The notes beneath the pieces are model-generated. The model was given only the letters and a program-made list of their open reading frames with translations, was not told where the DNA came from and did no database searches. The position numbers and the translations under genes are program-made. This document shows positions 1 to 64,000 of a stretch of DNA of 64,000 nucleotides, piece after piece. The DNA comes from an uncultured Planctomycetia bacterium (lineage in GTDB: Bacteria > Omnitrophota > Gorgyraeia > Taenaricolales > CAZCCH01): positions 18,307 to 82,306 of the forward strand of contig CAZCCH010000004.1 in assembly GCA_964497315.1 (NCBI GenBank). The letters run 5' to 3'. Each line of letters begins with the position of its first letter. The stretch's first letter is position 1.

Positions 1-150
1 ACTTCTGCCAGGGCAGTAAAGGGAGGGCAAACTACAATATCTGCTTCAGTAATATCATAGAGTTCTCTTTTTAAGCCATTGACTAACTCAATGGCCTCGG
101 TTAAGGTTTTATACATCTTCCAATTGCCTGCTATAATTGGTCTTCTCATA
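1..150 (-). CDS. tpiA: Triosephosphate isomerase, N-terminal ~50 aa only (gene continues beyond the window start).
   Basis: The reverse-complement of 1..150 translates to MRRPIIAGNWKMYKTLTEAIELVNGL...CPPFTALAE, with the TIM signature IAGNWKM. It lies immediately downstream of pgk on the same strand, the classic gap-pgk-tpi order. It is absent from the ORF track because it is truncated. Confidence 0.75.
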
Positions 151-164
151 TTATACGCTCCATT

Positions 165-1349
165 TTACTTGGCTAAGGCTGCTATACCAGGAAGTGCTTT
201 TCCTTCTAAAAATTCCAAAGATGCACCCCCTCCTGTTGAAACATGTGACATTTTATCCTTTAGCTCCAACTTGGCTATTGCAGCAGCCGTATCACCACCA
301 CCTATAATTTTAACTGCATCCATACTAGCTATAAACTGTGCGATTTGTCTTGTTCCTTCTGAAAATTCATCTATTTCAAAAATTCCTAAAGGACCATTCC
401 AAATAATCGTCTTTGCATCTTTCAAGCAAAATTTAAAATTTTCAACCGTGTCTGGCCCAATATCAACCCCAAGGTATCCATCAGGTATATCTTCTTGAAC
501 ATGTTTTATATTTGTTTTTGTCTCTATATTGTCTGTAATAACATGATCGACTGGCAATTCTAACCTTACATTCGCATCCTTTGCTTTGTTTATTAAATCA
601 GCGGCTATATCTATTTTATCTTGTTCTAGCTTAGATGAACCAATTTGTTTCCCCTGTGCCTTTAGGAATGTATAAGCCATTCCACCACCTATAATCAAGG
701 CATTAACTTTCTCTAACAGGTTTTCTATAACTGCGATTTTATCCGAGACTTTAGCACCGCCTAAAATTGCCGCAAAAGGCTTGGCAGGACTCTCAAGGGC
801 ACCACCGAGATATTCTACTTCTTTTTCCAATAGAAATCCAGCAGCTACTGAATCCAAATACTTGGTTATTCCTTCCGTTGAGGCATGCGCTCTATGTGCT
901 GTCCCAAATGCATCGTTTATGTAGACCTCACCCAATGAGGCAAGCTGCTTGGCAAATTCGGGGTTATTGTCTTTTTCCTCTGGATGAAATCTTAAATTTT
1001 CAAGCAGGATGATATCTCCTTCTTTCATCGCATCAACCGCTTTCTTCACATCATTGCCTATACAGTTATCCATTTTCTTTACAGATCTACCTAAAAGCTC
1101 TGATAACTTCTTTGCGACAGGGTCCATCCTTAAAGAATCATTTACCTTTCCCTTTGGTCTACCAAGATGACTCATTAAAATAAGCTTAGCCTTTCTATTC
1201 AAGGTGTACCTTATCGTAGGTAAGGCAGCGTTTATGCGAGTATCGTCTGCAACCTTTAAACTATTCGTCAAGGGTACATTAAAATCTACCCTCATTAATA
1301 CTCTTTTTCCCCCAAGTTCTAATTCTTTTATAGTAGGAATCTTTGCCAT
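165..1349 (-). CDS. pgk: Phosphoglycerate kinase.
   Basis: The 394-aa product starts MAKIPTIKELELGGKRVLMRVDFNVPL and carries PGK hallmarks (hinge and nucleotide-binding GGGASLE motif). Length is typical. Confidence 0.95.
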   Translation of the reverse strand: MAKIPTIKELELGGKRVLMRVDFNVPLTNSLKVADDTRINAALPTIRYTLNRKAKLILMSHLGRPKGKVNDSLRMDPVAKKLSELLGRSVKKMDNCIGNDVKKAVDAMKEGDIILLENLRFHPEEKDNNPEFAKQLASLGEVYINDAFGTAHRAHASTEGITKYLDSVAAGFLLEKEVEYLGGALESPAKPFAAILGGAKVSDKIAVIENLLEKVNALIIGGGMAYTFLKAQGKQIGSSKLEQDKIDIAADLINKAKDANVRLELPVDHVITDNIETKTNIKHVQEDIPDGYLGVDIGPDTVENFKFCLKDAKTIIWNGPLGIFEIDEFSEGTRQIAQFIASMDAVKIIGGGDTAAAIAKLELKDKMSHVSTGGGASLEFLEGKALPGIAALAK

Positions 1350-1361
1350 TTCTTTACTCCT

Positions 1362-3376
<2,015 letters not shown>

Positions 3377-3402
3377 TTTTAATTCACTTCGCTAGTTAAA
3401 AT

Positions 3403-4434
3403 CTATGGTTTTATCTCTCTTAAAAACTTGGCAGCATCTTCTGGTGAAGTTGAGTTAATATAAAACCCAGTACCCCACTCAAAACCTGCAACCCTTGTTA
3501 AGCGTGGTATGATTTCAATGTGCCAGTGATAATCACGTTCTATTGTTGTCCAATATCCAGTCTTCGCCTTAGTTCTAAAAGGTGCTGTATGCAAAACAAA
3601 ATTATATGGTACATCCTTTATGAGCCTGGATAATTTCAACAAGGCCAATTTTAAAACTTTTGCAAGTTGTTTTGTCTGTGCCTCTTCCATCTTATGAAAA
3701 TCACAAGAATGTTTTGTGGGTAATATCCACATTTCAAAAGGAAATCTGGAAGCAAAGGGAGCAAGTATCGCAAATCCGTCTTGTTCGGTTATTAGGCGCT
3801 CACCACTTTTTAGCTCTTGCTTTATTATATCGCAGAAAATGCAACGTTCTTTATAATCAAAGTACTGCCTTGCACCATTTAGTTCTTCTTTTACCCGCTT
3901 TGGGTTAACTGGCATAGCCATTAATTGAGAACGGGCATGTTCAATACGGCCGCCACCTGCAATCCATCCGTAATTTTTAAACAAGAGCACGTACTTTAAT
4001 CTCTCATCTTTTTGAAGCTCTGTAATTCTGGCAATATAGGTTTTAATTATTGACTCTACCTGTCCAATGGGCAATTCTGCAAAGTTTGAGGTGTGTTCAG
4101 GTGTTTCTACAATAATTTCATGAGCACCCACGCCATTTATGACATCATACATCCCAACACCCTGTCTATCTAATTCACCTTCTTTTTCCAACATGGGCGC
4201 GATACTTGGGACCACTCTTACATTCCAACCTGGTTTATTGGGTTTTGAGTTAGGTTTTCTTATTGCGAATATCTCAGGTGGAGTATGTTGTTCATTGTGT
4301 TCACAGAAAGGACAAGGCCCTGGCCATGGCCTCTGCTTTTCTTTTATGAGTTTATAATCGTTAGGTCGTCCCGCGCGTTCTGTGGCGATTATAACCCATC
4401 TGCCTATTATCGGATCTTTTCGTAATTGTGGCAT
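3403..4434 (-). CDS. GalT-like HIT-family nucleotidyltransferase, tandem paralogue 2.
   Basis: The product is 343 aa, with CPFCEHNE, an HARSQLMAMP triad and the N-terminus MPQLRKDPIIGRW. Its domain layout is colinear with the 2378..3376 product. Confidence 0.75.
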   Translation of the reverse strand: MPQLRKDPIIGRWVIIATERAGRPNDYKLIKEKQRPWPGPCPFCEHNEQHTPPEIFAIRKPNSKPNKPGWNVRVVPSIAPMLEKEGELDRQGVGMYDVINGVGAHEIIVETPEHTSNFAELPIGQVESIIKTYIARITELQKDERLKYVLLFKNYGWIAGGGRIEHARSQLMAMPVNPKRVKEELNGARQYFDYKERCIFCDIIKQELKSGERLITEQDGFAILAPFASRFPFEMWILPTKHSCDFHKMEEAQTKQLAKVLKLALLKLSRLIKDVPYNFVLHTAPFRTKAKTGYWTTIERDYHWHIEIIPRLTRVAGFEWGTGFYINSTSPEDAAKFLREIKP

Positions 4435-4452
4435 TTTAAATATAGTTATTAG

Positions 4453-5394
4453 TTAATTGCCTAATGTGTCCCCTGTTTTTAAATCATGGCCTGCCAAAAA
4501 TGCAGCAATATCCATTTGCTTTGAGTTAGCAGGTTGCAATCTATTTATCTCTAAAACCTCAGAACCTGTTGCGATCTGAAGTTTATTATCCTTTTTGGAA
4601 ACCACTTCACCCGGCTTTTTACCTTCTGCTTTTATTGCACTTATTCTTGCCTCCCAAACCCTAAGAAGCTTACCCTTTAAAAAAGTGTGTGCAATTGGCC
4701 AAGGAATAAAAGCCCTAACTCTGTTGTGTATTTGCCTGGCAGACATCTTCCAGTCAATTAATCCATCCTGCTTTTTTAATTTAGGTGCGTAAGTTGTCTT
4801 ACTTTCATCCTGCGGAGTGAAGGTTGCGCGTCCTTTTTCTATGGAATCTATTGTTTCTAACAGCAAGTCTGCGCCTGCCTGAGCTAATTTTTCTGATAGG
4901 CTAAGATAAGTATCGGTTTCTTTTATGGGAATTTGGGGACTCTGGGCAATAATGTCACCTGCGTCCATAGTTTGGTTCATTCTTATAATGCTAAGTCCTG
5001 TGGCCTTCTCACCATTTACTATTGCCCAGTGCATAGGGCTTGCACCCCTGTATTTTGGAAGAAGGGAACCATGCATATTTATACAAGATTTATCCGGTAA
5101 AGTCAATACTTTATTACATAATATATGACCATAAGCTATAACACAGAAAAGATCTGCCTTATATGCTGCTATATTTTCAATGAACTTTCCAATTGAAGGA
5201 TCTGGTGGTTGATATATATCTTTTATGCCATGTTTTAACGCCTCTATCTTTATTGGGGGTTGGGATAGCTTCAGATGGCGTCCTTTTTTTCTATCAGGCT
5301 GAGTTACTACAGCCAAAACCTCATGTTTGGAGGCTACTAGTTTTCTCAAGCTTGGAATGGCAAATTCTGATGTCCCAAAAAATATTACTTTCAT
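4453..5394 (-). CDS. fmt: Methionyl-tRNA formyltransferase.
   Basis: The product is 313 aa. It has the formyltransferase core HGSLLPKYRGASPMHWAIVNGEKATG followed by the Fmt C-terminal domain. Confidence 0.9.
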   Translation of the reverse strand: MKVIFFGTSEFAIPSLRKLVASKHEVLAVVTQPDRKKGRHLKLSQPPIKIEALKHGIKDIYQPPDPSIGKFIENIAAYKADLFCVIAYGHILCNKVLTLPDKSCINMHGSLLPKYRGASPMHWAIVNGEKATGLSIIRMNQTMDAGDIIAQSPQIPIKETDTYLSLSEKLAQAGADLLLETIDSIEKGRATFTPQDESKTTYAPKLKKQDGLIDWKMSARQIHNRVRAFIPWPIAHTFLKGKLLRVWEARISAIKAEGKKPGEVVSKKDNKLQIATGSEVLEINRLQPANSKQMDIAAFLAGHDLKTGDTLGN

Positions 5395-7397
5395 TATGTT
5401 GGATCCACGTCTATTGTTAAACGAACTCCTGAATACCTAGGGCACTGTTTTAATGTCTGTTTCAGGTAAAAGCGTGCATCTTTGACATCTTTTGCCCTTA
5501 TGAAGACATTCCATCTATAGTGCATCTTTAATCTTGGGATAATTGCAGGTGCGGGACCCGTTATGTGTATTTTTTTATTAATGGATTTGGCCTTTGCGAC
5601 TACTGATCTTAGAAGACTGGCAAAGTTAGAGGCTTCTTTGCTAGTCTTATCATGGTTTCTCCCCTTTACCGTAATGCATATTATATGGGTAAAAGGAGGA
5701 AGTTTCAAGCTTTTTCGCTGCAGAATCTCTTTTTTATAAAATTCTGCGTAATCATGTCGACTGGCTGCTGCTATGCAATAATGCTTTGGTGTATAGGTTT
5801 GCACTATGACTTTTCCTTGCACGTGCCCCCTACCTGCCCTGCCTGCCACTTGAGTCAAAAGGCTAAATGTCCTTTCATCTGACCTAAAATCAGGTATGTG
5901 TAAAGCAGTATCTGCTGATACAACACCCACTAGGGCAACCTTTGGGTAATCAAGGCCCTTGGCAATCATTTGCGTTCCTATAAGAAGTTGAATTTTGCCT
6001 TTTTGGAAATCCTTCAGTATTTTTTCATGACTACCTCTTTTTCGTGTAGTATCAGTATCCATCCGTTCAATTTTTGTATCTAAAAAGAGCCTGTGCATCT
6101 CAGATTCAACCTTTTCTGTACCCATTCCAAAATAGTTTATATGTGCACTCTTACATTCAGGGCACATATGCGGAGGAGCTATTTTATAATTGCACCAGTG
6201 ACATATTAGTTTTTTATCGCAAAAGTGATATGTAAGTGTCGTACTACAATTTTTACACTTAAGTACAAACCCACATTTTTTACAATGCATATATGTAGAA
6301 AACCCCCTCCTATTTAAAAAAAGGATCGCTTGTAAACCTCTCTCTAAAATATCCCTTACATTTTCTTCTAATATTTTTGAAAATATAGAGAATTTCTTTA
6401 GGTTGTATTCATTTTTCATATCGATTATTTCCACCTTCGGTAAATCTTTTTCTTTTATTCTTTCTGTAAGGCGGGCAAGTTTATAAATATTCTTTTCTGC
6501 CTTATAATAAGACTCCAAAGATGGAGTGGCACTGCCTAATATCACTACTGCCTTTGATAACTTCGCCCTGTAAATAGCAACATCTCTAGCGTGATACCTT
6601 GGTATGTCTTGCTGTTTATATGTATTCTCATGTTCTTCGTCTACTACAATAAGCCCGATATTTTTCAATGGTGCAAAAATAGCGGATCTTGCACCAACAA
6701 CAATTCTTGCCTTTTGCTCTTTAATCTTCTTCCACTCAGTAAATCTTTCACCGGCAGTTAAACGACTGTGTAAAATTGCTACCTCTTCTTGAAACCTTGA
6801 CTTAAATCTTTCAACAGCCTGAGGGGTAAGAGATATCTCAGGAACAAGCACAATGCTTGAGCGCCCTTGAGCTAATGCAGAACCTATTGCCTGTAGGTAT
6901 ACCTCTGTCTTCCCGCTACCGGTTATGCCGTGTAGCAAATAAACATGATGTGTGTTGGTGTTTAAATCATTGCAGATTGCCCGCAACGCCCTATCTTGCT
7001 GAACAGTAGGTTTTAAATCCCTTGTTGGTTTAAACTGGCCTATTGCGCTAGGTTTTCTTTGCTTTATGTTGCTTTTTCCCTTCTTTAGCCCCCCTGGAAT
7101 AACCGCCTGTATTGCTTCACCCCAACTGCAAAAATAATACTGTGAAATCCATTTAGTCAACTCGAGCAGTTCTTTATCTAAAATAGGTTCCTCATCAATA
7201 ATTGAATGAATAGGTCTGGTTTGCTTTAACACAGTTTTATCTGAAAGGCCTACTATATAACCCACTAATTCTCTTGTTTTAAAAGGTACCCATACCCTCT
7301 TGCCAATTGCAGCAAAGTCAACTAATTCATCTGGTATGGAATAATCAAAAGGGCCTTCTACGGGAAGACCCACTACAACTTTAGCAAACCTTTTCAT
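5394..7397 (-). CDS. priA: Primosomal protein N' (PriA helicase).
   Basis: The product is 667 aa. It has a Walker A GITGSGKT, a DEEH box (VVDEEHENTY) and a Cys-rich zinc finger CKKCGFVLKCKNCSTTLTYHFCDKKLICHWC inside the helicase core, which is PriA-specific. Confidence 0.9.
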   Translation of the reverse strand: MKRFAKVVVGLPVEGPFDYSIPDELVDFAAIGKRVWVPFKTRELVGYIVGLSDKTVLKQTRPIHSIIDEEPILDKELLELTKWISQYYFCSWGEAIQAVIPGGLKKGKSNIKQRKPSAIGQFKPTRDLKPTVQQDRALRAICNDLNTNTHHVYLLHGITGSGKTEVYLQAIGSALAQGRSSIVLVPEISLTPQAVERFKSRFQEEVAILHSRLTAGERFTEWKKIKEQKARIVVGARSAIFAPLKNIGLIVVDEEHENTYKQQDIPRYHARDVAIYRAKLSKAVVILGSATPSLESYYKAEKNIYKLARLTERIKEKDLPKVEIIDMKNEYNLKKFSIFSKILEENVRDILERGLQAILFLNRRGFSTYMHCKKCGFVLKCKNCSTTLTYHFCDKKLICHWCNYKIAPPHMCPECKSAHINYFGMGTEKVESEMHRLFLDTKIERMDTDTTRKRGSHEKILKDFQKGKIQLLIGTQMIAKGLDYPKVALVGVVSADTALHIPDFRSDERTFSLLTQVAGRAGRGHVQGKVIVQTYTPKHYCIAAASRHDYAEFYKKEILQRKSLKLPPFTHIICITVKGRNHDKTSKEASNFASLLRSVVAKAKSINKKIHITGPAPAIIPRLKMHYRWNVFIRAKDVKDARFYLKQTLKQCPRYSGVRLTIDVDPT

Positions 7398-8071
7398 TTT
7401 TTAAGCTCGTTTATAATCTTTTTTAAATCCTGCCAGGCTAAAATTTTACCGTTTGGATTCCGTAATAAATATGCAGGGTGAAATGTTGGCATGGTCTTTA
7501 TTCCGCGAAAATCACAAAATTTGCCGCGCAATGTAGTAATGGGTTCCTTTTTGCCTAACAAGGCAAACACAGCATGTCTACCAAGACAGCAAATCACCTT
7601 TGGTGCAATAATATCAAGTTGTTTTAGGAGATAACTTCTGCAAATGGCTATTTCCGTAGGAAAGGGGTCGCGATTTTGCGGTGGCCTGCATTTAAGAACA
7701 TTGCATATAAAAACATCTTCTCTTTTTAATTTCATCGCCTCAATCATCTTTGTAAGGAGTTGTCCGGCCCTACCAACAAATGGTCTTCCTTGTTTATCCT
7801 CTTCAAAACCCGGTGCTTCTCCGACAAATACAAGCTTAGCCCCAGGATTACCCTCTCCTAATACAATATGTGACCTGCCCCTATGAAGTTCACATTCTTC
7901 GCAGGATAAAATTTTCTTATGAAATTGTCTTAATTGTTCTGCCTTGCTTTTCTTTGTTTCATTGGTCTTAATCGCTGAGGTATTCTTTAAATGGTACCCC
8001 TTTATTCCTGTTTCTTTTTCAGCAGAGATATAAGCTTTAACAGATTTTATTAACTCTTTGGTTTTCCTCAT
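7394..8071 (-). CDS. Uracil-DNA glycosylase, family 4 (4Fe-4S type).
   Basis: The product is 225 aa. The motif [35 protein letters not shown] matches the family-4 UDG signature GE[GA]PG...F.G.AG. The preceding CEECELHR cysteines fit the Fe-S ligands. Confidence 0.8.
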
Positions 8072-9186
8072 TTGTCCTCAATGGCTAATTCAATAATTCT
8101 TTTTGCAGAATTAGGTTTTGCCAATTTAGAAACACCATTTTTTAATTGCATAAGCTTTGTAGGATCAGTTATAAGTTCGGTGAGTCTTTCTTTTGCCTCT
8201 TTGACGTTTTTTACTTTTACAGCAGCTTGTAATTGCACTAAAGCTTTACAATTACCCGATTCTTGTCCAGGTATCGGTCTTAGCACAATCATCGCAAGAC
8301 CAGATGTAAGTGCCTCTGAGGTAGTCATACCCCCAGATTTACTTATCAACACATCGCTTACGCTCATAAGTTGGTGTATTCTTTCAGTAAATCCAAAAAT
8401 TTTAACCCTGTTGCATGCAGCATATTTCTTCTGTAAGTTTGTAAAAAGTCTTTTGTTTTTACCACAAACTACAATAAAATTAGCCTTCTCTGATACATTA
8501 ACTAATGAATCGGTTAATTTTCCAAGCGGCCCCACACCAAACCCACCTCCAATTATCAAAGCAATAAATAGGTTCTGCTCTAATCCTAGTTGTTTTTTAA
8601 GGGTTTTTTTATCATGGGGTTGTTCAAATTTTGGACTCACAGCTACACCTGTAACAGCTATTTTTTTATAATCAACCCCTCTGTCTATTAAATCCTGCAT
8701 TGTTTTCTCTGCAGCCACAGCATAAGTATCGACCTCCTTAGCTATCCAGAAAGAGTGAACTTTGAAATCTGTTACAGCAGTAACTAAGCGGCAATTGAGC
8801 CTGCCTTTCTGTTTCAAATAAGAAACTATCTCATTAGTCATGAAATGTGTTGCAATAACCACATCAGGTTGATAGTCACAAAGAAAACGTTCAAACTTTT
8901 TTAAGGCACATCCATTTATTAATCGCCTTATGGAGTTCGTTAGCTTATAAATCCTTTGGTTATCAAGGGAATAATAAAAAAATCCCCAGATAAGTGGAAG
9001 ATAATTTATTAAAGTTATATATTGCCTTCCATAGAGCCATTTAAAAAAGTGGCTTGAATAATCAAGCGAATCAATGAGTTTAATGTCATGTTCTGCGCTA
9101 GGTGTAAGTCTAAGTGCTTCATATAAGGCTTCTGCGCACTTTTTATGCCCTGCACCTGCTGAAGCGTATACGATTAAGATTTTCAT
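8068..9186 (-). CDS. MGDG-synthase/UgtP-like glycolipid (diacylglycerol) glycosyltransferase, GT28.
   Basis: The product is 372 aa. The N-terminus MKILIVYASAGAGHKKCAEALYEAL has the GxGH motif of the UgtP/YpfP/MGD family. The C-terminal half has GT-B-type UDP-sugar-binding features. Confidence 0.65.
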   Translation of the reverse strand: MKILIVYASAGAGHKKCAEALYEALRLTPSAEHDIKLIDSLDYSSHFFKWLYGRQYITLINYLPLIWGFFYYSLDNQRIYKLTNSIRRLINGCALKKFERFLCDYQPDVVIATHFMTNEIVSYLKQKGRLNCRLVTAVTDFKVHSFWIAKEVDTYAVAAEKTMQDLIDRGVDYKKIAVTGVAVSPKFEQPHDKKTLKKQLGLEQNLFIALIIGGGFGVGPLGKLTDSLVNVSEKANFIVVCGKNKRLFTNLQKKYAACNRVKIFGFTERIHQLMSVSDVLISKSGGMTTSEALTSGLAMIVLRPIPGQESGNCKALVQLQAAVKVKNVKEAKERLTELITDPTKLMQLKNGVSKLAKPNSAKRIIELAIEDK

Positions 9187-10089
9187 TTATTTTTTTATAA
9201 TTTTAGCAATTTGGCGGATGTGCTCAGGGGTACTACCGCAACATCCTCCGATGATGTTAATCTTTAGATTTAATAATTCCGGCAAGACCTTTGTGAAATC
9301 TTCTGGTGTTTCGGTAAAAATAGTTTTATCATTTTCCAGCTTAGGCATACCTGCATTTGACTGGGCAATAAGAAATATATCGTTTCTTTTTAACTCATCT
9401 AGTCGTTTTCTCATTAATTCTATGACTTTTACCATTTGTTTTATGCCGCATCCACAGTTTGAACCCATTATCTTAACACCCATATCAAGCATCTTATCGA
9501 CTGCCTCATCAGTAGAAACCCCCATCATTGTTTTACAGATGCCCGGTTGAAATGTCATGCTAGCTATCACTGGAAACTCGCTGCCAATGTTTAAGGCGGC
9601 TTCTTTGGCAGCCATAAAGGCTGCTTTTAATTCTCCTAAGTCAGCCATCGTTTCAATAATAATACCATCTACACCGGCTTGTACAAGTATCTCTGCTTGG
9701 TTTTTAAATACGTCAAAAAGTTCTTCGTACTTTAAATTTCCCACGGGTTCTATAAATTCCCCTGTTGGACCTATATCACCAAGCACATAGGTAGAATCTC
9801 CTGTTACTTCTTTAGCTAATTGCACAGCTTTCAAATTAAAGTCACTAAGTTTACCCTCAAGTCCTGCACGTTTTAACTTAAGGCTATTTGCTCCAAAGGT
9901 ATTTGTTGTGATAATGTCACACCCTGCATCAACATAGCTTTTATGGATAGATTTTATAACCTCAGGATGTGATAAATTCCACTCTTCTGGAAAATCACCT
10001 GTCTTTAGGCTTTGCTCTTGCAGGGCAGTACCCATAGCACCATCACAAATTAATACTTCTGACTTTAGCTTCTCTAATAAAGGTTTCAT
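9187..10089 (-). CDS. Stand-alone homocysteine S-methyltransferase (Hcy-binding) domain protein.
   Basis: The product is 300 aa. It has the N-terminal ICDGAMGTALQ and the C-terminal zinc-binding GGCCGSTPEHI motifs of the S-methyl_trans (MetH N-domain / MmuM) fold. Confidence 0.75.
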   Translation of the reverse strand: MKPLLEKLKSEVLICDGAMGTALQEQSLKTGDFPEEWNLSHPEVIKSIHKSYVDAGCDIITTNTFGANSLKLKRAGLEGKLSDFNLKAVQLAKEVTGDSTYVLGDIGPTGEFIEPVGNLKYEELFDVFKNQAEILVQAGVDGIIIETMADLGELKAAFMAAKEAALNIGSEFPVIASMTFQPGICKTMMGVSTDEAVDKMLDMGVKIMGSNCGCGIKQMVKVIELMRKRLDELKRNDIFLIAQSNAGMPKLENDKTIFTETPEDFTKVLPELLNLKINIIGGCCGSTPEHIRQIAKIIKK

Positions 10090-10092
10090 AGG

Positions 10093-10635
10093 TCAGTCCT
10101 TTTTTAAAATAACCTCTTTAACAGCCTGGAACAAATCTTTACATGTTTCATCTGGTTGAAACTCTAAAGTATCTAAATTCTCTTTCTTTGTTTTTCCGGA
10201 AAATACAAGTATCGTCTTGCAACCTAAATTCTTACCAGCCTCAATATCTCTTTCGTCATCACCTATGAAATAAACATCTTTAAAGCCACTGCTGAGGTTA
10301 CCTGCTGCTTGTTTAAAAAGTGTTGTTTTAGGTTTTCTGCAATCACAGTCATCTTTATGGGTGCAATAAAAAACACCCGCTATCTCACCTTTGTTCTCTT
10401 TAAGTCCTGAAAGCATCTTTTGTGTTATTTTATCTAAATCCGCTTGAGTGAAAAGCCCTTTACCGACACCCCTTTGATTTGAAATAACATATATCTTATA
10501 CCCTGCCTCTGTAAGTAGTCTTATTGCCTCAAGAGAACCGTCTATAAAATGGAAATCTTTTGCGTTTGTGACATACTCTCCATGACCAGGATATACATTT
10601 ATTACACCATCTCTATCGAGAAAAATTATCTTCAT
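10093..10635 (-). CDS. gmhB: D-glycero-D-manno-heptose 1,7-bisphosphate phosphatase (HAD-IIIA).
   Basis: The product is 180 aa. It has the HAD motif I FLDRDGVIN and the GmhB-type zinc site CTHKDDCDCRKP. The length fits GmhB. Confidence 0.75.
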   Translation of the reverse strand: MKIIFLDRDGVINVYPGHGEYVTNAKDFHFIDGSLEAIRLLTEAGYKIYVISNQRGVGKGLFTQADLDKITQKMLSGLKENKGEIAGVFYCTHKDDCDCRKPKTTLFKQAAGNLSSGFKDVYFIGDDERDIEAGKNLGCKTILVFSGKTKKENLDTLEFQPDETCKDLFQAVKEVILKKD

Positions 10636-10661
10636 TTAATTAAATGCCTTTTTGTTACTCT

Positions 10662-11297
10662 TTAGGCTTTAACAGCAATAATATTTAAATTCAAAGCCAG
10701 CTCTTCTCCTGGAAATACTTCATTGTTTATATCTTCTATTTGAAACCCGTTGCGGCCTAACAATTCTTTTATAGTAGCTTTGGTAAAAATATCCTTATGC
10801 AGTTGATAGGGTGAATTCTTTAGCGTGGGGTCACCATGGGTCAACCTATAAACCTCAAAAAGGTCAAATCTTTCACTGGAAATGCCCTTTTCTTGTTTAA
10901 TGTAGGCATCAATAATGGCATCGAAATCTGGGAGCCATTTAATAATAAGACGGCCGCCTTTTTTCAGTATCCTGTGAAAATCCTTTAGTATCTTATCCTG
11001 ACTATATCGGTAGAAATGCTCAAAGACAGCCTCCAACCTTACTTCAGAAGCTATGTCGGAGGGTACAAGATGAAGGTCTTCTGAGACATCCAACGCCGCA
11101 TCTGTGCCTTCTGTAGGGACTATATCTATATTGACGTAGTCTTTTAGCTTTTTATCTCCGCAGCCAATGTAGAGCTTCACGCCATCTTTCAATAAATCTT
11201 CTATCCTGGTCCTTAAAATCCTTTTTCTCCTGCACGAAATCCATGTCCACCTTCGCCAGATCTGCCTGGAATTTTTTGCTATCTTTTTATGCAACAT
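10662..11297 (-). CDS. Class I SAM-dependent methyltransferase.
   Basis: The product is 211 aa. It has the glycine-rich motif I LYIGCGDKKL and motif-post-I acidic residues, in a Methyltransf_11/23-like layout. Confidence 0.6.
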   Translation of the reverse strand: MLHKKIAKNSRQIWRRWTWISCRRKRILRTRIEDLLKDGVKLYIGCGDKKLKDYVNIDIVPTEGTDAALDVSEDLHLVPSDIASEVRLEAVFEHFYRYSQDKILKDFHRILKKGGRLIIKWLPDFDAIIDAYIKQEKGISSERFDLFEVYRLTHGDPTLKNSPYQLHKDIFTKATIKELLGRNGFQIEDINNEVFPGEELALNLNIIAVKA

Positions 11298-11344
11298 GGC
11301 TGCACCTTTTGGTTTTTGTCATCATTTTCATATTTGGCTCCATT

Positions 11345-12820
11345 TTAAAGGGGTAATGTTCCTTGGTTACTACTATATTTCTTTCGTATCGCAGGTAATA
11401 CTTCCTCACGGGTTCGCTTTAAATCATGGATTGTGTCATTATCATTCCAGAGAAGTCCAGTTATGCTTTCGATGCACAGCCTGTGCCCTTTGAACACCAG
11501 ATGTTCAAATGCTTCCATAAGGTACGCCCAGGCATTGCCTTCTCTTATTATTCTGTCTATCTCATTTATCAAAACCGCGGCCCCCCATCGGTTAAACTTG
11601 GCAATACCGATGAATTCACCGTAGGCCTTATCGGAAGATATGCATTTATGCTTCGGGAAGGGCAAAGAATAGTAGTCTTCCGGAAGGGTCATTATATTCC
11701 CTGCCGCGCAGATCTTTTCATCTTCCTCGTCACAGGCCTTTTCGTCTGCCCCCAGCACAATTTCATTAGGGTTTCTGATAATTTTTTTCAATATCTCGGG
11801 CTCAAAAATTATATCCCCATATATGACTATAAAACCCTTATGTAAAAATTCGCGTACGAGCCAAAACGTAATTAACATATTTGAACTCTCGTACCAGGGA
11901 TTATATACTATATTGATATCCGTCTTCTTTAGTTTCTCGTAAACAAAATTACGCACAAGGGCATCTCCCTTGCCAGTTGCGATGATAATATCCTCATCGT
12001 GAATATTGCATTTTTTAAACGCATCTAACTGTGTTTCTAAGATAGTTGTTCCTCCTGCATCCACTAAGCAGGTGTGGTGGGTTGCAGTCAAAGCACCCAT
12101 CCCCAAAGAAGGACCGGCAGAAAGAAGCACTATCTTGTATTTATCCTCCAGTTCTCTTATTATTTTTTTTACTATATCTACAGAGTGCTGGGAATACTCG
12201 CCGATGGCCGTTTCTTCGGAAAGCATGATAAAATCGGAACCGTCGGAAATAGCGTTGGCTATATCTACTACTTCTGACTTTGTAGGTTCTGATTTCTCTA
12301 CCATGGACAGAAGGAACTCCGTAGCTACAATTACCAGTTTCCCCTGTCTATTGCATTTACGTATAATCCTCTTCTGCGCATGCGGCAATTTCTCTATGCC
12401 TATTGCCGTAGCCAAATCTCCCCTGTCTATCATCACTACATCAGAGAAAAAAATAATGTTATCTAAATCTTCCAGCGCCTCGGCAGTTTCTATTTTGGCT
12501 ACAATCTTTATGTCAAGTCCTTTGAATTGATTCCTGAATTTTTCTACATCCTTATGGTGCTTAACATATGACAGGGCCACATAGTGTGGATTTATTTGTT
12601 TTGTTAGCCTAAGCAGATCTTCAAATGATAAGTTGTTAGTCCGAGTCTTTTTTCTTTCAGTAGGCAAGTCTAATAATAACTGATACCCCCATGCATCTTT
12701 TATTTTAGCTGCCAGGCTATGTATTTCTTCTTTCGTTCCAAAAGCACAGTTTATCCTGCCCACATCTATTCCCTGTAGTTTTTCTGTGTAAGGACTAACA
12801 GTTGAAATTATTTTGACCAT
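11345..12820 (-). CDS. Fusion protein: pyruvate-kinase-like TIM-barrel (PEP-binding) domain (N) plus LicC/MobA-like nucleotidyltransferase domain (C).
   Basis: The N-terminal ~240 aa align to the PK barrel (IVAKIETAEALEDLDNII..MIDRGDLATAIG; VIVATEFLLSM; PTKSEV.DIANAISDG.DFIMLSEETAIGEY, compared with PK MLSGETAKGKYP). They lack the PK B- and C-domains. The C-terminal ~240 aa carry an NTP-transferase glycine loop LLSAGPSLGMG and a LicC-like NPWYESSNMLITFWLV....IVIYGDIIF segment. Confidence 0.55.
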   Translation of the reverse strand: MVKIISTVSPYTEKLQGIDVGRINCAFGTKEEIHSLAAKIKDAWGYQLLLDLPTERKKTRTNNLSFEDLLRLTKQINPHYVALSYVKHHKDVEKFRNQFKGLDIKIVAKIETAEALEDLDNIIFFSDVVMIDRGDLATAIGIEKLPHAQKRIIRKCNRQGKLVIVATEFLLSMVEKSEPTKSEVVDIANAISDGSDFIMLSEETAIGEYSQHSVDIVKKIIRELEDKYKIVLLSAGPSLGMGALTATHHTCLVDAGGTTILETQLDAFKKCNIHDEDIIIATGKGDALVRNFVYEKLKKTDINIVYNPWYESSNMLITFWLVREFLHKGFIVIYGDIIFEPEILKKIIRNPNEIVLGADEKACDEEDEKICAAGNIMTLPEDYYSLPFPKHKCISSDKAYGEFIGIAKFNRWGAAVLINEIDRIIREGNAWAYLMEAFEHLVFKGHRLCIESITGLLWNDNDTIHDLKRTREEVLPAIRKKYSSNQGTLPL

Positions 12821-12825
12821 AACTT

Positions 12826-13983
12826 TCAGCCTTTCCCAGTGAGAATGTCAGTAATACACCGAGCTGCTATATCTGAAGACTGCCCGAAGGCATATATACT
12901 CTCATTCCTAAGCTGGGCAATGCGTTGTCTATTGGTGTCAGTATGTGCAATTAACCTGGAGATAACCTTAGGCACCATATCTAGTTTGTCCGGAACAACT
13001 ACCTCTCCTATTTCAGAACGGATAGAAACCTCTAACGGCTCAAGTCCCAATTCTTTATAATTGGGGTTTTTGGCCGCAACAGGTACATCAATAGAAATAA
13101 CCGGTTTCTCAGTACCAAAGGCATATTCAAGAGCAACACCTGAGTAGTCGCATATCAGACAGTCAGCACGAATCAGCGAATCATCAGTGGCTACGGATTT
13201 CTCCAAGATGAAATGCGGGTTTGATCCAAATTTAAAAACAAGCGAGGCTATTAACTCCGGAGAACGCTTTGTGGTTTCTGGATGCGGCCTCATAATTACT
13301 GCAAAACCTGCTTTTAAGAGTATGTCGGTCAGGCGCTCACCGCAGCTTTCGAGAAGATTACTATCTCCCCACGAAGGCGCAATAAGAACCATTGTCTTTT
13401 CCTCCGAAGATAAATCCTTTGCCGATAAGTATTTTTGATACGCAGCATAGATTCGTTCCAGCCGGTAATATCCACCTTCAAGGAGCTTTTTGGATTTTAG
13501 CCCAGCAAGTTCCTCACGCCTGCGAATTTCTTTCATGTGGTAGGGGCCAGGGCACAATATATAGTCATAATGATCATAAGACCCTTCGCGGAATTTCATA
13601 TGCGTGCTGGCGAGGGAGTGAAAAATATAAACATACTGGACCGGATTGTATGAGCGTTTAAGGTGAAACTGATTGAGGTCAGTCAGGGTAATAACAAAAA
13701 CCCTGCAATTTACAAAGAGCATAAAAACAGCAAGTAATTTGTCTAGGTAAAAGGCATTTATCTTCTCTGTCTGTTTTTCAAAAATCGGGTCGTTAAAATC
13801 TGAGGTAATATAACATAGGTTTCGACTGTATTTTTCCGTAAGCTCTGCAATTACACCCTCAAAGTAGGGGTAATAACCCTCGTGTTCTGAATAAAAAATT
13901 ATTTCCTTTTTCTTTATCGGTGTCCTGAAGAAAAACCTACAGAAATCTGCAATTTCTCGAAAAAAATTGGATGTGCGATACAA
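12826..13983 (-). CDS. TagB/TagF-family CDP-alcohol (CDP-glycerol-type) phosphotransferase.
   Basis: The product is 385 aa. Glyphos_transf-like motifs include VLIAPSWGDSN (compared with ILYAPTWR) and IMRPHP (compared with KPHP). The size and layout match teichoic acid primases and polymerases. Confidence 0.6.
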   Translation of the reverse strand: MYRTSNFFREIADFCRFFFRTPIKKKEIIFYSEHEGYYPYFEGVIAELTEKYSRNLCYITSDFNDPIFEKQTEKINAFYLDKLLAVFMLFVNCRVFVITLTDLNQFHLKRSYNPVQYVYIFHSLASTHMKFREGSYDHYDYILCPGPYHMKEIRRREELAGLKSKKLLEGGYYRLERIYAAYQKYLSAKDLSSEEKTMVLIAPSWGDSNLLESCGERLTDILLKAGFAVIMRPHPETTKRSPELIASLVFKFGSNPHFILEKSVATDDSLIRADCLICDYSGVALEYAFGTEKPVISIDVPVAAKNPNYKELGLEPLEVSIRSEIGEVVVPDKLDMVPKVISRLIAHTDTNRQRIAQLRNESIYAFGQSSDIAARCITDILTGKG

Positions 13984-14062
13984 TTCTCACAACTCCTTTT
14001 TTATGGTATTTTATCCTTCAACTTCTATTTCTAAAAAAGACAGCATGTCACAAGTGTGTTTT

Positions 14063-15247
14063 CTATTTAAAAATATTCCCTTTCTGCCTACTCTGTTTTT
14101 TTATCCACTGGCTAATTTCTGGCCTCATGAATTCTTCAGGCGGAGTCATTCCTTCGCCAAACATCTTGCGTATCTTTGTCCCACTTATCTGGATTCTGCA
14201 GGCCTGGGGGTGAGAACAAGTTTTCTCTGTAGCTACTGCTCTACACTTTTTGCAATAAAATGGGCCGTTGAACCGCAACGGAGCAATGCCCAAGTCAGTG
14301 AAATTATCAAAAATTTTATGGGCCGCGTAGGTATCGTAGTAACCTTTTACTCCGGCATGATCCCTTCCTATAACTATGTGCGTGCAGCCGTAATTTTTCC
14401 TTACGATCGCATGAAACAGTGCTTCCCTTGGACCCGCAAACGCCATCTTCATATTAAGCGGCGCCAAAAGCACCCTTGCCTTGGGGTAATAATGTCGGAT
14501 AAGAAGCCTATAACTTTCAAGAACAAGAGTGGGAGAAAAATCGCCTTCTTTTGTCTGGCCAACTATGGGGTTTATGAATAAACCGTCCACAAATTCAAGC
14601 GCGCACCTCTGTAGGTATTCGTGTGCCCTGTGAACGGCATTTCTCGTATGAAACGCACAGATTGTCTTCCAGCCAAGCTTTTTAAAAATCTTTCTCGTCT
14701 GATGCGGGTCCATTATCATGTCCCTGAAGGGCAGCTTCGGCTTGTTTAGCAATATAATCTCACCGCCTAAAAGCACATCGCCCATTGCATCTACGGCTGC
14801 AACGCCGGGATGATCCGGATTTGCTGTACCATAGACAGCTTCACACCTCTGGGCTTTTTCATGTACGAATTTTTCTTCTACAAAAATCACCGCCACGGCT
14901 TCGTTTTGCGTGCTTGTAATAAGTAATTGTTGCCCGGACTTTATTCCGGAGGCATCTTTTTCGCTGACCGAGAACGTTACGGGTATGCTCCAAGGGGTTC
15001 CGTCTGAAAGTCTGCTTCTTTTAAGTACCGAAACATAATTCCGCTTTTTCATAAATCCGGTAAGCGGGCTAAAACCACCAACAGCAATCTGCTCTATATC
15101 AGTAAGTACATTGGTATCAACAGCAATTTTTTGCAGCTTTGCAACGTGTGCTAAAATTCTCTTTCGCTTTTTGCCTGCGGCAACTCTGTTTACTAATATG
15201 TTCTTCATGTCACATAAAAGGCCTCCCGTCCATATCCTTGAATTCAT
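14063..15247 (-). CDS. sat: Sulfate adenylyltransferase (ATP sulfurylase).
   Basis: The product is 394 aa. It has GFSPLTGFM, AFHTRNAVHRAHE (a QTRN-HRAH-type motif with Q replaced by H) and IGRDHAGV motifs. There is no fused APS-kinase domain. The start codon is uncertain; an internal Met (MKNILVNR) is an alternative. Confidence 0.8.
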   Translation of the reverse strand: MNSRIWTGGLLCDMKNILVNRVAAGKKRKRILAHVAKLQKIAVDTNVLTDIEQIAVGGFSPLTGFMKKRNYVSVLKRSRLSDGTPWSIPVTFSVSEKDASGIKSGQQLLITSTQNEAVAVIFVEEKFVHEKAQRCEAVYGTANPDHPGVAAVDAMGDVLLGGEIILLNKPKLPFRDMIMDPHQTRKIFKKLGWKTICAFHTRNAVHRAHEYLQRCALEFVDGLFINPIVGQTKEGDFSPTLVLESYRLLIRHYYPKARVLLAPLNMKMAFAGPREALFHAIVRKNYGCTHIVIGRDHAGVKGYYDTYAAHKIFDNFTDLGIAPLRFNGPFYCKKCRAVATEKTCSHPQACRIQISGTKIRKMFGEGMTPPEEFMRPEISQWIKKQSRQKGNIFK

Positions 15248-17285
15248 CCTCGGGAATACCTAGGATTTTCAATATCGTGGGTACCACATCAACTATTGCC
15301 GGATTTGCAGCTTCTATCTTTCTGTTGGTAAAAAGAACCCCGGGCAAAAGGGACGGATCAGAGAGATGGTCGCCGCTCCAGGCCTTTTTGTTATCTTCAA
15401 TTATTTCCTCAGGCACGCTGCCTAAAGCGGTCTGCCAGGAAGAGCGGTAACCGATGTTATATCCAACAAGCAAGTCCGGCGCCTCATTTATATAAGGCCC
15501 CCAGAAAATCTCGTCTCTGTTATAGACTTTGTTTATTACATTGCTGGCGAATTTTTCATCATAAAGGGAGGTCAGCCTATCTGCGATCTCTTTTTTTATT
15601 TTTTGCGTCTCGGCCCCGGGCCGTACGCACCCCTTTGCCTCCCGGCCGATCTGATTAACAAAAATTTCACCAAAACCTACGCTGTAGGCTGTGGTACGAG
15701 ACCAGTCTACATCCTTAAAAAATTCGCCTCCTTTAACCGCGGCTGGATCTTCCAGGAAAAGAAACCCATTTTCCCTAAGCCATGTGTTCAAATGAACCGA
15801 TCTCCGAAACGTCTTAAATCCATGGTCAGACAAAACTATCAAAAGCGTATCCTCATCCGTCTTCGCAAACACCCTGCCTAGAATATTATCCATCCTCTCA
15901 TACATCTTATCAATCACACCCGAGTAAACAACAGCTAATTCTTCGTCATATGCCGGATGCTGAGGGTCTATAAAACGCCAGAATGCATGCTGAATGAAAC
16001 TGGGCGAGTCAAGATAATAGAAAAAAACGCCTTTTTTGAAACGCTCAAGTTCGATATCAAGCATTTGTTGTTTTTCCTCAATAATCATATCGGCCTGTTC
16101 TAAAAACGCAACTTCATCAAGTTTATTTTCATTTAGCGCCCATGTATCATGAGGCATGCCCAAGGTATGATAGAGGCCCAGCCTATCTGCGAGCTCTTTT
16201 GAATAACCAGCAGGGTATGATATCGCAAAAGGTGGATCCCGGGGGTCAAAATTGATGGGGGAGATATAAAGTTCGAATTCCGGTGTTATGCTCTTGAGGT
16301 AAAATTTACATATCCCCTTGACCCTCTTGAAAAAATTAATTTTAAAAGTAAAGGCCTGCCATTGACTCCACTGTTTAGGCCTAAGCATGAACTGGTTTCC
16401 TCCAACATCAACAGTTGCAGTTTGGGCCTGTTCATCTATAGCCACCTTCATGGGTATTATTATATCATTTGCTTTTCTTAAAGATGTGTCCACGGGGCCG
16501 GATAAATAGGTATTTATATTAGCTCCTCTTTTGGTAACTTTAATGAGTCGACCTCCAATATCCTTGCCTTTTTCAATGTCTGCTGTGGTATAAAAAGAGG
16601 ATGTACCCATAGTCCCCCGTATATCCGGCACGCCCATACCTGAAAGCAAGCGGCCGTAAACCTTATCAGGTGGAAATGCATTGGGGCAACACAGAAGGAC
16701 TGTGGGAATTTTATATTTACGCGTAATATTCCAGAAAGGCGTACCGCCAGCTACCCTCTTAAGCTTCTTTGTATCTTTATCAACCCGGCTGAAAGCCAAA
16801 TATGGCATGTATGTATTTGGGTCACGTTTTAGGAAACCATAGGCACCGTGTTTACCTGCATTGGATCCGGTAGCAAAGTTGGTCCAGGCCACTAGCGATT
16901 CCGCAGGATAAGAAGTAGCTAAACGCGCATAAGTACCTTGCTCTTTCAGTTTTTTGAAATTGGGAAGCTTGCCTTCTCCCATCAACCGTTCCATAATCTC
17001 AGGCTCCAGACCATCCAACCCAATTATGACTATTTTTTCTTTGCAGCCCGCCACTTCTTTTGTGATATTTATATAAAACACAACGCCGGCAATAACAGCC
17101 GTTAGAATTAACAGCCATAACAGCTTCTTTCCCTTGAGGAAAAATCTTAAAATGCGTCTCGCCCAGAAAAGCAGCCCGCCAAGGAAACCTATTATGACTC
17201 CCAGGATAATCGAACCCATGGTAAAAAACGGCAGTCCCACTCCTGGATCTATGTATCCAAAGTTTATTAGTCTAAATATCTCCAT
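15210..17285 (-). CDS. Membrane-anchored alkaline-phosphatase-superfamily enzyme, type I phosphodiesterase / nucleotide pyrophosphatase (NPP)-like.
   Basis: The product is 691 aa. Two N-terminal hydrophobic helices are followed by the PF01663-type IVIIGLDGLEPEIMERL opening and metal-site-like residues. The gene overlaps sat by a few codons. Confidence 0.6.
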   Translation of the reverse strand: MEIFRLINFGYIDPGVGLPFFTMGSIILGVIIGFLGGLLFWARRILRFFLKGKKLLWLLILTAVIAGVVFYINITKEVAGCKEKIVIIGLDGLEPEIMERLMGEGKLPNFKKLKEQGTYARLATSYPAESLVAWTNFATGSNAGKHGAYGFLKRDPNTYMPYLAFSRVDKDTKKLKRVAGGTPFWNITRKYKIPTVLLCCPNAFPPDKVYGRLLSGMGVPDIRGTMGTSSFYTTADIEKGKDIGGRLIKVTKRGANINTYLSGPVDTSLRKANDIIIPMKVAIDEQAQTATVDVGGNQFMLRPKQWSQWQAFTFKINFFKRVKGICKFYLKSITPEFELYISPINFDPRDPPFAISYPAGYSKELADRLGLYHTLGMPHDTWALNENKLDEVAFLEQADMIIEEKQQMLDIELERFKKGVFFYYLDSPSFIQHAFWRFIDPQHPAYDEELAVVYSGVIDKMYERMDNILGRVFAKTDEDTLLIVLSDHGFKTFRRSVHLNTWLRENGFLFLEDPAAVKGGEFFKDVDWSRTTAYSVGFGEIFVNQIGREAKGCVRPGAETQKIKKEIADRLTSLYDEKFASNVINKVYNRDEIFWGPYINEAPDLLVGYNIGYRSSWQTALGSVPEEIIEDNKKAWSGDHLSDPSLLPGVLFTNRKIEAANPAIVDVVPTILKILGIPEDEFKDMDGRPFM

Positions 17286-17300
17286 ATCGTCAATCCTGTT

Positions 17301-19199
17301 TTATTGTAAATATCCAAGTCCTTGTAATTGCCGTTTTGTTGTTTCGTCAATCTTCACCGACTCCGTAGAACCCTCCTTGGACTTAGAACCCATTTTTTCT
17401 GAAAGTATCATATTTTCAAAAATATAATTAACTATCAGCCCGTGACACATCTCGGTGGCCTTCGGCTCTTTGCCGATAAGATTATTCTGTTCTTGAGAAT
17501 CTATATCTATATTGTACAACTCTCGTTTTTTACTCCATAGGTTATATATGTATTTCCATGGCGGGATCCTCACGGAAACCAGATGGCTGTCAGGAAGCAT
17601 GAATGTAGGTCCTAATTCACTGAAGGCTGGCCTTGGGCTTGCCTTTTGCGGTTCCTGCGACAAAATCCCCTGCATATCCATGCCCTGCATGATATCTTCC
17701 GGCTCCAGATCCAGGACAGACAATATAGTAGGCATAATGTCTATACCCTGCACCTGTTCTTGAAGCTTTAGGCCGGAAGGAAAAACTCCAGGCAATCTCA
17801 TTACAAGAGGTATCTTTATATCATCTTCATATAAGAATTCCCCGGGTTTTATCTCATCTAACTCATCCAGACTCCTACCATTATCCGCACTAACAATAAT
17901 AAGGGTCTTATCCTCTATTCCCAGCTTACGCAACTTTTCCATCAATAGACCTATATGATAATCTGTATACCAAACCTGAACCTCATACATAGAAACTTCC
18001 GTTTTGCTGGGATGTGCAGAACCTACTTCATCGGCATATACAAAATCGGTATTTGATAAATCGTGCCTTATATGTGGTCCGTGAACATCCATATAATGAA
18101 GATATAGGAAGAAATTTTTGTCTTTGAATTTATCTATCCAATTAATGGCTTCGGCGGTAAGTAAATCCGCCGTTGGATAACAGCTGGGAGGAGTTTTTAA
18201 TAGGTCTGAATGCGTCCCCAGCTTATAATACAAGTCGTACCATCTAGATGCATCTCTCTCTATAAGGTTTACATAAAAATCAAAGCCCTGGTCAAGATTG
18301 AACTGCTTCGAAACCCATGGATCGGTCATAAAAGCGCAGGTTGCATATCCATTTGCCTGCAATACTTCAGCAATAGTAGTCATCGACTCAGGAAGACCTT
18401 TATTTTCATCGACTACACCGTGAACTGAGGGATAGGTGGAGGTAAAAAGAGATGGAACTAAGGCGTGCGTCCAGTTGGTCTGGGTTATGGCATTTAAAAA
18501 AACCGTTCCTTCCCCTGCAAGAACATCTACGTTAGGACTTAAGCGCTTTAATTGTCCGTAAGCTCCTAATTTAGCTGGAAGTAATGAATCTACAATTATC
18601 AGAATTACGTTTAAGTCTTCACCTCGCGCAAATTCCGAAAAGGCCTTTTTAAAAGAAAATCCGCGCTGTACATATCCTGACGCCAACCACTCCCCAGATA
18701 GAAACAGCACTAGGATAATGCTTATGGTTATAATTCTAATGGGGCGGTTGCTTTTTGAAATAATTTTCAATAGCATAAAAAATATAAGAAAAAACAACAC
18801 CGCATATACAACCAGAAGAAAATCCGCAACCCAATGAAAAAGATAGTGTCTGTATCCGAAAAATATATTACTAAGCCACCAGTCAACCGCATACGCGGCT
18901 GCAAAGGAGAAAAACAAGGTAAGGTATATGGATATGAGCCGACCCGTAGAAACTTTTTTCTTGTAAATTAGTCTGGCCGCAACAAATATTAACCCAAATA
19001 CAATCCCGCTAAGGCCGCAAAATATGCCGTAAATCGCCAGGTTGGCTAAAAAGGGGTGTGTGCCTTCTGTAAAATAGAGGTATGGCGAAGCAAATAGCAC
19101 CTTAACCACGCTAATAAAAAACGCGAATGCAACCCCCGTCAAAAGGCCCACGCCTACAGCTTTAATAAAGTAATCTATTTTACTGCGGTATGCCACCAT
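17301..19199 (-). CDS. LtaS/EptA/MdoB-like membrane phospho-transferase (sulfatase fold, Thr nucleophile).
   Basis: The product is 632 aa. About five N-terminal TM helices precede an extracytoplasmic sulfatase-fold domain starting ILIIVDSLLP. The sulfatase signature position reads THALVPS...YPSVHG, with T in place of the formylglycine Cys/Ser. LtaS and phosphoethanolamine transferases have the same substitution. Confidence 0.6.
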   Translation of the reverse strand: MVAYRSKIDYFIKAVGVGLLTGVAFAFFISVVKVLFASPYLYFTEGTHPFLANLAIYGIFCGLSGIVFGLIFVAARLIYKKKVSTGRLISIYLTLFFSFAAAYAVDWWLSNIFFGYRHYLFHWVADFLLVVYAVLFFLIFFMLLKIISKSNRPIRIITISIILVLFLSGEWLASGYVQRGFSFKKAFSEFARGEDLNVILIIVDSLLPAKLGAYGQLKRLSPNVDVLAGEGTVFLNAITQTNWTHALVPSLFTSTYPSVHGVVDENKGLPESMTTIAEVLQANGYATCAFMTDPWVSKQFNLDQGFDFYVNLIERDASRWYDLYYKLGTHSDLLKTPPSCYPTADLLTAEAINWIDKFKDKNFFLYLHYMDVHGPHIRHDLSNTDFVYADEVGSAHPSKTEVSMYEVQVWYTDYHIGLLMEKLRKLGIEDKTLIIVSADNGRSLDELDEIKPGEFLYEDDIKIPLVMRLPGVFPSGLKLQEQVQGIDIMPTILSVLDLEPEDIMQGMDMQGILSQEPQKASPRPAFSELGPTFMLPDSHLVSVRIPPWKYIYNLWSKKRELYNIDIDSQEQNNLIGKEPKATEMCHGLIVNYIFENMILSEKMGSKSKEGSTESVKIDETTKRQLQGLGYLQ

Positions 19200-19214
19200 T
19201 ACACCTCCGTTTTT

Positions 19215-20192
19215 TTATCTTTTATACAAATAAAAGCATGCCGAATCGCCTTCTGCCTTTTTGTTGAGCTCAACGGCTGCACTGTCGAAATCCTTTATTT
19301 GTCTTTCTGAAAAAATAGACGCCTGAGGACTTACATAATAAGACTTGCTGTCCCTGAGGGGTATATCCCTACGGTATTGCTCACTACCCCAAAATTGAAA
19401 TGCAGTTGAGTCAAACGTAATATTCCTAAGTTCTAAACCTGTTTGTTCTGCTAAGATTTGAATACTTTTGGGTGTATGTAAAAAAAGATGACGCGGTACA
19501 TCAAGTTGAACCCAATCAACACCATATTTCCTCCATGCAAAACACCCAGATACGGGTGTCTTAATCAAAATACACCCCTTGGTCTCCAATCGGAGATATA
19601 ATTCCTTAAATACAGCTAAAGGTTCCTGCATGTGCTCAAAAGAATCGTGTAGCATAATAAAATCAAACTGTCCTTCTAGTTCGAATATAGACTTTTTAAA
19701 AATCCTTACACTGTTCTCATAGTGGATATCATCTCTGATAAAAGGATCTATCCCAGTAAGATTTGAAAATCCATATTTTGCTAGTTCGAGAAGGAGGCCT
19801 CCCCCGCCGCAACCTATATCCAGGATTTTTGACTCAAATTTTACTTTTGACATCCTTAGCCAATCAAAATAATGAGGTTTTTTCCTTCCAATAGAAAGCA
19901 ATATACCTATAAGGTTTTTCTCATAAAGCCAATACCTTGCCCTTTGGTGTCTGCGAAATCTTTTAAAAAAATTAGGCCTAGAATAATTTAACCCTTGAAA
20001 CGAATAGTAATCTTTGGGATAGTATTTCGTTGGGTTAGTTAGAGCTTCTTTTATCTGCAAGCATCCACATTTTGCACATTCAAAATATTCAAATTTATCT
20101 CTATAGCCAAACATCATTTCTTGTACGATGTAGGATTTATTATTGCTTACATTATTACATATTTTACAAATAGATATATCGCTTTGACTCAT
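19215..20192 (-). CDS. SAM-dependent methyltransferase with N-terminal zinc-ribbon (Methyltransf_13-like Zn domain plus class I MTase).
   Basis: The product is 325 aa. A CKICNN..(27 aa)..CAKCGC four-Cys ribbon is followed by the ILDIGCGGGGLLLELAK motif I. This layout is typical of NDP-sugar C- and O-methyltransferases. Confidence 0.6.
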   Translation of the reverse strand: MSQSDISICKICNNVSNNKSYIVQEMMFGYRDKFEYFECAKCGCLQIKEALTNPTKYYPKDYYSFQGLNYSRPNFFKRFRRHQRARYWLYEKNLIGILLSIGRKKPHYFDWLRMSKVKFESKILDIGCGGGGLLLELAKYGFSNLTGIDPFIRDDIHYENSVRIFKKSIFELEGQFDFIMLHDSFEHMQEPLAVFKELYLRLETKGCILIKTPVSGCFAWRKYGVDWVQLDVPRHLFLHTPKSIQILAEQTGLELRNITFDSTAFQFWGSEQYRRDIPLRDSKSYYVSPQASIFSERQIKDFDSAAVELNKKAEGDSACFYLYKR

Positions 20193-20228
20193 AACTGTTT
20201 TTCGTTGTTCATATTAAAAACTTAGCTG

Positions 20229-21668
20229 TCAATTAAGCGTAGCCTTTCTGGAATTCAATTTATTAACTATGGACCTTAAATTCTTTCGATAATAAAAGTT
20301 ACACATTGATATGGGGTGATGTTGTATATGATATTTTTTAAAATTTCCCTTATTTAAAGGTCCAACGATCTCTTTTTGGATTTCGTGGGTTAATTCAATA
20401 AACCTATCTGAAGAAATCTTGGTAAAGTTTTGTGTACAATCCGTACAATCATTCCATTCGATTTTATAACCTCTATTCAAGAGTTCTTTATAGGCACATG
20501 TTCCAGGCAAAGGCCAAAACTGGTTGAAATGAGCAAAATACGGCCTTATAGATTTAATAAAATTTGCAGACAGCATAAAATCTTCTTCTGTTTGGTCAAC
20601 ATAACCCTTGATCATATTTGCCCTAAAATTTAAACCTACGTCATGGGCCGCCTTTGCTGCTTCGCAATACCTTTCTACATTAATGTTCTTATTCATCCTA
20701 TTTAGTTCTTGTTGTGAACCTGATTCAAAACCGCATTCAACTAATACACAACCCGCGCTTTTCATTAATTTCAAAATTTTTGCTTTTGCCGCAACAGCTG
20801 TAAGCTGACAAATCCATTTGATCTTTTTATGCAAACCTTTTTTCTTAATCATTTCGCATATAGTCTCTGTTCTTTCCACATTGCTCAAAAACATATCGTC
20901 AGCAAAATAAATATAATCAACTTTGTAAGAGCAGATAATTTTTTCCATCTCTTCTAAGACATAATGTGGAGAATGATATCGCACCTTTCCTGGGAACATT
21001 AATGGGCCTGCACAATAATGGCACCTCCTAACACAACCGCGAGAAGAAAATATTGTTGTATGCTTACCTAGGAGATGTCGTTCTTCAACAGGTTTCAAAT
21101 AAAAGTTCATATTCAATAAACTTCTATCTGGAATAGGAATCTTATCTAAATTTTGTATCATTTCCCTTTTGCCAACAGTGTAGAAATCTTCACCCTTCCT
21201 GCTCCATACTCCAGGCATATCAAAAGAGGGAAGGTTATTGACTATATCTAACATGGTCATCTCTCCTTCCCCATCAACTACTAAGTCTATGTCTGGACAG
21301 CACATCAATGTCTCTTTTGGCTCAGCAGTAGGATGTGGTCCTCCTACAATATTAATAACATTAGGGTGAACTCGTTTAATCTTTTTAGAAAAATGTATAA
21401 CATCATACATAAGAGGTGTAGTAGCACTAAAACCGACAAGTTGAGGCTTAAATGATTTTATTCTTTCTAAAAGCTCTTGGTCTGTTGCGGCCAAGTCGTA
21501 ATTGTTCTTAATCAATAATTCATTCCTATCAGCTATCTTTACCTTATGTCCGTTATTTTGCAAGACTGTGGCAATATAAACTAATCCAAGTGGTGGAAAT
21601 GGGTGGTAACCATGAGAGAATTTATCTATTTTTTGAAGGACCAAAGGGTAAATAAAGAAAACGTTCAT
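20229..21668 (-). CDS. B12-binding-domain radical SAM enzyme (class B).
   Basis: The product is 479 aa. An N-terminal cobalamin-binding Rossmann region (PLGLVYIATVLQNNGHKVKIAD) is followed by the CxxxCxxC cluster motif SRGCVRRCHYC. Confidence 0.8.
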   Translation of the reverse strand: MNVFFIYPLVLQKIDKFSHGYHPFPPLGLVYIATVLQNNGHKVKIADRNELLIKNNYDLAATDQELLERIKSFKPQLVGFSATTPLMYDVIHFSKKIKRVHPNVINIVGGPHPTAEPKETLMCCPDIDLVVDGEGEMTMLDIVNNLPSFDMPGVWSRKGEDFYTVGKREMIQNLDKIPIPDRSLLNMNFYLKPVEERHLLGKHTTIFSSRGCVRRCHYCAGPLMFPGKVRYHSPHYVLEEMEKIICSYKVDYIYFADDMFLSNVERTETICEMIKKKGLHKKIKWICQLTAVAAKAKILKLMKSAGCVLVECGFESGSQQELNRMNKNINVERYCEAAKAAHDVGLNFRANMIKGYVDQTEEDFMLSANFIKSIRPYFAHFNQFWPLPGTCAYKELLNRGYKIEWNDCTDCTQNFTKISSDRFIELTHEIQKEIVGPLNKGNFKKYHIQHHPISMCNFYYRKNLRSIVNKLNSRKATLN

Positions 21669-21687
21669 TATAAATAACTTCCTATAT

Positions 21688-22794
21688 TTAGACTATAACC
21701 TCAGCTTTATGAATAAGCTTAAGTTTTTTAAAAATCTCTGCAGAATTTTTATCGTTTGTTATTATTGAATCATACTTTTTTCGCTTTTTTAGCACTCTCC
21801 AAATACACCTTAAAATGAAAAAATTATCAGGTAAAATGAATACCTTAATTCTAAAATGATCGCATAGTTTAATTTCTTTCGCTATATTCTTTTTAAAATA
21901 GACAAAAACACTTGAGGCCTTGTTGGCTTCCTGTCTTGTCTGCTTTTTAAGATTTTGCAAATATGAAGTATCTCTAGATGAAACTATATACACTAGGCGT
22001 TTCGGCTTATCCCATTTTTTATAAAACACTTCTGCATTTTTTGTGAAGATTCTTTTCGCATCGGTTGAGTCTGACCAAGAAGCACCTCCTATGTGCCATA
22101 CGTATGCCCTTTCTGCCATAACGCATCTATAGCCAATGGCCTGAATTCTCCTGCAAAAATCTACTTCTTCAAAATACCCCATGCCAAAGGTTTCATCAAG
22201 ATATCCAATTCTTTCTATTAGCTGACGCTTTATCAGCATGCAAAAGCCTTCACCGCTGTGAATCTCAATCGAGCGGCTATAAGAAGATTTTATTCTTTTT
22301 GCATATTCATCAATTGTTTCATTTGTTCTGGGATTTTTGCTAAAGGTATTACTAGCAGGTGTAACTACGCCTATTGACTCATCGCTTTCTGCGACAGCGA
22401 TTATTTCGCTTAACCAACCATCTGTGACTAATATATCATTATTTAAAAGACAAACATAATCGGCACTAGATTGCTTCATTCCTATATTCATACCTTTAGG
22501 ATATCCCTCATTGGCTTTATTAAATAAAACCGTAATACTTATCAAGTCATTGCCCTTTAGGTTTCTTAAATACCCCATAAAGTCTTCATTCTTGCTGCCA
22601 TTGTCAACAATTATAAGCCTGGTGGGTACGTGCGTATGTTTCAATATGCTCTCAATGCAAGGCTTGGTAAGCTTTAAGTATTCCCATGTTAAAAGAATTA
22701 AATCACAGCTTTTCGTCATTTTTACAAATTTCCCAATATTTTGCCCATCTTGAAAAATCAACCCAGGAAAAAAGAACTGCAAAAATAAACCCAT
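21688..22794 (-). CDS. GT2 glycosyltransferase, paralogue of the N-terminal module of 29308..31422.
   Basis: The segment CDLILLTWEYLKLTKPCIESILKHT..RLIIVDNGS has a DxD-type core. Its C-terminal FFILRCIWRVLKKRKKYD segment is colinear with the 29308 protein. The real start is probably the internal Met near 22719, because the upstream part overlaps the preceding gene. Confidence 0.7.
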   Translation of the reverse strand: MGLFLQFFFPGLIFQDGQNIGKFVKMTKSCDLILLTWEYLKLTKPCIESILKHTHVPTRLIIVDNGSKNEDFMGYLRNLKGNDLISITVLFNKANEGYPKGMNIGMKQSSADYVCLLNNDILVTDGWLSEIIAVAESDESIGVVTPASNTFSKNPRTNETIDEYAKRIKSSYSRSIEIHSGEGFCMLIKRQLIERIGYLDETFGMGYFEEVDFCRRIQAIGYRCVMAERAYVWHIGGASWSDSTDAKRIFTKNAEVFYKKWDKPKRLVYIVSSRDTSYLQNLKKQTRQEANKASSVFVYFKKNIAKEIKLCDHFRIKVFILPDNFFILRCIWRVLKKRKKYDSIITNDKNSAEIFKKLKLIHKAEVIV

Positions 22795-24280
22795 GCATAC
22801 CTTCTAGAAAACCTTTCTTTTTGATGTATAGCTTACGAAATATTTTTAAAGGTCTAAAAATTAATTTTTTACGCAACTTTTTATCTAGCATGCTTCCTTT
22901 TTGTTCATACATCTCAATGGCTTCATAGGTGGTATAACGATTGTGCCTGGCTATAAAGGTTTCTATATCCTTAAAAGGGTAATGCTCTATTTCTTCTTCT
23001 AGGGTTCCTATTTTGCCATTTACAATAAGTTCATGGTGCACTCTCCCTTTATATCTGGCAAATCCCTTTTTGAAAAAATGCAAAGAATAATGATACCACC
23101 CTCCGTATTTCATTGGACGTCCTAAAAAGAAATTTTTGCGTCTAAATTTATAGGCTACGAACTCCGTAGGACAGCTTAAAACTTCCATAACCTTCTTTTT
23201 AAAGGCCTCTGTGACTATTTCATCTGCGTCTAGCTGCACTATCCAATCTCCACTAGAGTTATCAATGCCTATATTTCTTTCCAGTCCAAAATCGCCCTCA
23301 AATTCATGCTGGATAACCTTGGCACCATATTCATTGCAGATATCAACTGTCTTATCAGTACTCATGCCGTCAACTACTACAATTTCATCTACCCATTTAA
23401 TAGACTCAAGGCAATTTCTGATTTTTTCTTCTTCATTTTTGACTATTAAAACTGCTGTAATTGCCTGCCTTTCATTATTCTGCATAGTGCTTCCTGCTTG
23501 TGTTTTTTGAACCATGGGTTGATTTTTATCTAATAGCATTTCCCACAATTTAGCAAAGGTTAAGATTTGATAAAATCCTGCAAACACAGCAAGGATAAAT
23601 CCCCAAGAACCATCCTTGTAACCTTTTTTTCCAACAAGACTGCGCCAGAATCTATCAATGGTCCTGCGTAGAGATCTACTAAAACCCATTTTTTTTTCTG
23701 CCCTGGCTTGCTTCTGCGCTTCTCTTGTTGTTTGATTATTGAGTTTGATTAAAAAATCTTCAATATCCCTGTAAGAGCAATGAATTATATCACTTTTTAA
23801 ATTGCCACATTCGCCTCCCATAAAGGCCCTCGGATGGACTTCTACCTCTTCATATCTGAATTCACTTTTTTTAAACAACTTAAGTTGTGCACTGGGGTAC
23901 CATCCGCCATATCTAACCCAATAATTACCAATGTAGTTTCTTCGCGCGATGTTATATCCATTCGCCGTTGGTGCAGTCTTTAATAAAGCTTCTATTTCAT
24001 CCATGAGTTCTGGCGTAGCCCGTTCATCAGCATCAAGGCTCAAAATCCATTCATTGTCTGCTAGTGAGTATGCGTAGTTTCTATGCTTGCCTTCTATGTC
24101 CATCTTGCGCTGATATACCTTAGCGCCAAGACTGCGGGCAATCTCTACTGTATCATCCTGGCTAAAATCATCCAGGACTACTACTTCATTCGCCCTTTTG
24201 ACAGATTCCAAGCATTCTTTAATTCTGTCTTTCTCATTCTTCGTGATTATTACAATTGATATTGGAATGTTTTCTTTCAT
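22703..24280 (-). CDS. Tandem double-GT2 glycosyltransferase (two GT-A domains in one polypeptide).
   Basis: The product is 525 aa. Two repeats of the GT2 opening are present: ISIVIITKNEKDRIKECLESV..DDFSQDDT and ITAVLIVKNEEEKIRNCLESI..VDGMSTDKT. Each is followed by LDADE or DADE catalytic motifs. Confidence 0.8.
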   Translation of the reverse strand: MKENIPISIVIITKNEKDRIKECLESVKRANEVVVLDDFSQDDTVEIARSLGAKVYQRKMDIEGKHRNYAYSLADNEWILSLDADERATPELMDEIEALLKTAPTANGYNIARRNYIGNYWVRYGGWYPSAQLKLFKKSEFRYEEVEVHPRAFMGGECGNLKSDIIHCSYRDIEDFLIKLNNQTTREAQKQARAEKKMGFSRSLRRTIDRFWRSLVGKKGYKDGSWGFILAVFAGFYQILTFAKLWEMLLDKNQPMVQKTQAGSTMQNNERQAITAVLIVKNEEEKIRNCLESIKWVDEIVVVDGMSTDKTVDICNEYGAKVIQHEFEGDFGLERNIGIDNSSGDWIVQLDADEIVTEAFKKKVMEVLSCPTEFVAYKFRRKNFFLGRPMKYGGWYHYSLHFFKKGFARYKGRVHHELIVNGKIGTLEEEIEHYPFKDIETFIARHNRYTTYEAIEMYEQKGSMLDKKLRKKLIFRPLKIFRKLYIKKKGFLEGMHGFIFAVLFSWVDFSRWAKYWEICKNDEKL

Positions 24281-25779
24281 TTCCTTCTATATATAATTAC
24301 CTTGTGAGGCCAATTCGCTACAGTCTTAAATTTATGATATCCTGGATCAGGCCGGTTCTCGAATCTTATATCAGGAACCGGCAGGTGTATTTTTTCATAT
24401 AAAGACTCTATTCTTTTCTGGTACCTACTACCAATAAATTCCTGAGGTTGCCAATCCCTGCGATAGACTATCCATTCCGGATAGGTTTCAGCCATAAAGG
24501 GTCCATTATCGACCTTCAAGTCAGTGTAGAATATCGCAGCGAAATCTCCATAATTCATTTTAACTGTATCGGCAGGATCAGCCTCTTTCTTTAAATATTC
24601 CACTATACCTTCGGCTGGACCATCATAGTCGTGATTTACCTCCCAGAGGTAATCATATAAATGCAACTTTGTTTGTTTTGCAAATGGTGCTCCGGTATGA
24701 AATATATTTGTAAAACCCACAAGTATAAACAAGCTAAATGCTAAGAGGCTCGATTGCTTTTGCCATCCGGCTAAGACAAGTGCCATTAACATAAAACATA
24801 ACGGTACTAAGTGGATTATATATCGCAACTGCCTTTCATCCGCTAATAATAGAAAAAAGATAGTAGAAATGATAACTATGATGGGTAACCATAAAGACGA
24901 TTTATCCAAAGGATCCTCTAAAACCGGAAACCGCCTCCTAATCCGAAAATACACTAAAGAAATAAATACAAATAGCAACGGGAATATATACTTGTTCAAA
25001 ACTCTGACATAGAATTCCAGGTGATCCTCTGTGCGCTCCAAAGAAAACTGCCCGCTATATTCGAAGCTACCTAAGTAAAGCAAGGAAGGTGCAGTCAATA
25101 TAAACACTGCAAACAATATAATTGATATTATTCTTAGCTTAAGTACATTTCTATGGAATAAAATATAATGAACGAAAATCGCACTCAAAACAGGAAAAAA
25201 TATCCCATAATTGCTATGAAATAAACACGCAGCAGAAATTATAAATCCGAAAGCAGGGGCAATTTTTCTATTCCGCAATAAGTCCAAATAGGATAAAACT
25301 AGCCATAGTGTAAAAAATATAGTCAGGGCATACCAGCGACACTGCCGTACATACAAAAGGAAGGGAACGAAAAATACCATTAAAGCAACACTAACGCGGG
25401 ATACAAATCTGTTTTTAAAAAGTCTATTAGCTAAAAGAAAACACATAGGCACACAACCAAGACCAAACAGCACAAAAACTAATCTGGCGGTAAATGTAGA
25501 TTCCCCGAATAACCAAAAGATACCTGCTACAAGATAGAATTGAAGCCAAGCAGCGTATTTCCAACCTTTATTTACACATGGATCTTCATATATATTCCTA
25601 ACTAAATTTTTACCATCATATGCCTGTGGAATTCCGAACTTGAGAGTATTTCTAGCCAAAACCGCCGTCTCTGCCTCATCCTGCCAAAGATATACATTGC
25701 CTAAATTGGTAAATAAAAGTACTCCTGCCAATAGACAAAGTAAAACCAATATTAAGTCTCTTCTGCCATGCTCCATCAT
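24277..25779 (-). CDS. ArnT/PMT-like GT-C glycosyltransferase (polyprenyl-phosphate-sugar dependent; GT83/GT39-like).
   Basis: The product is 500 aa and polytopic. The first periplasmic loop reads LWQDEAETAVLARN (compared with ArnT LWQPDETRYAEISREM), followed by the WLFGESTF segment. Confidence 0.7.
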   Translation of the reverse strand: MMEHGRRDLILVLLCLLAGVLLFTNLGNVYLWQDEAETAVLARNTLKFGIPQAYDGKNLVRNIYEDPCVNKGWKYAAWLQFYLVAGIFWLFGESTFTARLVFVLFGLGCVPMCFLLANRLFKNRFVSRVSVALMVFFVPFLLYVRQCRWYALTIFFTLWLVLSYLDLLRNRKIAPAFGFIISAACLFHSNYGIFFPVLSAIFVHYILFHRNVLKLRIISIILFAVFILTAPSLLYLGSFEYSGQFSLERTEDHLEFYVRVLNKYIFPLLFVFISLVYFRIRRRFPVLEDPLDKSSLWLPIIVIISTIFFLLLADERQLRYIIHLVPLCFMLMALVLAGWQKQSSLLAFSLFILVGFTNIFHTGAPFAKQTKLHLYDYLWEVNHDYDGPAEGIVEYLKKEADPADTVKMNYGDFAAIFYTDLKVDNGPFMAETYPEWIVYRRDWQPQEFIGSRYQKRIESLYEKIHLPVPDIRFENRPDPGYHKFKTVANWPHKVIIYRRK

Positions 25780-26468
25780 GATGTAAACCTCAAGATTATC
25801 AATTCTACAATCGTAATTATTACATTCAGCGGTAAATCTCCCTTTGCGATTCCCGCTTTCCTAGGAAGATAATCCACCTCTACTTCTTTAAAGTTACAGC
25901 CATTGCGTTTTGCCTTAAATATGACCTCAGCATCCACGCATATACCTCTTGATGTAATTTCCATATTTTTAAATACATCTTTTTTGAAAAGTTTTACCCA
26001 GTTTACATCTTTTAAAGTAATACCAAATAGAAAAAACATTGCCAACCTAAAAACTTTGGTTTTTATCCTTCGAAGTAAAGGATCTGTGTGTCTATATTTA
26101 CGACAGCCCACAATGACATCAAAATCTTTCCATTCTATAAATTTATCTAAATCATCTATGTTGAATTGTCCATCCGAAGGCACAAGTGTTAAATAATCGT
26201 ACCTTGCTGACAATATGCCTGATTTCTGCGCCCCGCCATAACCTATATTAAAAGGATGGTGAATTACTTTAATCATTGCATGTTCGCTAGACAGCCTTTC
26301 TGCAATTTTACGAGTTGCGTCTTTACTGCCATCATTGACTATAAGTATTTCATATTCTTTTGCTAGGGAAGGTAGCTTATTTCTAACTGCTTCAACTACA
26401 ACTTCTAATAACTCTTGTTCATTAAAGGCTGGTATAACTACTGTTAAATTCGGAAGTAGCTCTTTCAT
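25776..26468 (-). CDS. GT2 polyprenyl-phosphate glycosyltransferase, DPM1/GtrB-like, soluble catalytic domain.
   Basis: The product is 230 aa. It has LTVVIPAFNEQE...EILIVNDGSKDAT and DGQ motifs. The C-terminal TM hairpin is absent. Confidence 0.7.
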   Translation of the reverse strand: MKELLPNLTVVIPAFNEQELLEVVVEAVRNKLPSLAKEYEILIVNDGSKDATRKIAERLSSEHAMIKVIHHPFNIGYGGAQKSGILSARYDYLTLVPSDGQFNIDDLDKFIEWKDFDVIVGCRKYRHTDPLLRRIKTKVFRLAMFFLFGITLKDVNWVKLFKKDVFKNMEITSRGICVDAEVIFKAKRNGCNFKEVEVDYLPRKAGIAKGDLPLNVIITIVELIILRFTS

Positions 26469-26470
26469 AT

Positions 26471-27877
26471 CTAAATAAAATCCTCTCGCGTTTTATCTTT
26501 AGAACAAACTAAATGGCTAATTAAATAAAAACCTCCCCGCATGGATTCCAAAGGGTATCTAATGAAAAATTTGGCCCTGGAAGCTATATACTTTGGCCTG
26601 AGATAGTATTCTTTTAAAAACCTACCCTCCCATGCAGTTAATTTCTTCTCAAATTCAACATCTTTTAAACGGTTTTTGTATGGAAAAAGCGAAAAATCTA
26701 TTTTCTCTTTCATGTCATTGAAAAAGGCTGTACCAGGATATGGAACAGTTTTAAAAATGGTACAGTAGTCTAGTTTGCACTTCTTTGCCAACTTTAGTGT
26801 CTCATTGAAATCTTCTTCTGTTTCAATAGGAGCTCCAACCATAAAAAACCCTGCTACTTCTATTTTGGCCTTATTAACAAGATTTATTTTCTCAGGTATC
26901 TCTTCCACCTTGTATGACTTTTTGTAATAATCTAAAATTTTCTGCGAACCGCTTTCTATTCCTATGTACAACCGCTTACAACCTGCCTTTTTCATTGCCC
27001 CAAGCATATTCCCATCAAGGGTATTAATTCTACTTAAAGCTGCCCAATTGACCTTTAGGCCTTTTTCTAATATCAAGTCACATATCTTTATAACGCGTTC
27101 TTTTTTGACCGTGAAGGTATCATCTAGAAATCTAATGTTTCTTATTTTAAAGCGCTGGACGATTTCCTCTATTTCTGCAACTACACTTTCTGCTGAACGA
27201 AATGCAAGTCTATTTCCGTATGTCCGTACACAATACGTACAAGCATAGGGGCAACCCCTCGAAGTAAGGATTGTAGTAAATGGTTTGCCTAAAAAAAGAT
27301 CATTGTAAAGTCTATTGTCTATGAGGCTACGCTCAGGATGGGGTAATGAGTCTAAATCCTTTATTCTGCCTCTGGGTTCATTAATGGTTACATTGCCGTT
27401 ACGCTTAAATGCAATACCGTTTATATTGCCTATGTCCTCATTTTTAATTAGGCTATCGCAAAAAACTGAGAATGTCTCCTCGGGTTCATCCATTATTATA
27501 ATATCTACCTTAGATTTATTGAGTATTTCTTCAGGAAATAGGGTTGGATAATAACCTATTGCTATAAACTTTGTAGTTACAAGTTTGCCTTTTAAAAAAT
27601 CCAAAACTTCTATATCTTCACCAAATATCTCAAAGCCTGGCATAAATACTAAAAGGTCTGGCTTTGCTTCTTTTAGCCTTTCAGAAACCGCCTCAGCATT
27701 CATTCCCTGGGCGATTGCATCGATTATCTCTGTTTCTACACCCTCCTTTTTATGCGCTACTGCAGCTAAATACATCAACTCTATTGGAGGAAACAAAAAA
27801 TTTGGTGCATTATAAGAACACATGTATCTACGAATAACTTTATTTCTATTTGGTAGGTTTAAAAATGTTATTTTCAT
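26471..27877 (-). CDS. B12-binding-domain radical SAM enzyme.
   Basis: The product is 468 aa. It has an N-terminal B12-like domain and the cluster motif SRGCPYACTYC. Confidence 0.8.
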   Translation of the reverse strand: MKITFLNLPNRNKVIRRYMCSYNAPNFLFPPIELMYLAAVAHKKEGVETEIIDAIAQGMNAEAVSERLKEAKPDLLVFMPGFEIFGEDIEVLDFLKGKLVTTKFIAIGYYPTLFPEEILNKSKVDIIIMDEPEETFSVFCDSLIKNEDIGNINGIAFKRNGNVTINEPRGRIKDLDSLPHPERSLIDNRLYNDLFLGKPFTTILTSRGCPYACTYCVRTYGNRLAFRSAESVVAEIEEIVQRFKIRNIRFLDDTFTVKKERVIKICDLILEKGLKVNWAALSRINTLDGNMLGAMKKAGCKRLYIGIESGSQKILDYYKKSYKVEEIPEKINLVNKAKIEVAGFFMVGAPIETEEDFNETLKLAKKCKLDYCTIFKTVPYPGTAFFNDMKEKIDFSLFPYKNRLKDVEFEKKLTAWEGRFLKEYYLRPKYIASRAKFFIRYPLESMRGGFYLISHLVCSKDKTREDFI

Positions 27878-27889
27878 AGTGCAATCTTT

Positions 27890-29311
27890 TTAGATGCCCC
27901 CTGCTATGGCTAGAAAACCATCGAAGTAACGTTTGATATCATTCAAACTTCTAATTTGTTTAATCTGTTGAAAAATATATTTTGGCCTGAGATAAAACCT
28001 TTTATGTATAACAGAAGATATTGAGCGTAATTGTTCTTCAGTCATCCCTTTGGGTATATAAGCAATATCTGCCGAATCCGGGATGTTCAACTGGCAAAAT
28101 TGACTCCATTTTCTATGAAGAAGCGTCCCTTCTTTTGATGCAATATCAAACAATTCATTTCCAGGGTATAGCGTCACATTATAAAAATTGGCTATATCTA
28201 TAGGTAAGGATTTAGCAAATTCCAAGCTGCGGTTTATGGAATCGAGGGTATCTCCTGGCATGCCAATAACAAAAAATGCCCTCACGTTAAGCCCTGCCTT
28301 TTTTGCCTGCTTAACTGCTCTGGAGCTATCCTCTATGGTCATGCCCTTCTTCATGCTAGCTAAGATAGCTGGATCTCCTGATTCTAGGCCGAATCCTATC
28401 TGCCAGCACCCTGCTTGTTTCATAAGTCTTAAAAGTTCTTCATTCACACAGCGCACATGTGAGAGACAAGACCAGATAATATCTAATTTCTTTTTTATTA
28501 TCTGTTGGCATATAGCCATAGCTCTTTCTTTATTAACTGTGAAAGTATCATCGAAGAATTTTATCTCTTTAACACCATATTTAAACTTAAGCTCTTCTAT
28601 TTCCTCTAATACGTTTTGTACTGAACGAGCTCTAAACTTATTGCCAAATACCTTCCTATCGCAAAATGTACATCCAAAGGGACACCCCCTACTGGTCATC
28701 ATATGTGCAAAAGGCAACTTTCTATATGAAGCAGCAACAGGTTTGTAATACTTTAAGTCAGGATAGAGATGGCGTGCCGGAGGTGGTAATTTATCCAAAT
28801 TGTCTATATAACCAGCTCTTTGTGTTATTTTTATACGACCATTTTCTTTATACGCTACACCTTCTATCTTTTCTAGTTGCAGGGAATTTTCTTGTATTTG
28901 TTTTGCTAATTCCAAAAATGCATACTCGCCTTCTCCTATAATACCTATATCAAAATTAGAATTCTGCATTGCTTCTTCTGGAATAGCGGTCATGTGGGGT
29001 CCTCCTAATACCAGAAAAACCCCTGACAATGCATCTTTTATCTTTTTTGCAACTGAACAGGCATTCGGATAAGAAAGTGTTGTGGCGGTTATTCCAATAA
29101 TTTGCGGGTTAGCCTCCTTAAGCATACCAACTAACTCCTCTTCTTGTGTATTTAAAGGACGACTGTCGATTATGCTAATATCAAAACCTTCTCTTTCTAA
29201 AACTGCAGCTATATAACCCAGCCCCAAAGATGGTAAAACATTGGCTATCCTCTTAAATTTTCCAGCATATTCTGGCCTAGATAAAGGGGGGTCTATTAAG
29301 CAAATCTTCAT
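27890..29311 (-). CDS. B12-binding-domain radical SAM enzyme.
   Basis: The product is 473 aa. An N-terminal B12-like domain (LGLGYIAAVLEREGFDISIID) is followed by SRGCPFGCTFC. Confidence 0.8.
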   Translation of the reverse strand: MKICLIDPPLSRPEYAGKFKRIANVLPSLGLGYIAAVLEREGFDISIIDSRPLNTQEEELVGMLKEANPQIIGITATTLSYPNACSVAKKIKDALSGVFLVLGGPHMTAIPEEAMQNSNFDIGIIGEGEYAFLELAKQIQENSLQLEKIEGVAYKENGRIKITQRAGYIDNLDKLPPPARHLYPDLKYYKPVAASYRKLPFAHMMTSRGCPFGCTFCDRKVFGNKFRARSVQNVLEEIEELKFKYGVKEIKFFDDTFTVNKERAMAICQQIIKKKLDIIWSCLSHVRCVNEELLRLMKQAGCWQIGFGLESGDPAILASMKKGMTIEDSSRAVKQAKKAGLNVRAFFVIGMPGDTLDSINRSLEFAKSLPIDIANFYNVTLYPGNELFDIASKEGTLLHRKWSQFCQLNIPDSADIAYIPKGMTEEQLRSISSVIHKRFYLRPKYIFQQIKQIRSLNDIKRYFDGFLAIAGGI

Positions 29312-31422
29312 AATTCAACCCTTGTTAATTCCATATTGGCGCAATGGTTAACTACCTCGGCAGGTGTGGTAACCCAAGCTTTCGTATCTTTAGTAACAAT
29401 TTCCAAAAAACTTCTATATATATCAAAAATCTTTCCTTTCATGCCAAAGTGAGAATCTGGATGTATATTTAAAGTAGCCAAGCCACCCATTTCCTTTATC
29501 CAGCTTAATTTATTAAGCCATAATTTCAAAATTTCCTCTGGTGTCTTTTTCAAAAAAACACAAGTAGAGTCTTGTGGCAAGGTTAATGGTAATTCCATAA
29601 GTTTACCCAAACGATATGGAAAAATGCTGCAGCAACCGCTTCTATAAGGAGGCCTTGCAGAAATTTCAGTATCTGGGAATGTAGAATCGTATTCAAAAAA
29701 TTCTGAAATTGCACGCAATAAAGTCGGCGTCCTCAACAATGAAGGTGATCTAAAACCCTTCATGTTGTATTCCTTTATTGTATTTCGATATTTCTCTAAC
29801 CTAGAACATATCTCTGATTGCGAAAGATAAGGTAAACTTTCATCGTGGTTATCGCCATGACAGGCTACTTCATTTTCTCCTTTAAGTACTTCATGGAAAA
29901 ACCGCCCACCAAACTCTACATTCTTCAATACAACAAACCAGCAGGATTTAACACCAAATTCTGCTTCAAGGTGTAGGAATTTTTCTGCTGGCTTAAAACC
30001 TTTGTTTGTATCTATGTCATGCGTTAAACATACAGCATATTTTTTTTCTTCGGGCCATTTAATCTGACTAAGTTTACCTCTTATAGTCCTTTTTAGTAAA
30101 TCAACTGTTATGTCTTCAGGCCAATTTGGAAAGTTTACACGTTGTCTTTTTAAACTATGTAAACCTGTCAGCCACTGGGCAATCAAAACCCTTATTGAAC
30201 CAGGTACTAAATGATAGTGAAAAGGTAAGTATGAAGTCCAGGGTCTTTTGGATTTTAGGTATCTTTCTGCTAAGATGCAATCTATGGTATCATTTATGTC
30301 CAAATCAAGATTTAGTCTTTCTTTAAAGTTAACATATTTGGCAGGGATTCTCCGTAACGCCTCAAGCACCCCTTTGGTTATGCTCAAAGTTACCCTTGCC
30401 TTATTCAAGAATCTTACTTTATTAAACTGCTCTGCCAGTTTTACATCTGGACAAAAAATGATATCATAACGTTTTTTCTTTACACTGCTTCGCCATAGAC
30501 AGCGTAGATTAAAAAATTGTGCAGGAAAATCCATGGTACGTAAATCACTATGAGAAATATTATTAGATAAACCATTTCTAACTTGTGATTTGCTTGTAAA
30601 ATCTACAAAATTACCTTGCCTGGCTATTTCAAGGCATTTAAGATGAAAATCTCTTAAAAAATCTAAATCTGTGTTTGAAGTAACTGCCATAATTCTTAAT
30701 GGCCTGCCCCATTTTTGATAAAACCTTTGTCTACTCTCGTCAAATTTCTTCTGGCGGTCACTTAATTTTTGAACAGATTTGTGTTCATAATGATGAACGT
30801 AAGCACCCTTTGCAATTACACAAATAAACCCAATCTCTTTGGCCCTATAAGAATAATCTGTATCTTCAAAAAAGAACCCACTTAAAAAATCATCTAGATA
30901 TCCTATTTTTTCTATTAACTGGCGTTTAACCAACATGCAAAAACCTATCGTACTGCCGATTTCGCGAAATCCACCACCTTCTAACTTGAGTAGTTCTTTA
31001 GATAAAGTATCTACTGTCTCAGATCCCTTAAGGCAAATACCAAAGTTATTGCTATTTGGATTAACTATGCCTATGTCTTCCCTTAGGTTTGCAACCCGAA
31101 TCATTTCAGAAAGCCACCCCTTAGTTACTAAGGTATCATTATTGAGAATACAGGAAAAAGGTGCGCTTGAGGCCTTCAGTCCTACATTATTTCCACCTAC
31201 AAACCCGAGGTTTTCTTTATTCGTAATCAATTTAATTTCAACATGTTCTGTGGACTTAAGGTTTTGTAGGTATAGCTTAGTTAAATTATCGCTATTATTA
31301 TCTACAATAAGAAGGCGTGAGGGGCATGTGGTTTTTTTTAAGACGCTTTCAATGCAAGGCTTTGTATATTCAAGGTTATTCCAAACCAAAACTATAATAT
31401 CGCAAATAGGAGTTTTCTTCAT
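29308..31422 (-). CDS. Bifunctional GT2 glycosyltransferase (N) plus ArnD/NodB-like polysaccharide deacetylase/deformylase domain (C).
   Basis: The product is 704 aa. The N-terminal ~360 aa are colinear with the 21688 GT2. The C-terminus carries the CE4/ArnD-type motifs CLTHDIDTNKG (compared with ArnD RIDVDT) and VACHGDNHD. Confidence 0.65.
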   Translation of the reverse strand: MKKTPICDIIVLVWNNLEYTKPCIESVLKKTTCPSRLLIVDNNSDNLTKLYLQNLKSTEHVEIKLITNKENLGFVGGNNVGLKASSAPFSCILNNDTLVTKGWLSEMIRVANLREDIGIVNPNSNNFGICLKGSETVDTLSKELLKLEGGGFREIGSTIGFCMLVKRQLIEKIGYLDDFLSGFFFEDTDYSYRAKEIGFICVIAKGAYVHHYEHKSVQKLSDRQKKFDESRQRFYQKWGRPLRIMAVTSNTDLDFLRDFHLKCLEIARQGNFVDFTSKSQVRNGLSNNISHSDLRTMDFPAQFFNLRCLWRSSVKKKRYDIIFCPDVKLAEQFNKVRFLNKARVTLSITKGVLEALRRIPAKYVNFKERLNLDLDINDTIDCILAERYLKSKRPWTSYLPFHYHLVPGSIRVLIAQWLTGLHSLKRQRVNFPNWPEDITVDLLKRTIRGKLSQIKWPEEKKYAVCLTHDIDTNKGFKPAEKFLHLEAEFGVKSCWFVVLKNVEFGGRFFHEVLKGENEVACHGDNHDESLPYLSQSEICSRLEKYRNTIKEYNMKGFRSPSLLRTPTLLRAISEFFEYDSTFPDTEISARPPYRSGCCSIFPYRLGKLMELPLTLPQDSTCVFLKKTPEEILKLWLNKLSWIKEMGGLATLNIHPDSHFGMKGKIFDIYRSFLEIVTKDTKAWVTTPAEVVNHCANMELTRVEL

Positions 31423-31447
31423 TAAATGTTTTCTTGCTTAAAACTTT

Positions 31448-33271
31448 TTAAATATCTCTAAACTGCATATCATACAACTTCTTATACAATCCATCTGTTT
31501 CCATAAGGTCGTCGTGTTTTCCAATGGCTTCTATTTTACCTTTTTCCAACACAATAATCTTATCTGCATTACGCACAGTAGATAACCTATGGGCTATAAC
31601 AAAAACGGTTCTGTTCTTCATTAATTTATTAAGGGCTTCTTGAACTAATTGTTCCGATTCAGTATCTAACTGAGAGGTAGCTTCATCCAAAATTAGTACA
31701 GGCGGGTTTTTCAACAATGCCCGTGCGATTGACAACCTTTGCCTTTCTCCTCCTGAAATAGTATGCCCCCTATCTCCTATAAACGTATCGTAGCCCTCTG
31801 GGAATTTTGTTATAAAATTATGCGCATTAGCAGCTCTGGCTGCGTTTATAACGTCTTTCTCCGATGCATCTTCTCTGCCATAGGAAATATTGGCAAAGAT
31901 TGTATCATTAAACAATATTGTTTCCTGAGTAACTAAACCTATTTGTGCACGTAGTGAATCTAAGCTAGCAACTCTTATATCCTGGTTATCTACTAATATT
32001 CTTCCTGATGTAGGATCGTAAAAGCGAGGGATTAAATTTACAAAGGTGCTCTTGCCTGCACCGCTTGGTCCTACGATAGCGATGATTTCACCTTTTTTAA
32101 CTTCGATAGATATAGAGTCTAAGGTCGGTTTTGTATCATAGCTAAAATTAACGTTATCAAAAACTATTTTTTCATGTAATGGTTTTAGCTTAACTGCACG
32201 CTTTGCCTCTATCACTGTGGGCTTTTCATCTAGGATATGATATACCCTCTCACTCGCTGAAATTGCCTGTTGGTTTATCATATGAACTTTACTGAGACGT
32301 TTTATTGGTCTTATTAATGAAAGCAAGGCTGCCAAAAAGGCGATAAATGCTCCTGGGCTTAAGCCTTCATATATAACCTGTTTTCCACCAAGCCACAAAA
32401 CTACTGCTACAGCTAACATGCTCAAAAATTCCGTAATAGGCCTTACGGAATTCATCCTTTTAACGGATTTCATCGAAAGTCTGTAAAATTTCTGGTTTTC
32501 TTTGCGGAATTTTTCAGATTCAGATTTCTCCATAGTAAAGGCTTTGACAACCTGCATACCAGATATAGCCTCAAGCAAAAGGGAATTTATATCTGCTGTC
32601 TTTACCTGGCTTTGCGTAGTAATTCTTTTTAGGCGGCTGCCTATTTTTATAATTGGATAAGCCATTAAAGGGAGCAGGGCAGCTATAATAAATACAAAAC
32701 TCCAGGAAATTGAGAAGTAATTTCTAATCACAAGAAGCATTGTTAAATACACTAAAAATTGCACTGGCTGATAAAATATTTCAGTTAAACCCTCAGCAAT
32801 TGCCTGCTGTATCAAAGCGGTATCATTGGTTATCCTACTCATTAGAGTAGCAGTTTTATTACGATGATAAAAATTCATGGATAACCCCAGTAATTTGTTG
32901 TAAATTCTATTTTGAACATCCCTCACTGACCTTTTGCTGGCAGCTACCATCAAATAAGAATGAGCAAATACAAGGACTTCCTTAAGCACAACCATGCCCA
33001 TAACAATTAATATGATATAGTTTAATAGAGTACCTCGTGGCAGGGTATTGATTTTATTCACTAACCCCTTGACTATTTCTGGTATGGCATTAGAATTTGG
33101 TAAGATAATTTCTTTACCGGCAAGTATCTTATCTACCAATGGAATTATCATGCCCACAGAAACACCATCAAACAGCGATGACAAAATCATACATACCACC
33201 GCAAATGCCAGAATTTTGGTGTGGGGACCTATGAATTTTAACATGCGAAAATAATTTTTGATATTAATCAT
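31448..33271 (-). CDS. ABC transporter, fused permease/ATPase, MsbA-like lipid/glycolipid exporter.
   Basis: The product is 607 aa. Six predicted TM helices are followed by a Walker A GPSGAGKST, the ABC signature LSGGERQRLSIARAL and a Walker B ILDEATS. Confidence 0.85.
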   Translation of the reverse strand: MINIKNYFRMLKFIGPHTKILAFAVVCMILSSLFDGVSVGMIIPLVDKILAGKEIILPNSNAIPEIVKGLVNKINTLPRGTLLNYIILIVMGMVVLKEVLVFAHSYLMVAASKRSVRDVQNRIYNKLLGLSMNFYHRNKTATLMSRITNDTALIQQAIAEGLTEIFYQPVQFLVYLTMLLVIRNYFSISWSFVFIIAALLPLMAYPIIKIGSRLKRITTQSQVKTADINSLLLEAISGMQVVKAFTMEKSESEKFRKENQKFYRLSMKSVKRMNSVRPITEFLSMLAVAVVLWLGGKQVIYEGLSPGAFIAFLAALLSLIRPIKRLSKVHMINQQAISASERVYHILDEKPTVIEAKRAVKLKPLHEKIVFDNVNFSYDTKPTLDSISIEVKKGEIIAIVGPSGAGKSTFVNLIPRFYDPTSGRILVDNQDIRVASLDSLRAQIGLVTQETILFNDTIFANISYGREDASEKDVINAARAANAHNFITKFPEGYDTFIGDRGHTISGGERQRLSIARALLKNPPVLILDEATSQLDTESEQLVQEALNKLMKNRTVFVIAHRLSTVRNADKIIVLEKGKIEAIGKHDDLMETDGLYKKLYDMQFRDI

Positions 33272-33298
33272 TGCCGCGCCCTCTATTTGTATTAGAAG

Positions 33299-34180
33299 TT
33301 ACAATTGCAATTCTTTAAATTTAGTTCCAAAATTTCCACGAATTAGCTGGAACATTTCCTCAACGCGGTTGCGATATGTGTGGCTCTTAATAGCTTGTTC
33401 GTATCCATTTTTGGCAATTACCTCCCTTTTTTCTTCATGCGCTAAATAATAATCTATAAGTTTAAAAAGTTGCCGTCTGTTTTTATACATCACAAGATGC
33501 ATGTCATTTTGAAATCCTAATTCTTCTATGCGGCAATCTTCTATCCAATTGTTCAAAAGTAACGTTTGGCAACAAAGTATTTCAAAAAATCTCATATTAC
33601 ATCCAACCTTTTTCCCTCTGTGTCTTATTGCATAATTAAAACCTATTTTTGCAGATGAATAAATTTCATCCAACTGCTTGAAATCTGCCTTACCTATGAA
33701 ACTGTTAGGATATCTTTTTTTTAGGCGTCTTAACAATTTTGGCCTGTAGCCCTTGCCCTCTGTTCCAACAAAAGCTAGGTCATATTTCTTATCAGCTGCT
33801 CTGGGTTTGTGAACTGAGGGGTCACAGGCAAATGGTATCCAATAGGCATTAATTCCTAGTCTTTGCATCTGTTGTGCGCTTTGTTTGAGCGCACAAAATA
33901 CCAAGTCATAGTTAACCGCTTGTCTGACTATCTTTCTTGAGGGATGTTTTAAGTGTGTATCCAACGCCCAGAAAACCTTTGGTTTTAAATTAAGGGGTAA
34001 ATCATGTTGATAATCACCATGGTCTATCCTGCAATACAAATCATACTCTGGCTGAATATTACCAACATCACTGGTGTTAAAATGATCTACCTTAAGATGT
34101 GGGCTATCCTTTAGGATCCTTTCTATATAAAAACCCGTAGTTCCTTCTCTGTCTTTGTTAAAAACCAATGCTATTTTCAC
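33299..34180 (-). CDS. CgeB-like putative glycosyltransferase (DUF3880 / Glyco_trans_1_2-type C-domain).
   Basis: The product is 293 aa. It has YDLAFVGTEGKGYRPKLL and a C-terminal E..REVIAKNGYEQAIKSHTYRNRVEEM region typical of CgeB-family proteins. Confidence 0.45.
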   Translation of the reverse strand: MKIALVFNKDREGTTGFYIERILKDSPHLKVDHFNTSDVGNIQPEYDLYCRIDHGDYQHDLPLNLKPKVFWALDTHLKHPSRKIVRQAVNYDLVFCALKQSAQQMQRLGINAYWIPFACDPSVHKPRAADKKYDLAFVGTEGKGYRPKLLRRLKKRYPNSFIGKADFKQLDEIYSSAKIGFNYAIRHRGKKVGCNMRFFEILCCQTLLLNNWIEDCRIEELGFQNDMHLVMYKNRRQLFKLIDYYLAHEEKREVIAKNGYEQAIKSHTYRNRVEEMFQLIRGNFGTKFKELQL

Positions 34181-34183
34181 GAT

Positions 34184-35293
34184 TTAAGAACCAACTATGT
34201 CTGTAAGTTGAGAGATAACATATTCAATCTCAATTTTTGTTAGACCAGGATATATGGGAAGTGAGATAACCTCTCTGCATAGTTTTTCTGCAACTGGGAA
34301 TTTCCCTTTCTTATATCCTGAATCCCTGTATGCGCCTTGGAGATGCAAAGGTATTGGATAATGTACCAATACCTTGATCCCTCTTTTAGAAAGTTCTTTG
34401 ATAACGTGATTACGCCTAGGCACTCTCACTACATACTGATGATATACATGTTTTGCATATGGTGCTTCTAGTGGGGTAATCACATTAGCCTTTGATCTTG
34501 TGAATAATTTATTGTAAATTTTTGCATTTAATCTTCTTTTGTTATTCCATTCGTCCAATTCATTCAACTTTATATTCAATATAGCTGCTTGAATAGAATC
34601 AAGGCGCGAATTGTAGCCTTTTATCATATGTTCATATTTTGACTTTCTGCCATAATCCCTTAAAAGCAACAATTTTTTATATATCTTGCTGTTATTGGTA
34701 ACTGCTACTCCGGCATCTCCATATGCACCTAGGTTTTTGCCTGGGTAAAGACTGAAAGCACCTATATCCGAAAAGCGCCCTACCTTTTTACCTTTATATT
34801 TTGCACCATGGGCTTGAGAAGCATCTTCGATTATCTTCAGGCCATGCCTTCTAGCTATTTTTCTGACAGAATCCATATCGCACGGTTGGCCGTATAGATG
34901 GACTGGTATAATTGCCTTTGTCTTTTTTGTGATAGCCTTTTCTATTTTATCTACATCTATGTTGTATGTTATTGGATCAGCATCTACTAGCACTGGCCTG
35001 GCACCGGTAAAGGAAATAGCCAATGCAGTAGCTATATAAGTATTCGCTGTAGTAATTACTTCATCGTTTGCGCCTATGCCTAATGCTAGAAGCGACAAAA
35101 ACAAAGACTCTGTACCGTTTGCCACTCCTACTGCATATCTAACACCGCAATATTTGGCAAATCGCTCCTCAAATATCTTAACATCAGGACCAAGTATAAA
35201 GGAACCCTTAGCTATTGCCTTCTTTACAGAAGATTCTATCTGTTTAGAAACTTTTGCGTCCTGTTTTTTTAAATCCATAAAAGCTACCTTCAC
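34184..35293 (-). CDS. DegT/DnrJ/EryC1/ArnB-family PLP-dependent nucleotide-sugar aminotransferase.
   Basis: The product is 369 aa. It has FILGPDVKIFEERFAKYCGVRYAVGVANGTESL and the PLP lysine region DASQAHGAKYKGK. Confidence 0.85.
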   Translation of the reverse strand: MKVAFMDLKKQDAKVSKQIESSVKKAIAKGSFILGPDVKIFEERFAKYCGVRYAVGVANGTESLFLSLLALGIGANDEVITTANTYIATALAISFTGARPVLVDADPITYNIDVDKIEKAITKKTKAIIPVHLYGQPCDMDSVRKIARRHGLKIIEDASQAHGAKYKGKKVGRFSDIGAFSLYPGKNLGAYGDAGVAVTNNSKIYKKLLLLRDYGRKSKYEHMIKGYNSRLDSIQAAILNIKLNELDEWNNKRRLNAKIYNKLFTRSKANVITPLEAPYAKHVYHQYVVRVPRRNHVIKELSKRGIKVLVHYPIPLHLQGAYRDSGYKKGKFPVAEKLCREVISLPIYPGLTKIEIEYVISQLTDIVGS

Positions 35294-35916
35294 TTTTTAC
35301 CTCCTGTATATGGTTTTTGTCTTTTATTTAAACCTGTTACGCACTTCAACTTTCTAACATCCTTCCTAACGCGTGCAGGATTTCCGTAAACCAGGGCATT
35401 CTTAGGAACATCTTTGGTGACTACACTCCCTGCGCCTATTAGACTATTCTCACCTATTTTCACAAAAGGCAAAATAGTTACATTTACCCCAATCTTGGCA
35501 TTCTTTTTTATAACAGGTCCTCTTTGGCATTCTCTTGAAAGCCTGCACCCAGGATGTATATCATTGGCTATGGTTACGCCCGGCGCTAAAAATACCCCAT
35601 CTTCTATTCTGGTATACTGTGCCACATAACAGTTTGAGTGTATTTTTACATCTTTTCCAATGTTACAGCCATAGTCAACAATAGAGTTGTTCCAAATTTT
35701 AAAATCATCTCCGATCTTATTCTCTTCTCTTATAACTACCCCATGACCTGTCTCTAAATTTTTACCTATGCTTGAGCCCTCATATACAACCGTTCCGCAT
35801 CTTATCTTGGCGTTTTTACCTATGCGGAGCATGCGATTCTTTATCTTCCTTGGGCAGGCATAGCCTATCTTTACGTCATCATCAATCTTAGAGGGTTTTA
35901 CGATACTAACCTTCAT
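35290..35916 (-). CDS. Left-handed beta-helix (hexapeptide-repeat) sugar N-acetyltransferase, WbpD/PglD-like.
   Basis: The product is 208 aa. Repeated [LIV]G..xx hexapeptides are visible across the length (for example IGKNLETGHGVVI and IGKDVKIHSNCYV). Confidence 0.8.
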   Translation of the reverse strand: MKVSIVKPSKIDDDVKIGYACPRKIKNRMLRIGKNAKIRCGTVVYEGSSIGKNLETGHGVVIREENKIGDDFKIWNNSIVDYGCNIGKDVKIHSNCYVAQYTRIEDGVFLAPGVTIANDIHPGCRLSRECQRGPVIKKNAKIGVNVTILPFVKIGENSLIGAGSVVTKDVPKNALVYGNPARVRKDVRKLKCVTGLNKRQKPYTGGKK

Positions 35917-36989
35917 AGCTTTACCACCTTTCCTCTGTTTCTTAGAGATTCTTCGACGGCATTTATAACCCTCACAACATCCTCTCCGTTTTTGGCATCC
36001 GAAATTGGTGTATTTTTATTTTTAATACAATCTAAGAAATGCTGACATAATAACTTCACCGGTTCTTGCAAGTCAATCTTCGGACTTACTATGTCTCCGT
36101 CCCTAAGTATATACTGAAATTCTCCGAAATTATCATAGGGCTTATCCGTAGAAATGCCTTTTTGAAAAAACTTTATCTTTTCTAAGTTGTCTAAATCGTT
36201 AAAAACAATTCTAGCATCACTTCCAACTACCCGTACTTCCCTAACCTTATTGGAATCAGCCCAGGAAACATGTATGTTGGCTATAATATTATTCTCATAT
36301 ACTAAGTTGATAAAAGCTACGTCTTCACGTCCTTCCTTGAGATAAGTTCCTCCAATAGCAGAAACCTCAACTGGGTTACTATCTAAAAGGAAGGAAAATA
36401 TAGAAATATCATGGGGTGCTAAATCCCAAACGGCATTCACGTCTTCTCTTATAAGTCCTAAATGCGTCCGCGTAGAATGTAGGTAGTATATCTGGCCAAG
36501 TTTTCCTTCTTTTATGTATTCTTTCATCTTTGCAATAGCTGGATTATACAAAAAAGTATGGGATACCATCAGCATAACATTCTTTTTTTTTGATAGCCCG
36601 CCTAGTTCTTGACATTGCCTGTAATCAAGGGTCAGGGGTTTTTCTACTAAGGTATGCTTGCCTGCCGATATAGATTCCTTTGCAAGTTGGTAGTGAGTTT
36701 TTGTTGGGGTCGCTATCACAATCGCATGAATCTCATCGTTTGAAAGCAAATCTTTATAATCTGTTGTGGTATTAACATTATGAAACTGCTGTTTAATCTT
36801 TTTTAATTTACTTTTATCCAGGTCGCAGCAGAAAAGCACATCTAAGTCATCCAAAGAGTTGAAATTTCTGATATAGTTCGGTCCCCAATGTCCACAACCT
36901 ATGACGCCAACGTTAATCATTTCATATCCTCCTATTTCCTGCAAATTCCAATAAATCCCGCAAAATCCCTGCTCTTTCATTAAATACAC
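35913..36989 (-). CDS. Gfo/Idh/MocA-family NAD-dependent nucleotide-sugar oxidoreductase (WbpB/GnnA-like).
   Basis: The Rossmann opening is INVGVIGCGHWGPNYIRNF. The likely true start is the internal MINVGV Met near 36920, which removes the overlap with the upstream gene. Confidence 0.8.
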   Translation of the reverse strand: MYLMKEQGFCGIYWNLQEIGGYEMINVGVIGCGHWGPNYIRNFNSLDDLDVLFCCDLDKSKLKKIKQQFHNVNTTTDYKDLLSNDEIHAIVIATPTKTHYQLAKESISAGKHTLVEKPLTLDYRQCQELGGLSKKKNVMLMVSHTFLYNPAIAKMKEYIKEGKLGQIYYLHSTRTHLGLIREDVNAVWDLAPHDISIFSFLLDSNPVEVSAIGGTYLKEGREDVAFINLVYENNIIANIHVSWADSNKVREVRVVGSDARIVFNDLDNLEKIKFFQKGISTDKPYDNFGEFQYILRDGDIVSPKIDLQEPVKLLCQHFLDCIKNKNTPISDAKNGEDVVRVINAVEESLRNRGKVVKL

Positions 36990-37809
36990 TTAAGGCCCTT
37001 TTGCCATCTTGTACATATCCATGGAGGGTTTCTTTGGCCTTTTTCATTCCAAATATATTTATGAAATTTAGTGTCGTCTTATCTTGCTTGGTATGCTTCC
37101 CTAGCTTCCCATCTGAAACTGTAACACTTAAAATATCATCAGCCATCTGGAATGCAAGACCCAAGTTTCTCCCGTAGCTCTTTAGGGCATTTAGCTCTTT
37201 AACTTTAGCATCACAAAGAAGTCCTGCCATCTCGCAACACGATATAAAAAGAGAGGCTGTCTTTTTAAAATGTATATCCTTGATAGCCTTCTTGCTTATC
37301 CTTTTAGACTTTGTCTTTAGATCTTCAAATTGTCCCGCTGTAACACCTGCTACGCCCATCGCGCCAGAAATGGAACTTATCAGTTTCTTTGCTGTTAGTA
37401 TATTAACTTTACGTCGCCCTAAATCTTTCACCATTAAATCAAATGCCAGCATTTCCAATGCATAGGAAGCTAAAATAGCTGTGCTTTCTGAAAATTTTAT
37501 ATGGGTAGATGGTACGCCTCTTCTAAGATTCGAATTGTCCATACAGGGTAAATCATCTAGTATTAATGTGGATGTGTGTAAAAGTTCCACTGCACAAGCA
37601 AAGGCCAAAACCCTAGCTTTGTCTTTGCCTAACATATCTGCTATTGTCAGCATCAATATAGGTCTGATCCTTTTGCCACCAGATAACATTGAATGATTTA
37701 AAGATTTATATAAATCTTTGGGGGAAGCTGTTTTTAGTGATAAAAGATATTTTCTAATAGCTGTATTTACATAAGCTCGATCTTTTTTAAAGATCTGCTG
37801 TATCTTCAT
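36922..37809 (-). CDS. trans-Polyprenyl diphosphate synthase (FPP/GGPP-synthase family).
   Basis: The product is 295 aa. It has the first aspartate-rich motif LILDDLPCMDN and the second FQMADDILS. Confidence 0.8.
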   Translation of the reverse strand: MKIQQIFKKDRAYVNTAIRKYLLSLKTASPKDLYKSLNHSMLSGGKRIRPILMLTIADMLGKDKARVLAFACAVELLHTSTLILDDLPCMDNSNLRRGVPSTHIKFSESTAILASYALEMLAFDLMVKDLGRRKVNILTAKKLISSISGAMGVAGVTAGQFEDLKTKSKRISKKAIKDIHFKKTASLFISCCEMAGLLCDAKVKELNALKSYGRNLGLAFQMADDILSVTVSDGKLGKHTKQDKTTLNFINIFGMKKAKETLHGYVQDGKRALSVFNERAGILRDLLEFAGNRRI

Positions 37810-37882
37810 TTAAATCTCCAATTACTAGTTAACCTTTTCTCAGACTTCAAGAATAATCCTCTGATCTCTACCGGTTTACTTT

Positions 37883-38971
37883 TTAATCGTTTTTTAACTT
37901 AAGCAGCTGTTGTGCCGCTTTTATGGTTTCATCAAAATTTATAGAATTAAGGCAAATCTGATTATTGCATTTCTCATTGAATCTAAATTTTTCATAACAA
38001 GGTCTGCACTCTACATCAGCCTTTATTACAATATGATTAGGACTTGGTGGATATGGTCCGTATACAATTTCATCTACAGGTCCAAAAACTGAAACAGTCT
38101 TAGTCTCTACGGCTACTGATAAATGGAGTGGACCGCCATCATTACATATTAAAAGATTGCACTCACTAAGAAGACCGGCAAACTGCCTAAGGTCTGTCTG
38201 TCCACATAGATTAGTCGCATTGAATGACATAGAATTGGCCATTTCCTGGCAAATATCTGTCTCATTTCGGGTTCCAAAAATGATAATCTTGGCATCATGT
38301 TTGGATATTAGTATATCTGCCAGTTTTGCAAAGTTTTCATACGACCAATGCTTGTAAGGAGCTTGCTCTCCCCAGCTTGCTCCTCCTGCAGGAGCAAAAC
38401 CAATTACTAAATCTCCCTGCTTTATCTCTTTGTCCTGCAAGAAATCTCTTGCCTCTTTTTTTTCCTGTTCACTCAAATAAACGCTTAAGTTCTCCCCCGC
38501 CTTTGAATGAAAATCACCCAGAGATTCTAAAAGTAAATTATAGTATTCAACCATATGCCTATTGGAATATCCATCTATTTCTACTTTCGATGTTAAAAAC
38601 CTCCCCCTTCCCTTGAAATCATATCCAATCCTTTTAGGTATCCCTAAGAACATAAGGAAAAAACTATACTGACTGTTTAAAGAAAAATCAAAAACAACAT
38701 CAAAGTGTTCGTTTTTAATTTCACTTAAGAAACCCTTGAGTTTTTTTAAAAAATCTATCTTGGAATTTTTCCACAGGCTTCTATATTCATCCTTTTCAAA
38801 GATCCATATTTTATCTATTGCTGGATTATTAACAAGCAAAGGTTGTGTTCGTACATTACATATGTACCCTATAAAACTCTCAGCAAAGTTTTCTTTAAGC
38901 GCAGCAATAAAAGGTGTAGTAAAAAGAACATCTCCTATGCCGAAAGGGTTTAATATTAAAATTTTTTTCAT
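37883..38971 (-). CDS. GT9 ADP-heptose:LPS heptosyltransferase-family glycosyltransferase.
   Basis: The product is 362 aa. The N-terminus KKILILNPFGIGDVLFTTPFIAALKE matches the GT9 opening. The GT-B C-terminal half includes the CNDGGPLHL region. Confidence 0.75.
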   Translation of the reverse strand: MKKILILNPFGIGDVLFTTPFIAALKENFAESFIGYICNVRTQPLLVNNPAIDKIWIFEKDEYRSLWKNSKIDFLKKLKGFLSEIKNEHFDVVFDFSLNSQYSFFLMFLGIPKRIGYDFKGRGRFLTSKVEIDGYSNRHMVEYYNLLLESLGDFHSKAGENLSVYLSEQEKKEARDFLQDKEIKQGDLVIGFAPAGGASWGEQAPYKHWSYENFAKLADILISKHDAKIIIFGTRNETDICQEMANSMSFNATNLCGQTDLRQFAGLLSECNLLICNDGGPLHLSVAVETKTVSVFGPVDEIVYGPYPPSPNHIVIKADVECRPCYEKFRFNEKCNNQICLNSINFDETIKAAQQLLKLKND

Positions 38972-38974
38972 AAA

Positions 38975-40078
38975 TCAAATGGCTGATTTAAAAATATCCA
39001 GCATACGCTCTGCAGTTTTTTCCCAGGTAAACTCTCCAGCCCTCCTACGTCCTTTTTCTATCAATTGTTCCCTTAGGTCCTTGTCTACCAAAATGCATTC
39101 TATTGCATCAGCTATCTCGCTTGGTTTGTATGGATTAATTAGATAGGCAGCATCTCCTGCAATTTCAGGTAGACAAGACGCATTTGAACAAATAACTGGC
39201 AAGCTACAACTGAATGCTTCCAGTATAGGTAATCCTGCGCCTTCGTAAAAAGAAGGATAAATAAACATATCTGCCAAACAATAAAAAATCCCTACTTGAT
39301 CCCTAGGCACATACCCGGTGAAGATTACATCTTTAGCCAGACCACGTCTTTTCACAAAGGCAAAAACCTCATCATGCATCCAGCCCTTCATACCTACAAT
39401 CACAAGCTTATGCCTATTGGTCTTATTGTGCGACTTAAACAAAATGAATGCTTCAAGAAGGCCCTTAATGTTCTTCCTCGGTTCTATCGTGCCTACATAA
39501 AGTATATAGTCACCGTCTATATTGTATTTTTTTCTAACTAAATCTAAAGAGGCCTTATCAGTCCTTGTAGAAAGACTAAGTATTTCATCAACTCCGGGAT
39601 ACACAACCTCTATTTTGTCAGCTGCAACAGGATAGTGTGTAAGCAGCTCTTTACGTGAATAGTCTGCATCGACAATTATTTTGCATGCGCGCTCTAAAAA
39701 AACCTCTAGGTCTCTGTCTAATCTATCTATCGTATCCTGCGTATGTCCTTCTGGAAAAACCTTAGGTATTATATCGTGTATTGTACCTATTAATTTGGTG
39801 CTCTCATGCGGGAGCAGGTCAAAACTAGAAGTATGGTATAAATCGCACTCTTTGCCAATGCGGTTGCTAATAGGTTTCAGGTGATACACCTTATGTTTAA
39901 AATTCTTACTAGGCAGACAAGGTAGTTTCTTATTAAAGTTAAAAAATTTAATATAGCTAAAAAGTTGATATCTATTTAGCTTATCAATTTCACCGAGGGC
40001 ATTTATTAAATTCAGAGTATAATAGCCAATCCCTGTTTTTCTCTTCAGCGTTGGCCTTATATCAACACATATCTGCAT
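38975..40078 (-). CDS. GT4 (GT-B, Glycos_transf_1) glycosyltransferase.
   Basis: The product is 367 aa. A conserved E..G.P..EA-type region (EGAGLPILEAFSCSLPVICS) is present in the C-terminal domain. Confidence 0.75.
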   Translation of the reverse strand: MQICVDIRPTLKRKTGIGYYTLNLINALGEIDKLNRYQLFSYIKFFNFNKKLPCLPSKNFKHKVYHLKPISNRIGKECDLYHTSSFDLLPHESTKLIGTIHDIIPKVFPEGHTQDTIDRLDRDLEVFLERACKIIVDADYSRKELLTHYPVAADKIEVVYPGVDEILSLSTRTDKASLDLVRKKYNIDGDYILYVGTIEPRKNIKGLLEAFILFKSHNKTNRHKLVIVGMKGWMHDEVFAFVKRRGLAKDVIFTGYVPRDQVGIFYCLADMFIYPSFYEGAGLPILEAFSCSLPVICSNASCLPEIAGDAAYLINPYKPSEIADAIECILVDKDLREQLIEKGRRRAGEFTWEKTAERMLDIFKSAI

Positions 40079-40082
40079 ATTA

Positions 40083-41867
40083 TTACTTGGATATAATCTC
40101 TGTCATCCATCTGCAGGTTACATTTGCCTTTTCGCAACTATATAAAATTTCAGCTCTTGCCTCTTCTGTTAAGGAAGAAATAGCTACAATGATCTCAGCA
40201 ATTTTATATTTATTGGTAAGCTTAGCTATATCCTGCCTGCTGCCCAATATAGGTATCCCATGTATTTTCTTGTCAAATTTAGTTGGGTTATCATCCAAGA
40301 AACCAATAGGCTTGAGATTTAACACTTTATTGCGGCGCAATTCTCTTAAGAGAAGCTCACCGGCGTCACCAGCACCCATTATAAAAACATCTTTTTTGCC
40401 TTCTTTGGAAAAATTAACGAATACCTCGCTAAAAATTCTTAAAACTACTCTTATGCCAGAAACTGCCACAAGTAAAATCAACCAGTCAATAAAAAACAAT
40501 GCCCTGGAATAGCCCTGGAATCTAAAAAGAAGCACCAATGTCATAACTGACAAAACAGAACTCACAGTAACAGCTTTAAAAATAGCAATAAGGTCATAAA
40601 GTCCTGCATACTTCCAAACTCCCCTGTACAATCCAAAACGGAAAAAGGTAATAAGCCTTATGATGATTATTATCGGCAATGAATCCACAATAAGTTTAAG
40701 ATTTATACTAGAGATAATACCTTCAAACCTCAAAAGATAGGCGGAAATATAAGATAAGCATATTATTATCAAATCTACAAAAAATTCCAAAATTCTGCGC
40801 TTGTAATAGACCATACCGCTTAAAATTATCTTGTTATTCTGTCTTCTATTATTGGTTTTAGGTTCTTCGGAATATGCCTTGACGTCACTTAGAAAAAGCC
40901 CAAAAAACAAAAGTAGAATAATGCCTGAAACAATTAAAACCAGGCTAATTGCCAAATTTAATACGCCCTGTAAGAGCACGAGGGCAGTAAAGGCTGCACT
41001 TACAGCATACAGAGTCAACACGGCTCTTCTTTCTGACATACCTAAAACTACTAATCTATGTGAGGTATGATCTCTGCCGCCCCTGTAAATAGATCGACCG
41101 TTAGAAGAACGTGTCAATGCAACAAAGATTGTATCAAACACAGGAACTGCCAATACTAAAACCGGGATGGCCAGAGTGATAAGCAAGTTTGAAATATCTC
41201 TTGAAGATCCAAGCGCCGCACATGATGCCAGCATAAAACCCAAAAACATAGAACCGCAGTCTCCCATAAATATCTTGGCAGGATAAAAATTGTACAATAG
41301 AAATCCAAGGTTTGAAGCTAGTAAAAGAGCCGCGCATAGCGCAATTATATAGTCTCCGTTAAATCCATAATATAAAAATAGACCTGCTGATGCTATGGTA
41401 GCTATTCCAGCACAAAGACCGTCCATATTGTCTAATATATTGACTGCGTTCATAACTATTACAAACCAAAAGATCGTTACCGGAATGTTTATTAAGGGGT
41501 TGGCAATGATTTTGAAACTCATTCCCATCAAAACCATAGTACAAGCTATTATTACCTGAGTGGCTATTTTGGAATATGGAGTAATGTGAAATATATCATC
41601 AAATAAACCTAACCCAAAAGACATAACAGCGCCTAGGAGGAATGCATAAAAAATGTTATTTTTATCAGGAGTGAACAAGGCAAATGGTATAATAAATGCA
41701 AAAAATATTGCAATGCCACCATACAGAGCTGTTGGATGTTTGTGCCACCTGTCTTCTTTGGGCAAAGATAAGAAATTACACCGTACAGCCCATAATCTTA
41801 CGGCGGGCGTCAATAATAGCGACAAAAAGAGACTAATGCTAAATGCCTGTAGATATTTTTCTATCAT
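40083..41867 (-). CDS. WecA/MraY-family polyprenyl-phosphate HexNAc-1-phosphate transferase fused to a C-terminal cytoplasmic Rossmann-like (CoA-binding-like) domain.
   Basis: The product is 594 aa. The N-terminal ~330 aa form a polytopic domain with NILDNMDGL, a D..D motif and the FMGDCGSMFLGF motif. The C-terminal ~130 aa carry VFIMGAGDAGELLLREL..GFLDDNP, resembling the N-domain of WbpM/PglF/WbaP. Confidence 0.75.
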   Translation of the reverse strand: MIEKYLQAFSISLFLSLLLTPAVRLWAVRCNFLSLPKEDRWHKHPTALYGGIAIFFAFIIPFALFTPDKNNIFYAFLLGAVMSFGLGLFDDIFHITPYSKIATQVIIACTMVLMGMSFKIIANPLINIPVTIFWFVIVMNAVNILDNMDGLCAGIATIASAGLFLYYGFNGDYIIALCAALLLASNLGFLLYNFYPAKIFMGDCGSMFLGFMLASCAALGSSRDISNLLITLAIPVLVLAVPVFDTIFVALTRSSNGRSIYRGGRDHTSHRLVVLGMSERRAVLTLYAVSAAFTALVLLQGVLNLAISLVLIVSGIILLLFFGLFLSDVKAYSEEPKTNNRRQNNKIILSGMVYYKRRILEFFVDLIIICLSYISAYLLRFEGIISSINLKLIVDSLPIIIIIRLITFFRFGLYRGVWKYAGLYDLIAIFKAVTVSSVLSVMTLVLLFRFQGYSRALFFIDWLILLVAVSGIRVVLRIFSEVFVNFSKEGKKDVFIMGAGDAGELLLRELRRNKVLNLKPIGFLDDNPTKFDKKIHGIPILGSRQDIAKLTNKYKIAEIIVAISSLTEEARAEILYSCEKANVTCRWMTEIISK

Positions 41868-42823
41868 CTTTTAAAATACTCAATTACTTTCATTGTAATC
41901 GCATCTAAATTTAAGGTTGGTTTATATCCGATGAGTCTTTTTATCTTATTAATATTAGGTGTGCGCCTCTGCATATCTTCAAAACCTATTCCGTAAGCTT
42001 TCTCATATGGTATATAAATAATTTCTGATTCGCTACTTGCCAACTTCTTTACCTTCTTGGCCAAATTCTTTATAGTAATCTCCTCTTCGCTGCCAATATT
42101 GAATACATCTCCAACTGCCTTAGGGTGTTCCATAAGTTTTATCACAGCACCTACTACATCTGATACATAGGTAAAACTTCTGCTTTGGTTGCCAGTCCCA
42201 TATACGGTAATGGGTTTATTTAAAAGTGCGCTCTGGACAAAATTCGGCAGGACCATGCCGTAGGCACCTGTCTGCCTGGGGCCTACTGTATTAAAAAATC
42301 TTGCCACTATCACAGGGAGTTTTTTCTCAATGTAGTATGCAAAGGCCAAAAATTCATCTAGGGTTTTAGAGCATGCATATGCCCATCTTCTTTTCCTGAC
42401 TGAACCCATAACTCTATTATCGTCTTCCTTCAAAGTATGCTGTAAGTGGTTTCCATAAATTTCTGAAGTAGAGGCAACAAGTACTTTCTTTTTGTATTTG
42501 TTGGCGAGCCTTAAGACAATTTCTGTACCGTTAACATTTGTCTCCAATGTTTCAATTGGCCTATCCATTATAAGCTTAACCCCAACAGCTGCTGCTAAAT
42601 GATAAATATGGCTACATTCGGAAACCAACCCTTCCATTAGCTTTTTATTCATTATTGTGTCTATATGATAAGAAAAATTCTTGTCTTTCATTAAGCTAGA
42701 AATATTATCTAAACTACCTGTAGATAAATTATCTACCGCAGAAACCTTGTGTCCGTTGGACAAAAGCCTTTCCGCTAAATGCGACCCGATAAAACCAGCT
42801 CCTCCCGTAATCAATATGTTCAT
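41864..42823 (-). CDS. NAD-dependent epimerase/dehydratase (extended SDR), UDP-glucuronate decarboxylase (UXS/ArnA-C)-like or UDP-sugar 4-epimerase.
   Basis: The product is 319 aa. It has MNILITGGAGFIGSHLAERLL and the catalytic YACSK. Confidence 0.75.
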   Translation of the reverse strand: MNILITGGAGFIGSHLAERLLSNGHKVSAVDNLSTGSLDNISSLMKDKNFSYHIDTIMNKKLMEGLVSECSHIYHLAAAVGVKLIMDRPIETLETNVNGTEIVLRLANKYKKKVLVASTSEIYGNHLQHTLKEDDNRVMGSVRKRRWAYACSKTLDEFLAFAYYIEKKLPVIVARFFNTVGPRQTGAYGMVLPNFVQSALLNKPITVYGTGNQSRSFTYVSDVVGAVIKLMEHPKAVGDVFNIGSEEEITIKNLAKKVKKLASSESEIIYIPYEKAYGIGFEDMQRRTPNINKIKRLIGYKPTLNLDAITMKVIEYFKR

Positions 42824-42825
42824 CT

Positions 42826-44001
42826 TTATGCAATCCCCTTTTCTTGTAATAATTTATTGTAAAGGTCTTCCATATTATTTATCAATTTATCCTTTGAAAA
42901 TTTATCTTTGACGATTTCACGACCGCGCATGCCAAAATCTATCCTTTTTTGTTCGTTGTTTAACAGCTCCTCAATGACTTTCGCAAACCCTTCAGAGTCT
43001 TCGGATTTCACTAAGATTGCTGTATTTCCATCTACAACAATATCTCTAGTGCCTCCCACATCAGTAGCTACTACAGGTTTGCCAGAGGCCTGGGCCTCTA
43101 TCAAACTTACTGGTGTTCCTTCATTAAGCGATGTTAGGCAAACTATATCTAAATCTGCATATATTACATCAAGGTCTCTTCTCCAACCCAAAAAGATTAC
43201 ATCATCAGCAAGGCCAATGGCCTTTGCGTATTCCTCCAGCTCCCTTCTCAGCTCACCGTCACCTACTATAATAAATTTGATTTTTAACTCTTCATTTCTA
43301 ATTTTCAATTCTCGTGCTGCGTCCAAGAACATCTTATGGCCCTTAATAGGCACTAAACGGCCTACTATACCTACTAAATAGCAATATTGTATTATATTTA
43401 GCTCATATCTTAGCTTGCCCTTGTGCTTCTCACATTTTAGGAACTTTTCTAAATCAAAACCCAAACGTATCACCTTGACTTTATCTGCAGGTGCAATTTT
43501 GTATTTGTTGCAAAGTTCTTCTTTTACTCTTTCTCCAACAGCGATTACTCTGTCAGTAAATCTGGCTAAAAATCTTTCTATCCAGATAAAACACTTTGTC
43601 TTTGCAGGGCTAAAATAACTATTGAATATATGCCCATGAAATGTGTGTACTTTCACTGGGACTCCTGCTAAAATTGCCGCACACCTACCCAATGTGCCTG
43701 CTTTAGCAGTATGGGTATGCACTATACAGGGTTTTTCCTTTTTAATCAAGTAAAATATCTTCCACAACCCCATAATGTCACCCAGCCACCTTATATCTCT
43801 GCCTAATCCTTCTATGACAACGGGGAAAATTTTTTCCTCGTGGGCAAGGTAAGAAATATCTCCCTCTTGTGAACCTATCTGCCCTGTAACTAAAACAGAT
43901 TCAAATTCCTTGCTTAATCCTTCTGTAAGCAAAATAGCATTTATGGCAGGACCTCCAATATTCAACCTTGCTATTATGCGCATTATCTTTATTGTCTTCA
44001 T
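42826..44001 (-). CDS. GT4 glycosyltransferase.
   Basis: The product is 391 aa. It has the typical GT4 opening MRIIARLNIGGPAINAI and a C-terminal EGTPVSLIEAQASGKPVVATDVGG. Confidence 0.75.
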   Translation of the reverse strand: MKTIKIMRIIARLNIGGPAINAILLTEGLSKEFESVLVTGQIGSQEGDISYLAHEEKIFPVVIEGLGRDIRWLGDIMGLWKIFYLIKKEKPCIVHTHTAKAGTLGRCAAILAGVPVKVHTFHGHIFNSYFSPAKTKCFIWIERFLARFTDRVIAVGERVKEELCNKYKIAPADKVKVIRLGFDLEKFLKCEKHKGKLRYELNIIQYCYLVGIVGRLVPIKGHKMFLDAARELKIRNEELKIKFIIVGDGELRRELEEYAKAIGLADDVIFLGWRRDLDVIYADLDIVCLTSLNEGTPVSLIEAQASGKPVVATDVGGTRDIVVDGNTAILVKSEDSEGFAKVIEELLNNEQKRIDFGMRGREIVKDKFSKDKLINNMEDLYNKLLQEKGIA

Positions 44002-45014
44002 ATGACAATATCATTCAGCTTTATCGCTAATCCGTTTTGCCTCAAGGATTCTTGTGCAGCTTCAATAATTTGTACCACCTTAAGGCCATTTATTCCATCG
44101 CTACGCGGCTTGGTGTCTTTACTAAGGCAATCTATAAAATGTTGACATTCTAGTCGTAAAGGTTCAATCATGTCCACGTGGGGTATTTTAACATCGCCAA
44201 ACCGTAATGCAAGATAATCTCCATATGTTTCAAAGTCTCTTTTTTCCACGCCTTTGTCATATATCTTTATTTTACTCGAGGTCTCCATATCATCAAATAC
44301 CACCATCTTTTTGCTGCCAACTATTGTGGTCTTTCGTACCTTATGGGGATCAAGCCAACTCAGCTGTACATGTGCCATTTTTCTATCTTTGTAGTGCAAA
44401 GAGGCAAAAACTACGTCTTCTACTCCTCTTTGAAGGTAAGATTGTCCCCGGGCACTTACATTGTCAGGTATTTCTCCTAGGAGATAATTAATTACAGATA
44501 TATCGTGTGGTGCGAGGCTCCAAAGTGCGTTCTCCTTCTGTCTAACTTGTCCCAAATTTACTCTTTGAGAATAAATATAATACACATCTCCTATTTGACC
44601 TGAAGCTATGAGGTCCTTAATCATTATTAGCGCAGGATGATAGAGCAACAAATGTCCTGTCATTAAAATACATCTTTTCTCTTTTGCAAGCTCAACTAGT
44701 TTATTAGCTTCTTTAGTGCTCAAGGCCAAGGGTTTCTCAACAAACAAATGCTTACCCGTCAAAATGCTATCTTTGGCTATTGTATAATGTGTTTCTGCAG
44801 GGGTGGAAATTACCAAGGCATCTACAGTTGAATCTTCTAAAATCTCCTCTAGTTTACAAGTAGATTTTATAGCAGGATAAGAAAACTCCACCCAAGAAGT
44901 CCTTTCCTTATCAATATCACAACAATACTTCACTTCACAGTCGCTAAGTCCAGTAAATATTCTTAGTAAGTTTTTACCCCAATTTCCTATACCAACACAG
45001 GCAATCTTTACCAT
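43998..45014 (-). CDS. Gfo/Idh/MocA-family nucleotide-sugar oxidoreductase, second paralogue.
   Basis: The product is 338 aa. It has KIACVGIGNWGKNLLRIF and shares the LAPHDIS block with the 35913 product. Confidence 0.8.
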   Translation of the reverse strand: MVKIACVGIGNWGKNLLRIFTGLSDCEVKYCCDIDKERTSWVEFSYPAIKSTCKLEEILEDSTVDALVISTPAETHYTIAKDSILTGKHLFVEKPLALSTKEANKLVELAKEKRCILMTGHLLLYHPALIMIKDLIASGQIGDVYYIYSQRVNLGQVRQKENALWSLAPHDISVINYLLGEIPDNVSARGQSYLQRGVEDVVFASLHYKDRKMAHVQLSWLDPHKVRKTTIVGSKKMVVFDDMETSSKIKIYDKGVEKRDFETYGDYLALRFGDVKIPHVDMIEPLRLECQHFIDCLSKDTKPRSDGINGLKVVQIIEAAQESLRQNGLAIKLNDIVI

Positions 45015-45018
45015 TCGG

Positions 45019-46962
45019 CTATATTCCCTTCGTCAATAAGTTCCTTCTCTTGTCTCTATCAATGAATATCCTGTGCCAAAGTTCGAGATTTAATAAACTC
45101 CATATCTTAGCACCATTATTAACCTTGCCGCTGACATGTACATCTAAAATTTCTTTTATCTTATCTTTCCTGAAATATCCTCGACTCATTGCCTTCGAAT
45201 CCAGTAAAACATCATACGCATAATCTTTTAGTTCGTCCCTAAACCATCTTCCAACCGGAACGCCAAAACCCAATTTTTCTCTTCTTAAGATACTGTCAGG
45301 TAATATTTTTTGGAAGGCTTTCTTTAGGATATATTTAGTAACAATACCTTTGATCTTTAGACGTGAAGGTAGTTGAGCGCTGAATTCCAAAAACTTATGA
45401 TCTAAAAATGGCGATCGCGCCTCAAGTGAATTAGCCATTGAGGTTATGTCTACCTTAGGCAACAAATCCCCAGGCATATAGGTCATTAAATCAACATAAA
45501 GTGTTGAATCTATTAAATCCTTTACGCCTGATTTCTGATATTCTTTCGATATAACTCGGGGCCTTTCATTTTTACCTATTTCTTCTCTTAAGCGATCGGA
45601 ATAAATTTCCATTCTTTTATTTTCACTAAAAATGGCCATGAGTTTTGAATATCTACTTTCTCTATTCAGATTGGATATACTTAAAAACCTTTTTATTCTG
45701 TTTATTTTATCCTTTTTATGCATTGATTCCGGTATATTTTTTATAATTTTTCCAAATAGGTTATTAGCAATGACTGATGGAATTCTATAATGTTCCGCCA
45801 TCAGATTAGCAACATAGCGCTCATACCCCCCGAAGGATTCATCTCCGCCATCACCATTTAAAGCCACGGTTACATCCTGACGTGTCATTTTGGAAAGATA
45901 GTATGTCGGAATAGCTGACGAATCTCCATATGGCTCGCCAAAGCGTGTAATTAGTTCTGGCAATACTTCTAATGCATTTGGCTTTACTATAAACTCTTTA
46001 TGCTCTGTGTTAAATTCTTTAGCAACTATTCTGGCAAACTTGGTCTCATCAAAAGTCTTACCTTCAAATCCTATCGAAAAAGTCTTTACCGGTTTATTCA
46101 TAAATTGAGCCATCAATGCCACGACAGAACTTGAGTCTACGCCCCCACTTAAAAAGGCCCCTAAGGGAACATCACTTATAAGCCTAATCCTTAAGGCTTC
46201 TTTAAATAAATCTAATGTCCTTTCACAATATTCATCTTTCTTCAAATTTAGTTTTTTTGAGTAATCCAATTTCCAGTATCTATTTAATTTTACTTCTCCA
46301 TTCTTCCACATTAAAAAATAAGCTGGAGGCAATTTCTTAATCTCTTTAAATATACTATGCGGTGCTGGAATATATTGATAATTTAAAAAATCGTCTATAC
46401 TAGCTAAATCAATATCTTTTCTTACGTTTCTATCCTGCAATAATGCGTTTATCTCAGATGCGAAAGTCAAATTACCGTTCTTGAAGGAATAAAATAGTGG
46501 TTTTTGCCCCACCCTGTCCCTGGCAAGCATAAGACTTTTTCTTTCTTGATCCCAGATCGCAAATGCAAACATCCCTCTTAAATATTTCAGGCAATCTGTA
46601 CTCCTGGACTCATAAAGATGTATGATAACTTCGGTATCTGTGTGCGATTTAAATTGATGCCCCTCCCTTACCAACATCTCACGAAGTTCCTGAAAATTAT
46701 ATATCTCACCATTCATTACTATCCAGATAGTCCCTTTTTCGTTACTCATTGGTTGATGGCCCGCAGAAGACAAATCAATAATACTTAATCTTCTATGTCC
46801 CAAACCAACCCTGCTTGCTAATGAATGGTCTCCGACCTCTGAAAGATAAATACCTTCATCATCGGGTCCTCTATGCGCCATAGCAGAAGACATTTTGCCT
46901 ATTAACTCTTCATTTACAATATTTTCAGTTCCTATATTAATTTTTCCGCATATACCGCACAT
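45019..46962 (-). CDS. Asparagine synthetase B-family glutamine amidotransferase (WbpS-like sugar-carboxylate amidotransferase candidate).
   Basis: The product is 647 aa. It starts MCGICGKI (Cys2 nucleophile) and has a PP-loop SGGVDSS. Confidence 0.85.
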   Translation of the reverse strand: MCGICGKINIGTENIVNEELIGKMSSAMAHRGPDDEGIYLSEVGDHSLASRVGLGHRRLSIIDLSSAGHQPMSNEKGTIWIVMNGEIYNFQELREMLVREGHQFKSHTDTEVIIHLYESRSTDCLKYLRGMFAFAIWDQERKSLMLARDRVGQKPLFYSFKNGNLTFASEINALLQDRNVRKDIDLASIDDFLNYQYIPAPHSIFKEIKKLPPAYFLMWKNGEVKLNRYWKLDYSKKLNLKKDEYCERTLDLFKEALRIRLISDVPLGAFLSGGVDSSSVVALMAQFMNKPVKTFSIGFEGKTFDETKFARIVAKEFNTEHKEFIVKPNALEVLPELITRFGEPYGDSSAIPTYYLSKMTRQDVTVALNGDGGDESFGGYERYVANLMAEHYRIPSVIANNLFGKIIKNIPESMHKKDKINRIKRFLSISNLNRESRYSKLMAIFSENKRMEIYSDRLREEIGKNERPRVISKEYQKSGVKDLIDSTLYVDLMTYMPGDLLPKVDITSMANSLEARSPFLDHKFLEFSAQLPSRLKIKGIVTKYILKKAFQKILPDSILRREKLGFGVPVGRWFRDELKDYAYDVLLDSKAMSRGYFRKDKIKEILDVHVSGKVNNGAKIWSLLNLELWHRIFIDRDKRRNLLTKGI

Positions 46963-46996
46963 TTATAAAATGACCTATTGTTTAAAAACCTTTTTT

Positions 46997-48442
46997 CTAT
47001 TTGCTTAGCAAGGTGTATTTAAAAAGCGACAAAAATCCTTTGAGGCTGGCGAAAAAATTGCCCAAATTTCGCATTCTTAACAGATGGTGAAATATTATTT
47101 TTGGCCGCATATAAAACCTTTTAAAAGCTAACCTGTTATATTTCACTAAAATATCCTCGGTTAAACCAAAAGGAATAAATGTCGGTTTTTTATGCATGTG
47201 TAGTTCTGACCATTCAAGATTTGAAGACCCGTATTTGTTAATCTCGCTATGAATTTGTGATCCTGGAAACGGTGCCAAATAATTTATTTTAAAATCATCC
47301 AATTCTAGTTTTAACGCAAAATTAACTGAATCCTGTAAATCTTTTTCTGTTTCTGTTGGAAGCCCCATCATAAAAAAACCTATCGTCTTAATACCCACCT
47401 TGCGAGTTAAGCTAACGGCGTTTTCAATCTGCTGTAAACTTATTTTTTTATTTATCGCATTAAGAACCTCTTGCGAACCACTTTCTATGCCATAGCGTAT
47501 TTGCCAGCATCCTGCTCTCTTCATTATCCGCAGAAGACCTTCATCTGCATCATCCACTCTCCCTAAGCACGACCATGAAATATCCAGTTTTTCCTTTAAA
47601 ATCCTGCTGCATACATTTTTAACGTGATTTTTATCTAACATAAACTCATCGTCATTAATACGTATGTCCCGAATTCCATATCTAAAAATTAGATCCTTCA
47701 TCATTTCAATAATATATTCAGGGCTGTGTTTTCTGTACCTATTGCCAAATACACTTCTATCGCAAAATGTACATTTAAAACTACAACCTCGAGACGTAAC
47801 CAAGGAAAACGAAGGAAATCTATTGACAGCATACCCCGTAGGTTTATAGTGTTTTCTTATATCAGGTAAAAGATTCCATGCTGGCATTGGTAAAGAATCC
47901 AAGTCCGAGATTAAATTGTTTCTCTCGGTTTGAAAAATATTTCCGTCACGCCTAAACACTATTCCTCTTATACTTGATAAGTCATTTCCATTTTCTAGGC
48001 TTTTAAGGAGTCTAATAATCGTGTCCTCGCCTTCTCCTATAATACCCACATCAAAACATTCGTATTTTGCAAAAGTTTGTTCTGGCTCAGCTGTTATGTG
48101 GCTACCGCCTATCAAAATCTTTAGACTTGGATTACTGTTTTTTAAAATGCTTGCCAGCTTAGCAGCATTATCGACAGCTAATGATACAGCAGTAAACCCA
48201 ACATAATCTGGCTTCTTGCTTGCAATAATATTGGCTGCTTCATTAAGAGATAAATTTAGAGCTGGCATATCTACTATTTCTGTAGCTAGACCTTCACTTT
48301 TCGTAATTGCAGCCAGATAGCATATACCTAAAAGGGCCTCGGTGCTACCCCCGCCAGCCAGCTCTCCATACAATTCCTCCTGGGATATTATAGGGCTTAC
48401 AAAAACTATTTTTGGTTTTTTAAAATTTCTTGAATTATCCAT
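46997..48442 (-). CDS. B12-binding-domain radical SAM enzyme.
   Basis: The product is 481 aa. It has a B12-like N-domain and SRGCSFKCTFC. Confidence 0.8.
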   Translation of the reverse strand: MDNSRNFKKPKIVFVSPIISQEELYGELAGGGSTEALLGICYLAAITKSEGLATEIVDMPALNLSLNEAANIIASKKPDYVGFTAVSLAVDNAAKLASILKNSNPSLKILIGGSHITAEPEQTFAKYECFDVGIIGEGEDTIIRLLKSLENGNDLSSIRGIVFRRDGNIFQTERNNLISDLDSLPMPAWNLLPDIRKHYKPTGYAVNRFPSFSLVTSRGCSFKCTFCDRSVFGNRYRKHSPEYIIEMMKDLIFRYGIRDIRINDDEFMLDKNHVKNVCSRILKEKLDISWSCLGRVDDADEGLLRIMKRAGCWQIRYGIESGSQEVLNAINKKISLQQIENAVSLTRKVGIKTIGFFMMGLPTETEKDLQDSVNFALKLELDDFKINYLAPFPGSQIHSEINKYGSSNLEWSELHMHKKPTFIPFGLTEDILVKYNRLAFKRFYMRPKIIFHHLLRMRNLGNFFASLKGFLSLFKYTLLSK

Positions 48443-48443
48443 G

Positions 48444-49211
48444 TTACTTTTTTTTGAAGCTGATCGTTACTCCCCAACTTTCATGTTTTATTATAGGAAT
48501 ATGCGAAAATATTGAATCAATAAATATCAATATCCGAGATACAATAGTGTTGAATGCAATGTATCGCATAACAGGAATAAAATCTGGTAGGCCACATAAA
48601 GGAAATGCTAAAAACCCAAATTTTTTCACCCTTACTTTCTCAAATCCATATTTTTTGAATTTATCAATAATTTTTTTTGTAAAAAATGACTTGTGATGGC
48701 CTGAAATCTTTCTCGATCGCCTCCTGTAATACCACCTAGGAAGACGCAATAGCCAAGAATCTGCACAAGGCTCTGAAATAACAAAAAAGCCACCGGGAAT
48801 GAGAATTCTATGCACCTCTTTAATTACGCTTTCGGTTCTTGCTGTGTGGTGCAATGACCCTCTGCACACAACTACCTCAATTGTATTATCTTTGATTGGC
48901 AAAGTTTCCATATCCATGTTAACTAGCTTGTGTTTTTGTCTTGCATTCATTAGCATATCTAAAGATAGGTCTAGCCCATAAATCCTTTTAAATCTATGAT
49001 TACTTGACAAAAAATTGAGTAAAATTCCAGTTCCACAGCCACAATCAATGGCAATTTCACAAAACTTTTTCGGAAGAAAACTAATAATCTCTTTATTCCA
49101 ATGTTCGTGGTAGATCTTTGAAAATTCCAGCTCTTCTCTTAACCGGTAATCACTGGTTAACCTTTTATGGGTCAATATTTCTTCTTTTTTCTCAATGCAC
49201 AATTTTTCCAT
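48444..49211 (-). CDS. Class I SAM-dependent methyltransferase.
   Basis: The product is 255 aa, with the motif I AIDCGCGTGILLNFL. Confidence 0.6.
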   Translation of the reverse strand: MEKLCIEKKEEILTHKRLTSDYRLREELEFSKIYHEHWNKEIISFLPKKFCEIAIDCGCGTGILLNFLSSNHRFKRIYGLDLSLDMLMNARQKHKLVNMDMETLPIKDNTIEVVVCRGSLHHTARTESVIKEVHRILIPGGFFVISEPCADSWLLRLPRWYYRRRSRKISGHHKSFFTKKIIDKFKKYGFEKVRVKKFGFLAFPLCGLPDFIPVMRYIAFNTIVSRILIFIDSIFSHIPIIKHESWGVTISFKKK

Positions 49212-49214
49212 CTT

Positions 49215-50186
49215 TTATTCGATAATTTCTCTGATGTAAAAAGTTTTAGACCTATCCAATTCATGATAAACCTTGCTGACAATTTCACCAAGAAGGCCAA
49301 GTGTTAAAAACTGTATGCCTGTAATAAAGAGGAGTATGGAAAGAATAAAAAGAACGGGCCTGTGCACAAGTATCCCAAGGCCAAAGGCATACTTTAAAAA
49401 GATAAGATAGGACATTACAGTAAACCCTGCCAATGAAACAAACAGTCCGAATGTCCCAAAAAACTGAAGCGGTCGTGAAAGATATCTAGATAAAAAATTA
49501 ATTCTTAATAAATCGAAAAATACTGTCCATGTCCGCAACAGGTTGTAGCTCGACCTACCCCGGTTCCTTTCAATATTTTTTATAGGTATTTCAATAATGG
49601 AAGCTCCAGTTTTAGAAGCTAAAACAGGTATAAATCTATGGAAATCACCATAAAGCTTTACATTCTTTATCACTTCTTTCCTGTAGGCCTTAAACGTTGT
49701 GCCAAAATCATGCAGCTTTATGCCTGACATTTTAGCCATTGCCATGTTAGCAATAAACGAAGGTATTCTTCTTAGCCAAAAGTTATCGACCCTATTTTTT
49801 CTCCATCCACTGACAACATCGTAACCTTTATCAATATGCCTAATAAATGACGGTAAATCTTCCGGGTCATGCTGTAAATCTGAATCCATGAGTACAATAA
49901 TGCTGCCGTGAGAATATTCTATGCCTGCGGATAAAGATGCAGTTTGGCCAAAATTTCTTTTTAATCTGACAATCTTAACTTTTTCATCCTTATGGTTTAT
50001 CTCTTTTAGGAGTGCGGCTGAATTGTCAGTTGATCCATCATCCACAAAAATTAATTCATATGTTCTTTCAAGCTTAACAAGTACAGCGCTGAGTTTATCG
50101 TAAAGCTCCTGTAGATTTTCTTCTTCATTAAAAACTGGCAATACAACAGATATATCGCATGGATATTGCGTATTAGTCTCTTCCAT
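49215..50186 (-). CDS. ArnC-like undecaprenyl-phosphate glycosyltransferase (GT2 with C-terminal TM hairpin).
   Basis: The product is 323 aa. The segments ISVVLPVFNEEENLQELYDKL..ELIFVDDGSTDNSAALL..DSDLQHDPEDLP are nearly colinear with E. coli ArnC. Two C-terminal TM helices are present. Confidence 0.8.
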   Translation of the reverse strand: MEETNTQYPCDISVVLPVFNEEENLQELYDKLSAVLVKLERTYELIFVDDGSTDNSAALLKEINHKDEKVKIVRLKRNFGQTASLSAGIEYSHGSIIVLMDSDLQHDPEDLPSFIRHIDKGYDVVSGWRKNRVDNFWLRRIPSFIANMAMAKMSGIKLHDFGTTFKAYRKEVIKNVKLYGDFHRFIPVLASKTGASIIEIPIKNIERNRGRSSYNLLRTWTVFFDLLRINFLSRYLSRPLQFFGTFGLFVSLAGFTVMSYLIFLKYAFGLGILVHRPVLFILSILLFITGIQFLTLGLLGEIVSKVYHELDRSKTFYIREIIE

Positions 50187-51592
50187 TACGCTTTTCCTTT
50201 CTTGTGAATTACATCATTTTCATTTGCAGGGTGATCTGATAATCTTTTTAACGCATATGTCAGTGCAAAAGTAAACCATAAAAATCTAAAATTCATTATG
50301 TCCATATCAATGCCTTGGATTGTAAAAGCCACCAAAATTGAAAAAAATGTCCACGCAAGAAATTTTTCATGCTTGGTATGAGCTGCCTTATGTGCATTAA
50401 AGGAATATTTTAAAAAATAAACCCAAACCATTAAAAGTGAAAAAAGGCCCAGGATGCCTGTTTCCGCCAATCTACCCAAAAATGTACAATGAGGATCAAG
50501 GAGTGGAAATTTTTCGGGCAGTTTAGAGGTCTTGCGTAAATAGGCTATTTTATCACGAAATGTCCCAAGCCCAATTCCAATATAAGGTTTTGTTAAAAAT
50601 TCTTTATATGCGAATTTTTTAAGTGCTAAATAATGCGTTTCTGTTATACCAAGGCTAAAATTGGCTCTTAATAGGCCCTTTATGGGATCTACGATGGATG
50701 TATCCTCTACTACATTAAATTCTTTATCGTAATAATGATTAAATTGCACCTCAACTGGTTCCCACAGAGAAATACATATAATAAATATTCCAAAGACAAT
50801 AACAAAAAGAAGTAAAAAATTCTTTGCGAACTTCATTAAAAAACTCGCGTTTTGTACTTTAGTCATCATTAAACATAAACACACAGCAAGACCTAGCCAT
50901 CCGCGTGAAAAAGTAAAGAATAAAGCAAGAAACAATACACATAAACTGATAATCCAATAGTTTCTTTCTTTTTTATTTTTCGAAGCATGCGCTTTCCAGA
51001 TGGTCAATGGTATTCCGATAGTCAAATAGCTGCTTAAAAATTTAGCATTTGGCATAAAAGTAGAGCGGGCCCTAAACACATGCCCTAAATATGGAAACAC
51101 CTTATATTCCATTACAAGAAAAGTATTAATTTTAAAGAAGCATGCCAAAAATATTCCAAGGACGCCCAGTGATGCAACAGCAATGCTGGTAAAAATCCAC
51201 AAATCTACTGCAAGATGTAAACGTTCTTTGCTTCTAATTACCTCAATAAGCAAAGCGAATAACAAAACAGTATACACAATGCTGGCAAACTCAACTATGC
51301 TCTCTTTTACATTGATTGAATTCATAAATGAAGGCAGAGAACATAAAATATACAGCAATAAAACATAATGGACATTTTTGGCTTTTAATGTAATTTTACC
51401 TTGAAAAATTTTCAACATAAACGAGGCAAAAAGGAGTATAAACGCAAAATCTGCCAATTGAACTCTTCCGCCAAGCGGCTGCTGAAATAGTGGGCTCTCA
51501 GGTGTATTTAACATTATAGGTACAGATATTAGCAATAAAACAAAGGCAAAAAGTCCAAAATCTGTAATTATATTCTTAATAATACGAAACAT
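50186..51592 (-). CDS. Polytopic membrane protein, O-antigen ligase/polymerase (Wzy_C)-like.
   Basis: The product is 468 aa with at least 10 predicted TM helices. It has an FTFSRGWLGL segment like the O-antigen ligase family, and a large loop toward the C-terminus. Confidence 0.45.
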   Translation of the reverse strand: MFRIIKNIITDFGLFAFVLLLISVPIMLNTPESPLFQQPLGGRVQLADFAFILLFASFMLKIFQGKITLKAKNVHYVLLLYILCSLPSFMNSINVKESIVEFASIVYTVLLFALLIEVIRSKERLHLAVDLWIFTSIAVASLGVLGIFLACFFKINTFLVMEYKVFPYLGHVFRARSTFMPNAKFLSSYLTIGIPLTIWKAHASKNKKERNYWIISLCVLFLALFFTFSRGWLGLAVCLCLMMTKVQNASFLMKFAKNFLLLFVIVFGIFIICISLWEPVEVQFNHYYDKEFNVVEDTSIVDPIKGLLRANFSLGITETHYLALKKFAYKEFLTKPYIGIGLGTFRDKIAYLRKTSKLPEKFPLLDPHCTFLGRLAETGILGLFSLLMVWVYFLKYSFNAHKAAHTKHEKFLAWTFFSILVAFTIQGIDMDIMNFRFLWFTFALTYALKRLSDHPANENDVIHKKGKA

Positions 51593-51593
51593 A

Positions 51594-53444
51594 TTATAAA
51601 TACCCTTTCCAGAAGTAATAAATAATGCTTACGTATTCATGTATAATGGCGCGTATGTGCTTGGCCATCACAACTTTTCTGTCGGCAAAAAATAGACTAT
51701 GGGATACTGGAGCATAGGTAACAACCAAATGAGGAGCTATTTTTTTATAAATTAAGGATACCCTCCTCATATGATAAGGCGAACTCACTACAAGAACTTT
51801 CTTCCAATTATAAGAAAAGGCTATCTTATTAGTGTAGAGCACATTTTCATATGTGCTGGCTGCCTCTTTATCCAGTAAAATAACGCCTGCAGGAACCCCC
51901 ATAGAAATGGCCAAATCTTTCATTTTCTCTGCTTCTTGCAGCATATAAACATAGCCCGAAGAAAATACCAAATAATCCACAAAACCTCTTTTATACAAGC
52001 TTACGGCATGCGCAACCCTTTCTTCATACCCCTGCCCTGCCTGTCCTGACTCACCTACTCCTCCGGCAAAGACTACAGCGGCATCTGCTGATGCCGGAGG
52101 CTGTCTTATTTCTAAAGGCCTTGCAATAAACCACAAAAACTGTGTATGGAATAACAATAAATAGGCTAAGATACATATTGCGGCTATTCTGACTGTCTTT
52201 TTCCGAGATGCCCTGTAAAATTGCAGTAGGCTTTCTTTCCACAGCAGGTCTTTACCACGCTTCCTCTCTTCTACTGCCTGTTCTATCAAATTACTCATTT
52301 GATCAATCCTGTTCTTCCAGGTATTCTCATGGGCTATCTCAATCTTTCTTTGTATGTCTTCTTCGCGATTCACGTCTTCAACCGCATTCCTGATACCCTC
52401 AGTAAAATCTTTGGAGGTTTTACACATAGAAACCACATCCTTATATCGCTTATTGAACTTTTCTATTTCTGGAAGATCTGTAGATACCACCGGCTTACCA
52501 AGAGCCAAATATTCGTTTAGCTTGGTAGGATAGACATTCATTGTATAATCTGTTAGGATATACGGAATTATTCCCACATCAAATAAATTAACATAATATG
52601 GCAATTGTTCATGAGGCTTATGTCCTAAGAAATAGACATTTTTTATTTTTGATAACTTAGAAACGTTTTCTTGAAGCGGGCCCACGAAAACAAAAGAATA
52701 ATGCGGAAATTCCCTAGCCAAACTTCCAATTAAATCTTGATCAACCCACTTATGTATGCCGCCTACATAACCAATTACAGGACCTTTAATTTTTCTTAAG
52801 TCTTCGGGAACATAAGGCTGTTCTTCAAGCCTTGTCTTATCAAAATTTTCAATGTTTACGCCAAAAGGAAATTTATAAACTTTTTCATTGTATGCCAAAC
52901 AGTAATTATACAGCTCTTCTGCCGTAACAAATACAACATCTGCCTGTGAAATGAAATTTTGCTCTGACCGTTTTATTTTATGTACTGCTGGCGAACTTGC
53001 AGAAAAATTATCAATACAATAATAAATACTAACTTTAACATCCAGACTGTTAATAAGATCTAACGATAACGCTGTAGGTAAAAATGACCATACGACAACA
53101 TCGTTAAAACCCATAACCTTCGTCCATTTTCTTAAATTAGTCAATAATAGCCTTTTATTAATCCATCTTGCTATGCGTGAATATGGGAATGGTAATACTA
53201 CAGGTGAAAACACATAGAGATTTTCTCTTTCTTTTCTTATGCCGCTAATACCCCTGCGCCAGTTAAGTAAACGTTTTTTTAAACGTGGTAAATCTCGCAA
53301 TCTTGGTACCCTAACACCCGTATTTTCTATAAAAAGGACTCTATTACCATTATCTGCCAACCTAGACATTATTTCTTGATGCCCCTGCCAGATAAAATCC
53401 CAATCTATAGAAGATATGCATATAATATTTTCATTCTTTAGCAT
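51594..53444 (-). CDS. Fusion: GT4-type glycosyltransferase (N) plus membrane segment plus DUF218 (SanA/YdcF/ElyC-like) domain (C).
   Basis: The product is 616 aa. It has a TuaH-like opening ICISSIDWDFIWQGHQEIMSRLA and GT-B features in the N-terminal part. A TM helix follows near aa 410. The C-terminal DUF218 block is VVFAGGVGESGQ...VVSSPYHMRR. Confidence 0.6.
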   Translation of the reverse strand: MLKNENIICISSIDWDFIWQGHQEIMSRLADNGNRVLFIENTGVRVPRLRDLPRLKKRLLNWRRGISGIRKERENLYVFSPVVLPFPYSRIARWINKRLLLTNLRKWTKVMGFNDVVVWSFLPTALSLDLINSLDVKVSIYYCIDNFSASSPAVHKIKRSEQNFISQADVVFVTAEELYNYCLAYNEKVYKFPFGVNIENFDKTRLEEQPYVPEDLRKIKGPVIGYVGGIHKWVDQDLIGSLAREFPHYSFVFVGPLQENVSKLSKIKNVYFLGHKPHEQLPYYVNLFDVGIIPYILTDYTMNVYPTKLNEYLALGKPVVSTDLPEIEKFNKRYKDVVSMCKTSKDFTEGIRNAVEDVNREEDIQRKIEIAHENTWKNRIDQMSNLIEQAVEERKRGKDLLWKESLLQFYRASRKKTVRIAAICILAYLLLFHTQFLWFIARPLEIRQPPASADAAVVFAGGVGESGQAGQGYEERVAHAVSLYKRGFVDYLVFSSGYVYMLQEAEKMKDLAISMGVPAGVILLDKEAASTYENVLYTNKIAFSYNWKKVLVVSSPYHMRRVSLIYKKIAPHLVVTYAPVSHSLFFADRKVVMAKHIRAIIHEYVSIIYYFWKGYL

Positions 53445-53457
53445 AACTGCCCACTTT

Positions 53458-54786
53458 TCACTTTATAGCTTCTTCCAGCACTTCCTTTAACTGTCTCGTA
53501 AGCCGTCTTCTGTCAAATTTTTTCACAATATAATCATTTATCTTTCTGTTTTGGTCTTCTCCTGCCTTGTACTTGCTATAGAATTCATACACTGCATTGC
53601 TAATAGCCTTGATATCCTCTGGAGAAACAACTTTGCCGCATTGAACTTCTTGAACAACTTCACTGATAGCTCCCTTGTTACACAAAGCCAAAATAGGACG
53701 TCCTGCCCCAATATAATCAAAGATTTTAGCCGACAGAAATCTATGTGCAATTTCTACTTGGTCCTCTATAAACAAGAGAAGGTCGCTGCTAATCATACGG
53801 CTCAAGGTATCCCTGTAACTCAAGAATCCAGAAAAGGAAACGATTTTCTTAAGTATCGGGCTATTAACTAATGAGATTATCTCTGGTTCAATGTCACCTA
53901 TAAATGAAAGATTTATGTCATCTGCGATGTGCGGGTTTTTACTTATTAAATTCTCCAAGCCCATAAGAAAATACTTAGGTGAGCGGTGCTTGTAAAGAGA
54001 ACCAGCGCATATAATAGAAAATTTCTCTTTTCTACTGATTTTAACGTTAGTAAAATCATCAAGATCAAAACCGTTTGTGATACAAACAAATTTATGTTCA
54101 TAAGCCCTGTATCTTCTTCTAAAATTTTCTACAATGGGCTCTGTTACAGATATGACTGTATCAGAGTTTTTAATTACAAATCTCTCCATATTCTCTTCTA
54201 TCTTGCATCTTAGCTTTTTCTTCTGTGGGAAAAAATACCTATTAAATTCAACCCATTCATCGCGAAAGTCAACAATAAGAGGCTTGCGGGTGATGAATTT
54301 CAATAAGACCCCTGTAAGAAAGCTGGAAAATGGCTCTCCCGTTGCATAGATAACATCTACTTTCTCATTTTTTATGACTGAGCTACCTTTTAATACTGCA
54401 AATGGAATCCAACCCACCCTTGTATCCGGAATCAGTATCCACCACTTTAGTTTTGATAAAAAAGAATAGAATATGTCTTTAATCATGCTAAATTTTTTGG
54501 TGGTTTTGGTATTCTCTGGTTTTAGGATGTTTGATATACGGTTATTAGATTCTATGGAATTAGTTCTGATAATTTTAATATCCTGGGGTATTTCATTTAT
54601 TAAATCGTAATCGTACACCGAAACAGACGGTTTCTTAACCGTCAAGACAATGGGTTCCCATTCGAATTCTTTTAAATATTTTACGAATTTTAATATCCTT
54701 CGTACTCGGCCTCCCCCAACAGGTGGGAAGCTATATGCTATCATCAATATCTTTTTCATATTGCCACTATTTAAAATATCTTTCAT
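53458..54786 (-). CDS. GT4 glycosyltransferase.
   Basis: The product is 442 aa. It has the N-terminus KKILMIAYSFPPVGGGRV and the C-terminal GT-B nucleotide-binding half. Confidence 0.7.
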   Translation of the reverse strand: MKDILNSGNMKKILMIAYSFPPVGGGRVRRILKFVKYLKEFEWEPIVLTVKKPSVSVYDYDLINEIPQDIKIIRTNSIESNNRISNILKPENTKTTKKFSMIKDIFYSFLSKLKWWILIPDTRVGWIPFAVLKGSSVIKNEKVDVIYATGEPFSSFLTGVLLKFITRKPLIVDFRDEWVEFNRYFFPQKKKLRCKIEENMERFVIKNSDTVISVTEPIVENFRRRYRAYEHKFVCITNGFDLDDFTNVKISRKEKFSIICAGSLYKHRSPKYFLMGLENLISKNPHIADDINLSFIGDIEPEIISLVNSPILKKIVSFSGFLSYRDTLSRMISSDLLLFIEDQVEIAHRFLSAKIFDYIGAGRPILALCNKGAISEVVQEVQCGKVVSPEDIKAISNAVYEFYSKYKAGEDQNRKINDYIVKKFDRRRLTRQLKEVLEEAIK

Positions 54787-56671
54787 GCCAATTAGTTAGG
54801 CACAAGAGGCTCCATATGTGATTTGAATCCATAAGTGCACTCTTAAACAACCCATCAATCTTTTTTTTATCAACAACCCCCAATTCATAAAGTGCTCCTG
54901 AATTAAGTGATTCCTCAATATAGCTCTTCAATGATCTACTTGCCCACAATTTAAAAGGAGTATTAAAACCAACCTTATCTTTTCTGTTAAGAATTGCATC
55001 AGGGAGGAGGTCTTTACCAGCTTCCCTTAGGACCTTTTTGGTTGCTAAATTTCCAATTTTTATCTCCTCTGGTATAGAAAAAGCCAGCTCAGCAATTCTG
55101 TAATCCAATAACGGAGATCTTGCCTCAACCGATGAAACCATGCTAATTCTATCATCTACGTGTAATAACGCAGGTAAATAAACCTTGAAATCAAAATATA
55201 GCATTTTATCCAAAATCCCGGCTCTATGACCTTTATTAAAAATTTGCAAAAATCTTTCGATTTGGCTCTTTTGTCTATTCCTTATAAAATCTTTCATATA
55301 AAAATGTTTTTGTCTGTTCATCGTGTTCATTAAATAGTAGTATCTTCTACCTAAATCACAACCAGACCTTGTAGCCAGAAACGTCAATAATTCTTTAATT
55401 GTAACTTTTGAAAAAATGCTCTTTGCTGCAGATAACACCGCCTTTCTCTTCTTTAACGACCTTATAAATATCTCCTCTGAATATGTCCTAATGTATCTAT
55501 GGTAACCTCCAAAAAGTTCATCTCCTCCTTCACCGCCAAGCAAAACTTTAACATGCGCCCTTGATGCCTCTTTTGCAATAAAATGCTGTGCGTACATGCC
55601 GGGGCCGCCTGCCGGTTCATCAAGATGCCAAATTAGATCTGAGAAAATACGTGAAAAATCCTCTGTGGATGGAATAACTTCGTTATATTTAATATTAGTC
55701 TCTTTAGCTAAAAGTCTTGCATAATGAGATTCGTCATATTGGGGATCCTCTGTAAATCTTCCGTTAAAACTTGTGATAGACTTGGGGGATTCTCTCGTCG
55801 CAATCATCCCAACAATACTTGAGTCTATACCTCCGCTTAATGAGAGACCAACAGATACGTCAGACCTTAACCTTAATCTTACAGAATCATATAATAAATC
55901 CTTTAATTGAATCGCATAATCTTCTTCAAGTCTATTCTCATAATTAAATTTAATATCCCAATAACGAGCGCTTTTAACATTATCTTTGGTAATTACGAGA
56001 TAATGTGCGGGTTTTAGCTTTTTTATGCCTTTAAAGAATGTAGCATCGCCAAGTGAAAACTGAAATGAAAGATAATCATAAATTGCATCTAGCTCTGGAG
56101 TTTTCTTAAAATTATCATATTCCAAAATTGACTTTATCTCGGAAGCAAATAAAATTTTGTCAGGGCCTATGGAATAATATAGCGGTTTTATGCCAATTCT
56201 GTCTCTTGCTAAAAATAATGATTTTTGTTTGCAGTCCCAAATTGCGATTGCGAACATACCGTTAAAACGCTGTAAGCAATCCACTCCAAATTCTTCATAA
56301 GCATGCAGGATTACTTCTGCATCTGTCTTTGTCTTAAATATATGCCCCTTACTTTTAAGAAAACTCTGCAGTTCAATATAATTATAAATACATCCATTAA
56401 ATACTAACCACACAGACCCATTCTCGTTGCTCATCGGCTGCTTAGCCGATTCAGATAAATCTATAATGCTCAGCCTACGATGTCCCAGTCCTATATCTCT
56501 GTCTTTATAAAACCCTTCATTGTCAGGGCCTCTGTGTGAAAGCATTGCTGTCATTCTTTTTAAAGACAGCTCATCGACATTCTTTCCATTTCGGTTATAG
56601 ATTCCGGTTATGCCGCACATATGTTTATTTCTCCAGAAAAATATAGAGGAAAAACCCAAATCTTTTTTCAA
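54767..56671 (-). CDS. Asparagine synthetase B-family amidotransferase, second paralogue.
   Basis: The mature start is probably the internal MCGITGIY near 56620, because the catalytic Cys must follow the initiator Met. It has the PP-loop SGGIDSS. Confidence 0.85.
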   Translation of the reverse strand: MKKDLGFSSIFFWRNKHMCGITGIYNRNGKNVDELSLKRMTAMLSHRGPDNEGFYKDRDIGLGHRRLSIIDLSESAKQPMSNENGSVWLVFNGCIYNYIELQSFLKSKGHIFKTKTDAEVILHAYEEFGVDCLQRFNGMFAIAIWDCKQKSLFLARDRIGIKPLYYSIGPDKILFASEIKSILEYDNFKKTPELDAIYDYLSFQFSLGDATFFKGIKKLKPAHYLVITKDNVKSARYWDIKFNYENRLEEDYAIQLKDLLYDSVRLRLRSDVSVGLSLSGGIDSSIVGMIATRESPKSITSFNGRFTEDPQYDESHYARLLAKETNIKYNEVIPSTEDFSRIFSDLIWHLDEPAGGPGMYAQHFIAKEASRAHVKVLLGGEGGDELFGGYHRYIRTYSEEIFIRSLKKRKAVLSAAKSIFSKVTIKELLTFLATRSGCDLGRRYYYLMNTMNRQKHFYMKDFIRNRQKSQIERFLQIFNKGHRAGILDKMLYFDFKVYLPALLHVDDRISMVSSVEARSPLLDYRIAELAFSIPEEIKIGNLATKKVLREAGKDLLPDAILNRKDKVGFNTPFKLWASRSLKSYIEESLNSGALYELGVVDKKKIDGLFKSALMDSNHIWSLLCLTNWHERYFK

Positions 56672-57473
56672 ACCATCTCATGCGATCTAAAAAACGTTCG
56701 TGACTCCCCCTTATATCAAAATCAATCTTCGAAAAATTTCTTACTAGTTCACTTGCTGCCTGTTTTGTATAGACCTTTGTTACAGGGTTTGCCCTGCCAT
56801 CGCTAACCCTTATTGCATATTGCGTAAGATCTTGCCAAGAAAACACGCTAACATCTTTTTTAATATCTTTTACGGAAGGCTTTAATCTGGCAATTAAATC
56901 TATCGTTGCGTTAGGCAGCAATTTAATTAAGAGGTATTTGAGCCGTAGTCTTACCAAAACATCCCAGTAATAAAAAATTGAATTTTTGTAATAAAGCATC
57001 AGGATGGCGTCGCCTCCTTTTTTTAAAACCCTGTAAATTTCATCTGCCGCCTTCTGAGTATCTACGGTATGGTGAATAACCCCGAGTGAATAGATCCTGT
57101 CAAAGGTATTATTTCCGTAAGGAAGATTTTCTGCATCGGCCTGCATAACCCTTGCTTTTTTGCCAAAGGTTTCAAATCGTTTTTTTGTAATAGAGGTTGA
57201 TCTAAAATTAAAATCAAGCGCGTAAAATTCCTGTGCGTAACTAGCCATTTTTAATGAGTGGCTCCCCATGCCACAACCTACCTCCAGAACTCTTTTATCG
57301 AAACAGCTACCATACTGCAGTATGGATGAATAAGGATATAACCTCTCAATAAGTTTATCATGCGTAAGGAAAAATTCATGCGTGCCTTCTTTAAGCTCGA
57401 TTCGATCAAAAGAACAGGGATTTTTATTCCAGAATTCTTTCACTCTGTTTTTTAGCAAGTTTTTTTTCTTCAT
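56625..57473 (-). CDS. Class I SAM-dependent methyltransferase.
   Basis: The product is 282 aa, with the motif I VLEVGCGMGSHSLKMA. Confidence 0.6.
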   Translation of the reverse strand: MKKKNLLKNRVKEFWNKNPCSFDRIELKEGTHEFFLTHDKLIERLYPYSSILQYGSCFDKRVLEVGCGMGSHSLKMASYAQEFYALDFNFRSTSITKKRFETFGKKARVMQADAENLPYGNNTFDRIYSLGVIHHTVDTQKAADEIYRVLKKGGDAILMLYYKNSIFYYWDVLVRLRLKYLLIKLLPNATIDLIARLKPSVKDIKKDVSVFSWQDLTQYAIRVSDGRANPVTKVYTKQAASELVRNFSKIDFDIRGSHERFLDRMRWFEKRFGFFLYIFLEK

Positions 57474-57574
57474 TTTGAATTACATTTAAACCTTTTACAT
57501 ATTCCAGCAAAAACCGAATTCTTTAATTAGACTAACGCCTGCGCGTTTCTTAAGGACTACCTATGATTTCTGGC

Positions 57575-59014
57575 TTAATGCAACAGGGAATATCCATAAT
57601 GTTTGACTCTATCCTTCCACCAACCGGCAATCTCATTCGGCAAGGCTACCCAGGCATTCTCTTTTGATAAATACTCCAGTATGTTTTTATAGACTTCAAT
57701 CCACCCGGGATATGCCTTAGTATCCCAAACCCTTAAATGCCACAGTATGCACGCAAAGCCGTTAAACTCTTTAATCTTCTCTAAAATCTGTATACATTTT
57801 CTTGTGGCTTCTTCGACTCCAAAATTTAATTCCATAAATAACGCGCTATCCATTATCACAAGTGGTAGCTCCAGAATCATATGCGCTCTTTTTAATGTCC
57901 GGTTATAAGGAAAAAATGGGAAGGCCGCTCCAGCACGGAAACCAAGGGCCTCATTATAGCCTAAAGACATATCATATTCAATACCGCTCTCGCGTTGGAC
58001 ATCCCAAGTTTTTTGATAGTCCAACCTGAGATAATGCTGACAAATACCTCCTACTTTATTCTTGATCACTCTTTCAAGCATATTCTTTTCTTCGGACAAT
58101 TTATCCTTATCAAGATAGCTCTCGTAGCTTCCGTGCAGACCTATTTCCCATCCACGTGCCTTTATTAATTCCATTATCTTAATAATTCTTGAATTATATA
58201 TCGAATATGTTGGATCATAAAGAATATTGCCCTGGTCAATTAAGGATGCAAAATTAAAAATAGACTTAAATCCGTATTTCCCCTCAAGTTTAATATAATC
58301 CTGAAAATTACAATATGGGTCTTTCAACTTAAAAGCTTTGTATATGAAACCCCAGATTATATGCTTGGTAGCCTGCTTTATTCCTTTAAACTTGTGTGCA
58401 TAACGCTTGAGCATATTAAGGCCTGAGTAAATATCTCCCTTAAATGGCTGATCCACATCATGTATAAGGCAAACTGAGAATTTCTTATTATCTTTATTTA
58501 AAGCTGTATAATCAAACTCCGCAGGAAACAATTTATCTAAAAGCTGCTTGAGAAGAAACGCGTAACTATTGACTACTGGAAAATCCAAAACTCCTAATTT
58601 TTTTAAAATTGTATAATTTCCAGAAAAACACCCCCAGGTATCGCGCCTTTTGTCTAACCTTTCTTCCTCGCGAGATAATAAATAAAAACTAGCTGCAATG
58701 ATATCAAATGTCAGATTGATTGCCTCATCTTCATAAAAATAAAGCGAGTCTCGTTTGGGCTTTTCTACGTACATTACAGGTATTCCATCTCGCCAATCTA
58801 GGGAAGGTTGATTCTCTAGCCATTTTTGATAATTGTCCGATGGAATTCCGATAGACTTCTCTTTGGCTTTGTAGCCATAACACAGGTGAGCCTTTTCATC
58901 GTCTCTTACAATTTTAAAACAAATACCCAGAACATAACCGTAGGTTTGGAAAATATATCTTGCCTCTTTTGCAAATGATAACTCTGGGTTAATTTTTACG
59001 TTTATAGTCTTCAT
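57575..59014 (-). CDS. ArnD/NodB-like polysaccharide deacetylase-domain protein, paralogue of the C-terminal module of 29308..31422.
   Basis: The product is 479 aa. It has CLIHDVDQPFKG and IGLHGSYESY motifs, colinear with the C-terminal domain of the 704-aa fusion. Confidence 0.5.
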   Translation of the reverse strand: MKTINVKINPELSFAKEARYIFQTYGYVLGICFKIVRDDEKAHLCYGYKAKEKSIGIPSDNYQKWLENQPSLDWRDGIPVMYVEKPKRDSLYFYEDEAINLTFDIIAASFYLLSREEERLDKRRDTWGCFSGNYTILKKLGVLDFPVVNSYAFLLKQLLDKLFPAEFDYTALNKDNKKFSVCLIHDVDQPFKGDIYSGLNMLKRYAHKFKGIKQATKHIIWGFIYKAFKLKDPYCNFQDYIKLEGKYGFKSIFNFASLIDQGNILYDPTYSIYNSRIIKIMELIKARGWEIGLHGSYESYLDKDKLSEEKNMLERVIKNKVGGICQHYLRLDYQKTWDVQRESGIEYDMSLGYNEALGFRAGAAFPFFPYNRTLKRAHMILELPLVIMDSALFMELNFGVEEATRKCIQILEKIKEFNGFACILWHLRVWDTKAYPGWIEVYKNILEYLSKENAWVALPNEIAGWWKDRVKHYGYSLLH

Positions 59015-60018
59015 GCGTCCTTATACATAAATTTTCTATATACCCTCTTCAATGACTGTACTCCTTTAGATCTTAAGCTCATAGCTTTGCTTATCTGGTA
59101 ATGCGGGATAAGCCTGACTCCAAACGTACTTTTGTAATCTGCTATGGTCTCTATATCTGCGCCCACGAAGTCTGTAATTGAATAATGCGGGGTTATTTTT
59201 TCCAAAATTTCCTTTACTATAAGCTGGTTGCCTCCAGTATTTAACAGTTGTGGATTGGAAGCAGCCATCCAATAAAAAAGCCTGTCATCATCTATTAAAA
59301 GAATTGCTCCGGAAATAACTCTATTATCTCTTGTTTTTGCTAAAAGCAGCTTGATGGATGATTTAGCAAAAAGATCTTTAAAAAAATCTAAAAATTTATC
59401 TTCGTCAAGATTTATGCATATTTTTTTCTTGCTAAACATTTGCTTCCATAAAATATAAAACTCTTTTATATCTTTGCTGTCTTCAATAAATACCCCATTA
59501 TCATGGGCATAAGCAGCTCGTCTTTCGATGTCTCTGCTGAGAGGTATTTCGTCGTTTTTGTTTCTGTAGTAAGTATATCGGACCGCGGTAGACCACCTCC
59601 TCCATATAAATGGCCTTATGTCCAAAAATCCTGGAGAATTAATAATAGTTACATAATCAAAGTTGTCTTCCAGGTAATCAATAATGCCATTCGATATGTC
59701 TTTGACATCGTTTTCAGACTTATAGTTATACTTTAGTGCTTTCAGCTCCACAATCAGGCCATTATATGGCGTAAGAAAAGGAACTTCTGCTATTCTGCCT
59801 TCCAGAGATTGCCTTACTCTTAAGCAACATCCCCCTACAATTCTCTCTCCTGAATAACAACACACAATCTTGAGATTTTGATTTGTCGCATGAGCAAATG
59901 AATCATTCCATAAAGATGAGTAAAATATTGGGCTTTTCGAATGTTGTTTAATAAAGTCTTCCCATCTGTCTAAGTCTTTACTTTGCAATTCTTTTACTAT
60001 ATATTTATTAGAATTCAT
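59011..60018 (-). CDS. Putative GNAT-fold FemAB/Acetyltransf_6-like (BioF2-like) acyl- or aminoacyl-transferase.
   Basis: The product is 335 aa. This is a weak family-level match only, resting on size, predicted fold pattern and the frequent presence of this family in exopolysaccharide loci. Confidence 0.3.
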   Translation of the reverse strand: MNSNKYIVKELQSKDLDRWEDFIKQHSKSPIFYSSLWNDSFAHATNQNLKIVCCYSGERIVGGCCLRVRQSLEGRIAEVPFLTPYNGLIVELKALKYNYKSENDVKDISNGIIDYLEDNFDYVTIINSPGFLDIRPFIWRRWSTAVRYTYYRNKNDEIPLSRDIERRAAYAHDNGVFIEDSKDIKEFYILWKQMFSKKKICINLDEDKFLDFFKDLFAKSSIKLLLAKTRDNRVISGAILLIDDDRLFYWMAASNPQLLNTGGNQLIVKEILEKITPHYSITDFVGADIETIADYKSTFGVRLIPHYQISKAMSLRSKGVQSLKRVYRKFMYKDA

Positions 60019-60938
60019 AGGACCTTATAGCTCTCAAAAAGCAAGTTATGATCTTGGCATCCAACCAACAATCTATTCTTCTTCATCGATATTATGTCGC
60101 CTATCTCTGATTCCTTTTTACCCAAATCACGTTTTATTATCCTGGGTTCTCCGACCAGTATTTTTCTGTTATTCGAGATAATATAGGTTTTAACAAACGG
60201 TGTTGATGCCCTGAAACATCTGCAAATATCTGCAGCGGATTTATTCAAGTCAAGAAATTGGTCTTCGACATTTTTATAATATGACTCCCTGTCCTTGCCC
60301 TGCGCTATCCGTTTAACACTACCATTGGCAATAGAATTTAAAACTGAGCGTACGTTCCTACCTGCTAATTTGGCACATTTCTCTGCGAGGCTGCCTGCTG
60401 TATCATTAATATCTATACTAACCTTATCTTTCAATATAATGTCACCTGTATCTATGCCAAGATCTATATAATGGAATGTAAAACCTGTTTCTTGCTCATC
60501 GTTAATTATGATCCAATAAAAGGGGTTGGGACCCCTGAATTTCGGTAGTAATGACGGGTGGCAATTTATGCATCCATAACGCGGAAAGTTTATCAGGGTG
60601 CTTGATAATCTTTCTTCCCAGCCTGCAACTAAAATTAAATTCACATGCTTCCTTTCCAGTAAGTGGCGAAATGAAGGACTATTAGTGGACTCAGTAATAA
60701 TTATAGGAACTTTAAAACGGGTCACAGCTGCATACAACTTATTACTTCTAAAATTAAAGCGTAGTTTTAGAAATAAAGAAATTCGGAATAAGGTTTTGCG
60801 AATCACACTAATCTTGAAACGTACAGCATAACTTTTAGGAATGAGAAATGTTATGCCCTTTACATTATGTCCTGAAGTCACGATGGGATCGATTAAATAT
60901 CTGGCCCATTCAACGCCAAAGAATAAAACAATATTCAT
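60015..60938 (-). CDS. Formyltransferase-domain protein (ArnA-N / sugar N-formyltransferase-like).
   Basis: The product is 307 aa. The core CHPSLLPKFRGPNPFYWIIINDEQETGFTFHYIDLGIDTGDIILK aligns to the formyl_trans_N motif, with the catalytic His and Asp. The N-terminal ~90 aa are atypical. Confidence 0.65.
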   Translation of the reverse strand: MNIVLFFGVEWARYLIDPIVTSGHNVKGITFLIPKSYAVRFKISVIRKTLFRISLFLKLRFNFRSNKLYAAVTRFKVPIIITESTNSPSFRHLLERKHVNLILVAGWEERLSSTLINFPRYGCINCHPSLLPKFRGPNPFYWIIINDEQETGFTFHYIDLGIDTGDIILKDKVSIDINDTAGSLAEKCAKLAGRNVRSVLNSIANGSVKRIAQGKDRESYYKNVEDQFLDLNKSAADICRCFRASTPFVKTYIISNNRKILVGEPRIIKRDLGKKESEIGDIISMKKNRLLVGCQDHNLLFESYKVL

Positions 60939-61669
60939 CTCACCTTCCTAAATAATAGCACCATCTCTGAAAAATCCTGCCTAAATAATGAATTAAAAGA
61001 ACTTGGGATTTTATTTGCGGAAATAAAAAGGTTATATCCACAAAATGGGCATATCGTGCGCATTGGCCTTCTCTCTGATCTATTGAAAACAATCTGTTTC
61101 AGACGCATTGTCAGATCATGCAATTTAAAACGTGGTGGTTCGCAGTACTTGAAATCCAAAAGTTCAAAATTTGGAAAAATTTCCAATATACTATCCTTGG
61201 TAAAACTCCTTGCGTGCCAGTTTAAATGAAATACCTCACCACATCCGGGACACTTTGTGGTGTTTAAGGTTATATCCTCGTTGTTGGGTACATTAATAAG
61301 TATATATTTGCTACTTAGTGCCTGCACCTGACTTATGACCCTGGATAAAAGCTCATCGCTTAAATGTTCTAGGATATCGCTCAGTAAAATTAAATCAAAT
61401 GTGCCCTTCTTGAACGGGAGATTCTCTGCGGCAGCCTGTAATTTCTTTGCTTGTACATGTATCAATGCCTCTATGCTAAAATCGATAGCGACAACATCAA
61501 ATCGTTTTGCTAATGGATTACATATGATACCGTCACCGCACCCAACATCAAGTACGGTTTTCACATCATCCGGTATAGTAAGGTTAATAGCATTTAACCT
61601 GCTTACCTCATGATCACCTATCTCTGCAGCGCTTTTCCCATCGCGAGGCAAGTCATAGTATGTCAGCAT
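60935..61669 (-). CDS. Class I SAM-dependent methyltransferase.
   Basis: The product is 244 aa. It has the motif I VLDVGCGDGIICNPLAKRF and C-terminal CxxC pairs (CPGCG...CPFCG). Confidence 0.6.
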   Translation of the reverse strand: MLTYYDLPRDGKSAAEIGDHEVSRLNAINLTIPDDVKTVLDVGCGDGIICNPLAKRFDVVAIDFSIEALIHVQAKKLQAAAENLPFKKGTFDLILLSDILEHLSDELLSRVISQVQALSSKYILINVPNNEDITLNTTKCPGCGEVFHLNWHARSFTKDSILEIFPNFELLDFKYCEPPRFKLHDLTMRLKQIVFNRSERRPMRTICPFCGYNLFISANKIPSSFNSLFRQDFSEMVLLFRKVR

Positions 61670-62628
61670 AATGATTTCTCTCGATTATTAATTAGATCAA
61701 ACTGCAATGACTGTTTTAACCTCCAAAAAAACCACATCCTATAAATAGACATCTTCTCTCTCATAGTTTTATCATGCGGAGACCATCTATCTGCAGCACC
61801 CTTAAAGGCTTCCTCTCTTGTGATATCGTAAAGGGATAACAATAGGCAAAAATTAAATTTATTATACATTCTATCCGACAATTTTTTTCCAGGATAATAC
61901 CAACTCCACAAGTTATTAAAATTCCAAATAGATATCTGCCTGGTTAGGGTATTAATGCCTTCATCAAACAAAATTTTTGCTCGGCTGGAATTTGTGTATT
62001 TAAATGCATCGTATAAACCCAATAGAGCGACCAAAAAACCGTCTAATATGCGTACTGAATCATTGGTGCCATGATATTCTTCATAAAATACAAGTCCTTC
62101 TCTTTTAGACTTCACGCCACCATCTCTTACTTCTGTCTCAAATAAATTTAAGATATTCTCAAAATCCTCAATATATCTTTCATCATTTTTAAGTCTATAA
62201 ACCCTACTCAATAAACTTAACGCCATGCCATGACCCATAGCTGATATCCAAGGAGGCGTAAGTAAAATTCCGTCTTCCACCCAAGGATAGTCATGAGCCC
62301 AAAAACAACCCCTCTTATTATCTCTCGAAACATTTTTTATAAGCCAATCTGCTTGCTTATAGGTTTTTCTAAGCCATTTTTCTGACTTATTTTTCAAATA
62401 GCTCTGCAAGCAAAATATTCCCCATATAGCAACAAATAAATAGTTTCGCTGGACTCCAATAGGAGATTTGTATTTTCTTAAAGGAATTTTATCTTCATCG
62501 AAAGTCAGGTGAAAATAATCTGCAACATCCATGCCTGTAAAGTCAACATAATAATTTATGTCTCCTGATGCATCTGACACATGTAAGGGAAAATCTAAAT
62601 TTAGGTAATTTCTGAGCATCTTAAGCAC
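61663..62628 (-). CDS. D-glucuronyl C5-epimerase C-terminal-domain homologue (C5-epim_C).
   Basis: The product is 321 aa. WISAMGHGMALSLLSRVY matches metazoan GLCE WISAMAQGQAIS.LVRAY. YEEYHGT...ILDGFLVALLGLYD matches YEEYPTT..VLNGFMYSLIGLYD. RWSPHD matches RWKSY. Confidence 0.55.
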   Translation of the reverse strand: MLKMLRNYLNLDFPLHVSDASGDINYYVDFTGMDVADYFHLTFDEDKIPLRKYKSPIGVQRNYLFVAIWGIFCLQSYLKNKSEKWLRKTYKQADWLIKNVSRDNKRGCFWAHDYPWVEDGILLTPPWISAMGHGMALSLLSRVYRLKNDERYIEDFENILNLFETEVRDGGVKSKREGLVFYEEYHGTNDSVRILDGFLVALLGLYDAFKYTNSSRAKILFDEGINTLTRQISIWNFNNLWSWYYPGKKLSDRMYNKFNFCLLLSLYDITREEAFKGAADRWSPHDKTMREKMSIYRMWFFWRLKQSLQFDLINNREKSLC

Positions 62629-63731
62629 GCCGGGTATACTCCATTTCTTTTTAACTTTTTCCTAAAATCACGGAAATTGCTATTATTCCATATAAATCTA
62701 AAGCTTGACTTATGGATATTTCCAAAAACAACATTAAAGCAACGCATTCTAGGGATTACTTCACCTCTTGCTGTAATCTGCGCCATAACCCAAGGAGACT
62801 GACACCTACTGCCATCATATAGAACTTTTTCCGGATCGCAATAATAAGTACCTAAAAGATCTCTACTAAGTATCTTAGTATAAATCCTAATTCCTGAGGC
62901 CCTCCCCAGTTTCTTAGCATCTTTTAACTGCTGTAAAAGTACGGGGATATCAATTCTGTCCAAATCTTGACCATTAATACCACTCTTAGAAACAGTAATA
63001 TCAGGGTGCTTTAAGTTATGTTTCTGTGCAACCTCCTCAGTTATAAAGTTTAAATGCGAAAAAGTAATTGAAGATAACCCTTTTTCCTTTATAGCTTCTA
63101 CTGTTTCTACTAAATTATGAAAATTTGAGTTTGAAATCGTATATATTATGTGCATTTTAGGACTTCGAATGCCGTATTGTTTTTTAAAGTGCTTTATTCT
63201 TTCAATGCCATCTAGGATTTGTTCATATATCCCTATTTTTCCGCGAATTTTCTCATGCACGGCCTTTGTGCCATCTAGTGAAATAAAAATATCGTCAAGC
63301 TTTAATTTTACAAGTGACTCTGCATGCCTGACCAAAAACACCCCATTTGTCGTCAGGCTGCAATGCAACACATTCTCTTTTACATAACCGACAATTCTGG
63401 CTATATCAGGGTGCAAGAGAGGTTCACGAGAAGTCAAAGAGATTGAAGGTTGGAAAAATTTCACGTTATCAACTATATTCTTAAAGTTATCAAATGAAAG
63501 AATTGCGTTTTCGCTTACGGTTCCGGCGTTTTTTGTAAAGGTAGAACTTGGCAAATTCTTAGCCGCATCGCACATCTCGCATCTTAAATTGCAAGTGGTA
63601 TTAACGGCTATGAATAATACTGATGGGGATAAAGCGCGCCCGTTACCAAGATAGTAAAACACTCTTTTATTTAATTCGTACCTAGCTTTGGAATAAAGCT
63701 TACCGTAATTGATATTAATGAGTTTACGCAT
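62601..63731 (-). CDS. Radical SAM enzyme (SPASM/twitch-like C-terminal Cys).
   Basis: The product is 376 aa. It has the N-terminal cluster motif NTTCNLRCEMCD and the C-terminal cysteines CQSP....CLRCSE. Confidence 0.75.
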   Translation of the reverse strand: MRKLININYGKLYSKARYELNKRVFYYLGNGRALSPSVLFIAVNTTCNLRCEMCDAAKNLPSSTFTKNAGTVSENAILSFDNFKNIVDNVKFFQPSISLTSREPLLHPDIARIVGYVKENVLHCSLTTNGVFLVRHAESLVKLKLDDIFISLDGTKAVHEKIRGKIGIYEQILDGIERIKHFKKQYGIRSPKMHIIYTISNSNFHNLVETVEAIKEKGLSSITFSHLNFITEEVAQKHNLKHPDITVSKSGINGQDLDRIDIPVLLQQLKDAKKLGRASGIRIYTKILSRDLLGTYYCDPEKVLYDGSRCQSPWVMAQITARGEVIPRMRCFNVVFGNIHKSSFRFIWNNSNFRDFRKKLKRNGVYPACLRCSEIT

Positions 63732-64000
63732 GATATGAGCTAAATAAGTTTGTGCATCTGTAACCAGCTGGAAATAGTTTGTTTTTCCTAAGGCGCTTTC
63801 TAAATTCTTTATACGGCTTGCCTAACCATATATCTTTGAAATCTTTTTCATTTACATTGCCCATTTTTAAGCCGAAACACTTAAAGCCTGGCGTCACATC
63901 GCCATTGGGTAATAGCCAACAGTATTTCCACGGATAATAACAGCGGTTAAAATGGCTTACCGGCTCTAGGTGCTTTTTATAATAGGTGATGAGGTCATCG
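63724..64000 (-). CDS. C-terminal SPASM-domain fragment of a further radical-SAM-type protein (gene continues beyond the window end).
   Basis: The reverse-complement frame reads ..CYYPWKYCWLLPNGDVTPGFKCFGLKMGNVNEKDFKDIWLGKPYKEFRKRL..RCTNLF..*. Its stop overlaps the start of the 62601..63731 gene. It is not in the ORF track because it has no in-window start. Confidence 0.5.
   Translation of the reverse strand, partial: DDLITYYKKHLEPVSHFNRCYYPWKYCWLLPNGDVTPGFKCFGLKMGNVNEKDFKDIWLGKPYKEFRKRLRKNKLFPAGYRCTNLFSSYHA

Follow-up and report, generated by a model that had tools for sequence, protein, structure and literature searches.

Overview of the glycan cluster

The initial annotation of the 64-kb stretch of DNA analysed here (the window) proposed an aminopentose (Ara4N) pathway with homologues of every Arn step, in which the functions of ArnA are split over separate genes. 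This raises the question of which of these genes work together, and on what kind of sugar. All open reading frames named in that annotation exist at their coordinates on the minus strand, and each has the domain superfamily ascribed to it. They are real genes, with identical proteins on 12 metagenome contigs and hundreds of homologues. The host is probably a member of Omnitrophota, as judged solely from the best homologues, which share 55–59% identity.

The glycan cluster spans more than 50 kb of the window (about 12.8 to 64 kb) and continues for at least 10 kb past the window end; a Wzx gene lies just upstream of the window. Two of its genes are suggestive of the type of glycan:

31448..33271, minus strand, MsbA-like ABC exporter (TIGR02203 MsbA, 528.8 bits; cutoff 602)
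37883..38971, minus strand, GT9 heptosyltransferase-like protein (TIGR02195, 127.5 bits; cutoff 134.6)

Because the cluster contains these genes together with Wzy_C and WecA-like initiator genes, and Wzx upstream, an LPS core or an O-antigen-like polymer is its most probable product, an assignment from gene content in which the GT9 and MsbA matches are both below cutoff. The MsbA-like exporter is a candidate flippase for the lipid-linked glycan or LPS.

The short GT2 and the GT-C enzyme

Two adjacent genes are predicted to encode an enzyme that loads a sugar on a carrier lipid and a membrane-bound sugar transferase:

25776..26468, minus strand, putative polyprenyl-phosphate glycosyltransferase, GT2 of the DPM1/PpgS/ArnC/GtrB class, 230 aa, designated GT2-230 (Pfam Glycos_transf_2, 90.6 bits)
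24277..25779, minus strand, GT-C fold membrane glycosyltransferase of the COG1807/PMT_2 superfamily, 500 aa (weak PMT_2 match, 23.8 bits; cutoff 26.1)

GT2-230 matched PpgS best among NCBIfam models, over its full length (70.9 bits; cutoff 370), and scored 44.8 with ArnC (cutoff 529). When its family profile was compared with the PDB, ArnC (133.7 bits), GtrB (111 bits) and DPMS (109 bits) were found. The AF2 model (pLDDT 94) gave ArnC, GtrB or DPMS as all of the top 25 PDB matches (TMq 0.61–0.83). The protein has no C-terminal TM hairpin, only an amphipathic or hydrophobic helix at residues 207–225. In the motif alignment, its subclade has P-x-D-G-Q instead of D-x-D-G-Q, with Pro replacing the first Asp of DxD. 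The missing hairpin and this Pro speak against activity on polyprenyl phosphate, which we infer from fold and family.

The GT-C protein has approximately 10 hydrophobic segments and a soluble C-terminal domain (about residues 365–500) that is presumably periplasmic. D34-E35, located right behind TM1, was invariant across a 60-sequence alignment of homologues. PMT_2 was its only Pfam match, and ArnT (5ezm) was the sole PDB sequence match of the family profile (36.6 bits); the score with the ArnT equivalog was 19.7 bits (cutoff 567). The AF2 model (pLDDT 92) matched ALG12, ArnT, ALG9, PglB/STT3 and DPY19 at TM 0.5–0.6. The enzyme is ArnT-like, as annotated, at the superfamily level.

The stop codon of GT2-230 and the start codon of the GT-C gene overlap in ATGA. 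As GT2-230 appears to be a polyprenyl-phosphate glycosyltransferase, overlapped in this way by a GT-C gene with an invariant D34-E35, the proposed lipid-linked sugar decoration step is supported, and the pair follows the two-step logic of ArnC and ArnT.

Conservation of the pair and its neighbours

The pair is flanked by the following genes:

21688-22794, minus strand, GT2 downstream of GT-C, 368 aa (Pfam)
22703-24280, minus strand, GT2-GT2 tandem protein directly downstream of GT-C (Pfam)
26471..27877, minus strand, second B12-binding radical SAM enzyme, flanked by GT2-230 and 27890-29311 (Pfam)
27890..29311, minus strand, B12-binding radical SAM enzyme, conserved neighbour of the GT-C family (Pfam B12-binding and Radical_SAM)
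29308..31422, minus strand, soluble fusion protein, 704 aa, of a GT2 (residues about 7–347) and a CE4/NodB-like deacetylase (about 370–693) (Pfam)

Neighbours were counted in 26 related GT-C loci (locus numbers with L) in which each flank extends for 2.5 kb or more. The commonest class, with 12 of 26, was a Pren-P-type GT2 no more than 3 kb from GT-C, and B12 radical-SAM genes were second (6 of 26); about half of the well-flanked loci had no GT2 nearby. GT9 genes were located within 3 kb in 5 of the 26, and the GT9-like gene 37883-38971, as a recurrent neighbour of the GT-C family, suggests an LPS-core setting. Of the four closest homologues of GT2-230 that were looked up or met among related loci, those in L010, L012 and L016 belong to a module with a GT-C gene, and the one in L011 does not. 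The closest Omnitrophota relatives, L005 and L007, have in the position of GT2-230 a short GT2 that is not its orthologue.

The top NCBIfam match of 27890-29311 was HpnJ (229.9 bits; cutoff 577.6), and its best matches (27–72% identity) adjoin GT-C genes in L005/L013, L007, L010, L012, L016, L032, L035, L046, L051, L059 and L088. The second radical SAM enzyme, 26471-27877, scored 182 bits with HpnJ and 168 bits with BchE, under the cutoff in each case, and has relatives in L010 (50.5%) and L012 (31.7%). Relatives of the two downstream GT2s adjoin GT-C genes in synteny in L005, L007, L010, L013 and L014.

The N-terminal half of the fusion protein resembles GT2s of 340 aa that adjoin GT-C in L005, L007, L010, L013, L014 and L053. 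Its C-terminus weakly matched Polysacc_deac_1, the CE4 motifs THD, HxxxH, RSP and H look intact in the alignment, and a PDB match was obtained with 3rxz (31 bits). L010 has a stand-alone deacetylase, 36% identical to the C-terminal half, in a module with the order deacetylase, rSAM, GT2, rSAM and GT-C. Among the loci examined, this type of deacetylase was present only in the window and L010.

Sub-modules containing the other Arn-like genes

The remaining genes relevant to the Arn proposal are as follows:

4453..5394, minus strand, true methionyl-tRNA formyltransferase next to priA (5394-7397) (TIGR00460, 290.8 bits, above the cutoff of 201.5)
34184-35293, minus strand, QdtB/WbpE-like aminotransferase (DegT), previously called ArnB (NCBIfam and PDB scores)
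35290-35916, minus strand, QdtC/WlbB-like 3-N-acetyltransferase (NCBIfam and PDB scores)
35913-36989, minus strand, GnnA/UDP-GlcNAc 3-dehydrogenase-like oxidoreductase (NCBIfam and PDB scores)
40083-41867, minus strand, WecA/MraY-type phosphoglycosyl transferase fused to a WbaP-type N-terminal TM/CoA_binding_3 domain (domain matches)
41864-42823, minus strand, UXS-like UDP-uronate decarboxylase-type SDR (hUXS1, 202 bits; motifs)
49215..50186, minus strand, second polyprenyl-phosphate GT2, 323 aa, with two C-terminal TM segments and the canonical GtrB/ArnC architecture (ArnC model, 219 bits; cutoff 529)
54767-56671, minus strand, AsnB/WbpS-like amidotransferase (N-acyl block 54767..61669)
56625-57473, minus strand, methyltransferase (same block)
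57575-59014, minus strand, VimE-like CE4 deacetylase, DUF7033/CE4-like (VimE model, 145.3 bits, full length)
59011-60018, minus strand, FemAB-like GNAT (Acetyltransf_6 and TIGR03019 matches)
60015-60938, minus strand, Fmt-paralogue formyltransferase (Formyl_trans_N and Formyl_trans_C)
60935-61669, minus strand, methyltransferase (same block)

The GT2 49215-50186 aligned with the ArnC model end to end (residues 11–322 on positions 7–312 of 316), so that the near-colinearity claimed for it holds at a score below cutoff; PgfS gave 166 bits. Its gene shares one base with the gene 50186-51592, which encodes a Wzy_C membrane protein.

The supposed ArnB is instead a C3-aminotransferase, scoring 399 bits with QdtB and 290 with WbpE versus 168 with ArnB. 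These scores, and the overlap with a C3-specific acetyltransferase and a GnnA-like oxidoreductase, speak against a role as ArnB. The three genes are joined by 4-bp overlaps, and the same trio is found in L007 at 53–61% identity. As predicted from sequence, the trio makes a 3-acetamido sugar and would form a separate C3-amination/acetylation sub-pathway.

The SDR contains the STSEIYG, YxxxK and FNTVGPR motifs, which correspond to STSE, YxxxK and GPR of UDP-uronate decarboxylases. It is of the decarboxylase type rather than a plain 4-epimerase, as the initial annotation had suggested, but it resembles UDP-xylose synthase far more than ArnA. It scored 202 bits with hUXS1 (40.5% identity), 108 bits with ArnA and 117 bits with the stand-alone Burkholderia PbgP3. 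Its gene overlaps the WecA-like fusion gene by 4 bp, and a trio of GT4, SDR (55% identity) and WecA fusion is kept in L036 and L037. Unlike the C-terminal domain of ArnA, it is coupled to an initiating transferase and not to an aminotransferase, formyltransferase or GT2. The UXS-like score and this conserved coupling speak against a part in a split ArnA; the SDR would serve a separate sub-pathway tied to the initiating transferase.

Because 4453-5394 is the true fmt of the genome, 60015-60938 is an extra fmt paralogue, and it retains the catalytic N/H/D motif. A separate formyltransferase distinct from housekeeping Fmt thus exists, but its role in a split ArnA did not hold up. Genes of the 54767-61669 block are joined by 4-bp overlaps, which couple the formyltransferase gene translationally to the FemAB-like GNAT gene, with the VimE-like deacetylase next in line; L095 encodes a Formyl_trans_N and Acetyltransf_6 fusion, followed by DUF7033, AsnB and GT4. 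The formyltransferase is located 34 kb from the GT2/GT-C pair, and no formyltransferase was found near the GT-C family in any of the 26 related loci. This operon, the L095 fusion and the 0 of 26 count speak against a place in an Arn pathway.

The block resembles the Wbp/Vim linking-sugar pathway of P. gingivalis and T. forsythia (PMC7468200), with which the cluster shares C3 oxidation, amination and acetylation, a VimE-like CE4, a FemAB/TIGR03019-like acyltransferase and WbpS/TIGR03108-like amidotransferases. This likeness would explain the neighbourhood of the genes annotated as ArnB, ArnD and formyltransferase. By analogy, the deacetylase, FemAB-acyltransferase, formyltransferase and amidotransferase block may carry out N-acyl remodelling of a diamino-uronic sugar. 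Unlike in Wbp/Vim, all matches are under equivalog cutoffs (VimE, 145 versus 440; TIGR03108, 655 versus 817), WbpA was not found, the window has the extra Fmt-paralogue formyltransferase and methyltransferases, and the cluster is not known to be linked to a T9SS.

A rearranged Arn pathway would require that the SDR decarboxylates UDP-GlcA, DegT transaminates, the formyltransferase formylates, GT2 loads Und-P, CE4 deformylates and GT-C puts Ara4N on lipid A. All Arn enzyme superfamilies are present, the STSE motif of decarboxylases is found in the SDR, the formyltransferase with its intact catalytic residues is distinct from Fmt, ArnT is the only PDB sequence match of the GT-C family, and Burkholderia is known to have a split ArnA. 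At the equivalog level, however, every Arn cutoff was missed widely (ArnT, 19.7 of 567; ArnC, 44.8 and 219 of 529; ArnB, 218.8 of 631; ArnA, 136.6 and 109.1 of 777). The two supposed ArnD-like domains, the C-terminus of 29308-31422 and 57575-59014, are CE4-like, but neither matched ArnD at E ≤ 1e-3. Neither a UDP-glucose nor a UDP-GlcNAc 6-dehydrogenase (Ugd/WbpA-type) was found by Pfam scans of nearly all window ORFs of at least 100 aa or in the 10 kb upstream, and no small multi-TM ORF of the ArnE/F or GtrA type was found across the window. Homologues of every Arn step are thus present at the superfamily level only, ArnD, ArnE/F and Ugd being absent from the window. The candidate genes are scattered over about 36 kb, each in a different conserved sub-module, the DegT with its C3-specific partners, the SDR with the WecA-like gene and the formyltransferase with the FemAB- and VimE-like genes. 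We found no evidence that the cluster makes the polymyxin-resistance sugar Ara4N, and the rearranged pathway is very improbable; a lipid A acceptor and polymyxin resistance are speculative.

Proposed function of the GT2/GT-C pair

From sequence and structural models, the pair probably forms a two-step lipid-carrier-mediated glycosylation unit for the glycan of the surrounding cluster. GT2-230, peripheral on the cytoplasmic membrane face, would use a nucleotide sugar to load a single sugar on polyprenyl (undecaprenyl) phosphate, as suggested by its fold and family. The Pren-P-sugar would be flipped over the membrane, a step for which no dedicated gene was found. Judging from its fold, topology and invariant D34-E35 loop, the GT-C enzyme would pass the sugar to the cluster-built glycan outside the cytoplasm. 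The transferred sugar may be a substrate of the B12 radical-SAM enzymes and the CE4 deacetylase domain encoded next to the pair.

This arrangement is like ArnC/ArnD/ArnT of E. coli and Salmonella, in which a GT2 attaches a sugar to undecaprenyl phosphate and a GT-C whose first periplasmic loop is acidic passes it on beyond the cytoplasm; here too a CE4-type deacylase is nearby, and no structure matched GT2-230 better than ArnC. In contrast to the Arn (Pmr) system, GT2-230 lacks the two TM helices, scores are far under the equivalog cutoffs, no ArnB-type C4 aminotransferase, ArnA, ArnD match, ArnE/F or Ugd is present, and B12 radical-SAM genes are interleaved. GtrA/GtrB/GtrC function in O-antigen glucosylation and Rhizobium RgtE/RgtA-D in GalA addition. 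GtrB/GtrC and RgtE/RgtA-D likewise combine a Pren-P-sugar synthase with a GT-C to decorate O-antigen, core or lipid A with a side-branch sugar, and GtrB also ranks at the top of the structures matched by GT2-230; unlike in GtrA/GtrB/GtrC, a GtrA-type flippase gene is absent from the window and the GT-C family is distinct. The GT2-230/GT-C system is of an ordinary kind.

In the hexosamine carrier systems of M. tuberculosis (PpgS (Rv3631)/Rv3779), Francisella (FlmF2/NaxD/FlmK) and Bordetella (LgmA/LgmC/LgmB), a Pren-P-HexNAc synthase acts ahead of a deacetylase and a GT-C transferase. PpgS, FlmF2 and LgmA make Pren-P-HexNAc, and ArnD, NaxD and LgmC are precedents for deacylation of a sugar on the lipid carrier. 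GT2-230 could similarly make Pren-P-HexNAc, with the CE4 of 29308-31422 deacetylating it on the carrier and GT-C placing the hexosamine, cationic through its free amine, on LPS or lipid A, which is a narrower version of the two-step unit. PpgS, also a short GT2 (about 226 residues), is the top NCBIfam match of GT2-230, the apparently intact CE4 domain is encoded three genes upstream, and its stand-alone homologue shares the L010 module. Nevertheless, the PpgS score is far under cutoff, the deacetylase is limited to two of the loci examined, and, in contrast to the YdjC-type NaxD and LgmC, it is a CE4 fused to a soluble GT2 with no membrane segment, for which a nucleotide-sugar or polymer substrate fits equally. 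We consider this hexosamine version doubtful. Still less probable is protein O-glycosylation in the PMT/Ppm1 manner, in which the pair would act on periplasmic or surface proteins and not on LPS. Homologues of GT-C are auto-annotated as 'glycosyltransferase family 39', the sole Pfam match is PMT_2, and PMTs have the loop-1 DE motif too. Pmt1, Pmt2 and Pmt4 are among the fold matches, but they are weaker (TMq 0.34–0.44) than ALG12 or ArnT; the surroundings are mostly glycan/LPS-type genes (GT9, WecA-like, Wzy_C and MsbA-like), and no gene for a candidate target protein is nearby. A comparably small chance is given to GT2-230 being an ordinary cytoplasmic glycosyltransferase that extends a lipid-PP-linked repeat unit, with 49215-50186 supplying the GT-C donor. 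It would suit the lack of TM helices, the DxD variant, the presence of two Pren-P-type GT2s and one recognisable GT-C in the window, and L006, where a 49215-type GT2 adjoins GT-C. However, human DPM1 and PpgS are Pren-P glycosyltransferases without TM segments, ArnC, GtrB and DPMS outrank all conventional GT2s by sequence and fold, and GT2-230 is coupled to GT-C by ATGA, with its homologues recurrently adjoining GT-C genes.

Genomic setting of the GT2/GT-C pair

The pair analyzed here consists of a 230-aa GT2 protein (GT2-230; 25776-26468, minus strand) and a 500-aa GT-C protein (24277-25779, minus strand). The stop codon of the GT2-230 gene and the start codon of the GT-C gene overlap as TCATGA, implying translational coupling. 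Both genes lie in an uninterrupted minus-strand array of approximately 40 glycan-biosynthesis genes, extending from about 12.8 kb to 64 kb of the window, in which the largest intergenic gap is at most 101 bp. The cluster covers more than 50 kb inside the window and continues past its end. The G+C content is approximately 33-38% across most of the array and 42-45% at the 14-18 kb end. Housekeeping genes, including pgk, gap, fmt, priA and UDG, occupy 0.1-12.8 kb. At the boundary between these genes and the glycan cluster is a 491-aa ORF (11345-12820) in which a MobA-like nucleotidyltransferase domain accompanies a pyruvate kinase barrel reduced to its C-terminal part (profile positions 182-328). 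The initial annotation read the cluster as an Ara4N (Arn) pathway with split ArnA functions; all ORFs that it named were present where it placed them, each with the domain superfamily assigned to it.

Proteins identical to those of the window were present on metagenome contigs from JGI and ENA and on a contig of 89.8 kb whose recorded sources include NCBI. The nearest genomic relatives of the GT-C gene were found in Candidatus Omnitrophota MAGs (55-59% identity, partial synteny), and its best homologues make Omnitrophota the probable host phylum. For comparison, 80 metagenome loci and two genome loci were collected through the GT-C family, and more through single GT-C or GT2 homologues. ORFs of these related loci (handles beginning with L) were classified by comparison with the proteins of the window.

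GT2-230 as a predicted polyprenyl-phosphate glycosyltransferase

We compared a 54-homologue profile of GT2-230 with PDB sequences. ArnC (133.7 bits), GtrB (111 bits) and dolichyl-phosphate mannose synthase (DPMS, 109 bits) ranked above all conventional GT2 proteins. The AlphaFold model (pLDDT 94) agreed with this result, as the best 25 Foldseek matches were all ArnC, GtrB or DPMS (TMq 0.61-0.83). GT2-230 thus has a GT-A domain with membrane-interface helices and is nearest, in both sequence and structure, to known polyprenyl phosphate (Pren-P) glycosyltransferases. The top NCBIfam match, aligned over the full length, was PpgS (70.9, cutoff 370), a short polyprenyl-phospho-GalNAc synthase of mycobacteria. 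ArnC and GtrB have two C-terminal TM helices that are missing from GT2-230, whose terminal helix is hydrophobic or amphipathic.

The DxD(L/G)Q motif (residues 96-101) reads VPxDGQF in GT2-230 and its whole subclade and TDxDGQF in most of the family. The first Asp is replaced by Pro, and D99 and Q101 are invariant. Because the second Asp and the Gln stay invariant, the replacement is best regarded as a conserved variant rather than decay. We concluded that GT2-230 is a putative TM-less-type Pren-P glycosyltransferase; sugar transfer onto polyprenyl phosphate is the activity predicted from its fold and family.

The GT-C protein as a member of the ArnT/PMT superfamily

The GT-C protein contains approximately 10 strongly hydrophobic segments, after which some 135 residues form a soluble domain. 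Among 60 homologues, D34 and E35, directly after TM1, were invariant; GT-C enzymes have their catalytic acidic motif at this position. The protein thus shows the features of the ArnT/PMT superfamily (COG1807, PF13231): a polytopic GT-C fold, acidic residues in its first extracytoplasmic loop and, at the C terminus, a soluble domain. Its score was slightly under the PMT_2 gathering score (23.8 vs 26.1), and PF13231 was detected in most homologues.

The initial annotation designated this protein as ArnT-like. Against the ArnT model NF009784 it scored 19.7 bits over 78 residues (cutoff 567), a resemblance at the level of the GT-C superfamily only. The sole match of the family profile among PDB sequences was ArnT 5ezm (36.6 bits). 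The structural model (pLDDT 92) matched GT-C structures only at E<=1e-3, namely ALG12, ArnT, ALG9, PglB/STT3, DPY19, Emb, Aft and Pmt, with TM-scores of approximately 0.5-0.6, and ArnT was not clearly nearer than the others. From the ArnT model score, the single PDB match and the unspecific fold matches, we assign 24277-25779 as a predicted, uncharacterised member of the ArnT/PMT (COG1807) superfamily and not as an ArnT orthologue.

Mechanistically, the pair resembles ArnC/ArnT, GtrB/GtrC, RgtE/RgtA-D, PpgS/Rv3779, FlmF2/FlmK and LgmA/LgmB. It is a new, uncharacterised example of a well-known kind of system.

Conservation of the pair in related loci

Neighbours were counted in the 26 GT-C loci having at least 2.5 kb on each side, and a gene was scored when it lay within 3 kb of the GT-C gene.

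Table. Genes within 3 kb of the GT-C gene
Pren-P-type GT2: 12/26 loci
B12-binding radical SAM gene: 6/26 loci
Second GT-C: 6/26 loci
GT9: 5/26 loci
DegT: 4/26 loci
Formyltransferase: 0/26 loci

The best matches of the radical SAM (rSAM) protein 27890-29311 (27-72% identity) adjoin GT-C genes in at least 10 different loci. The gene order in L010, whose GT2 is 57% identical to GT2-230, is deacetylase - rSAM - GT2 - rSAM - GT-C, and that in L012 is rSAM - GFO/IDH/MocA oxidoreductase - formyltransferase - DegT - rSAM - GT2 - GT2 - rSAM - GT-C - GT-C. L005 and L007, the closest Omnitrophota relatives, have a different short GT2 at the position of GT2-230, preceded by a LegC/PseC-type C4 aminotransferase. 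Together, the neighbour counts and gene orders argue that the GT2/GT-C coupling is a recurrent functional unit. Its sugar specificity appears to vary among lineages, as is typical of serotype-variable surface glycans.

The C4 aminotransferase genes (L007 4662-5825; L005 6734-7807) lie directly upstream of a short GT2 - B12 rSAM - GT-C series, and their products scored 315 bits with the LegC model and 204 bits with the ArnB model. The cargo in these lineages may be a 4-amino sugar. No counterpart of this aminotransferase was found in the window.

SDRs encoded directly upstream of GT2/GT-C pairs in L057, L063, L064, L076 and L090 were considered as a link to pentose synthesis and rejected. Neither of the decarboxylase motifs STSE and YxxxK is present in them (STRQVYG or no match).

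Evaluation of the proposed Ara4N pathway

Neither member of the pair belonged to an Arn family in any of the tests applied, and the reading of the cluster as an Ara4N pathway was not borne out. Both GT2 proteins stayed below the cutoff of the ArnC model NF007986 (529): 49215-50186, proposed as a near-colinear ArnC, was full-length and colinear with it and scored 219 bits, and GT2-230, proposed as a second, DPM1-like GT2, reached only 44.8 bits. The former also matched PgfS (166 bits). This canonical GtrB/ArnC-type protein of 323 aa adjoins, with a one-base overlap of the genes (49215-51592), a membrane protein of the Wzy_C/O-antigen-ligase family and not a recognisable GT-C.

The DegT protein 34184-35293, proposed as ArnB, scored 218.8 with NF008658 (cutoff 631) and has C3-specific neighbours. 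Its scores with PDB sequences were 399 bits for QdtB, 290 bits for WbpE and 168 bits for ArnB. An acetyltransferase gene overlapping it by 4 bp encodes a protein nearest to QdtC (122 bits) and WlbB (71 bits), and this gene in turn overlaps that of a GFO/IDH/MocA oxidoreductase, nearest to UDP-GlcNAc 3-dehydrogenase models. The nearest named structure of the oxidoreductase was 7bvj, which we believe to be GnnA. The three genes are conserved in L007. By sequence similarity, 34184-36989 is a predicted trio for C3 oxidation, amination and N-acetylation, and the DegT protein is probably not a C4 aminopentose enzyme.

An SDR (41864-42823) and a formyltransferase (60015-60938) were proposed to replace the fused ArnA. 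They scored 136.6 and 109.1, respectively, with NF005998 (cutoff 777), and their genes are 17 kb apart in separate modules. It had been named beforehand as refuting the pathway if the SDR were a plain 4-epimerase. This was not the case, as the UDP-uronate decarboxylase motifs STSEIYG, YxxxK and FNTVGPR are all found in it; to this extent the proposal stands. The SDR was 40.5% identical to human UXS1 (202 bits vs 108 for ArnA and 117 for the Burkholderia stand-alone ArnA-type PbgP3), and looks like a UDP-xylose or UDP-XylNAc synthase. Its gene overlaps that of a WecA-like initiating transferase, and a trio of GT4, SDR (55% identity) and WecA-fusion genes recurs in L036/L037.

The transferase (40083-41867) is an unusual fusion of a WecA/MraY-type polytopic phosphoglycosyl transferase (residues ~1-340) to the N-terminal TM and CoA_binding_3 region of WbaP/WcaJ (~360-594) without the WbaP/WcaJ catalytic domain. 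L036/L037 encode a 603-aa counterpart, again preceded by a UXS-like SDR.

Two CE4 candidates, 57575-59014 and the C-terminal half of 29308-31422, were proposed as ArnD deformylases; neither matched ArnD at E<=1e-3. In the latter, a weak CE4 domain, the THD, HxxxH, RSP and H motifs seem to be intact. No small multi-TM ORF of the ArnE/F or GtrA-like type was found in the window. A search for Ugd, as the source of the pathway's substrate, gave no support: the scanned window ORFs and the 10 kb upstream contained no Ugd, WbpA or other UDP-sugar 6-dehydrogenase domain. An Ara4N/polymyxin-resistance pathway does not follow from COG-level labels such as 'ArnT-like' and the presence of DegT, SDR and formyltransferase genes, and a mis-annotation is thereby averted.

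A putative N-acyl remodelling block

The formyltransferase 60015-60938 has the catalytic Asn/His/Asp residues (INCHPSLLPKFRG...DTGDII). Its fmt score of 131 was under the cutoff of 201.5, and it was slightly nearer to Fmt than to ArnA (NCBIfam, 131 vs 109; PDB, 93 vs 73 bits). We rejected it as the housekeeping fmt, since 4453-5394, beside priA (5394-7397), passes the TIGR00460 cutoff (290.8 vs 201.5). With the genuine fmt located there, 60015-60938 is likely to be a second, divergent fmt paralogue dedicated to the glycan cluster.

This gene overlaps by 4 bp that of a FemAB-like GNAT protein (59011-60018), which overlaps 57575-59014. The product of the latter aligned end to end with the model of the deacetylase VimE (145 bits, E 2e-42), and no sequence relative of it was found in PDB. 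In the related locus L095 (JGI 3300038380), 9858-11570 encodes a 570-aa fusion of Formyl_trans_N and FemAB-like Acetyltransf_6, and genes for DUF7033, an AsnB homologue and a GT4 come next. In the window these genes stand unfused in identical order, except for a methyltransferase gene (56625-57473) placed after DUF7033. The fusion suggests a coupling of formylation to the transfer of an aminoacyl or acyl group onto a sugar amine.

In the Wbp/Vim pathway, WbpA, WbpB, WbpE and WbpD make UDP-GlcNAc3NAcA, the CE4 enzyme VimE takes off the 2-N-acetyl group, the FemAB/TIGR03019-like VimA adds Ser or Gly, and the AsnB/TIGR03108-like WbpS makes the uronamide (Veith et al., PMC7468200). Apart from that of WbpA, each of these roles is represented in the window by a homologue, every one below its equivalog cutoff. 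The VimA-like match was weak (TIGR03019, 26 bits), and two AsnB proteins scored 655 and 454 bits with TIGR03108. The homologues cover the C3 dehydrogenase, aminotransferase and acetyltransferase and the roles of VimE, VimA and WbpS, and the domain fusion of L095 supports their linkage. From these role homologues, we infer that the block 54767-61669 serves to remodel the N-acyl groups of a diamino (uronic) sugar. Formylation by the Fmt paralogue would fall either on the amine set free or on the aminoacyl group just attached.

Homologues of the C-terminal domain of D-glucuronyl C5-epimerase (117.9 bits) are encoded by 61663-62628 and by L095 5954-6934 and 8863-9861. They are conserved beside radical SAM/SPASM and FemAB/formyltransferase genes, which suggests that a uronic acid residue undergoes C5 epimerisation.

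Radical SAM enzymes in the cluster

The cluster encodes four B12-binding rSAM enzymes in addition to at least three of the radical SAM/SPASM type, an unusually high number for a polysaccharide locus (20229-21668, 26471-27877, 27890-29311, 46997-48442 and 62601-63731; L093 4917-8338). For all four B12 rSAM proteins the best NCBIfam match was HpnJ or BchE, below threshold; the resemblance of 26471-27877 and 27890-29311 to HpnJ was generic (182-230 bits, cutoff 577.6). B12 rSAM genes are conservedly interleaved with the Pren-P GT and GT-C genes, and a CE4 deacetylase gene joins them in two loci, the window and L010. This interleaving is the one unusual feature of the locus of the pair.

HpnI is a GT2, HpnK a deacetylase and HpnJ a B12 rSAM, which convert hopanoid-linked GlcNAc to a cyclitol ether. 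All three genes are needed for the cyclitol ether of BHT (PMC5462960). This route is a formal parallel to the Pren-P GT2, CE4 deacetylase and B12 rSAM set of the window. The short Pren-P GT2, B12 rSAM and GT-C, with or without CE4, might conceivably represent a new type of pathway, in which radical chemistry alters a carrier-lipid-linked (amino)sugar and the GT-C then passes it to an envelope glycan; we consider this quite improbable. Candidate reactions for such a step are C-methylation and a rearrangement like that of HpnJ. No useful literature was found on a link between O-antigen and cobalamin radical SAM enzymes.

The content of the window is a very large, rSAM-rich glycan cluster whose source, probably Omnitrophota, is a poorly known phylum. 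Two testable leads in envelope glycobiology come from it: the recurrent pairing of the uncharacterised GT-C family with B12 rSAM enzymes, and the way in which fusion joins an Fmt paralogue to FemAB for remodelling the N-acyl groups of sugars. These leads are modest and involve no new principle.

Nature of the acceptor glycan

The following genes bear on the product of the cluster.

Genes related to lipopolysaccharide or heteropolysaccharide synthesis
GT9: 127.5 vs 134.6 bits, heptosyltransferase II model
10093-10635: HAD-family phosphatase, possibly GmhB-like
MsbA-like exporter: 528.8 vs 602 bits
Wzy_C protein and WecA-like initiator: within the window
Wzx and 2-epimerase: just upstream of the window

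These genes indicate that the product is a Wzx/Wzy-type, LPS-associated heteropolysaccharide, as judged from their similarities. Most plausibly, the GT-C protein decorates this glycan or the LPS core. None of the analyses lent support to lipid A as acceptor, to a cationic charge or to CAMP resistance.

Several genes at one end of the array (12826-19199) raise the possibility that the glycan bears sulfate and/or phospho-substituents. They encode a TagF-like glycerophosphotransferase (12826-13983), an ATP sulfurylase (14063-15247), a phosphodiesterase-family protein of 691 aa whose N-terminal part has two hydrophobic segments (15210-17285), and a five-TM sulfatase-superfamily protein of LtaS/EptA-like architecture (17301-19199). 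Sulfatase-TM genes also flank GT-C genes in the related loci L055-L061.

Follow-up and report, generated by a model that had tools for sequence, protein, structure and literature searches.

The 64-kb window analyzed here, a stretch of 64,000 nucleotides from an Omnitrophota-like organism, encodes a homolog of the heparan-sulfate GlcA C5-epimerase (GLCE) that is best explained, with a rough probability of 0.55, as a cytoplasmic, single-domain member of the GLCE/C5-epim_C family that makes an L-configured acylamino-uronic acid, which is later amidated. We infer this activity and substrate from homology, predicted fold, conserved catalytic residues, a coupled Asp/Asn active-site signature, and gene associations. 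Judged from sequence, the neighboring genes are better suited to a cell-surface glycan containing a 2,3-diamino-hexuronic acid than to a glycosaminoglycan (GAG).

Identification of a GLCE-type C5-epimerase homolog

The open reading frame encoding the epimerase has exactly the span proposed in the initial annotation, which left its strand (minus) unstated, and its 321-aa product contains all of the motifs that had been quoted from it (PPWISAMGHGMALSLLSRVY, FYEEYHGTNDSVRILDGFLVALLGLYD, and ADRWSPHD). Translation from the GTG start yields 321 residues, while an in-frame ATG three codons downstream yields a 318-aa form (P0001). The protein matches Pfam PF06662 (C5-epim_C) over profile positions 20-187 of 188 (E=4.9e-34; 117.9 bits, gathering threshold 23.3), indicating a match far beyond chance. 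Direct phmmer comparison with the GLCE structures 4pw2 and 6hzz gave E~1e-10 and the sequence identity to GLCE is 25-26%, while a profile of the family matched the human and zebrafish GLCE structures in the PDB with E=4e-57 and 1e-55, aligning to human GLCE residues ~398-613 along with a weak stretch at 194-229. An AlphaFold model (pLDDT 94.4, pTM 0.92) predicts a GLCE-like alpha-helical barrel. The top eight Foldseek matches to this model were all GLCE (rmsd 1.9-2.2 Å, E~1e-12), followed by AGE-type epimerases and GH76 enzymes (E~1e-4 to 1e-5), with PL enzymes and unsaturated glucuronyl hydrolase among further matches. The superposition of the catalytic barrel, at 1.9 Å, covers ~211 columns only, and the TM-score is 0.36 when normalized to the length of GLCE, with only the barrel aligning.

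Pfam, the GLCE profile, and the predicted fold thus agree on homology to the catalytic domain of the heparan-sulfate epimerase, as originally proposed. The description of the protein as metazoan-type, in contrast, was not borne out, since this is a single-domain prokaryotic form that lacks the beta-hairpin and beta-sandwich domains of GLCE; the three-domain architecture, the secretory/lumenal signal anchor, and sulfation machinery in the window are all traits of metazoan GLCE that it does not share. Nor are bacterial homologs rare, as had been suggested: a profile search of representatives of 50%-identity clusters recovered 6,755 family members, mostly 280-350 aa in length, and PF06662 homologs in the O-antigen and capsule loci of many prokaryotes were already listed in a 2011 review (PMC3068255). 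That they have been only sporadically characterized is a fair statement. In a plasmid collection, the only matches were ~25% identical, came from Priestia and Deinococcus, and carried a generic PGAP name. A scan of genome contigs with the single epimerase protein returned no matches.

No signal peptide, transmembrane segment, or hydrophobic N-terminus was detected in the epimerase (maximum KD19 1.4), from which the protein is predicted to be cytoplasmic. Action on a polymer in the periplasm, in the manner of AlgG, was rejected on the basis that the epimerase lacks a signal peptide.

Active-site residues define an Asp-type subgroup

In GLCE, Y578 is the general base and E499 the general acid (PMC12834895), and a list of five catalytic residues has been given (PMC13308652). 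Alignment shows that four of these five are kept in the window protein, namely E184 (GLCE E499), Y185 (Y500), Y244 (Y560), and Y255 (Y578), so that the catalytic Tyr and Glu residues are in place, whereas the position of N510 is occupied by D196. Among the 177 relatives compared, 174 keep E184, 174 keep Y244, and 173 keep Y255; the position equivalent to Y500 is more variable, with Tyr in 138 and Phe in 14, and is Ile in one close relative of the window protein (P0004).

The replacement of N510 by Asp is coupled to a second change, of H582 to Asn (N259), such that the window protein reads YNKFN where GLCE reads YHTTH. These two coupled positions set the epimerase apart from both GLCE and the Asn-type majority of the family, and they define an Asp-type subgroup, newly described here, to which the window protein belongs and which comprises 25 of the 177 members. 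Members of this subgroup almost never deviate at the acid/base pair or at the two auxiliary tyrosines, which argues for retention of GLCE-type proton transfer. The median net charge is +3.2 for Asp-type domains versus +0.4 for Asn-type domains, a crude measure that does not separate neutral from anionic substrates; it does not support the idea of a neutral substrate.

Genomic context of the epimerase

As originally proposed, the epimerase gene lies within a large bacterial glycan-biosynthesis array and adjoins radical SAM/SPASM genes, one of which is complete and one cut by the edge of the window (Table 1).

Table 1. Features of the 64-kb window that bear on the function of the epimerase homolog.
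Feature	Coordinates	Strand	Domains and remarks
ATP sulfurylase	14063..15247		PF01747 (E=9e-86) and PUA_2 domain
WbpE-like aminotransferase, WbpD-like hexapeptide acetyltransferase, and WbpB-like 3-dehydrogenase	34184..36989	-	DegT (E=1e-122), Hexapep, GFO_IDH_MocA
TuaH-like GT1 fused to DUF218	51594..53444	-	PF00534 and PF02698; NF047676 TuaH E=9e-37, below cut-off
GT4 glycosyltransferase	53458..54786	-	Glyco_transf_4 / Glyco_trans_1_4; occupies the position of VimF in the Vim pathway
AsnB-like glutamine amidotransferase (WbpS / PEP-CTERM type)	54767..56671	-	Asn_synthase and GATase; TIGR03108 454 bits, below cut-off
VimE-like deacetylase (DUF7033)	57575..59014	-	NF053580, PF23019
FemAB/VimA-like acyl- or aminoacyl-transferase	59011..60018	-	PF13480 E=2.7e-7; TIGR03019 pepcterm_femAB E=3.5e-6, weak
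Fmt/ArnA-like N-formyltransferase	60015..60938	-	Formyl_trans_N and Formyl_trans_C
SAM-dependent methyltransferase	60935..61669	-	Methyltransf_23/25/11; directly downstream of the epimerase gene and overlapping its stop; syntenic in all close relatives
C5-epimerase homolog	61663..62628	-	PF06662 C5-epim_C; GTG start
Radical SAM/SPASM paralog A	62601..63731	-	PF04055 and PF13186; immediately upstream of the epimerase gene and overlapping its start
Second radical SAM/SPASM paralog, C-terminal 91 aa	63727..64000	-	Cut by the window edge

The best solved relatives of radical SAM/SPASM paralog A are the cytosylglucuronate decarboxylase BlsE (4e-9) and BtrN (5e-7), and the gene is syntenic in loci L003, L006, L008, L009, and L010. 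The second paralog was matched by tblastn at 100% over residues 321-411 of the corresponding gene of locus L001, and the gene lists of L001 and L003 place a third just beyond the window; the paralogs are 31-40% identical to one another. The formyltransferase has its best PDB matches among Fmt (2e-25), ArnA, and sugar N-formyltransferases. The VimE-like protein matches NF053580 (UDP-2,3-diacetamido-2,3-dideoxy-GlcA deacetylase VimE) over profile positions 65-430 of 431 with E=2e-42 and 145 bits, against a cut-off of 440, and the WbpB-like protein matches NF040723 (UDP-GlcNAc 3-dehydrogenase) with 184 bits, likewise below cut-off. The VimE-, WbpB-, TuaH-, and TIGR03108-like proteins all score below the curated NCBIfam cut-offs and are best regarded as homologs rather than demonstrated equivalogs. 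The role considered for the VimA-like protein was assigned from the literature (PMC7468200), and phmmer searches of the PDB with the VimA-like and VimE-like proteins returned no matches. The WbpB/D/E-like trio would supply a 2,3-diacetamido sugar. Elsewhere in the array are genes for Wzx, Wzy_C, and about ten distinct glycosyltransferases, a composition typical of a complex repeat unit. A search of the window and of the adjoining 9 kb upstream revealed no UDP-sugar 6-dehydrogenase of the WbpA/Ugd/WecC type, indicating that formation of the uronic acid is not encoded locally.

Much of this arrangement recurs in relatives as a conserved cassette with 45-55% identity that comprises a 2-epimerase, Wzx, two to three radical SAM/SPASM enzymes, the C5-epimerase, a methyltransferase, a formyltransferase, VimA-like and VimE-like proteins, AsnB, and a GT4. 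In the scan of genome contigs, loci were retrieved with the Asp-subgroup alignment only, and all of these derive from MAGs rather than from a cultured organism with a known glycan structure that could anchor the substrate. The GT4 gene is syntenic in L006 and L008 (tblastn 39-48% identity), and a 33%-identical Asp-type member directly follows a WbpD-WbpE-WbpB-WbpA-Wzx series. The most persistent partner of Asp-type epimerases is the AsnB-like amidotransferase, a gene for which lies nearby in 20 of 27 Asp-type loci versus none of 6 Asn-type loci (Fisher p=0.0015, with loci that are phylogenetically non-independent and only six controls). The TuaH-like GT1/DUF218 gene also recurs near Asp-type epimerase/AsnB pairs, at +3 to +7 kb by tblastn in 10 MAG loci. 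Among 21 distant Asp-type MAG loci, 8 include an exosortase of the XrtA type together with EpsI and PrsK, and in Nitrospirota and NC10 the pair of Asp-type epimerase and AsnB-like protein sits in exosortase/PEP-CTERM loci. No exosortase (XrtA/EpsH), EpsI, or PrsK was detected in the 64-kb window itself.

Proposed pathway

Taken with the active-site comparison, this context suggests that the most likely reaction of the epimerase is a GLCE-type inversion at C5 of a hexuronic acid residue, in which Y255 would remove H5 to generate an enolate and E184 would deliver a proton to the other face. Rather than GlcA in a heparosan-like chain, the enzyme would more probably accept an N-acylated hexuronic acid of the 2-amino or 2,3-diamino kind, produced by the Wbp/Vim-like enzymes of the array. 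A plausible route would begin with conversion of UDP-GlcNAc3NAcA to the manno form by the 2-epimerase that is encoded just upstream of the window; the VimE-like protein would remove the N2-acetyl group, and the freed amine would be re-acylated or formylated. Inversion at C5 would yield the L-configured epimer, of L-gulo configuration if derived from D-manno or L-ido if derived from D-gluco, and the AsnB-like amidotransferase may then convert the carboxyl of the epimerized sugar to a uronamide. By analogy with VpsJ and Agl32, the sugar may be epimerized while linked to undecaprenyl diphosphate on the cytoplasmic side of the membrane, prior to flipping by Wzx.

Several observations count against this explanation. 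These are the missing local 6-dehydrogenase, the below-cut-off scores of the VimE-, WbpB-, TuaH-, and TIGR03108-like proteins, the weak match of the VimA-like protein (E~1e-6 to 1e-7), the replacement of N510, and the Ile at the Y500 position in P0004.

Alternative substrates and activities

The initial annotation had regarded an epimerized, possibly sulfated GAG-like polymer as conceivable. In such a model, the protein would act as a heparosan-type GlcA-to-IdoA epimerase on [GlcA-GlcNAc]n chains that are later sulfated with PAPS derived from the sulfurylase. The homology to GLCE is genuine, the proton-transfer residues are kept, and the one bacterial homolog that has been tested biochemically, from Bermanella, epimerizes desulfated heparin (PMC13308652, PMC12834895); moreover, an ATP sulfurylase is indeed encoded in the window and one Asn-type relative (L014) has a sulfotransferase-like neighbor. 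However, the sulfurylase gene, while real, lies 46 kb from the epimerase among housekeeping genes at one end of the window, close to those for PriA, Fmt, UDG, GAPDH, and PGK, leaving its proposed link to an epimerized polymer unsupported. Among the minus-strand ORFs of the window of at least 150 aa, none carried a sulfotransferase or APS-kinase domain; neither an N-deacetylase/N-sulfotransferase nor a UDP-glucose dehydrogenase (Ugd) was detected in the window, such that the sulfated-GAG reading was rejected. Further, the epimerase is predicted to be cytoplasmic and lacks the N-terminal domains of GLCE, two coupled active-site positions differ from both GLCE and the Asn-type majority, and the genes conserved beside it encode tailoring enzymes for diamino-uronic acids and an amidotransferase. 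These Wbp/Vim-type and AsnB-like partners lie in a Wzx/Wzy-type heteropolysaccharide array with Wzy_C and many different glycosyltransferases, not in a two-enzyme GAG synthase system, and a heparosan-type activity is accordingly considered very unlikely. The protein could instead be a GLCE-fold non-epimerase, such as a lyase, a hydrolase, another proton-abstraction enzyme, or a subunit without catalytic function that binds carbohydrate or acts as a scaffold for the radical SAM enzymes encoded next to it. Barrels of the (alpha/alpha) kind do host lyases, hydrolases, and 2-epimerases, as the Foldseek matches to GH76, PL, and AGE enzymes and unsaturated glucuronyl hydrolase illustrate, one listed catalytic residue is changed, Agl32 demonstrates that family assignment and active-site residues can disagree (PMC13308652), and radical SAM/SPASM genes always precede the epimerase gene in close relatives, with an overlap at the epimerase start in the window. 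Yet most distant Asp-type loci retain the epimerase but not those partners, the near invariance of the acid/base pair and both auxiliary tyrosines across the subgroup points to preserved proton transfer of the GLCE type, and a biosynthetic operon would be a surprising place for a cytoplasmic lyase with a degradative role; such a function is judged to be improbable.

A possibility that deserves more weight, while still doubtful, concerns the stage at which epimerization takes place: the substrate may be not a lipid-linked residue but a soluble UDP-sugar (for example, UDP-ManNAc3NAcA converted to UDP-L-GulNAc3NAcA) or the uronamide that results from prior amidation. The gene lies inside a block for nucleotide-sugar tailoring (radical SAM, methyltransferase, formyltransferase, and VimA/VimE-like genes) and not beside Wzy or a ligase, and the tight coupling to AsnB-like genes, along with the coupled D/N signature, is consistent with such a substrate, in which case the Asn-to-Asp and His-to-Asn changes would fit the pocket for a carboxamide in place of a carboxylate. 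On general chemical grounds, an amide also gives up its alpha-proton somewhat more readily than a carboxylate anion does. A route to UDP-L-IdoA that involves the PF06662 protein Gae has been proposed for Escherichia coli O112ab (PMC7685785, PMC3068255). Against this, GLCE, which has the same fold, and the functional analogs VpsJ and Agl32 act on glycosidically bound residues and not on nucleotide sugars, and in the Vibrio polysaccharide (VPS) amide modification of the carboxyl comes after epimerization (PMC13463779); overall charge, as noted, is uninformative.

Implications

If the preferred reading of a cytoplasmic acylamino-uronic acid epimerase is true, the GLCE fold is used well beyond the conversion of GlcA to IdoA, and a sizeable uncharacterized subgroup (about 14% of the sampled family) epimerizes N-acylated amino-uronic acids in the cytoplasm in partnership with an amidotransferase. 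This would provide a concrete candidate for the origin of L-configured (di)acetamido-uronic acids and uronamides, would introduce a further step into the Wbp/Vim and PEP-CTERM/exosortase glycan pathways, and would make available compact soluble epimerases of altered specificity for chemo-enzymatic glycan synthesis. A broader and more speculative proposal, rather unlikely as it stands, is that the Asp-type C5-epim_C protein and its AsnB-like partner form a previously unrecognized two-enzyme module for an L-configured acylamino-uronamide that serves as the linking sugar or acceptor in sortase-like attachment of proteins to glycans (via exosortase/PEP-CTERM in Nitrospirota and NC10, and via a Vim-like pathway in this Omnitrophota-like organism), and that also provides the enzyme class that has been lacking for the L-configured 2,3-diacetamido-uronic acids of bacterial O-antigens. 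Should the inference be wrong, the protein would be just another polysaccharide-locus product with the routine annotation "D-glucuronyl C5-epimerase family protein."

Comparison with known systems

The window protein and GLCE share a homologous catalytic alpha-helical barrel (profile E~1e-55, rmsd 1.9 Å, 25-26% identity) and four catalytic residues. GLCE, however, is a dimeric, Golgi-lumenal protein of 617 aa that has additional beta-hairpin and beta-sandwich domains, accommodates substrates of at least hexasaccharide length in a long basic cleft, and acts on GlcA residues that adjoin N-sulfoglucosamine in chains derived from heparosan, whereas the 321-aa protein described here lacks those domains, is predicted to be cytoplasmic, carries the N510-to-Asp and H582-to-Asn changes, and is encoded in a context that is not GAG-like. 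Closer in size are the prokaryotic PF06662 candidates from Bermanella marisrubri RED65, E. coli O112ab (Gae), V. cholerae, and Photorhabdus (wblE) (Raedts et al. 2011/2013), which belong to the same Pfam family, are about 300-450 aa in length, and are encoded in type-specific surface-polysaccharide clusters. Clade-specific substrate specificities have already been proposed for such proteins (PMC3068255). The only one to have been tested (Bermanella, 448 aa) acts on heparin-like GlcA, and many are reported to have signal peptides, unlike the window protein. Neither the Asp/Asn signature nor the coupling to AsnB-like, Wbp/Vim, and exosortase genes was found in the accessible papers on these candidates.

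Two further enzymes offer parallels in pathway logic. V. cholerae VpsJ acts in the cytoplasm and is proposed to convert ManNAcA on a lipid-linked intermediate to L-GulNAcA, after which the carboxyl receives an amide modification (PMC13463779, 2026); vpsJ deletion mutants accumulate the unepimerized lipid-linked intermediate. The VPS and window pathways would have in common a UDP-GlcNAc 2-epimerase, C5 epimerization of an N-acetyl-hexosaminuronic acid, carboxyl amide modification, and a Wzx/Wzy pathway. VpsJ, however, has no informative sequence relatives reported, resembles AGE-type 2-epimerases only structurally, and is probably not a PF06662 member; the amide donor also differs, being glycine in VPS, via the adenylate-forming enzyme VpsH, and presumably ammonia or glutamine in the window, via the AsnB-like enzyme. 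Agl32, the GlcA C5-epimerase of N-glycans in the archaeon Halobacterium salinarum, is similarly a single alpha-helical domain that acts on a short lipid-linked glycan prior to flipping, but it has none of the GLCE catalytic residues, of which the window protein keeps four of five, and its mechanism is thought to be different (PMC13308652).

Exosortase/PEP-CTERM EPS loci, in which distant Asp-type homologs adjoin an XrtA-type exosortase, EpsI, and PrsK, differ from the window, which lacks an exosortase. The Wbp/Vim linking-sugar pathway of Porphyromonas and Tannerella, which includes amidation by WbpS (PMC7468200), is matched in the window by VimE-like, VimA/FemAB-like, WbpS/AsnB-like, GT4, and WbpB/D/E-like genes. 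The pathway as described has no C5-epimerase, whereas the locus examined here combines one with a formyltransferase, two methyltransferases, and three radical SAM/SPASM enzymes.

The epimerase and its family

The initial annotation had placed a C5-epim_C open reading frame (ORF) beside radical SAM genes, and both its position (an exact match) and all of the motifs quoted for it were recovered, with the ORF lying on the minus strand (table). Either of two start codons could be used: with a GTG at 62628 the product has 321 aa and the ORF overlaps the upstream radical SAM gene by 28 nt, and an ATG at 62619, three codons further on, yields the 318 aa reported by other gene callers and in public metagenomes. 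The identical protein was seen only on metagenome scaffolds. Pfam assigned it to PF06662 over nearly the full model (117.9 bits versus a cut-off of 23.3, E=4.9e-34); an NCBIfam search returned no model for the protein. The single sequence already matched the zebrafish and human structures of GLCE, the metazoan heparan-sulfate C5-epimerase, in the PDB (E~1e-10), and a profile built from the query and 29 relatives matched GLCE chains 4PW2 and 6HZZ at E=4e-57 and 1e-55, spanning chain residues 308-523 (human 398-613), the entire catalytic barrel.

An AlphaFold model from the same alignment (pLDDT 94.4, pTM 0.92) supports the barrel fold. In a comparison with the PDB, GLCE chains took all of the top eight places (rmsd 1.9-2.2 Å over ~211 columns, E~1e-12); AGE-type 2-epimerases and GH76 enzymes came next, with E-values of about 1e-4 to 1e-5. 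Key residues of GLCE are E499, Y500, N510, Y560, and Y578 (PMC13308652); H5 is abstracted by Y578 as the base, and E499 as the acid re-protonates from the opposite face (PMC12834895). Their equivalents in ORF numbering are E184, Y185, D196, Y244, and Y255, such that the acid/base pair is kept and N510 is replaced by Asp. With four of the five catalytic residues present and the fold supported, the homology to GLCE stands. The label "metazoan-type" does not, as the protein consists of the barrel alone (TM-score 0.36 normalised to GLCE) and lacks the beta-hairpin and beta-sandwich domains; further, GLCE is lumenal, whereas this protein has no signal peptide or transmembrane segment. It is a cytoplasmic GLCE-fold protein with an intact acid/base pair.

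Nor are bacterial homologues rare, as had been proposed. An exhaustive profile search covering 1.84 billion cluster representatives gave 6,755 family matches at E≤1e-3, of which 2,968 reached E≤1e-30; lengths were mostly 280-350 aa, and such genes are routinely named "D-glucuronyl C5-epimerase family protein" by PGAP. PF06662 homologues from many bacteria and archaea had already been listed in a 2011 review, which assigned them to O-antigen and capsule loci and suggested specificities that differ by clade (PMC3068255). Among these loci is that of E. coli O112ab, whose O-antigen has L-IdoA (PMC3068255, PMC7685785). The Bermanella enzyme is the only prokaryotic homologue to have been assayed (PMC13308652, PMC12834895). 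The epimerase thus belongs to a prokaryotic family that is large and already known but has hardly been characterised.

The position equivalent to N510 was compared across 177 members of the family, 150 of which carry Asn and 25 Asp. At the position of H582 (GLCE motif "YHTTH"), 22 of the 25 Asp-type proteins have Asn, and no Asn-type protein does. The query belongs to the Asp type ("LDGF", "YNKFN"), as do all of its close relatives. Asp-type proteins therefore form a coherent active-site variant with two coupled residues.

Gene neighbourhoods

Features of the window and of related loci (L numbers denote scaffolds or MAG regions with epimerase homologues)
Feature	Coordinates	Strand	Remarks
C5-epim_C epimerase ORF	61663..62628	minus	321 aa from GTG start
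rSAM/SPASM paralogue 1	62601-63731	minus	directly upstream of epimerase
rSAM/SPASM paralogue 2	63727-64000	minus	cut by window edge
rSAM/SPASM paralogue 3	L001:5019-6137		outside window
AsnB-like amidotransferase, epimerase-side	54767-56671	minus	TIGR03108 454 bits (cut-off 817)
AsnB-like amidotransferase, distal	45019-46962	minus	TIGR03108 655 bits (cut-off 817)
B12-binding radical SAM genes	46997-48442; 27890-29311; 26471-27877; 20229-21668	minus	
594-aa fusion	40083-41867	minus	N-terminal WecA/MraY-type polyprenyl-phosphate HexNAc-1-P transferase (PF00953)
WbpB/WbpD/WbpE-like trio	34184..36989	minus	
ATP sulfurylase	14063..15247	minus	PUA_2 + PF01747
CDP-glycerol glycerophosphotransferase-like gene	12826-13983	minus	
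491-aa ORF	11345-12820	minus	pyruvate-kinase barrel C-terminal half (profile 182-328 of 328)
Tandem GalT/HIT-superfamily paralogues	2378-3376; 3403-4434	minus	DUF4921/DUF4931-like
Epimerase-AsnB-GT1-exosortase-PrsK block	L031:9908-17878; L016:10118-17791		also L015, L022, L025, L027, L029, L030

Downstream of the epimerase follow genes for a methyltransferase, an Fmt/ArnA-like formyltransferase, a FemAB/VimA-like transferase, a DUF7033 protein, a second methyltransferase, an AsnB-like amidotransferase, a GT4, and a TuaH-like GT1-DUF218 protein. The DUF7033 protein matched the NCBIfam model "UDP-2,3-diacetamido-2,3-dideoxy-GlcA deacetylase VimE" at E=2e-42, below its cut-off, and all neighbour assignments fall short of equivalog cut-offs. 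Upstream, the radical SAM/SPASM (rSAM) genes noted initially proved to be three tandem paralogues with 31-40% mutual identity, one and a fraction of which lie inside the window; these are followed by Wzx, a UDP-GlcNAc 2-epimerase, and a hexapeptide acetyltransferase. The closest solved relatives of the adjacent rSAM protein are BlsE (a glucuronate C5 decarboxylase) and BtrN rather than peptide maturases, weak matches that are consistent with sugar rather than peptide chemistry.

The same cassette surrounds homologues of 45-55% identity (L006, L008, L009), and its conservation points to a functional unit. The cassette parallels the tailoring steps of the Porphyromonas/Tannerella Wbp/Vim pathway, in which UDP-GlcNAc3NAcA is N2-deacetylated (VimE), aminoacylated (VimA), and C6-amidated (AsnB-like WbpS) (PMC7468200), and a 33% identical relative (P0011) is encoded directly after WbpD-WbpE-WbpB-WbpA-Wzx. 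In this lineage, the epimerase is linked to Wbp/Vim-type tailoring genes. Related cassettes also carry a transglutaminase-core gene (L006:2779-3495; L008:1-693). Bordetella WbmE, of the transglutaminase superfamily, is a periplasmic uronamide deamidase and partner of AsnB-like WbmC/I/Z (PMC2615507), a precedent that lends support to uronamide chemistry at these loci.

In tblastn searches with the window proteins, the rSAM, VimA-like, and VimE-like genes were limited to close relatives. A genome scan with the Asp-subgroup alignment (one genome per GTDB species) recovered 22 loci with 28-35% identity, all from MAGs of Nitrospirota, Methylomirabilota/Rokubacteria, Gemmatimonadota, and Acidobacteriota; 21 were Asp/Asn-type and one (L036) Asn-type. 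By tblastn, 13 of these 22 loci had an AsnB-like gene at +1 to +3 kb from the epimerase, and the number rose to 16 when the distance was widened to 9 kb. Overall, 20 of 27 Asp-type loci had such a neighbour versus none of six Asn-type control loci (L012-14, L036-38; Fisher p=0.0015, for loci that are not phylogenetically independent and with few controls), a linkage that looks obligate. Other frequent neighbours are the 2-epimerase and the TuaH-like GT.

In Nitrospirota/NC10, the gene order is epimerase, AsnB-like, GT1 (TuaH-like), exosortase/EpsI, and PrsK kinase, where the exosortase is XrtA/XrtD-like with an EpsI domain, PrsK is a histidine kinase, and both score above curated NCBIfam cut-offs. 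Beta-helix proteins flank this block. An exosortase lay within 8 kb of the epimerase in 8 of 21 Asp-type MAG loci, and the GLCE-fold epimerase is a recurrent, apparently unlisted accessory of PEP-CTERM/exosortase loci; the 64-kb window itself encodes no exosortase. Asp-type epimerases are partnered with AsnB-like amidotransferases, in this window together with Wbp/Vim-type genes and at other sites with exosortase loci, an association that is distinctive and apparently undescribed.

The entire window (~36% GC) is encoded on the minus strand. A housekeeping-rich stretch (165-13,000) includes PGK, GAPDH, two GalT/HIT-like proteins (one with a weak Ap4A-phosphorylase N-domain match), Fmt, PriA, UDG, an MGDG-synthase-like GT, a homocysteine methyltransferase, and a HAD protein. 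PriA (5394-7397) is 54-58% identical to its nearest named relatives, which without exception come from Candidatus Omnitrophota MAGs, so that the probable source of the window is an uncultured organism within or neighbouring that phylum. The remainder of the 491-aa ORF had no Pfam match. The rest of the window is a very large glycan array with ~10 GTs, Wzy_C, an MsbA-like exporter, a GT9 heptosyltransferase, a polyprenyl synthase, the WbpB/WbpD/WbpE-like trio, several methyltransferases, two AsnB-like amidotransferases, of which the distal copy outscores the epimerase-side copy against TIGR03108 (the XrtA/PEP-CTERM amidotransferase model), and four B12-radical-SAM genes, possibly for C-methylations. 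Four B12-binding and three SPASM radical SAM enzymes are unusually dense for a polysaccharide locus. The C-terminal part of the 594-aa fusion corresponds to the N-terminal CoA_binding_3 region of WbaP/WcaJ-type phosphoglycosyltransferases (TIGR03025 2-225), without the catalytic domain.

Proposed function

These associations suggest that the epimerase would invert C5 of an N-acylated (di)amino-hexuronic acid to give an L-configured residue, the carboxyl of which the AsnB-like enzyme would then convert to an amide, both steps probably taking place on a lipid-linked intermediate before flipping. The lack of a UDP-sugar 6-dehydrogenase in the 73 kb examined counts against this proposal. A serious, if less probable, alternative is that the epimerase acts on a nucleotide sugar or a uronamide, which departs from the proposal in stage alone; a crude charge comparison did not discriminate between acid and amide as substrate. 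That an epimerised uronamide serves as the sortase "linking sugar" is doubtful. A non-epimerase role, as a lyase or as a partner of the rSAM enzymes, is unlikely given that the catalytic residues are near-invariant.

The sulfated glycosaminoglycan-like polymer envisaged initially is unlikely. The ATP sulfurylase gene is genuine but lies 46 kb from the epimerase, adjoining the housekeeping block, and no sulfotransferase or APS-kinase domain was found in window ORFs ≥150 aa. In the region 14063-19199, the sulfurylase gene has as neighbours those for a 691-aa Phosphodiest-family and a 632-aa Sulfatase-family protein; instead of being sulfatases, these two may transfer phospho-substituents in the manner of LtaS/EptA. 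While the initial observation and the homology were correct, the framing as a rare, metazoan-type, possibly sulfated glycosaminoglycan system is not supported.

The closest functional precedent for the preferred route, C5 inversion followed by amidation, is V. cholerae VPS. There, a 2-epimerase and a dehydrogenase make ManNAcA, which is loaded onto the lipid carrier; VpsJ then inverts its C5 to give L-GulNAcA, and the carboxyl is amide-modified only afterwards (PMC13463779). Archaeal Agl32 likewise has a lipid-linked glycan as substrate (PMC13308652).

Follow-up and report, generated by a model that had tools for sequence, protein, structure and literature searches.

Genes at the locus

The 64,000-nt stretch analysed here, hereafter the window, ends in a cassette of minus-strand genes (Table 1) that is part of a surface-glycan cluster of about 65 kb in an uncultured Candidatus Omnitrophota bacterium, an assignment based on PriA homologs. 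The open reading frame, cysteine motif and Pfam matches bear out the original prediction of a 376-aa radical SAM gene, which we call rSAM-C, followed at the window edge by a truncated second gene, rSAM-B. Since all of the genes are on the minus strand, rSAM-B lies upstream (5ʹ) of rSAM-C and not downstream of it, as had been stated. Within the window, rSAM-B is translated in a single frame, free of stops, as 91 aa up to its stop codon, and this fragment matches Pfam SPASM with 43.8 bits. Sequence beyond the window, on the source contig (L001; JGI 3300009374 Ga0118720_1000379), completes the gene at 392 aa and contains a third tandem paralog, rSAM-A, so the supposed pair is a trio. The three proteins are 372–392 aa long, and rSAM-B is 32–40% identical to A and C. 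The rSAM-B stop overlaps the rSAM-C start by 8 nt, and successive overlaps of 4–28 nt continue through the VimE-like gene, in agreement with the translational coupling proposed earlier. Together with rSAM-A, rSAM-B and rSAM-C thus make up a tandem array of paralogs (A-B-C) that are coupled in translation. The four B12-binding class B enzymes counted previously are upheld, and together with the three paralogs they bring the radical SAM genes of the cluster to seven, where at least six had been given.

Pfam likewise confirms the C5-epimerase-like, methyltransferase and formyltransferase neighbours. The C5-epimerase-like protein matches zebrafish and human Glce, and it keeps, within an FYEEY segment, the residue aligned to zebrafish position 468, which we take to be a catalytic tyrosine. 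The formyltransferase scores 131 bits against TIGR00460, under the cutoff. NF053580 describes the UDP-2,3-diacetamido-2,3-dideoxy-glucuronate deacetylase VimE, and the VimE-like gene matches this model over nearly its full length (E 2e-42), with 145 bits against an equivalog cutoff of 440. The WbpS-like gene scores 454 bits against TIGR03108 (eps_aminotran_1), the family of WbpS/PGN_1234, and VimA matches the family to which our VimA-like gene has a weak match (PMC7468200).

These genes, with WbpB/E/D-like and WbpI-like neighbours, resemble the Wbp/Vim linking-sugar pathway of Porphyromonas gingivalis and Tannerella forsythia, although all Wbp/Vim matches here are below equivalog cutoffs. As known, that pathway is without radical SAM enzymes, a C5-epimerase-like protein or a formyltransferase; moreover, the host here is an Omnitrophota bacterium, with no demonstrated link to type IX secretion. 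A UDP-sugar 6-dehydrogenase is absent from the 73-kb contig, and we therefore infer a uronic acid precursor from the tailoring genes only.

Table 1. Features of the cassette and of the sulfatase-fold gene, with positions in the window
Feature	Position	Strand	Basis and remarks
Sulfatase-fold protein	17301–19199
GT4 glycosyltransferase	53458..54786	-	Pfam Glyco_transf_4 and Glyco_trans_1_4; L003 ortholog 40% identical
WbpS-like AsnB-type amidotransferase (uronic acid to uronamide)	54767..56671	-	Pfam Asn_synthase and GATase
VimE-like de-N-acetylase (DUF7033)	57575..59014	-	NCBIfam NF053580
VimA-like FemAB/GNAT-type transferase	59011..60018	-	Pfam Acetyltransf_6; weak match to TIGR03019 (pepcterm_femAB)
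Fmt/ArnA-like formyltransferase	60015..60938	-	Pfam Formyl_trans_N and Formyl_trans_C; L003 ortholog
SAM-dependent methyltransferase	60935..61669	-	Pfam Methyltransf_23/25/11; L003 ortholog 49% identical
D-glucuronyl C5-epimerase-like protein	61663..62628	-	Pfam C5-epim_C, 117.9 bits; overlaps rSAM-C end
rSAM-C, complete 376-aa twitch-type radical SAM enzyme	62601..63731	-	Open reading frame and Pfam
Twitch (truncated SPASM) domain of rSAM-C	62616..62804	-	C310, C331, C369, C372
CX3CX2C motif of rSAM-C	63570..63593	-	C47/C51/C54 (CNLRCEMC); direct reading of sequence
rSAM-B, last 91 codons of 392-aa paralog	63724..63999	-	Cut by window edge; full gene L001:6660-7838
Gly codon GGT of rSAM-B (PAGYRC)	63763..63765	-	Third auxiliary-cluster Cys position

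Radical SAM core and twitch-type tail

rSAM-C matches Pfam Radical_SAM with 66.5 bits (cutoff 29.5) and SPASM with 42.9 bits (cutoff 21.5); no NCBIfam model scores at or above its own cutoff. The CX3CX2C cysteines are invariant wherever the N-terminus is present among 155 family members, and the motif recurs in paralogs A and B. Also invariant in the family are E103-P104 (“REP”) and T127-T128-N129-G130. The CX3CX2C motif, with a partial TIM-barrel core that carries the GGE-like and ribose motifs for SAM binding, places rSAM-C in the radical SAM superfamily (PF04055), and C47, C51 and C54 are the predicted ligands of the SAM-binding [4Fe-4S] cluster. An AlphaFold2 (AF2) model (pLDDT 92.6) matches radical SAM structures and has a single helix, residues 2–28, before the core. 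His226 and His238/Asn239, conserved in about 80% of the 155 sequences, are possible acid/base or binding residues. No non-ligand cysteine that might serve as an epimerase hydrogen donor is conserved across all 155 members; C124, found in 60 of them, is placed by secondary-structure prediction where a barrel strand begins, a position that we judge to be remote from the active site.

Both enzymes had been classed as SPASM-type. The Pfam matches to SPASM hold, but the class does not: enzymes of the SPASM subfamily have seven to eight cysteines, including CX2CX5CX3C, and two auxiliary clusters, whereas the tail here has four cysteine positions, each conserved in 153–155 of the 155 members, and CX2CX5CX3C occurs in none of the 155. 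rSAM-C ends 4 residues past the last of these cysteines. The tail instead fits the twitch subfamily, whose C-terminal beta-hairpin/helix domain corresponds to the first half of SPASM and has three to four cysteines for one auxiliary cluster. Its tail aligns with the twitch domain of BtrN (168–238), the only match in a tail-only search of PDB sequences (E 2e-6 with a single sequence), and the alignment includes three of the four ligand cysteines. C310 pairs with BtrN C169, and C369/C372 pair with C232/C235; Cys2 of the family is displaced, with C331 falling 3 residues after the position of BtrN C187. The four BtrN cysteines are reportedly the ligands of its auxiliary cluster. In the rSAM-C model, the twitch domain consists of strands at 316–319 and 324–326, then helices. 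From sequence, the tail of each trio protein should bind one auxiliary cluster, and a four-cysteine tail without CX2CX5CX3C has no site for a second.

The rSAM-B tail had been described as cysteine-rich; its 91 aa include only 4 cysteines, and glycine takes the place of one canonical ligand. rSAM-B is the sole sequence among the 155 without a cysteine at the third auxiliary position. The glycine-bearing sequence was found again in a second sample (L002), and the protein has an extra cysteine 7 residues after Cys1.

The architecture of the tail bears on whether the trio could be anaerobic sulfatase-maturing enzymes (anSMEs), whose target for formylglycine formation would be the only sulfatase-fold protein in the cluster. 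[quoted passage not shown] However, its CX2CX5CX3C motif and two auxiliary clusters have no counterpart in the trio family. The original prediction had noted a Thr at the formylglycine position of the sulfatase-fold protein; this protein lacks C/S-x-P-x-R, the substrate motif of anSME, its N-terminal membrane region is typical of LtaS/EptA-type transferases, and of 84 related loci only 2 have a sulfatase-fold neighbour. As far as sequence allows, formylglycine formation by the trio is refuted, and we give it almost no credence.

Many SPASM and twitch enzymes act on peptides, and the trio has weak NCBIfam matches to PapB, WgkB, CcpM and mycofactocin maturase, as might be expected of RiPP maturases of the sactipeptide, ranthipeptide or PQQ type whose precursor peptide had escaped annotation. 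These matches are far under cutoff, however. Pfam gives no PqqD match, and the one helix before the core leaves no room for an N-terminal RRE domain. No precursor peptide of the kind envisaged in the original prediction fits the cassette, where genes overlap or lie 1–20 nt apart and the sole larger gap, of 101 nt, contains no ORF. Given also that glycan genes are neighbours at every locus examined, peptide maturation is very improbable.

Relatives and gene neighbourhoods

BlsE is the best match of the radical SAM core (phmmer 4e-9; family profile 5e-20) and also the top Foldseek match of the rSAM-C model (7vob; E 1e-14, TMt 0.73), with DesII also among the top matches. The family profile matches BtrN with an E of 3e-15. 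Identity to BlsE and BtrN over the fold is about 14–17%, with BlsE at about 17%, and the BlsE equivalog TIGR04466, with a cutoff of 400 bits, gives 47.7 for C, 59.3 for A and 51.7 for B; hence, the similarity does not fix the reaction.

The likeness to BlsE, a cytosylglucuronate decarboxylase (PDB 7vob/7voc), covers the core and the whole fold, and its substrate contains a hexuronic acid sugar, as the neighbours here imply for the trio. BlsE decarboxylates cytosylglucuronic acid (PMC3715490) in a nucleoside-antibiotic pathway, that of blasticidin S, whereas the cluster around the trio serves a surface glycan and includes Wzx, Wzy and glycosyltransferases, and nothing at the locus points specifically to decarboxylation. 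BtrN, the 2-deoxy-scyllo-inosamine dehydrogenase (PDB 4m7s/4m7t) and founding twitch enzyme, is similar in its C-terminal domain, where Cys1, Cys3 and Cys4 align. It is about 250 aa long with a shortened barrel, whereas the trio proteins have a longer core and a family-specific HLNF...HN segment; its substrate is an aminocyclitol in butirosin biosynthesis. In aminoglycoside pathways, the radical SAM epimerases NeoN and HygY invert a sugar carbon by abstracting and returning hydrogen, one of the reactions that the trio may perform. According to work cited in PMC10991966, the target of NeoN is C-5‴ of an amino sugar and Cys249 is the hydrogen donor; the title of another cited study describes HygY as a twitch enzyme with latent dehydrogenase activity. 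In contrast to NeoN, the trio family has no family-wide cysteine for that role.

At E below 1e-30, this large and unnamed family comprises about 5,000 clusters (50% identity). No member is characterised, and our literature searches found no paper on the family. Members occur in surface-glycan clusters of Omnitrophota, anammox Planctomycetota, Elusimicrobia, Chloroflexota, Acidobacteriota, Paenibacillus and archaea. The A-B-C set has 1:1 orthologs in loci L003 and L087, and a related three-rSAM set is present in L090. Three proteins with three to four rSAM modules each (P0077, P0119 and P0124) were considered as fused A-B-C orthologs; they are 20–27% identical and not one-to-one with the trio, and so we left them out as evidence for the triad.

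The nearest relatives retain the cassette found here, with its Wzx, rSAM, C5-epimerase-like, WbpS-like amidotransferase and VimE/VimA-like genes. In L001, L003, L087, L088 and L090, the rSAM-C-type gene is followed by a C5-epim_C-like gene, and an AsnB/WbpS-like gene adjoins the rSAM-C-type gene in L003, L088, L089 and L090. The link to the C5-epimerase holds for this closest subfamily only and not for relatives at 25–34% identity; we rejected it as a family-wide trait. A GTDB search with three close sequences returned 80 loci, in which the commonest neighbours were GT4, DegT, WbqC, class B rSAM, methyltransferase, WecA/MraY-type transferase and PIG-L deacetylase genes; a heparinase II/III-like neighbour was seen only in L022. 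Fusions in the family join the rSAM module to a heparinase II/III C-domain, a GT2, a B12-rSAM or an ABC ATPase.

These neighbourhoods weigh against the trio being housekeeping or cofactor enzymes (MoaA, PqqE, NirJ/Ahb heme or tungsten-cofactor maturase) present in the cluster by chance. The top NCBIfam matches are indeed of this kind: W_rSAM_matur (121 bits), NirJ1, NirJ, AhbC/AhbD and MoaA. However, all scores are below one third of the curated cutoff (121 against 380 for W_rSAM_matur, 68 against 284 for MoaA, and, for paralog A, 44 against 381 for PqqE), the three paralogs stay syntenic with glycan genes in other organisms at 45–64% identity, and the context is entirely one of glycan genes, with no molybdopterin, PQQ or heme genes nearby. 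We consider a chance association highly doubtful. A generic MoaA- or PqqE-type setting in other genomes would have spoken against the proposed link to glycan genes; none is seen, so that link stands.

Action on the polyprenyl carrier or a membrane lipid, as for Tes/GDGT-MAS-type radical SAM enzymes, is quite improbable. There are weak matches to GDGT-MAS (7tol) and Tes, several loci have an rSAM gene immediately after that for the Wzx flippase, and the window encodes a polyprenyl synthetase. However, the GDGT-MAS match is limited to the core (TM 0.46), the trio proteins look soluble and have no predicted lipid-binding extension, and they are associated most strongly with uronic-acid enzymes.

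A possible role in sugar tailoring

What might three tandem twitch enzymes do in such a cassette? The homologs, the conserved glycan context and the fusions indirectly support a place in the carbohydrate-modifying class (BtrN, BlsE, DesII, NeoN, HygY). We think it fairly probable that the trio represents a large twitch-type family that tailors carbohydrates, here within a cassette for a 2,3-diamino-2,3-dideoxy-hexuronic acid or its uronamide. The substrate is most likely an unusual amino-uronic-acid sugar, not a peptide or a sulfatase. This agrees with the earlier suggestion of sugar epimerisation or dehydrogenation, which we favour: BlsE and BtrN are the closest solved relatives, and homologs lie in glycan clusters.

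An alternative is that the trio modifies not the sugar ring but the amino-acyl or acyl group put on N-2 of the sugar by the VimE/VimA-like pair. The change might be an epimerisation at C-alpha, a reaction at the beta-carbon or a crosslink, and a glyco-amino acid would then undergo radical chemistry of the peptide type. The VimE-like, VimA-like and Fmt-like genes share the coupled block of the trio, and the peptide-modifying enzymes SkfB, SuiB and CteB are nearly as good as fold matches. In P. gingivalis and T. forsythia, VimA adds Ser or Gly to the deacetylated N-2 (PMC7468200). However, the best sequence matches are sugar enzymes, and the rSAM-C-type genes of L088, L089 and L091 keep C5-epimerase-like and AsnB genes with no detectable VimA or VimE on these short contigs. 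We regard modification of the N-2 group as unlikely.

For tailoring of the ring itself, the [4Fe-4S] cluster on CX3CX2C would cleave SAM to give a 5ʹ-deoxyadenosyl radical, and the twitch domain would carry a second, fully Cys-ligated [4Fe-4S] cluster. The 5ʹ-deoxyadenosyl radical would take hydrogen from a ring carbon of a uronic acid sugar linked to a nucleotide or a lipid. The resulting sugar radical could then give an electron to the auxiliary cluster and yield a keto-sugar, as in BtrN-like dehydrogenation; hydrogen could be returned to the opposite face, as in NeoN/HygY-like epimerisation; or CO2 could be lost, as in BlsE-like decarboxylation. Of these outcomes, we prefer oxidation or epimerisation, with each paralog acting in turn on a centre of its own and working with the adjacent C5-epimerase-like protein. 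The gene structure, motifs, fold, family size, synteny and glycan context are shown here; the Fe-S cluster content, the substrate and the type of reaction are predictions. More tentatively, and as something short of probable, we propose that the three paralogs and the C5-epimerase-like protein remodel a 2,3-diamino-uronic acid or uronamide in several NAD-independent radical steps during surface polysaccharide assembly, with successive oxidations, epimerisations or decarboxylations on different ring carbons. The tight linkage to C5-epimerase-like and WbpS-like genes and the defined substrates of the Wbp/Vim type make in vitro tests feasible.

To our knowledge, all known sugar-modifying twitch radical SAM enzymes (BtrN, BlsE, HygY, NeoN) belong to antibiotic pathways of actinomycetes and bacilli, and we know of no earlier case of such chemistry in cell-envelope glycan biosynthesis. 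The locus reveals a large unnamed sister family of these enzymes. If the proposed remodelling is correct, it would be the first twitch radical SAM chemistry in envelope glycans, would give a first functional handle on the family, and would suggest a function for thousands of unannotated enzymes in anaerobes and candidate phyla. Anaerobes would then be able to make rare stereoisomers of sugars, or keto- and deoxy-sugars, by a radical route now missed in genome annotation, and the Wbp/Vim aminoacyl-sugar pathway would extend past Bacteroidota. The same reading would provide a context for the recurrent pairing of the family with class B methylases.

Three tandem paralogs in a glycan cluster

The original prediction placed two radical SAM (rSAM) genes at the cluster edge, and the open reading frames, the cysteine motif and the Pfam scores bear out both genes. 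Long ORFs of the window are all on the minus strand. Transcription thus runs from high to low coordinates, and the truncated rSAM-B gene is upstream of the rSAM-C gene rather than downstream, as was first thought. The proposed coupling with the C5-epimerase-like, methyltransferase and formyltransferase genes stands: the rSAM-B stop and the rSAM-C start overlap by 8 nt, and downstream of rSAM-C the block runs on through the DUF7033 gene with gene overlaps of 4–28 nt.

Features of the rSAM block and the surrounding cluster (window coordinates)
Feature	Position	Strand	Basis or remark
rSAM-C, 376 aa	62601-63731	minus	Pfam Radical_SAM 66.5 bits and SPASM 42.9 bits, both well over cutoff
CNLRCEMC motif of rSAM-C (C47, C51, C54)	63570-63593	minus	direct sequence reading
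rSAM-B 3ʹ part, 91 residues, open, terminal stop codon	63724-63999	minus	translation; Pfam SPASM 43.8 bits
C5-epim_C protein	61663-62628	minus	coupled block
SAM methyltransferase	60935-61669	minus	coupled block
Formyltransferase	60015-60938	minus	coupled block
FemAB/GNAT-like protein	59011-60018	minus	coupled block
DUF7033 protein	57575-59014	minus	coupled block
B12-binding class B radical SAM enzyme 1	46997-48442		
WbpB/E/D-like genes	34184-36989		
B12-binding class B radical SAM enzyme 2	27890-29311		
B12-binding class B radical SAM enzyme 3	26471-27877		
B12-binding class B radical SAM enzyme 4	20229-21668		

For the genes past the window edge we used a 73-kb contig matched by exact sequence (JGI 3300009374 Ga0118720_1000379; locus L001). 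The full-length rSAM-B encoded there has 392 aa. Immediately upstream of it, past the high-coordinate end of the window, is a third tandem paralog, A (372 aa; L001:5540-6658). The three proteins are 32–40% identical to one another. A lies directly 3ʹ of a Wzx flippase gene, and the rSAM-after-Wzx order recurs in three related loci (L003, L090 and L091). Also upstream of A are genes for a UDP-GlcNAc-2-epimerase-type (WbpI-like) protein, a hexapeptide acetyltransferase and a GT1 glycosyltransferase. Between the last two is a 116-aa ORF (L001:1055-1405) with an acyl-carrier-protein-like “DSLAF” motif, for which a Pfam search gave no match.

One glycan super-cluster spans the window from ~8 kb to its end and a further 9 kb beyond. 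It includes glycosyltransferases, Wzy, a WecA-like initiating transferase, WbpB/E/D-like genes, two AsnB-like amidotransferases, methyltransferases and an ABC exporter, among others. The four class B enzymes together with A, B and C make seven radical SAM genes; the predicted “at least six” holds as a floor, to which paralog A adds one. The best named homologs of the window’s PriA (54–58% identity) are all from Candidatus Omnitrophota. The cluster also contains genes for a homocysteine S-methyltransferase (9187-10089), which may supply methionine/SAM for the seven rSAMs and at least five methyltransferases, and for an ATP sulfurylase (14063-15247), which may have a role in glycan sulfation.

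A twitch-type tail on a BlsE-like core

The original prediction described the rSAMs as SPASM-type. The Pfam SPASM match stands, but a full SPASM domain does not. The tail of rSAM-C has four cysteines (C310, C331, C369 and C372), the last of them 4 residues from the C-terminus. In an alignment of 155 family sequences, Cys1 is kept in 153 and Cys3 in 154, while all 155 have Cys4 and a cysteine in the Cys2 region. The SPASM signature CX2CX5CX3C occurs in none of the 155, and 135 of these proteins end within 10 residues of Cys4. A fifth cysteine right behind Cys4, present in 120/155, is absent from A, B and C. Searched alone against PDB sequences, the rSAM-C tail matches only BtrN (E = 2e-6; 3e-15 with the family profile). 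C310 aligns with BtrN C169, and C369/C372 with C232/C235; BtrN C187 is 3 residues ahead of C331. These four BtrN cysteines reportedly bind its single auxiliary cluster. A four-cysteine tail that lacks CX2CX5CX3C and matches BtrN indicates that the Pfam “SPASM” label here denotes the truncated, twitch form. Hence, judged by sequence, one auxiliary cluster is expected per protein.

Paralog B departs from this pattern. A Gly codon (GGT, 63763-63765) replaces Cys3, the sole case among the 155 sequences, and an extra cysteine (63919-63921) lies 7 residues past Cys1. A second metagenome sample contains the same sequence, Gly at Cys3 included. Despite the substitution, conservation within the trio is highest for B, with 64% identity to its ortholog in L003, a locus from another metagenome. 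A ligand swap or a three-cysteine cluster is possible in rSAM-B.

The rSAM core is closest by sequence to BlsE (7vob; E = 4e-9 for the single protein, 5e-20 for the profile). An AlphaFold2 model of rSAM-C built from a 22-sequence alignment was confident (mean pLDDT 92.6, pTM 0.91). BlsE was also its top Foldseek match in the PDB (E = 1e-14, TM 0.64/0.73), ahead of SkfB, SuiB, DesII, CteB, MoaA, anSME, PqqE, viperin and BtrN.

Other functions suggested for SPASM-type enzymes fare poorly. Anaerobic sulfatase maturation, which the original prediction raised alongside peptide modification, is made very unlikely for the trio by the absence of the motif for a second auxiliary cluster. As had been noted from the sequence, the sole sulfatase-fold protein (17301-19199) lacks a formylglycine motif: it has a membrane N-terminus and “TQTNWTHALVPS” in place of C/S-x-P-x-R. 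This protein is likely an LtaS/EptA-type phospho-transferase, and sulfatase-fold neighbors occur in just 2 of 84 related loci. Its gene adjoins those for a type I phosphodiesterase (15210-17285) and a CDP-glycerol glycerophosphotransferase-like protein (12826-13983). A role as a RiPP maturase is likewise very unlikely. A single helix is all that stands before the core, which excludes an RRE domain, and a look for a nearby precursor peptide gave none: across 19 kb the genes are never more than 101 nt apart, and that longest gap is free of ORFs. Finally, a housekeeping or cofactor enzyme, the outcome that would have counted against a glycan role, is made very unlikely by gene context and by the curated models. 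No NCBIfam model reaches its cutoff with A, B or C; the best, W_rSAM_matur, scores 97–121 bits against a cutoff of 380, and the BlsE model scores 48–59 against 400.

Conserved neighborhoods and the probable sugar

We clustered the ORFs of 80 GTDB loci together with those from the first locus look-ups and annotated representatives. The most frequent neighbor families are GT4 glycosyltransferases (27 loci), DegT aminotransferases (19), WbqC (18), radical SAM enzymes of class B (16), SAM methyltransferases (15), WecA/MraY-type transferases (14) and PIG-L deacetylases (13). Class B enzymes adjoin the twitch family in 16–23 of 84 related loci. The closest relatives (L003, L087-L091) keep the cassette itself. 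L003 reads WbpB-like, WbpB/D-like fusion, Epimerase_2, Wzx, Aʹ, methyltransferase, Bʹ, Cʹ, C5-epim_C, methyltransferase, formyltransferase, FemAB-like, DUF7033, AsnB and GT4. Identities to L003 are 45–64% for the rSAMs, 40–56% for neighbors common with the window cassette, and up to 72% for the upstream WbpD-like acetyltransferase. L087 shows Bʺ, Cʺ and just the tail of Aʺ, along with a C5-epimerase ortholog (42% identity), and L090 has AsnB, Wzx, two twitch rSAMs, a class B rSAM, a methyltransferase, a third twitch rSAM and a C5-epimerase-like gene. A C-type rSAM is accompanied by a GDSL protein, C5-epim_C and AsnB in L088, and by an (alpha/alpha)6-like protein with a faint C5-epim_C signal, AsnB, GT1 and a class B rSAM in L089; in L091 it follows Wzx. 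In five independent loci, then, C-type genes are linked with one for a C5-epimerase-like protein, and in most of these with one for a WbpS-type amidotransferase as well. This link does not extend to more distant family members.

The genes around the trio point to the sugar. The C5-epimerase-like protein keeps the Tyr of “FYEEY”, aligned with position 468 of zebrafish Glce, a catalytic Tyr. WbpI-like and WbpD-like genes closely precede the trio. Over nearly its full length, the DUF7033 protein matches NCBIfam NF053580 (VimE, UDP-2,3-diacetamido-2,3-dideoxy-glucuronate deacetylase; 145 bits, E = 2e-42), under the equivalog cutoff. A 335-aa Acetyltransf_6 protein weakly matches TIGR03019 (pepcterm_femAB), the family matched by VimA, and a 634-aa AsnB-like protein matches TIGR03108 (eps_aminotran_1; 454 bits), the family of WbpS/PGN_1234 (PMC7468200). 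In P. gingivalis and T. forsythia, such enzymes yield 2-N-seryl or 2-N-glycyl 3-N-acetyl-gluc(mann)uronic acid or its amide (PMC7468200). By analogy, the cassette would build a related 2,3-diamino-uronic acid or uronamide, which the formyltransferase, two methyltransferases, the C5-epimerase-like protein and the three rSAMs could decorate further. The genes at 53458-60938 form a Wbp/Vim-like sub-cassette of an Fmt-like formyltransferase, a VimA-like transferase of FemAB type, a VimE-like deacetylase, a methyltransferase, a WbpS-like amidotransferase and a GT4. Such a set suggests that a diamino-uronamide sugar with an N-acyl or aminoacyl group, possibly N-formylated, is made outside Bacteroidota. 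A uronic acid substrate is implied by several genes, yet the 73-kb contig, covered by the window plus L001:1-7800, showed no WbpA-type UDP-sugar 6-dehydrogenase domain. Were WbpA (UDP-GlcNAc 6-dehydrogenase) truly missing from the genome, an rSAM might carry out the oxidation at C-6.

Probable chemistry and family distribution

What reactions might the three enzymes catalyze? The analysis shows two suitable cysteine motifs, a radical SAM fold, conservation of the paralogs and a glycan and uronic-acid context. We consider it fairly probable that A, B and C are twitch rSAMs acting on the sugar or glycan of a uronic-acid pathway; any single reaction type is much less so. The CX3CX2C cluster would reduce SAM to give a 5ʹ-dA radical, which would abstract a ring hydrogen of the uronic acid sugar. 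Passage of a second electron to an auxiliary cluster that is fully ligated, like that of BtrN, would then yield a ketone. The radical might instead lead to epimerization, as with NeoN/HygY, or to decarboxylation, as with BlsE, whose substrate is cytosylglucuronic acid (PMC3715490). No non-ligand cysteine able to return a hydrogen is present family-wide in the 155-sequence alignment, which mildly favors oxidation. His226 and His238/Asn239, kept in ~80% of members, are candidate base or binding residues. The conservation of three paralogs suggests three distinct sites or steps. A literature search, with most subscription journals outside its scope, found no paper on this rSAM family or on a twitch rSAM in surface-polysaccharide biosynthesis. 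The enzyme architecture and probable chemistry are already known, but their biological setting is new: three paralogs conserved as a module that is linked to a C5-epimerase-like protein.

A word-indexed search returned only 35 relatives; an exhaustive scan of 1.84 billion representatives with a HMMER profile returned 5,151 proteins at E ≤ 1e-30, the best 150 all above 316 bits, indicating a large, unnamed family. In GTDB species genomes, relatives at 25–34% identity occur in Omnitrophota, Scalindua/Brocadiaceae, Elusimicrobiota, Chloroflexota, Thermodesulfobacteriota, Acidobacteriota, Paenibacillus and archaea. Fusions within the family, namely heparinase II/III C-domain with rSAM (P0074), GT2 with rSAM (P0178), B12-rSAM with twitch rSAM (P0103) and ABC ATPase with rSAM (P0154), point the same way as the glycan-gene neighborhoods. 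In another locus (L022:7540-9951), an 800-aa heparinase II/III-like ORF is immediately upstream of a family rSAM, an echo of the Hepar_II_III_C fusion in P0074. Three proteins of 1.4–1.9 kaa (P0077, P0119 and P0124) each have three twitch-type rSAM modules, P0124 with a B12 class B module in addition. We reject these as simple A-B-C fusions, since they are only 20–27% identical to A, B and C. Two tandem distant members (27–28% identity) are found in cultured Paenibacillus (L066, L070, L071, L078, L080, L084 and L086), next to AMP-ligase, ATP-grasp, SDR and ABC-transporter genes, a context unlike that of the glycan clusters. These cultured species offer a possible genetic handle on the family.
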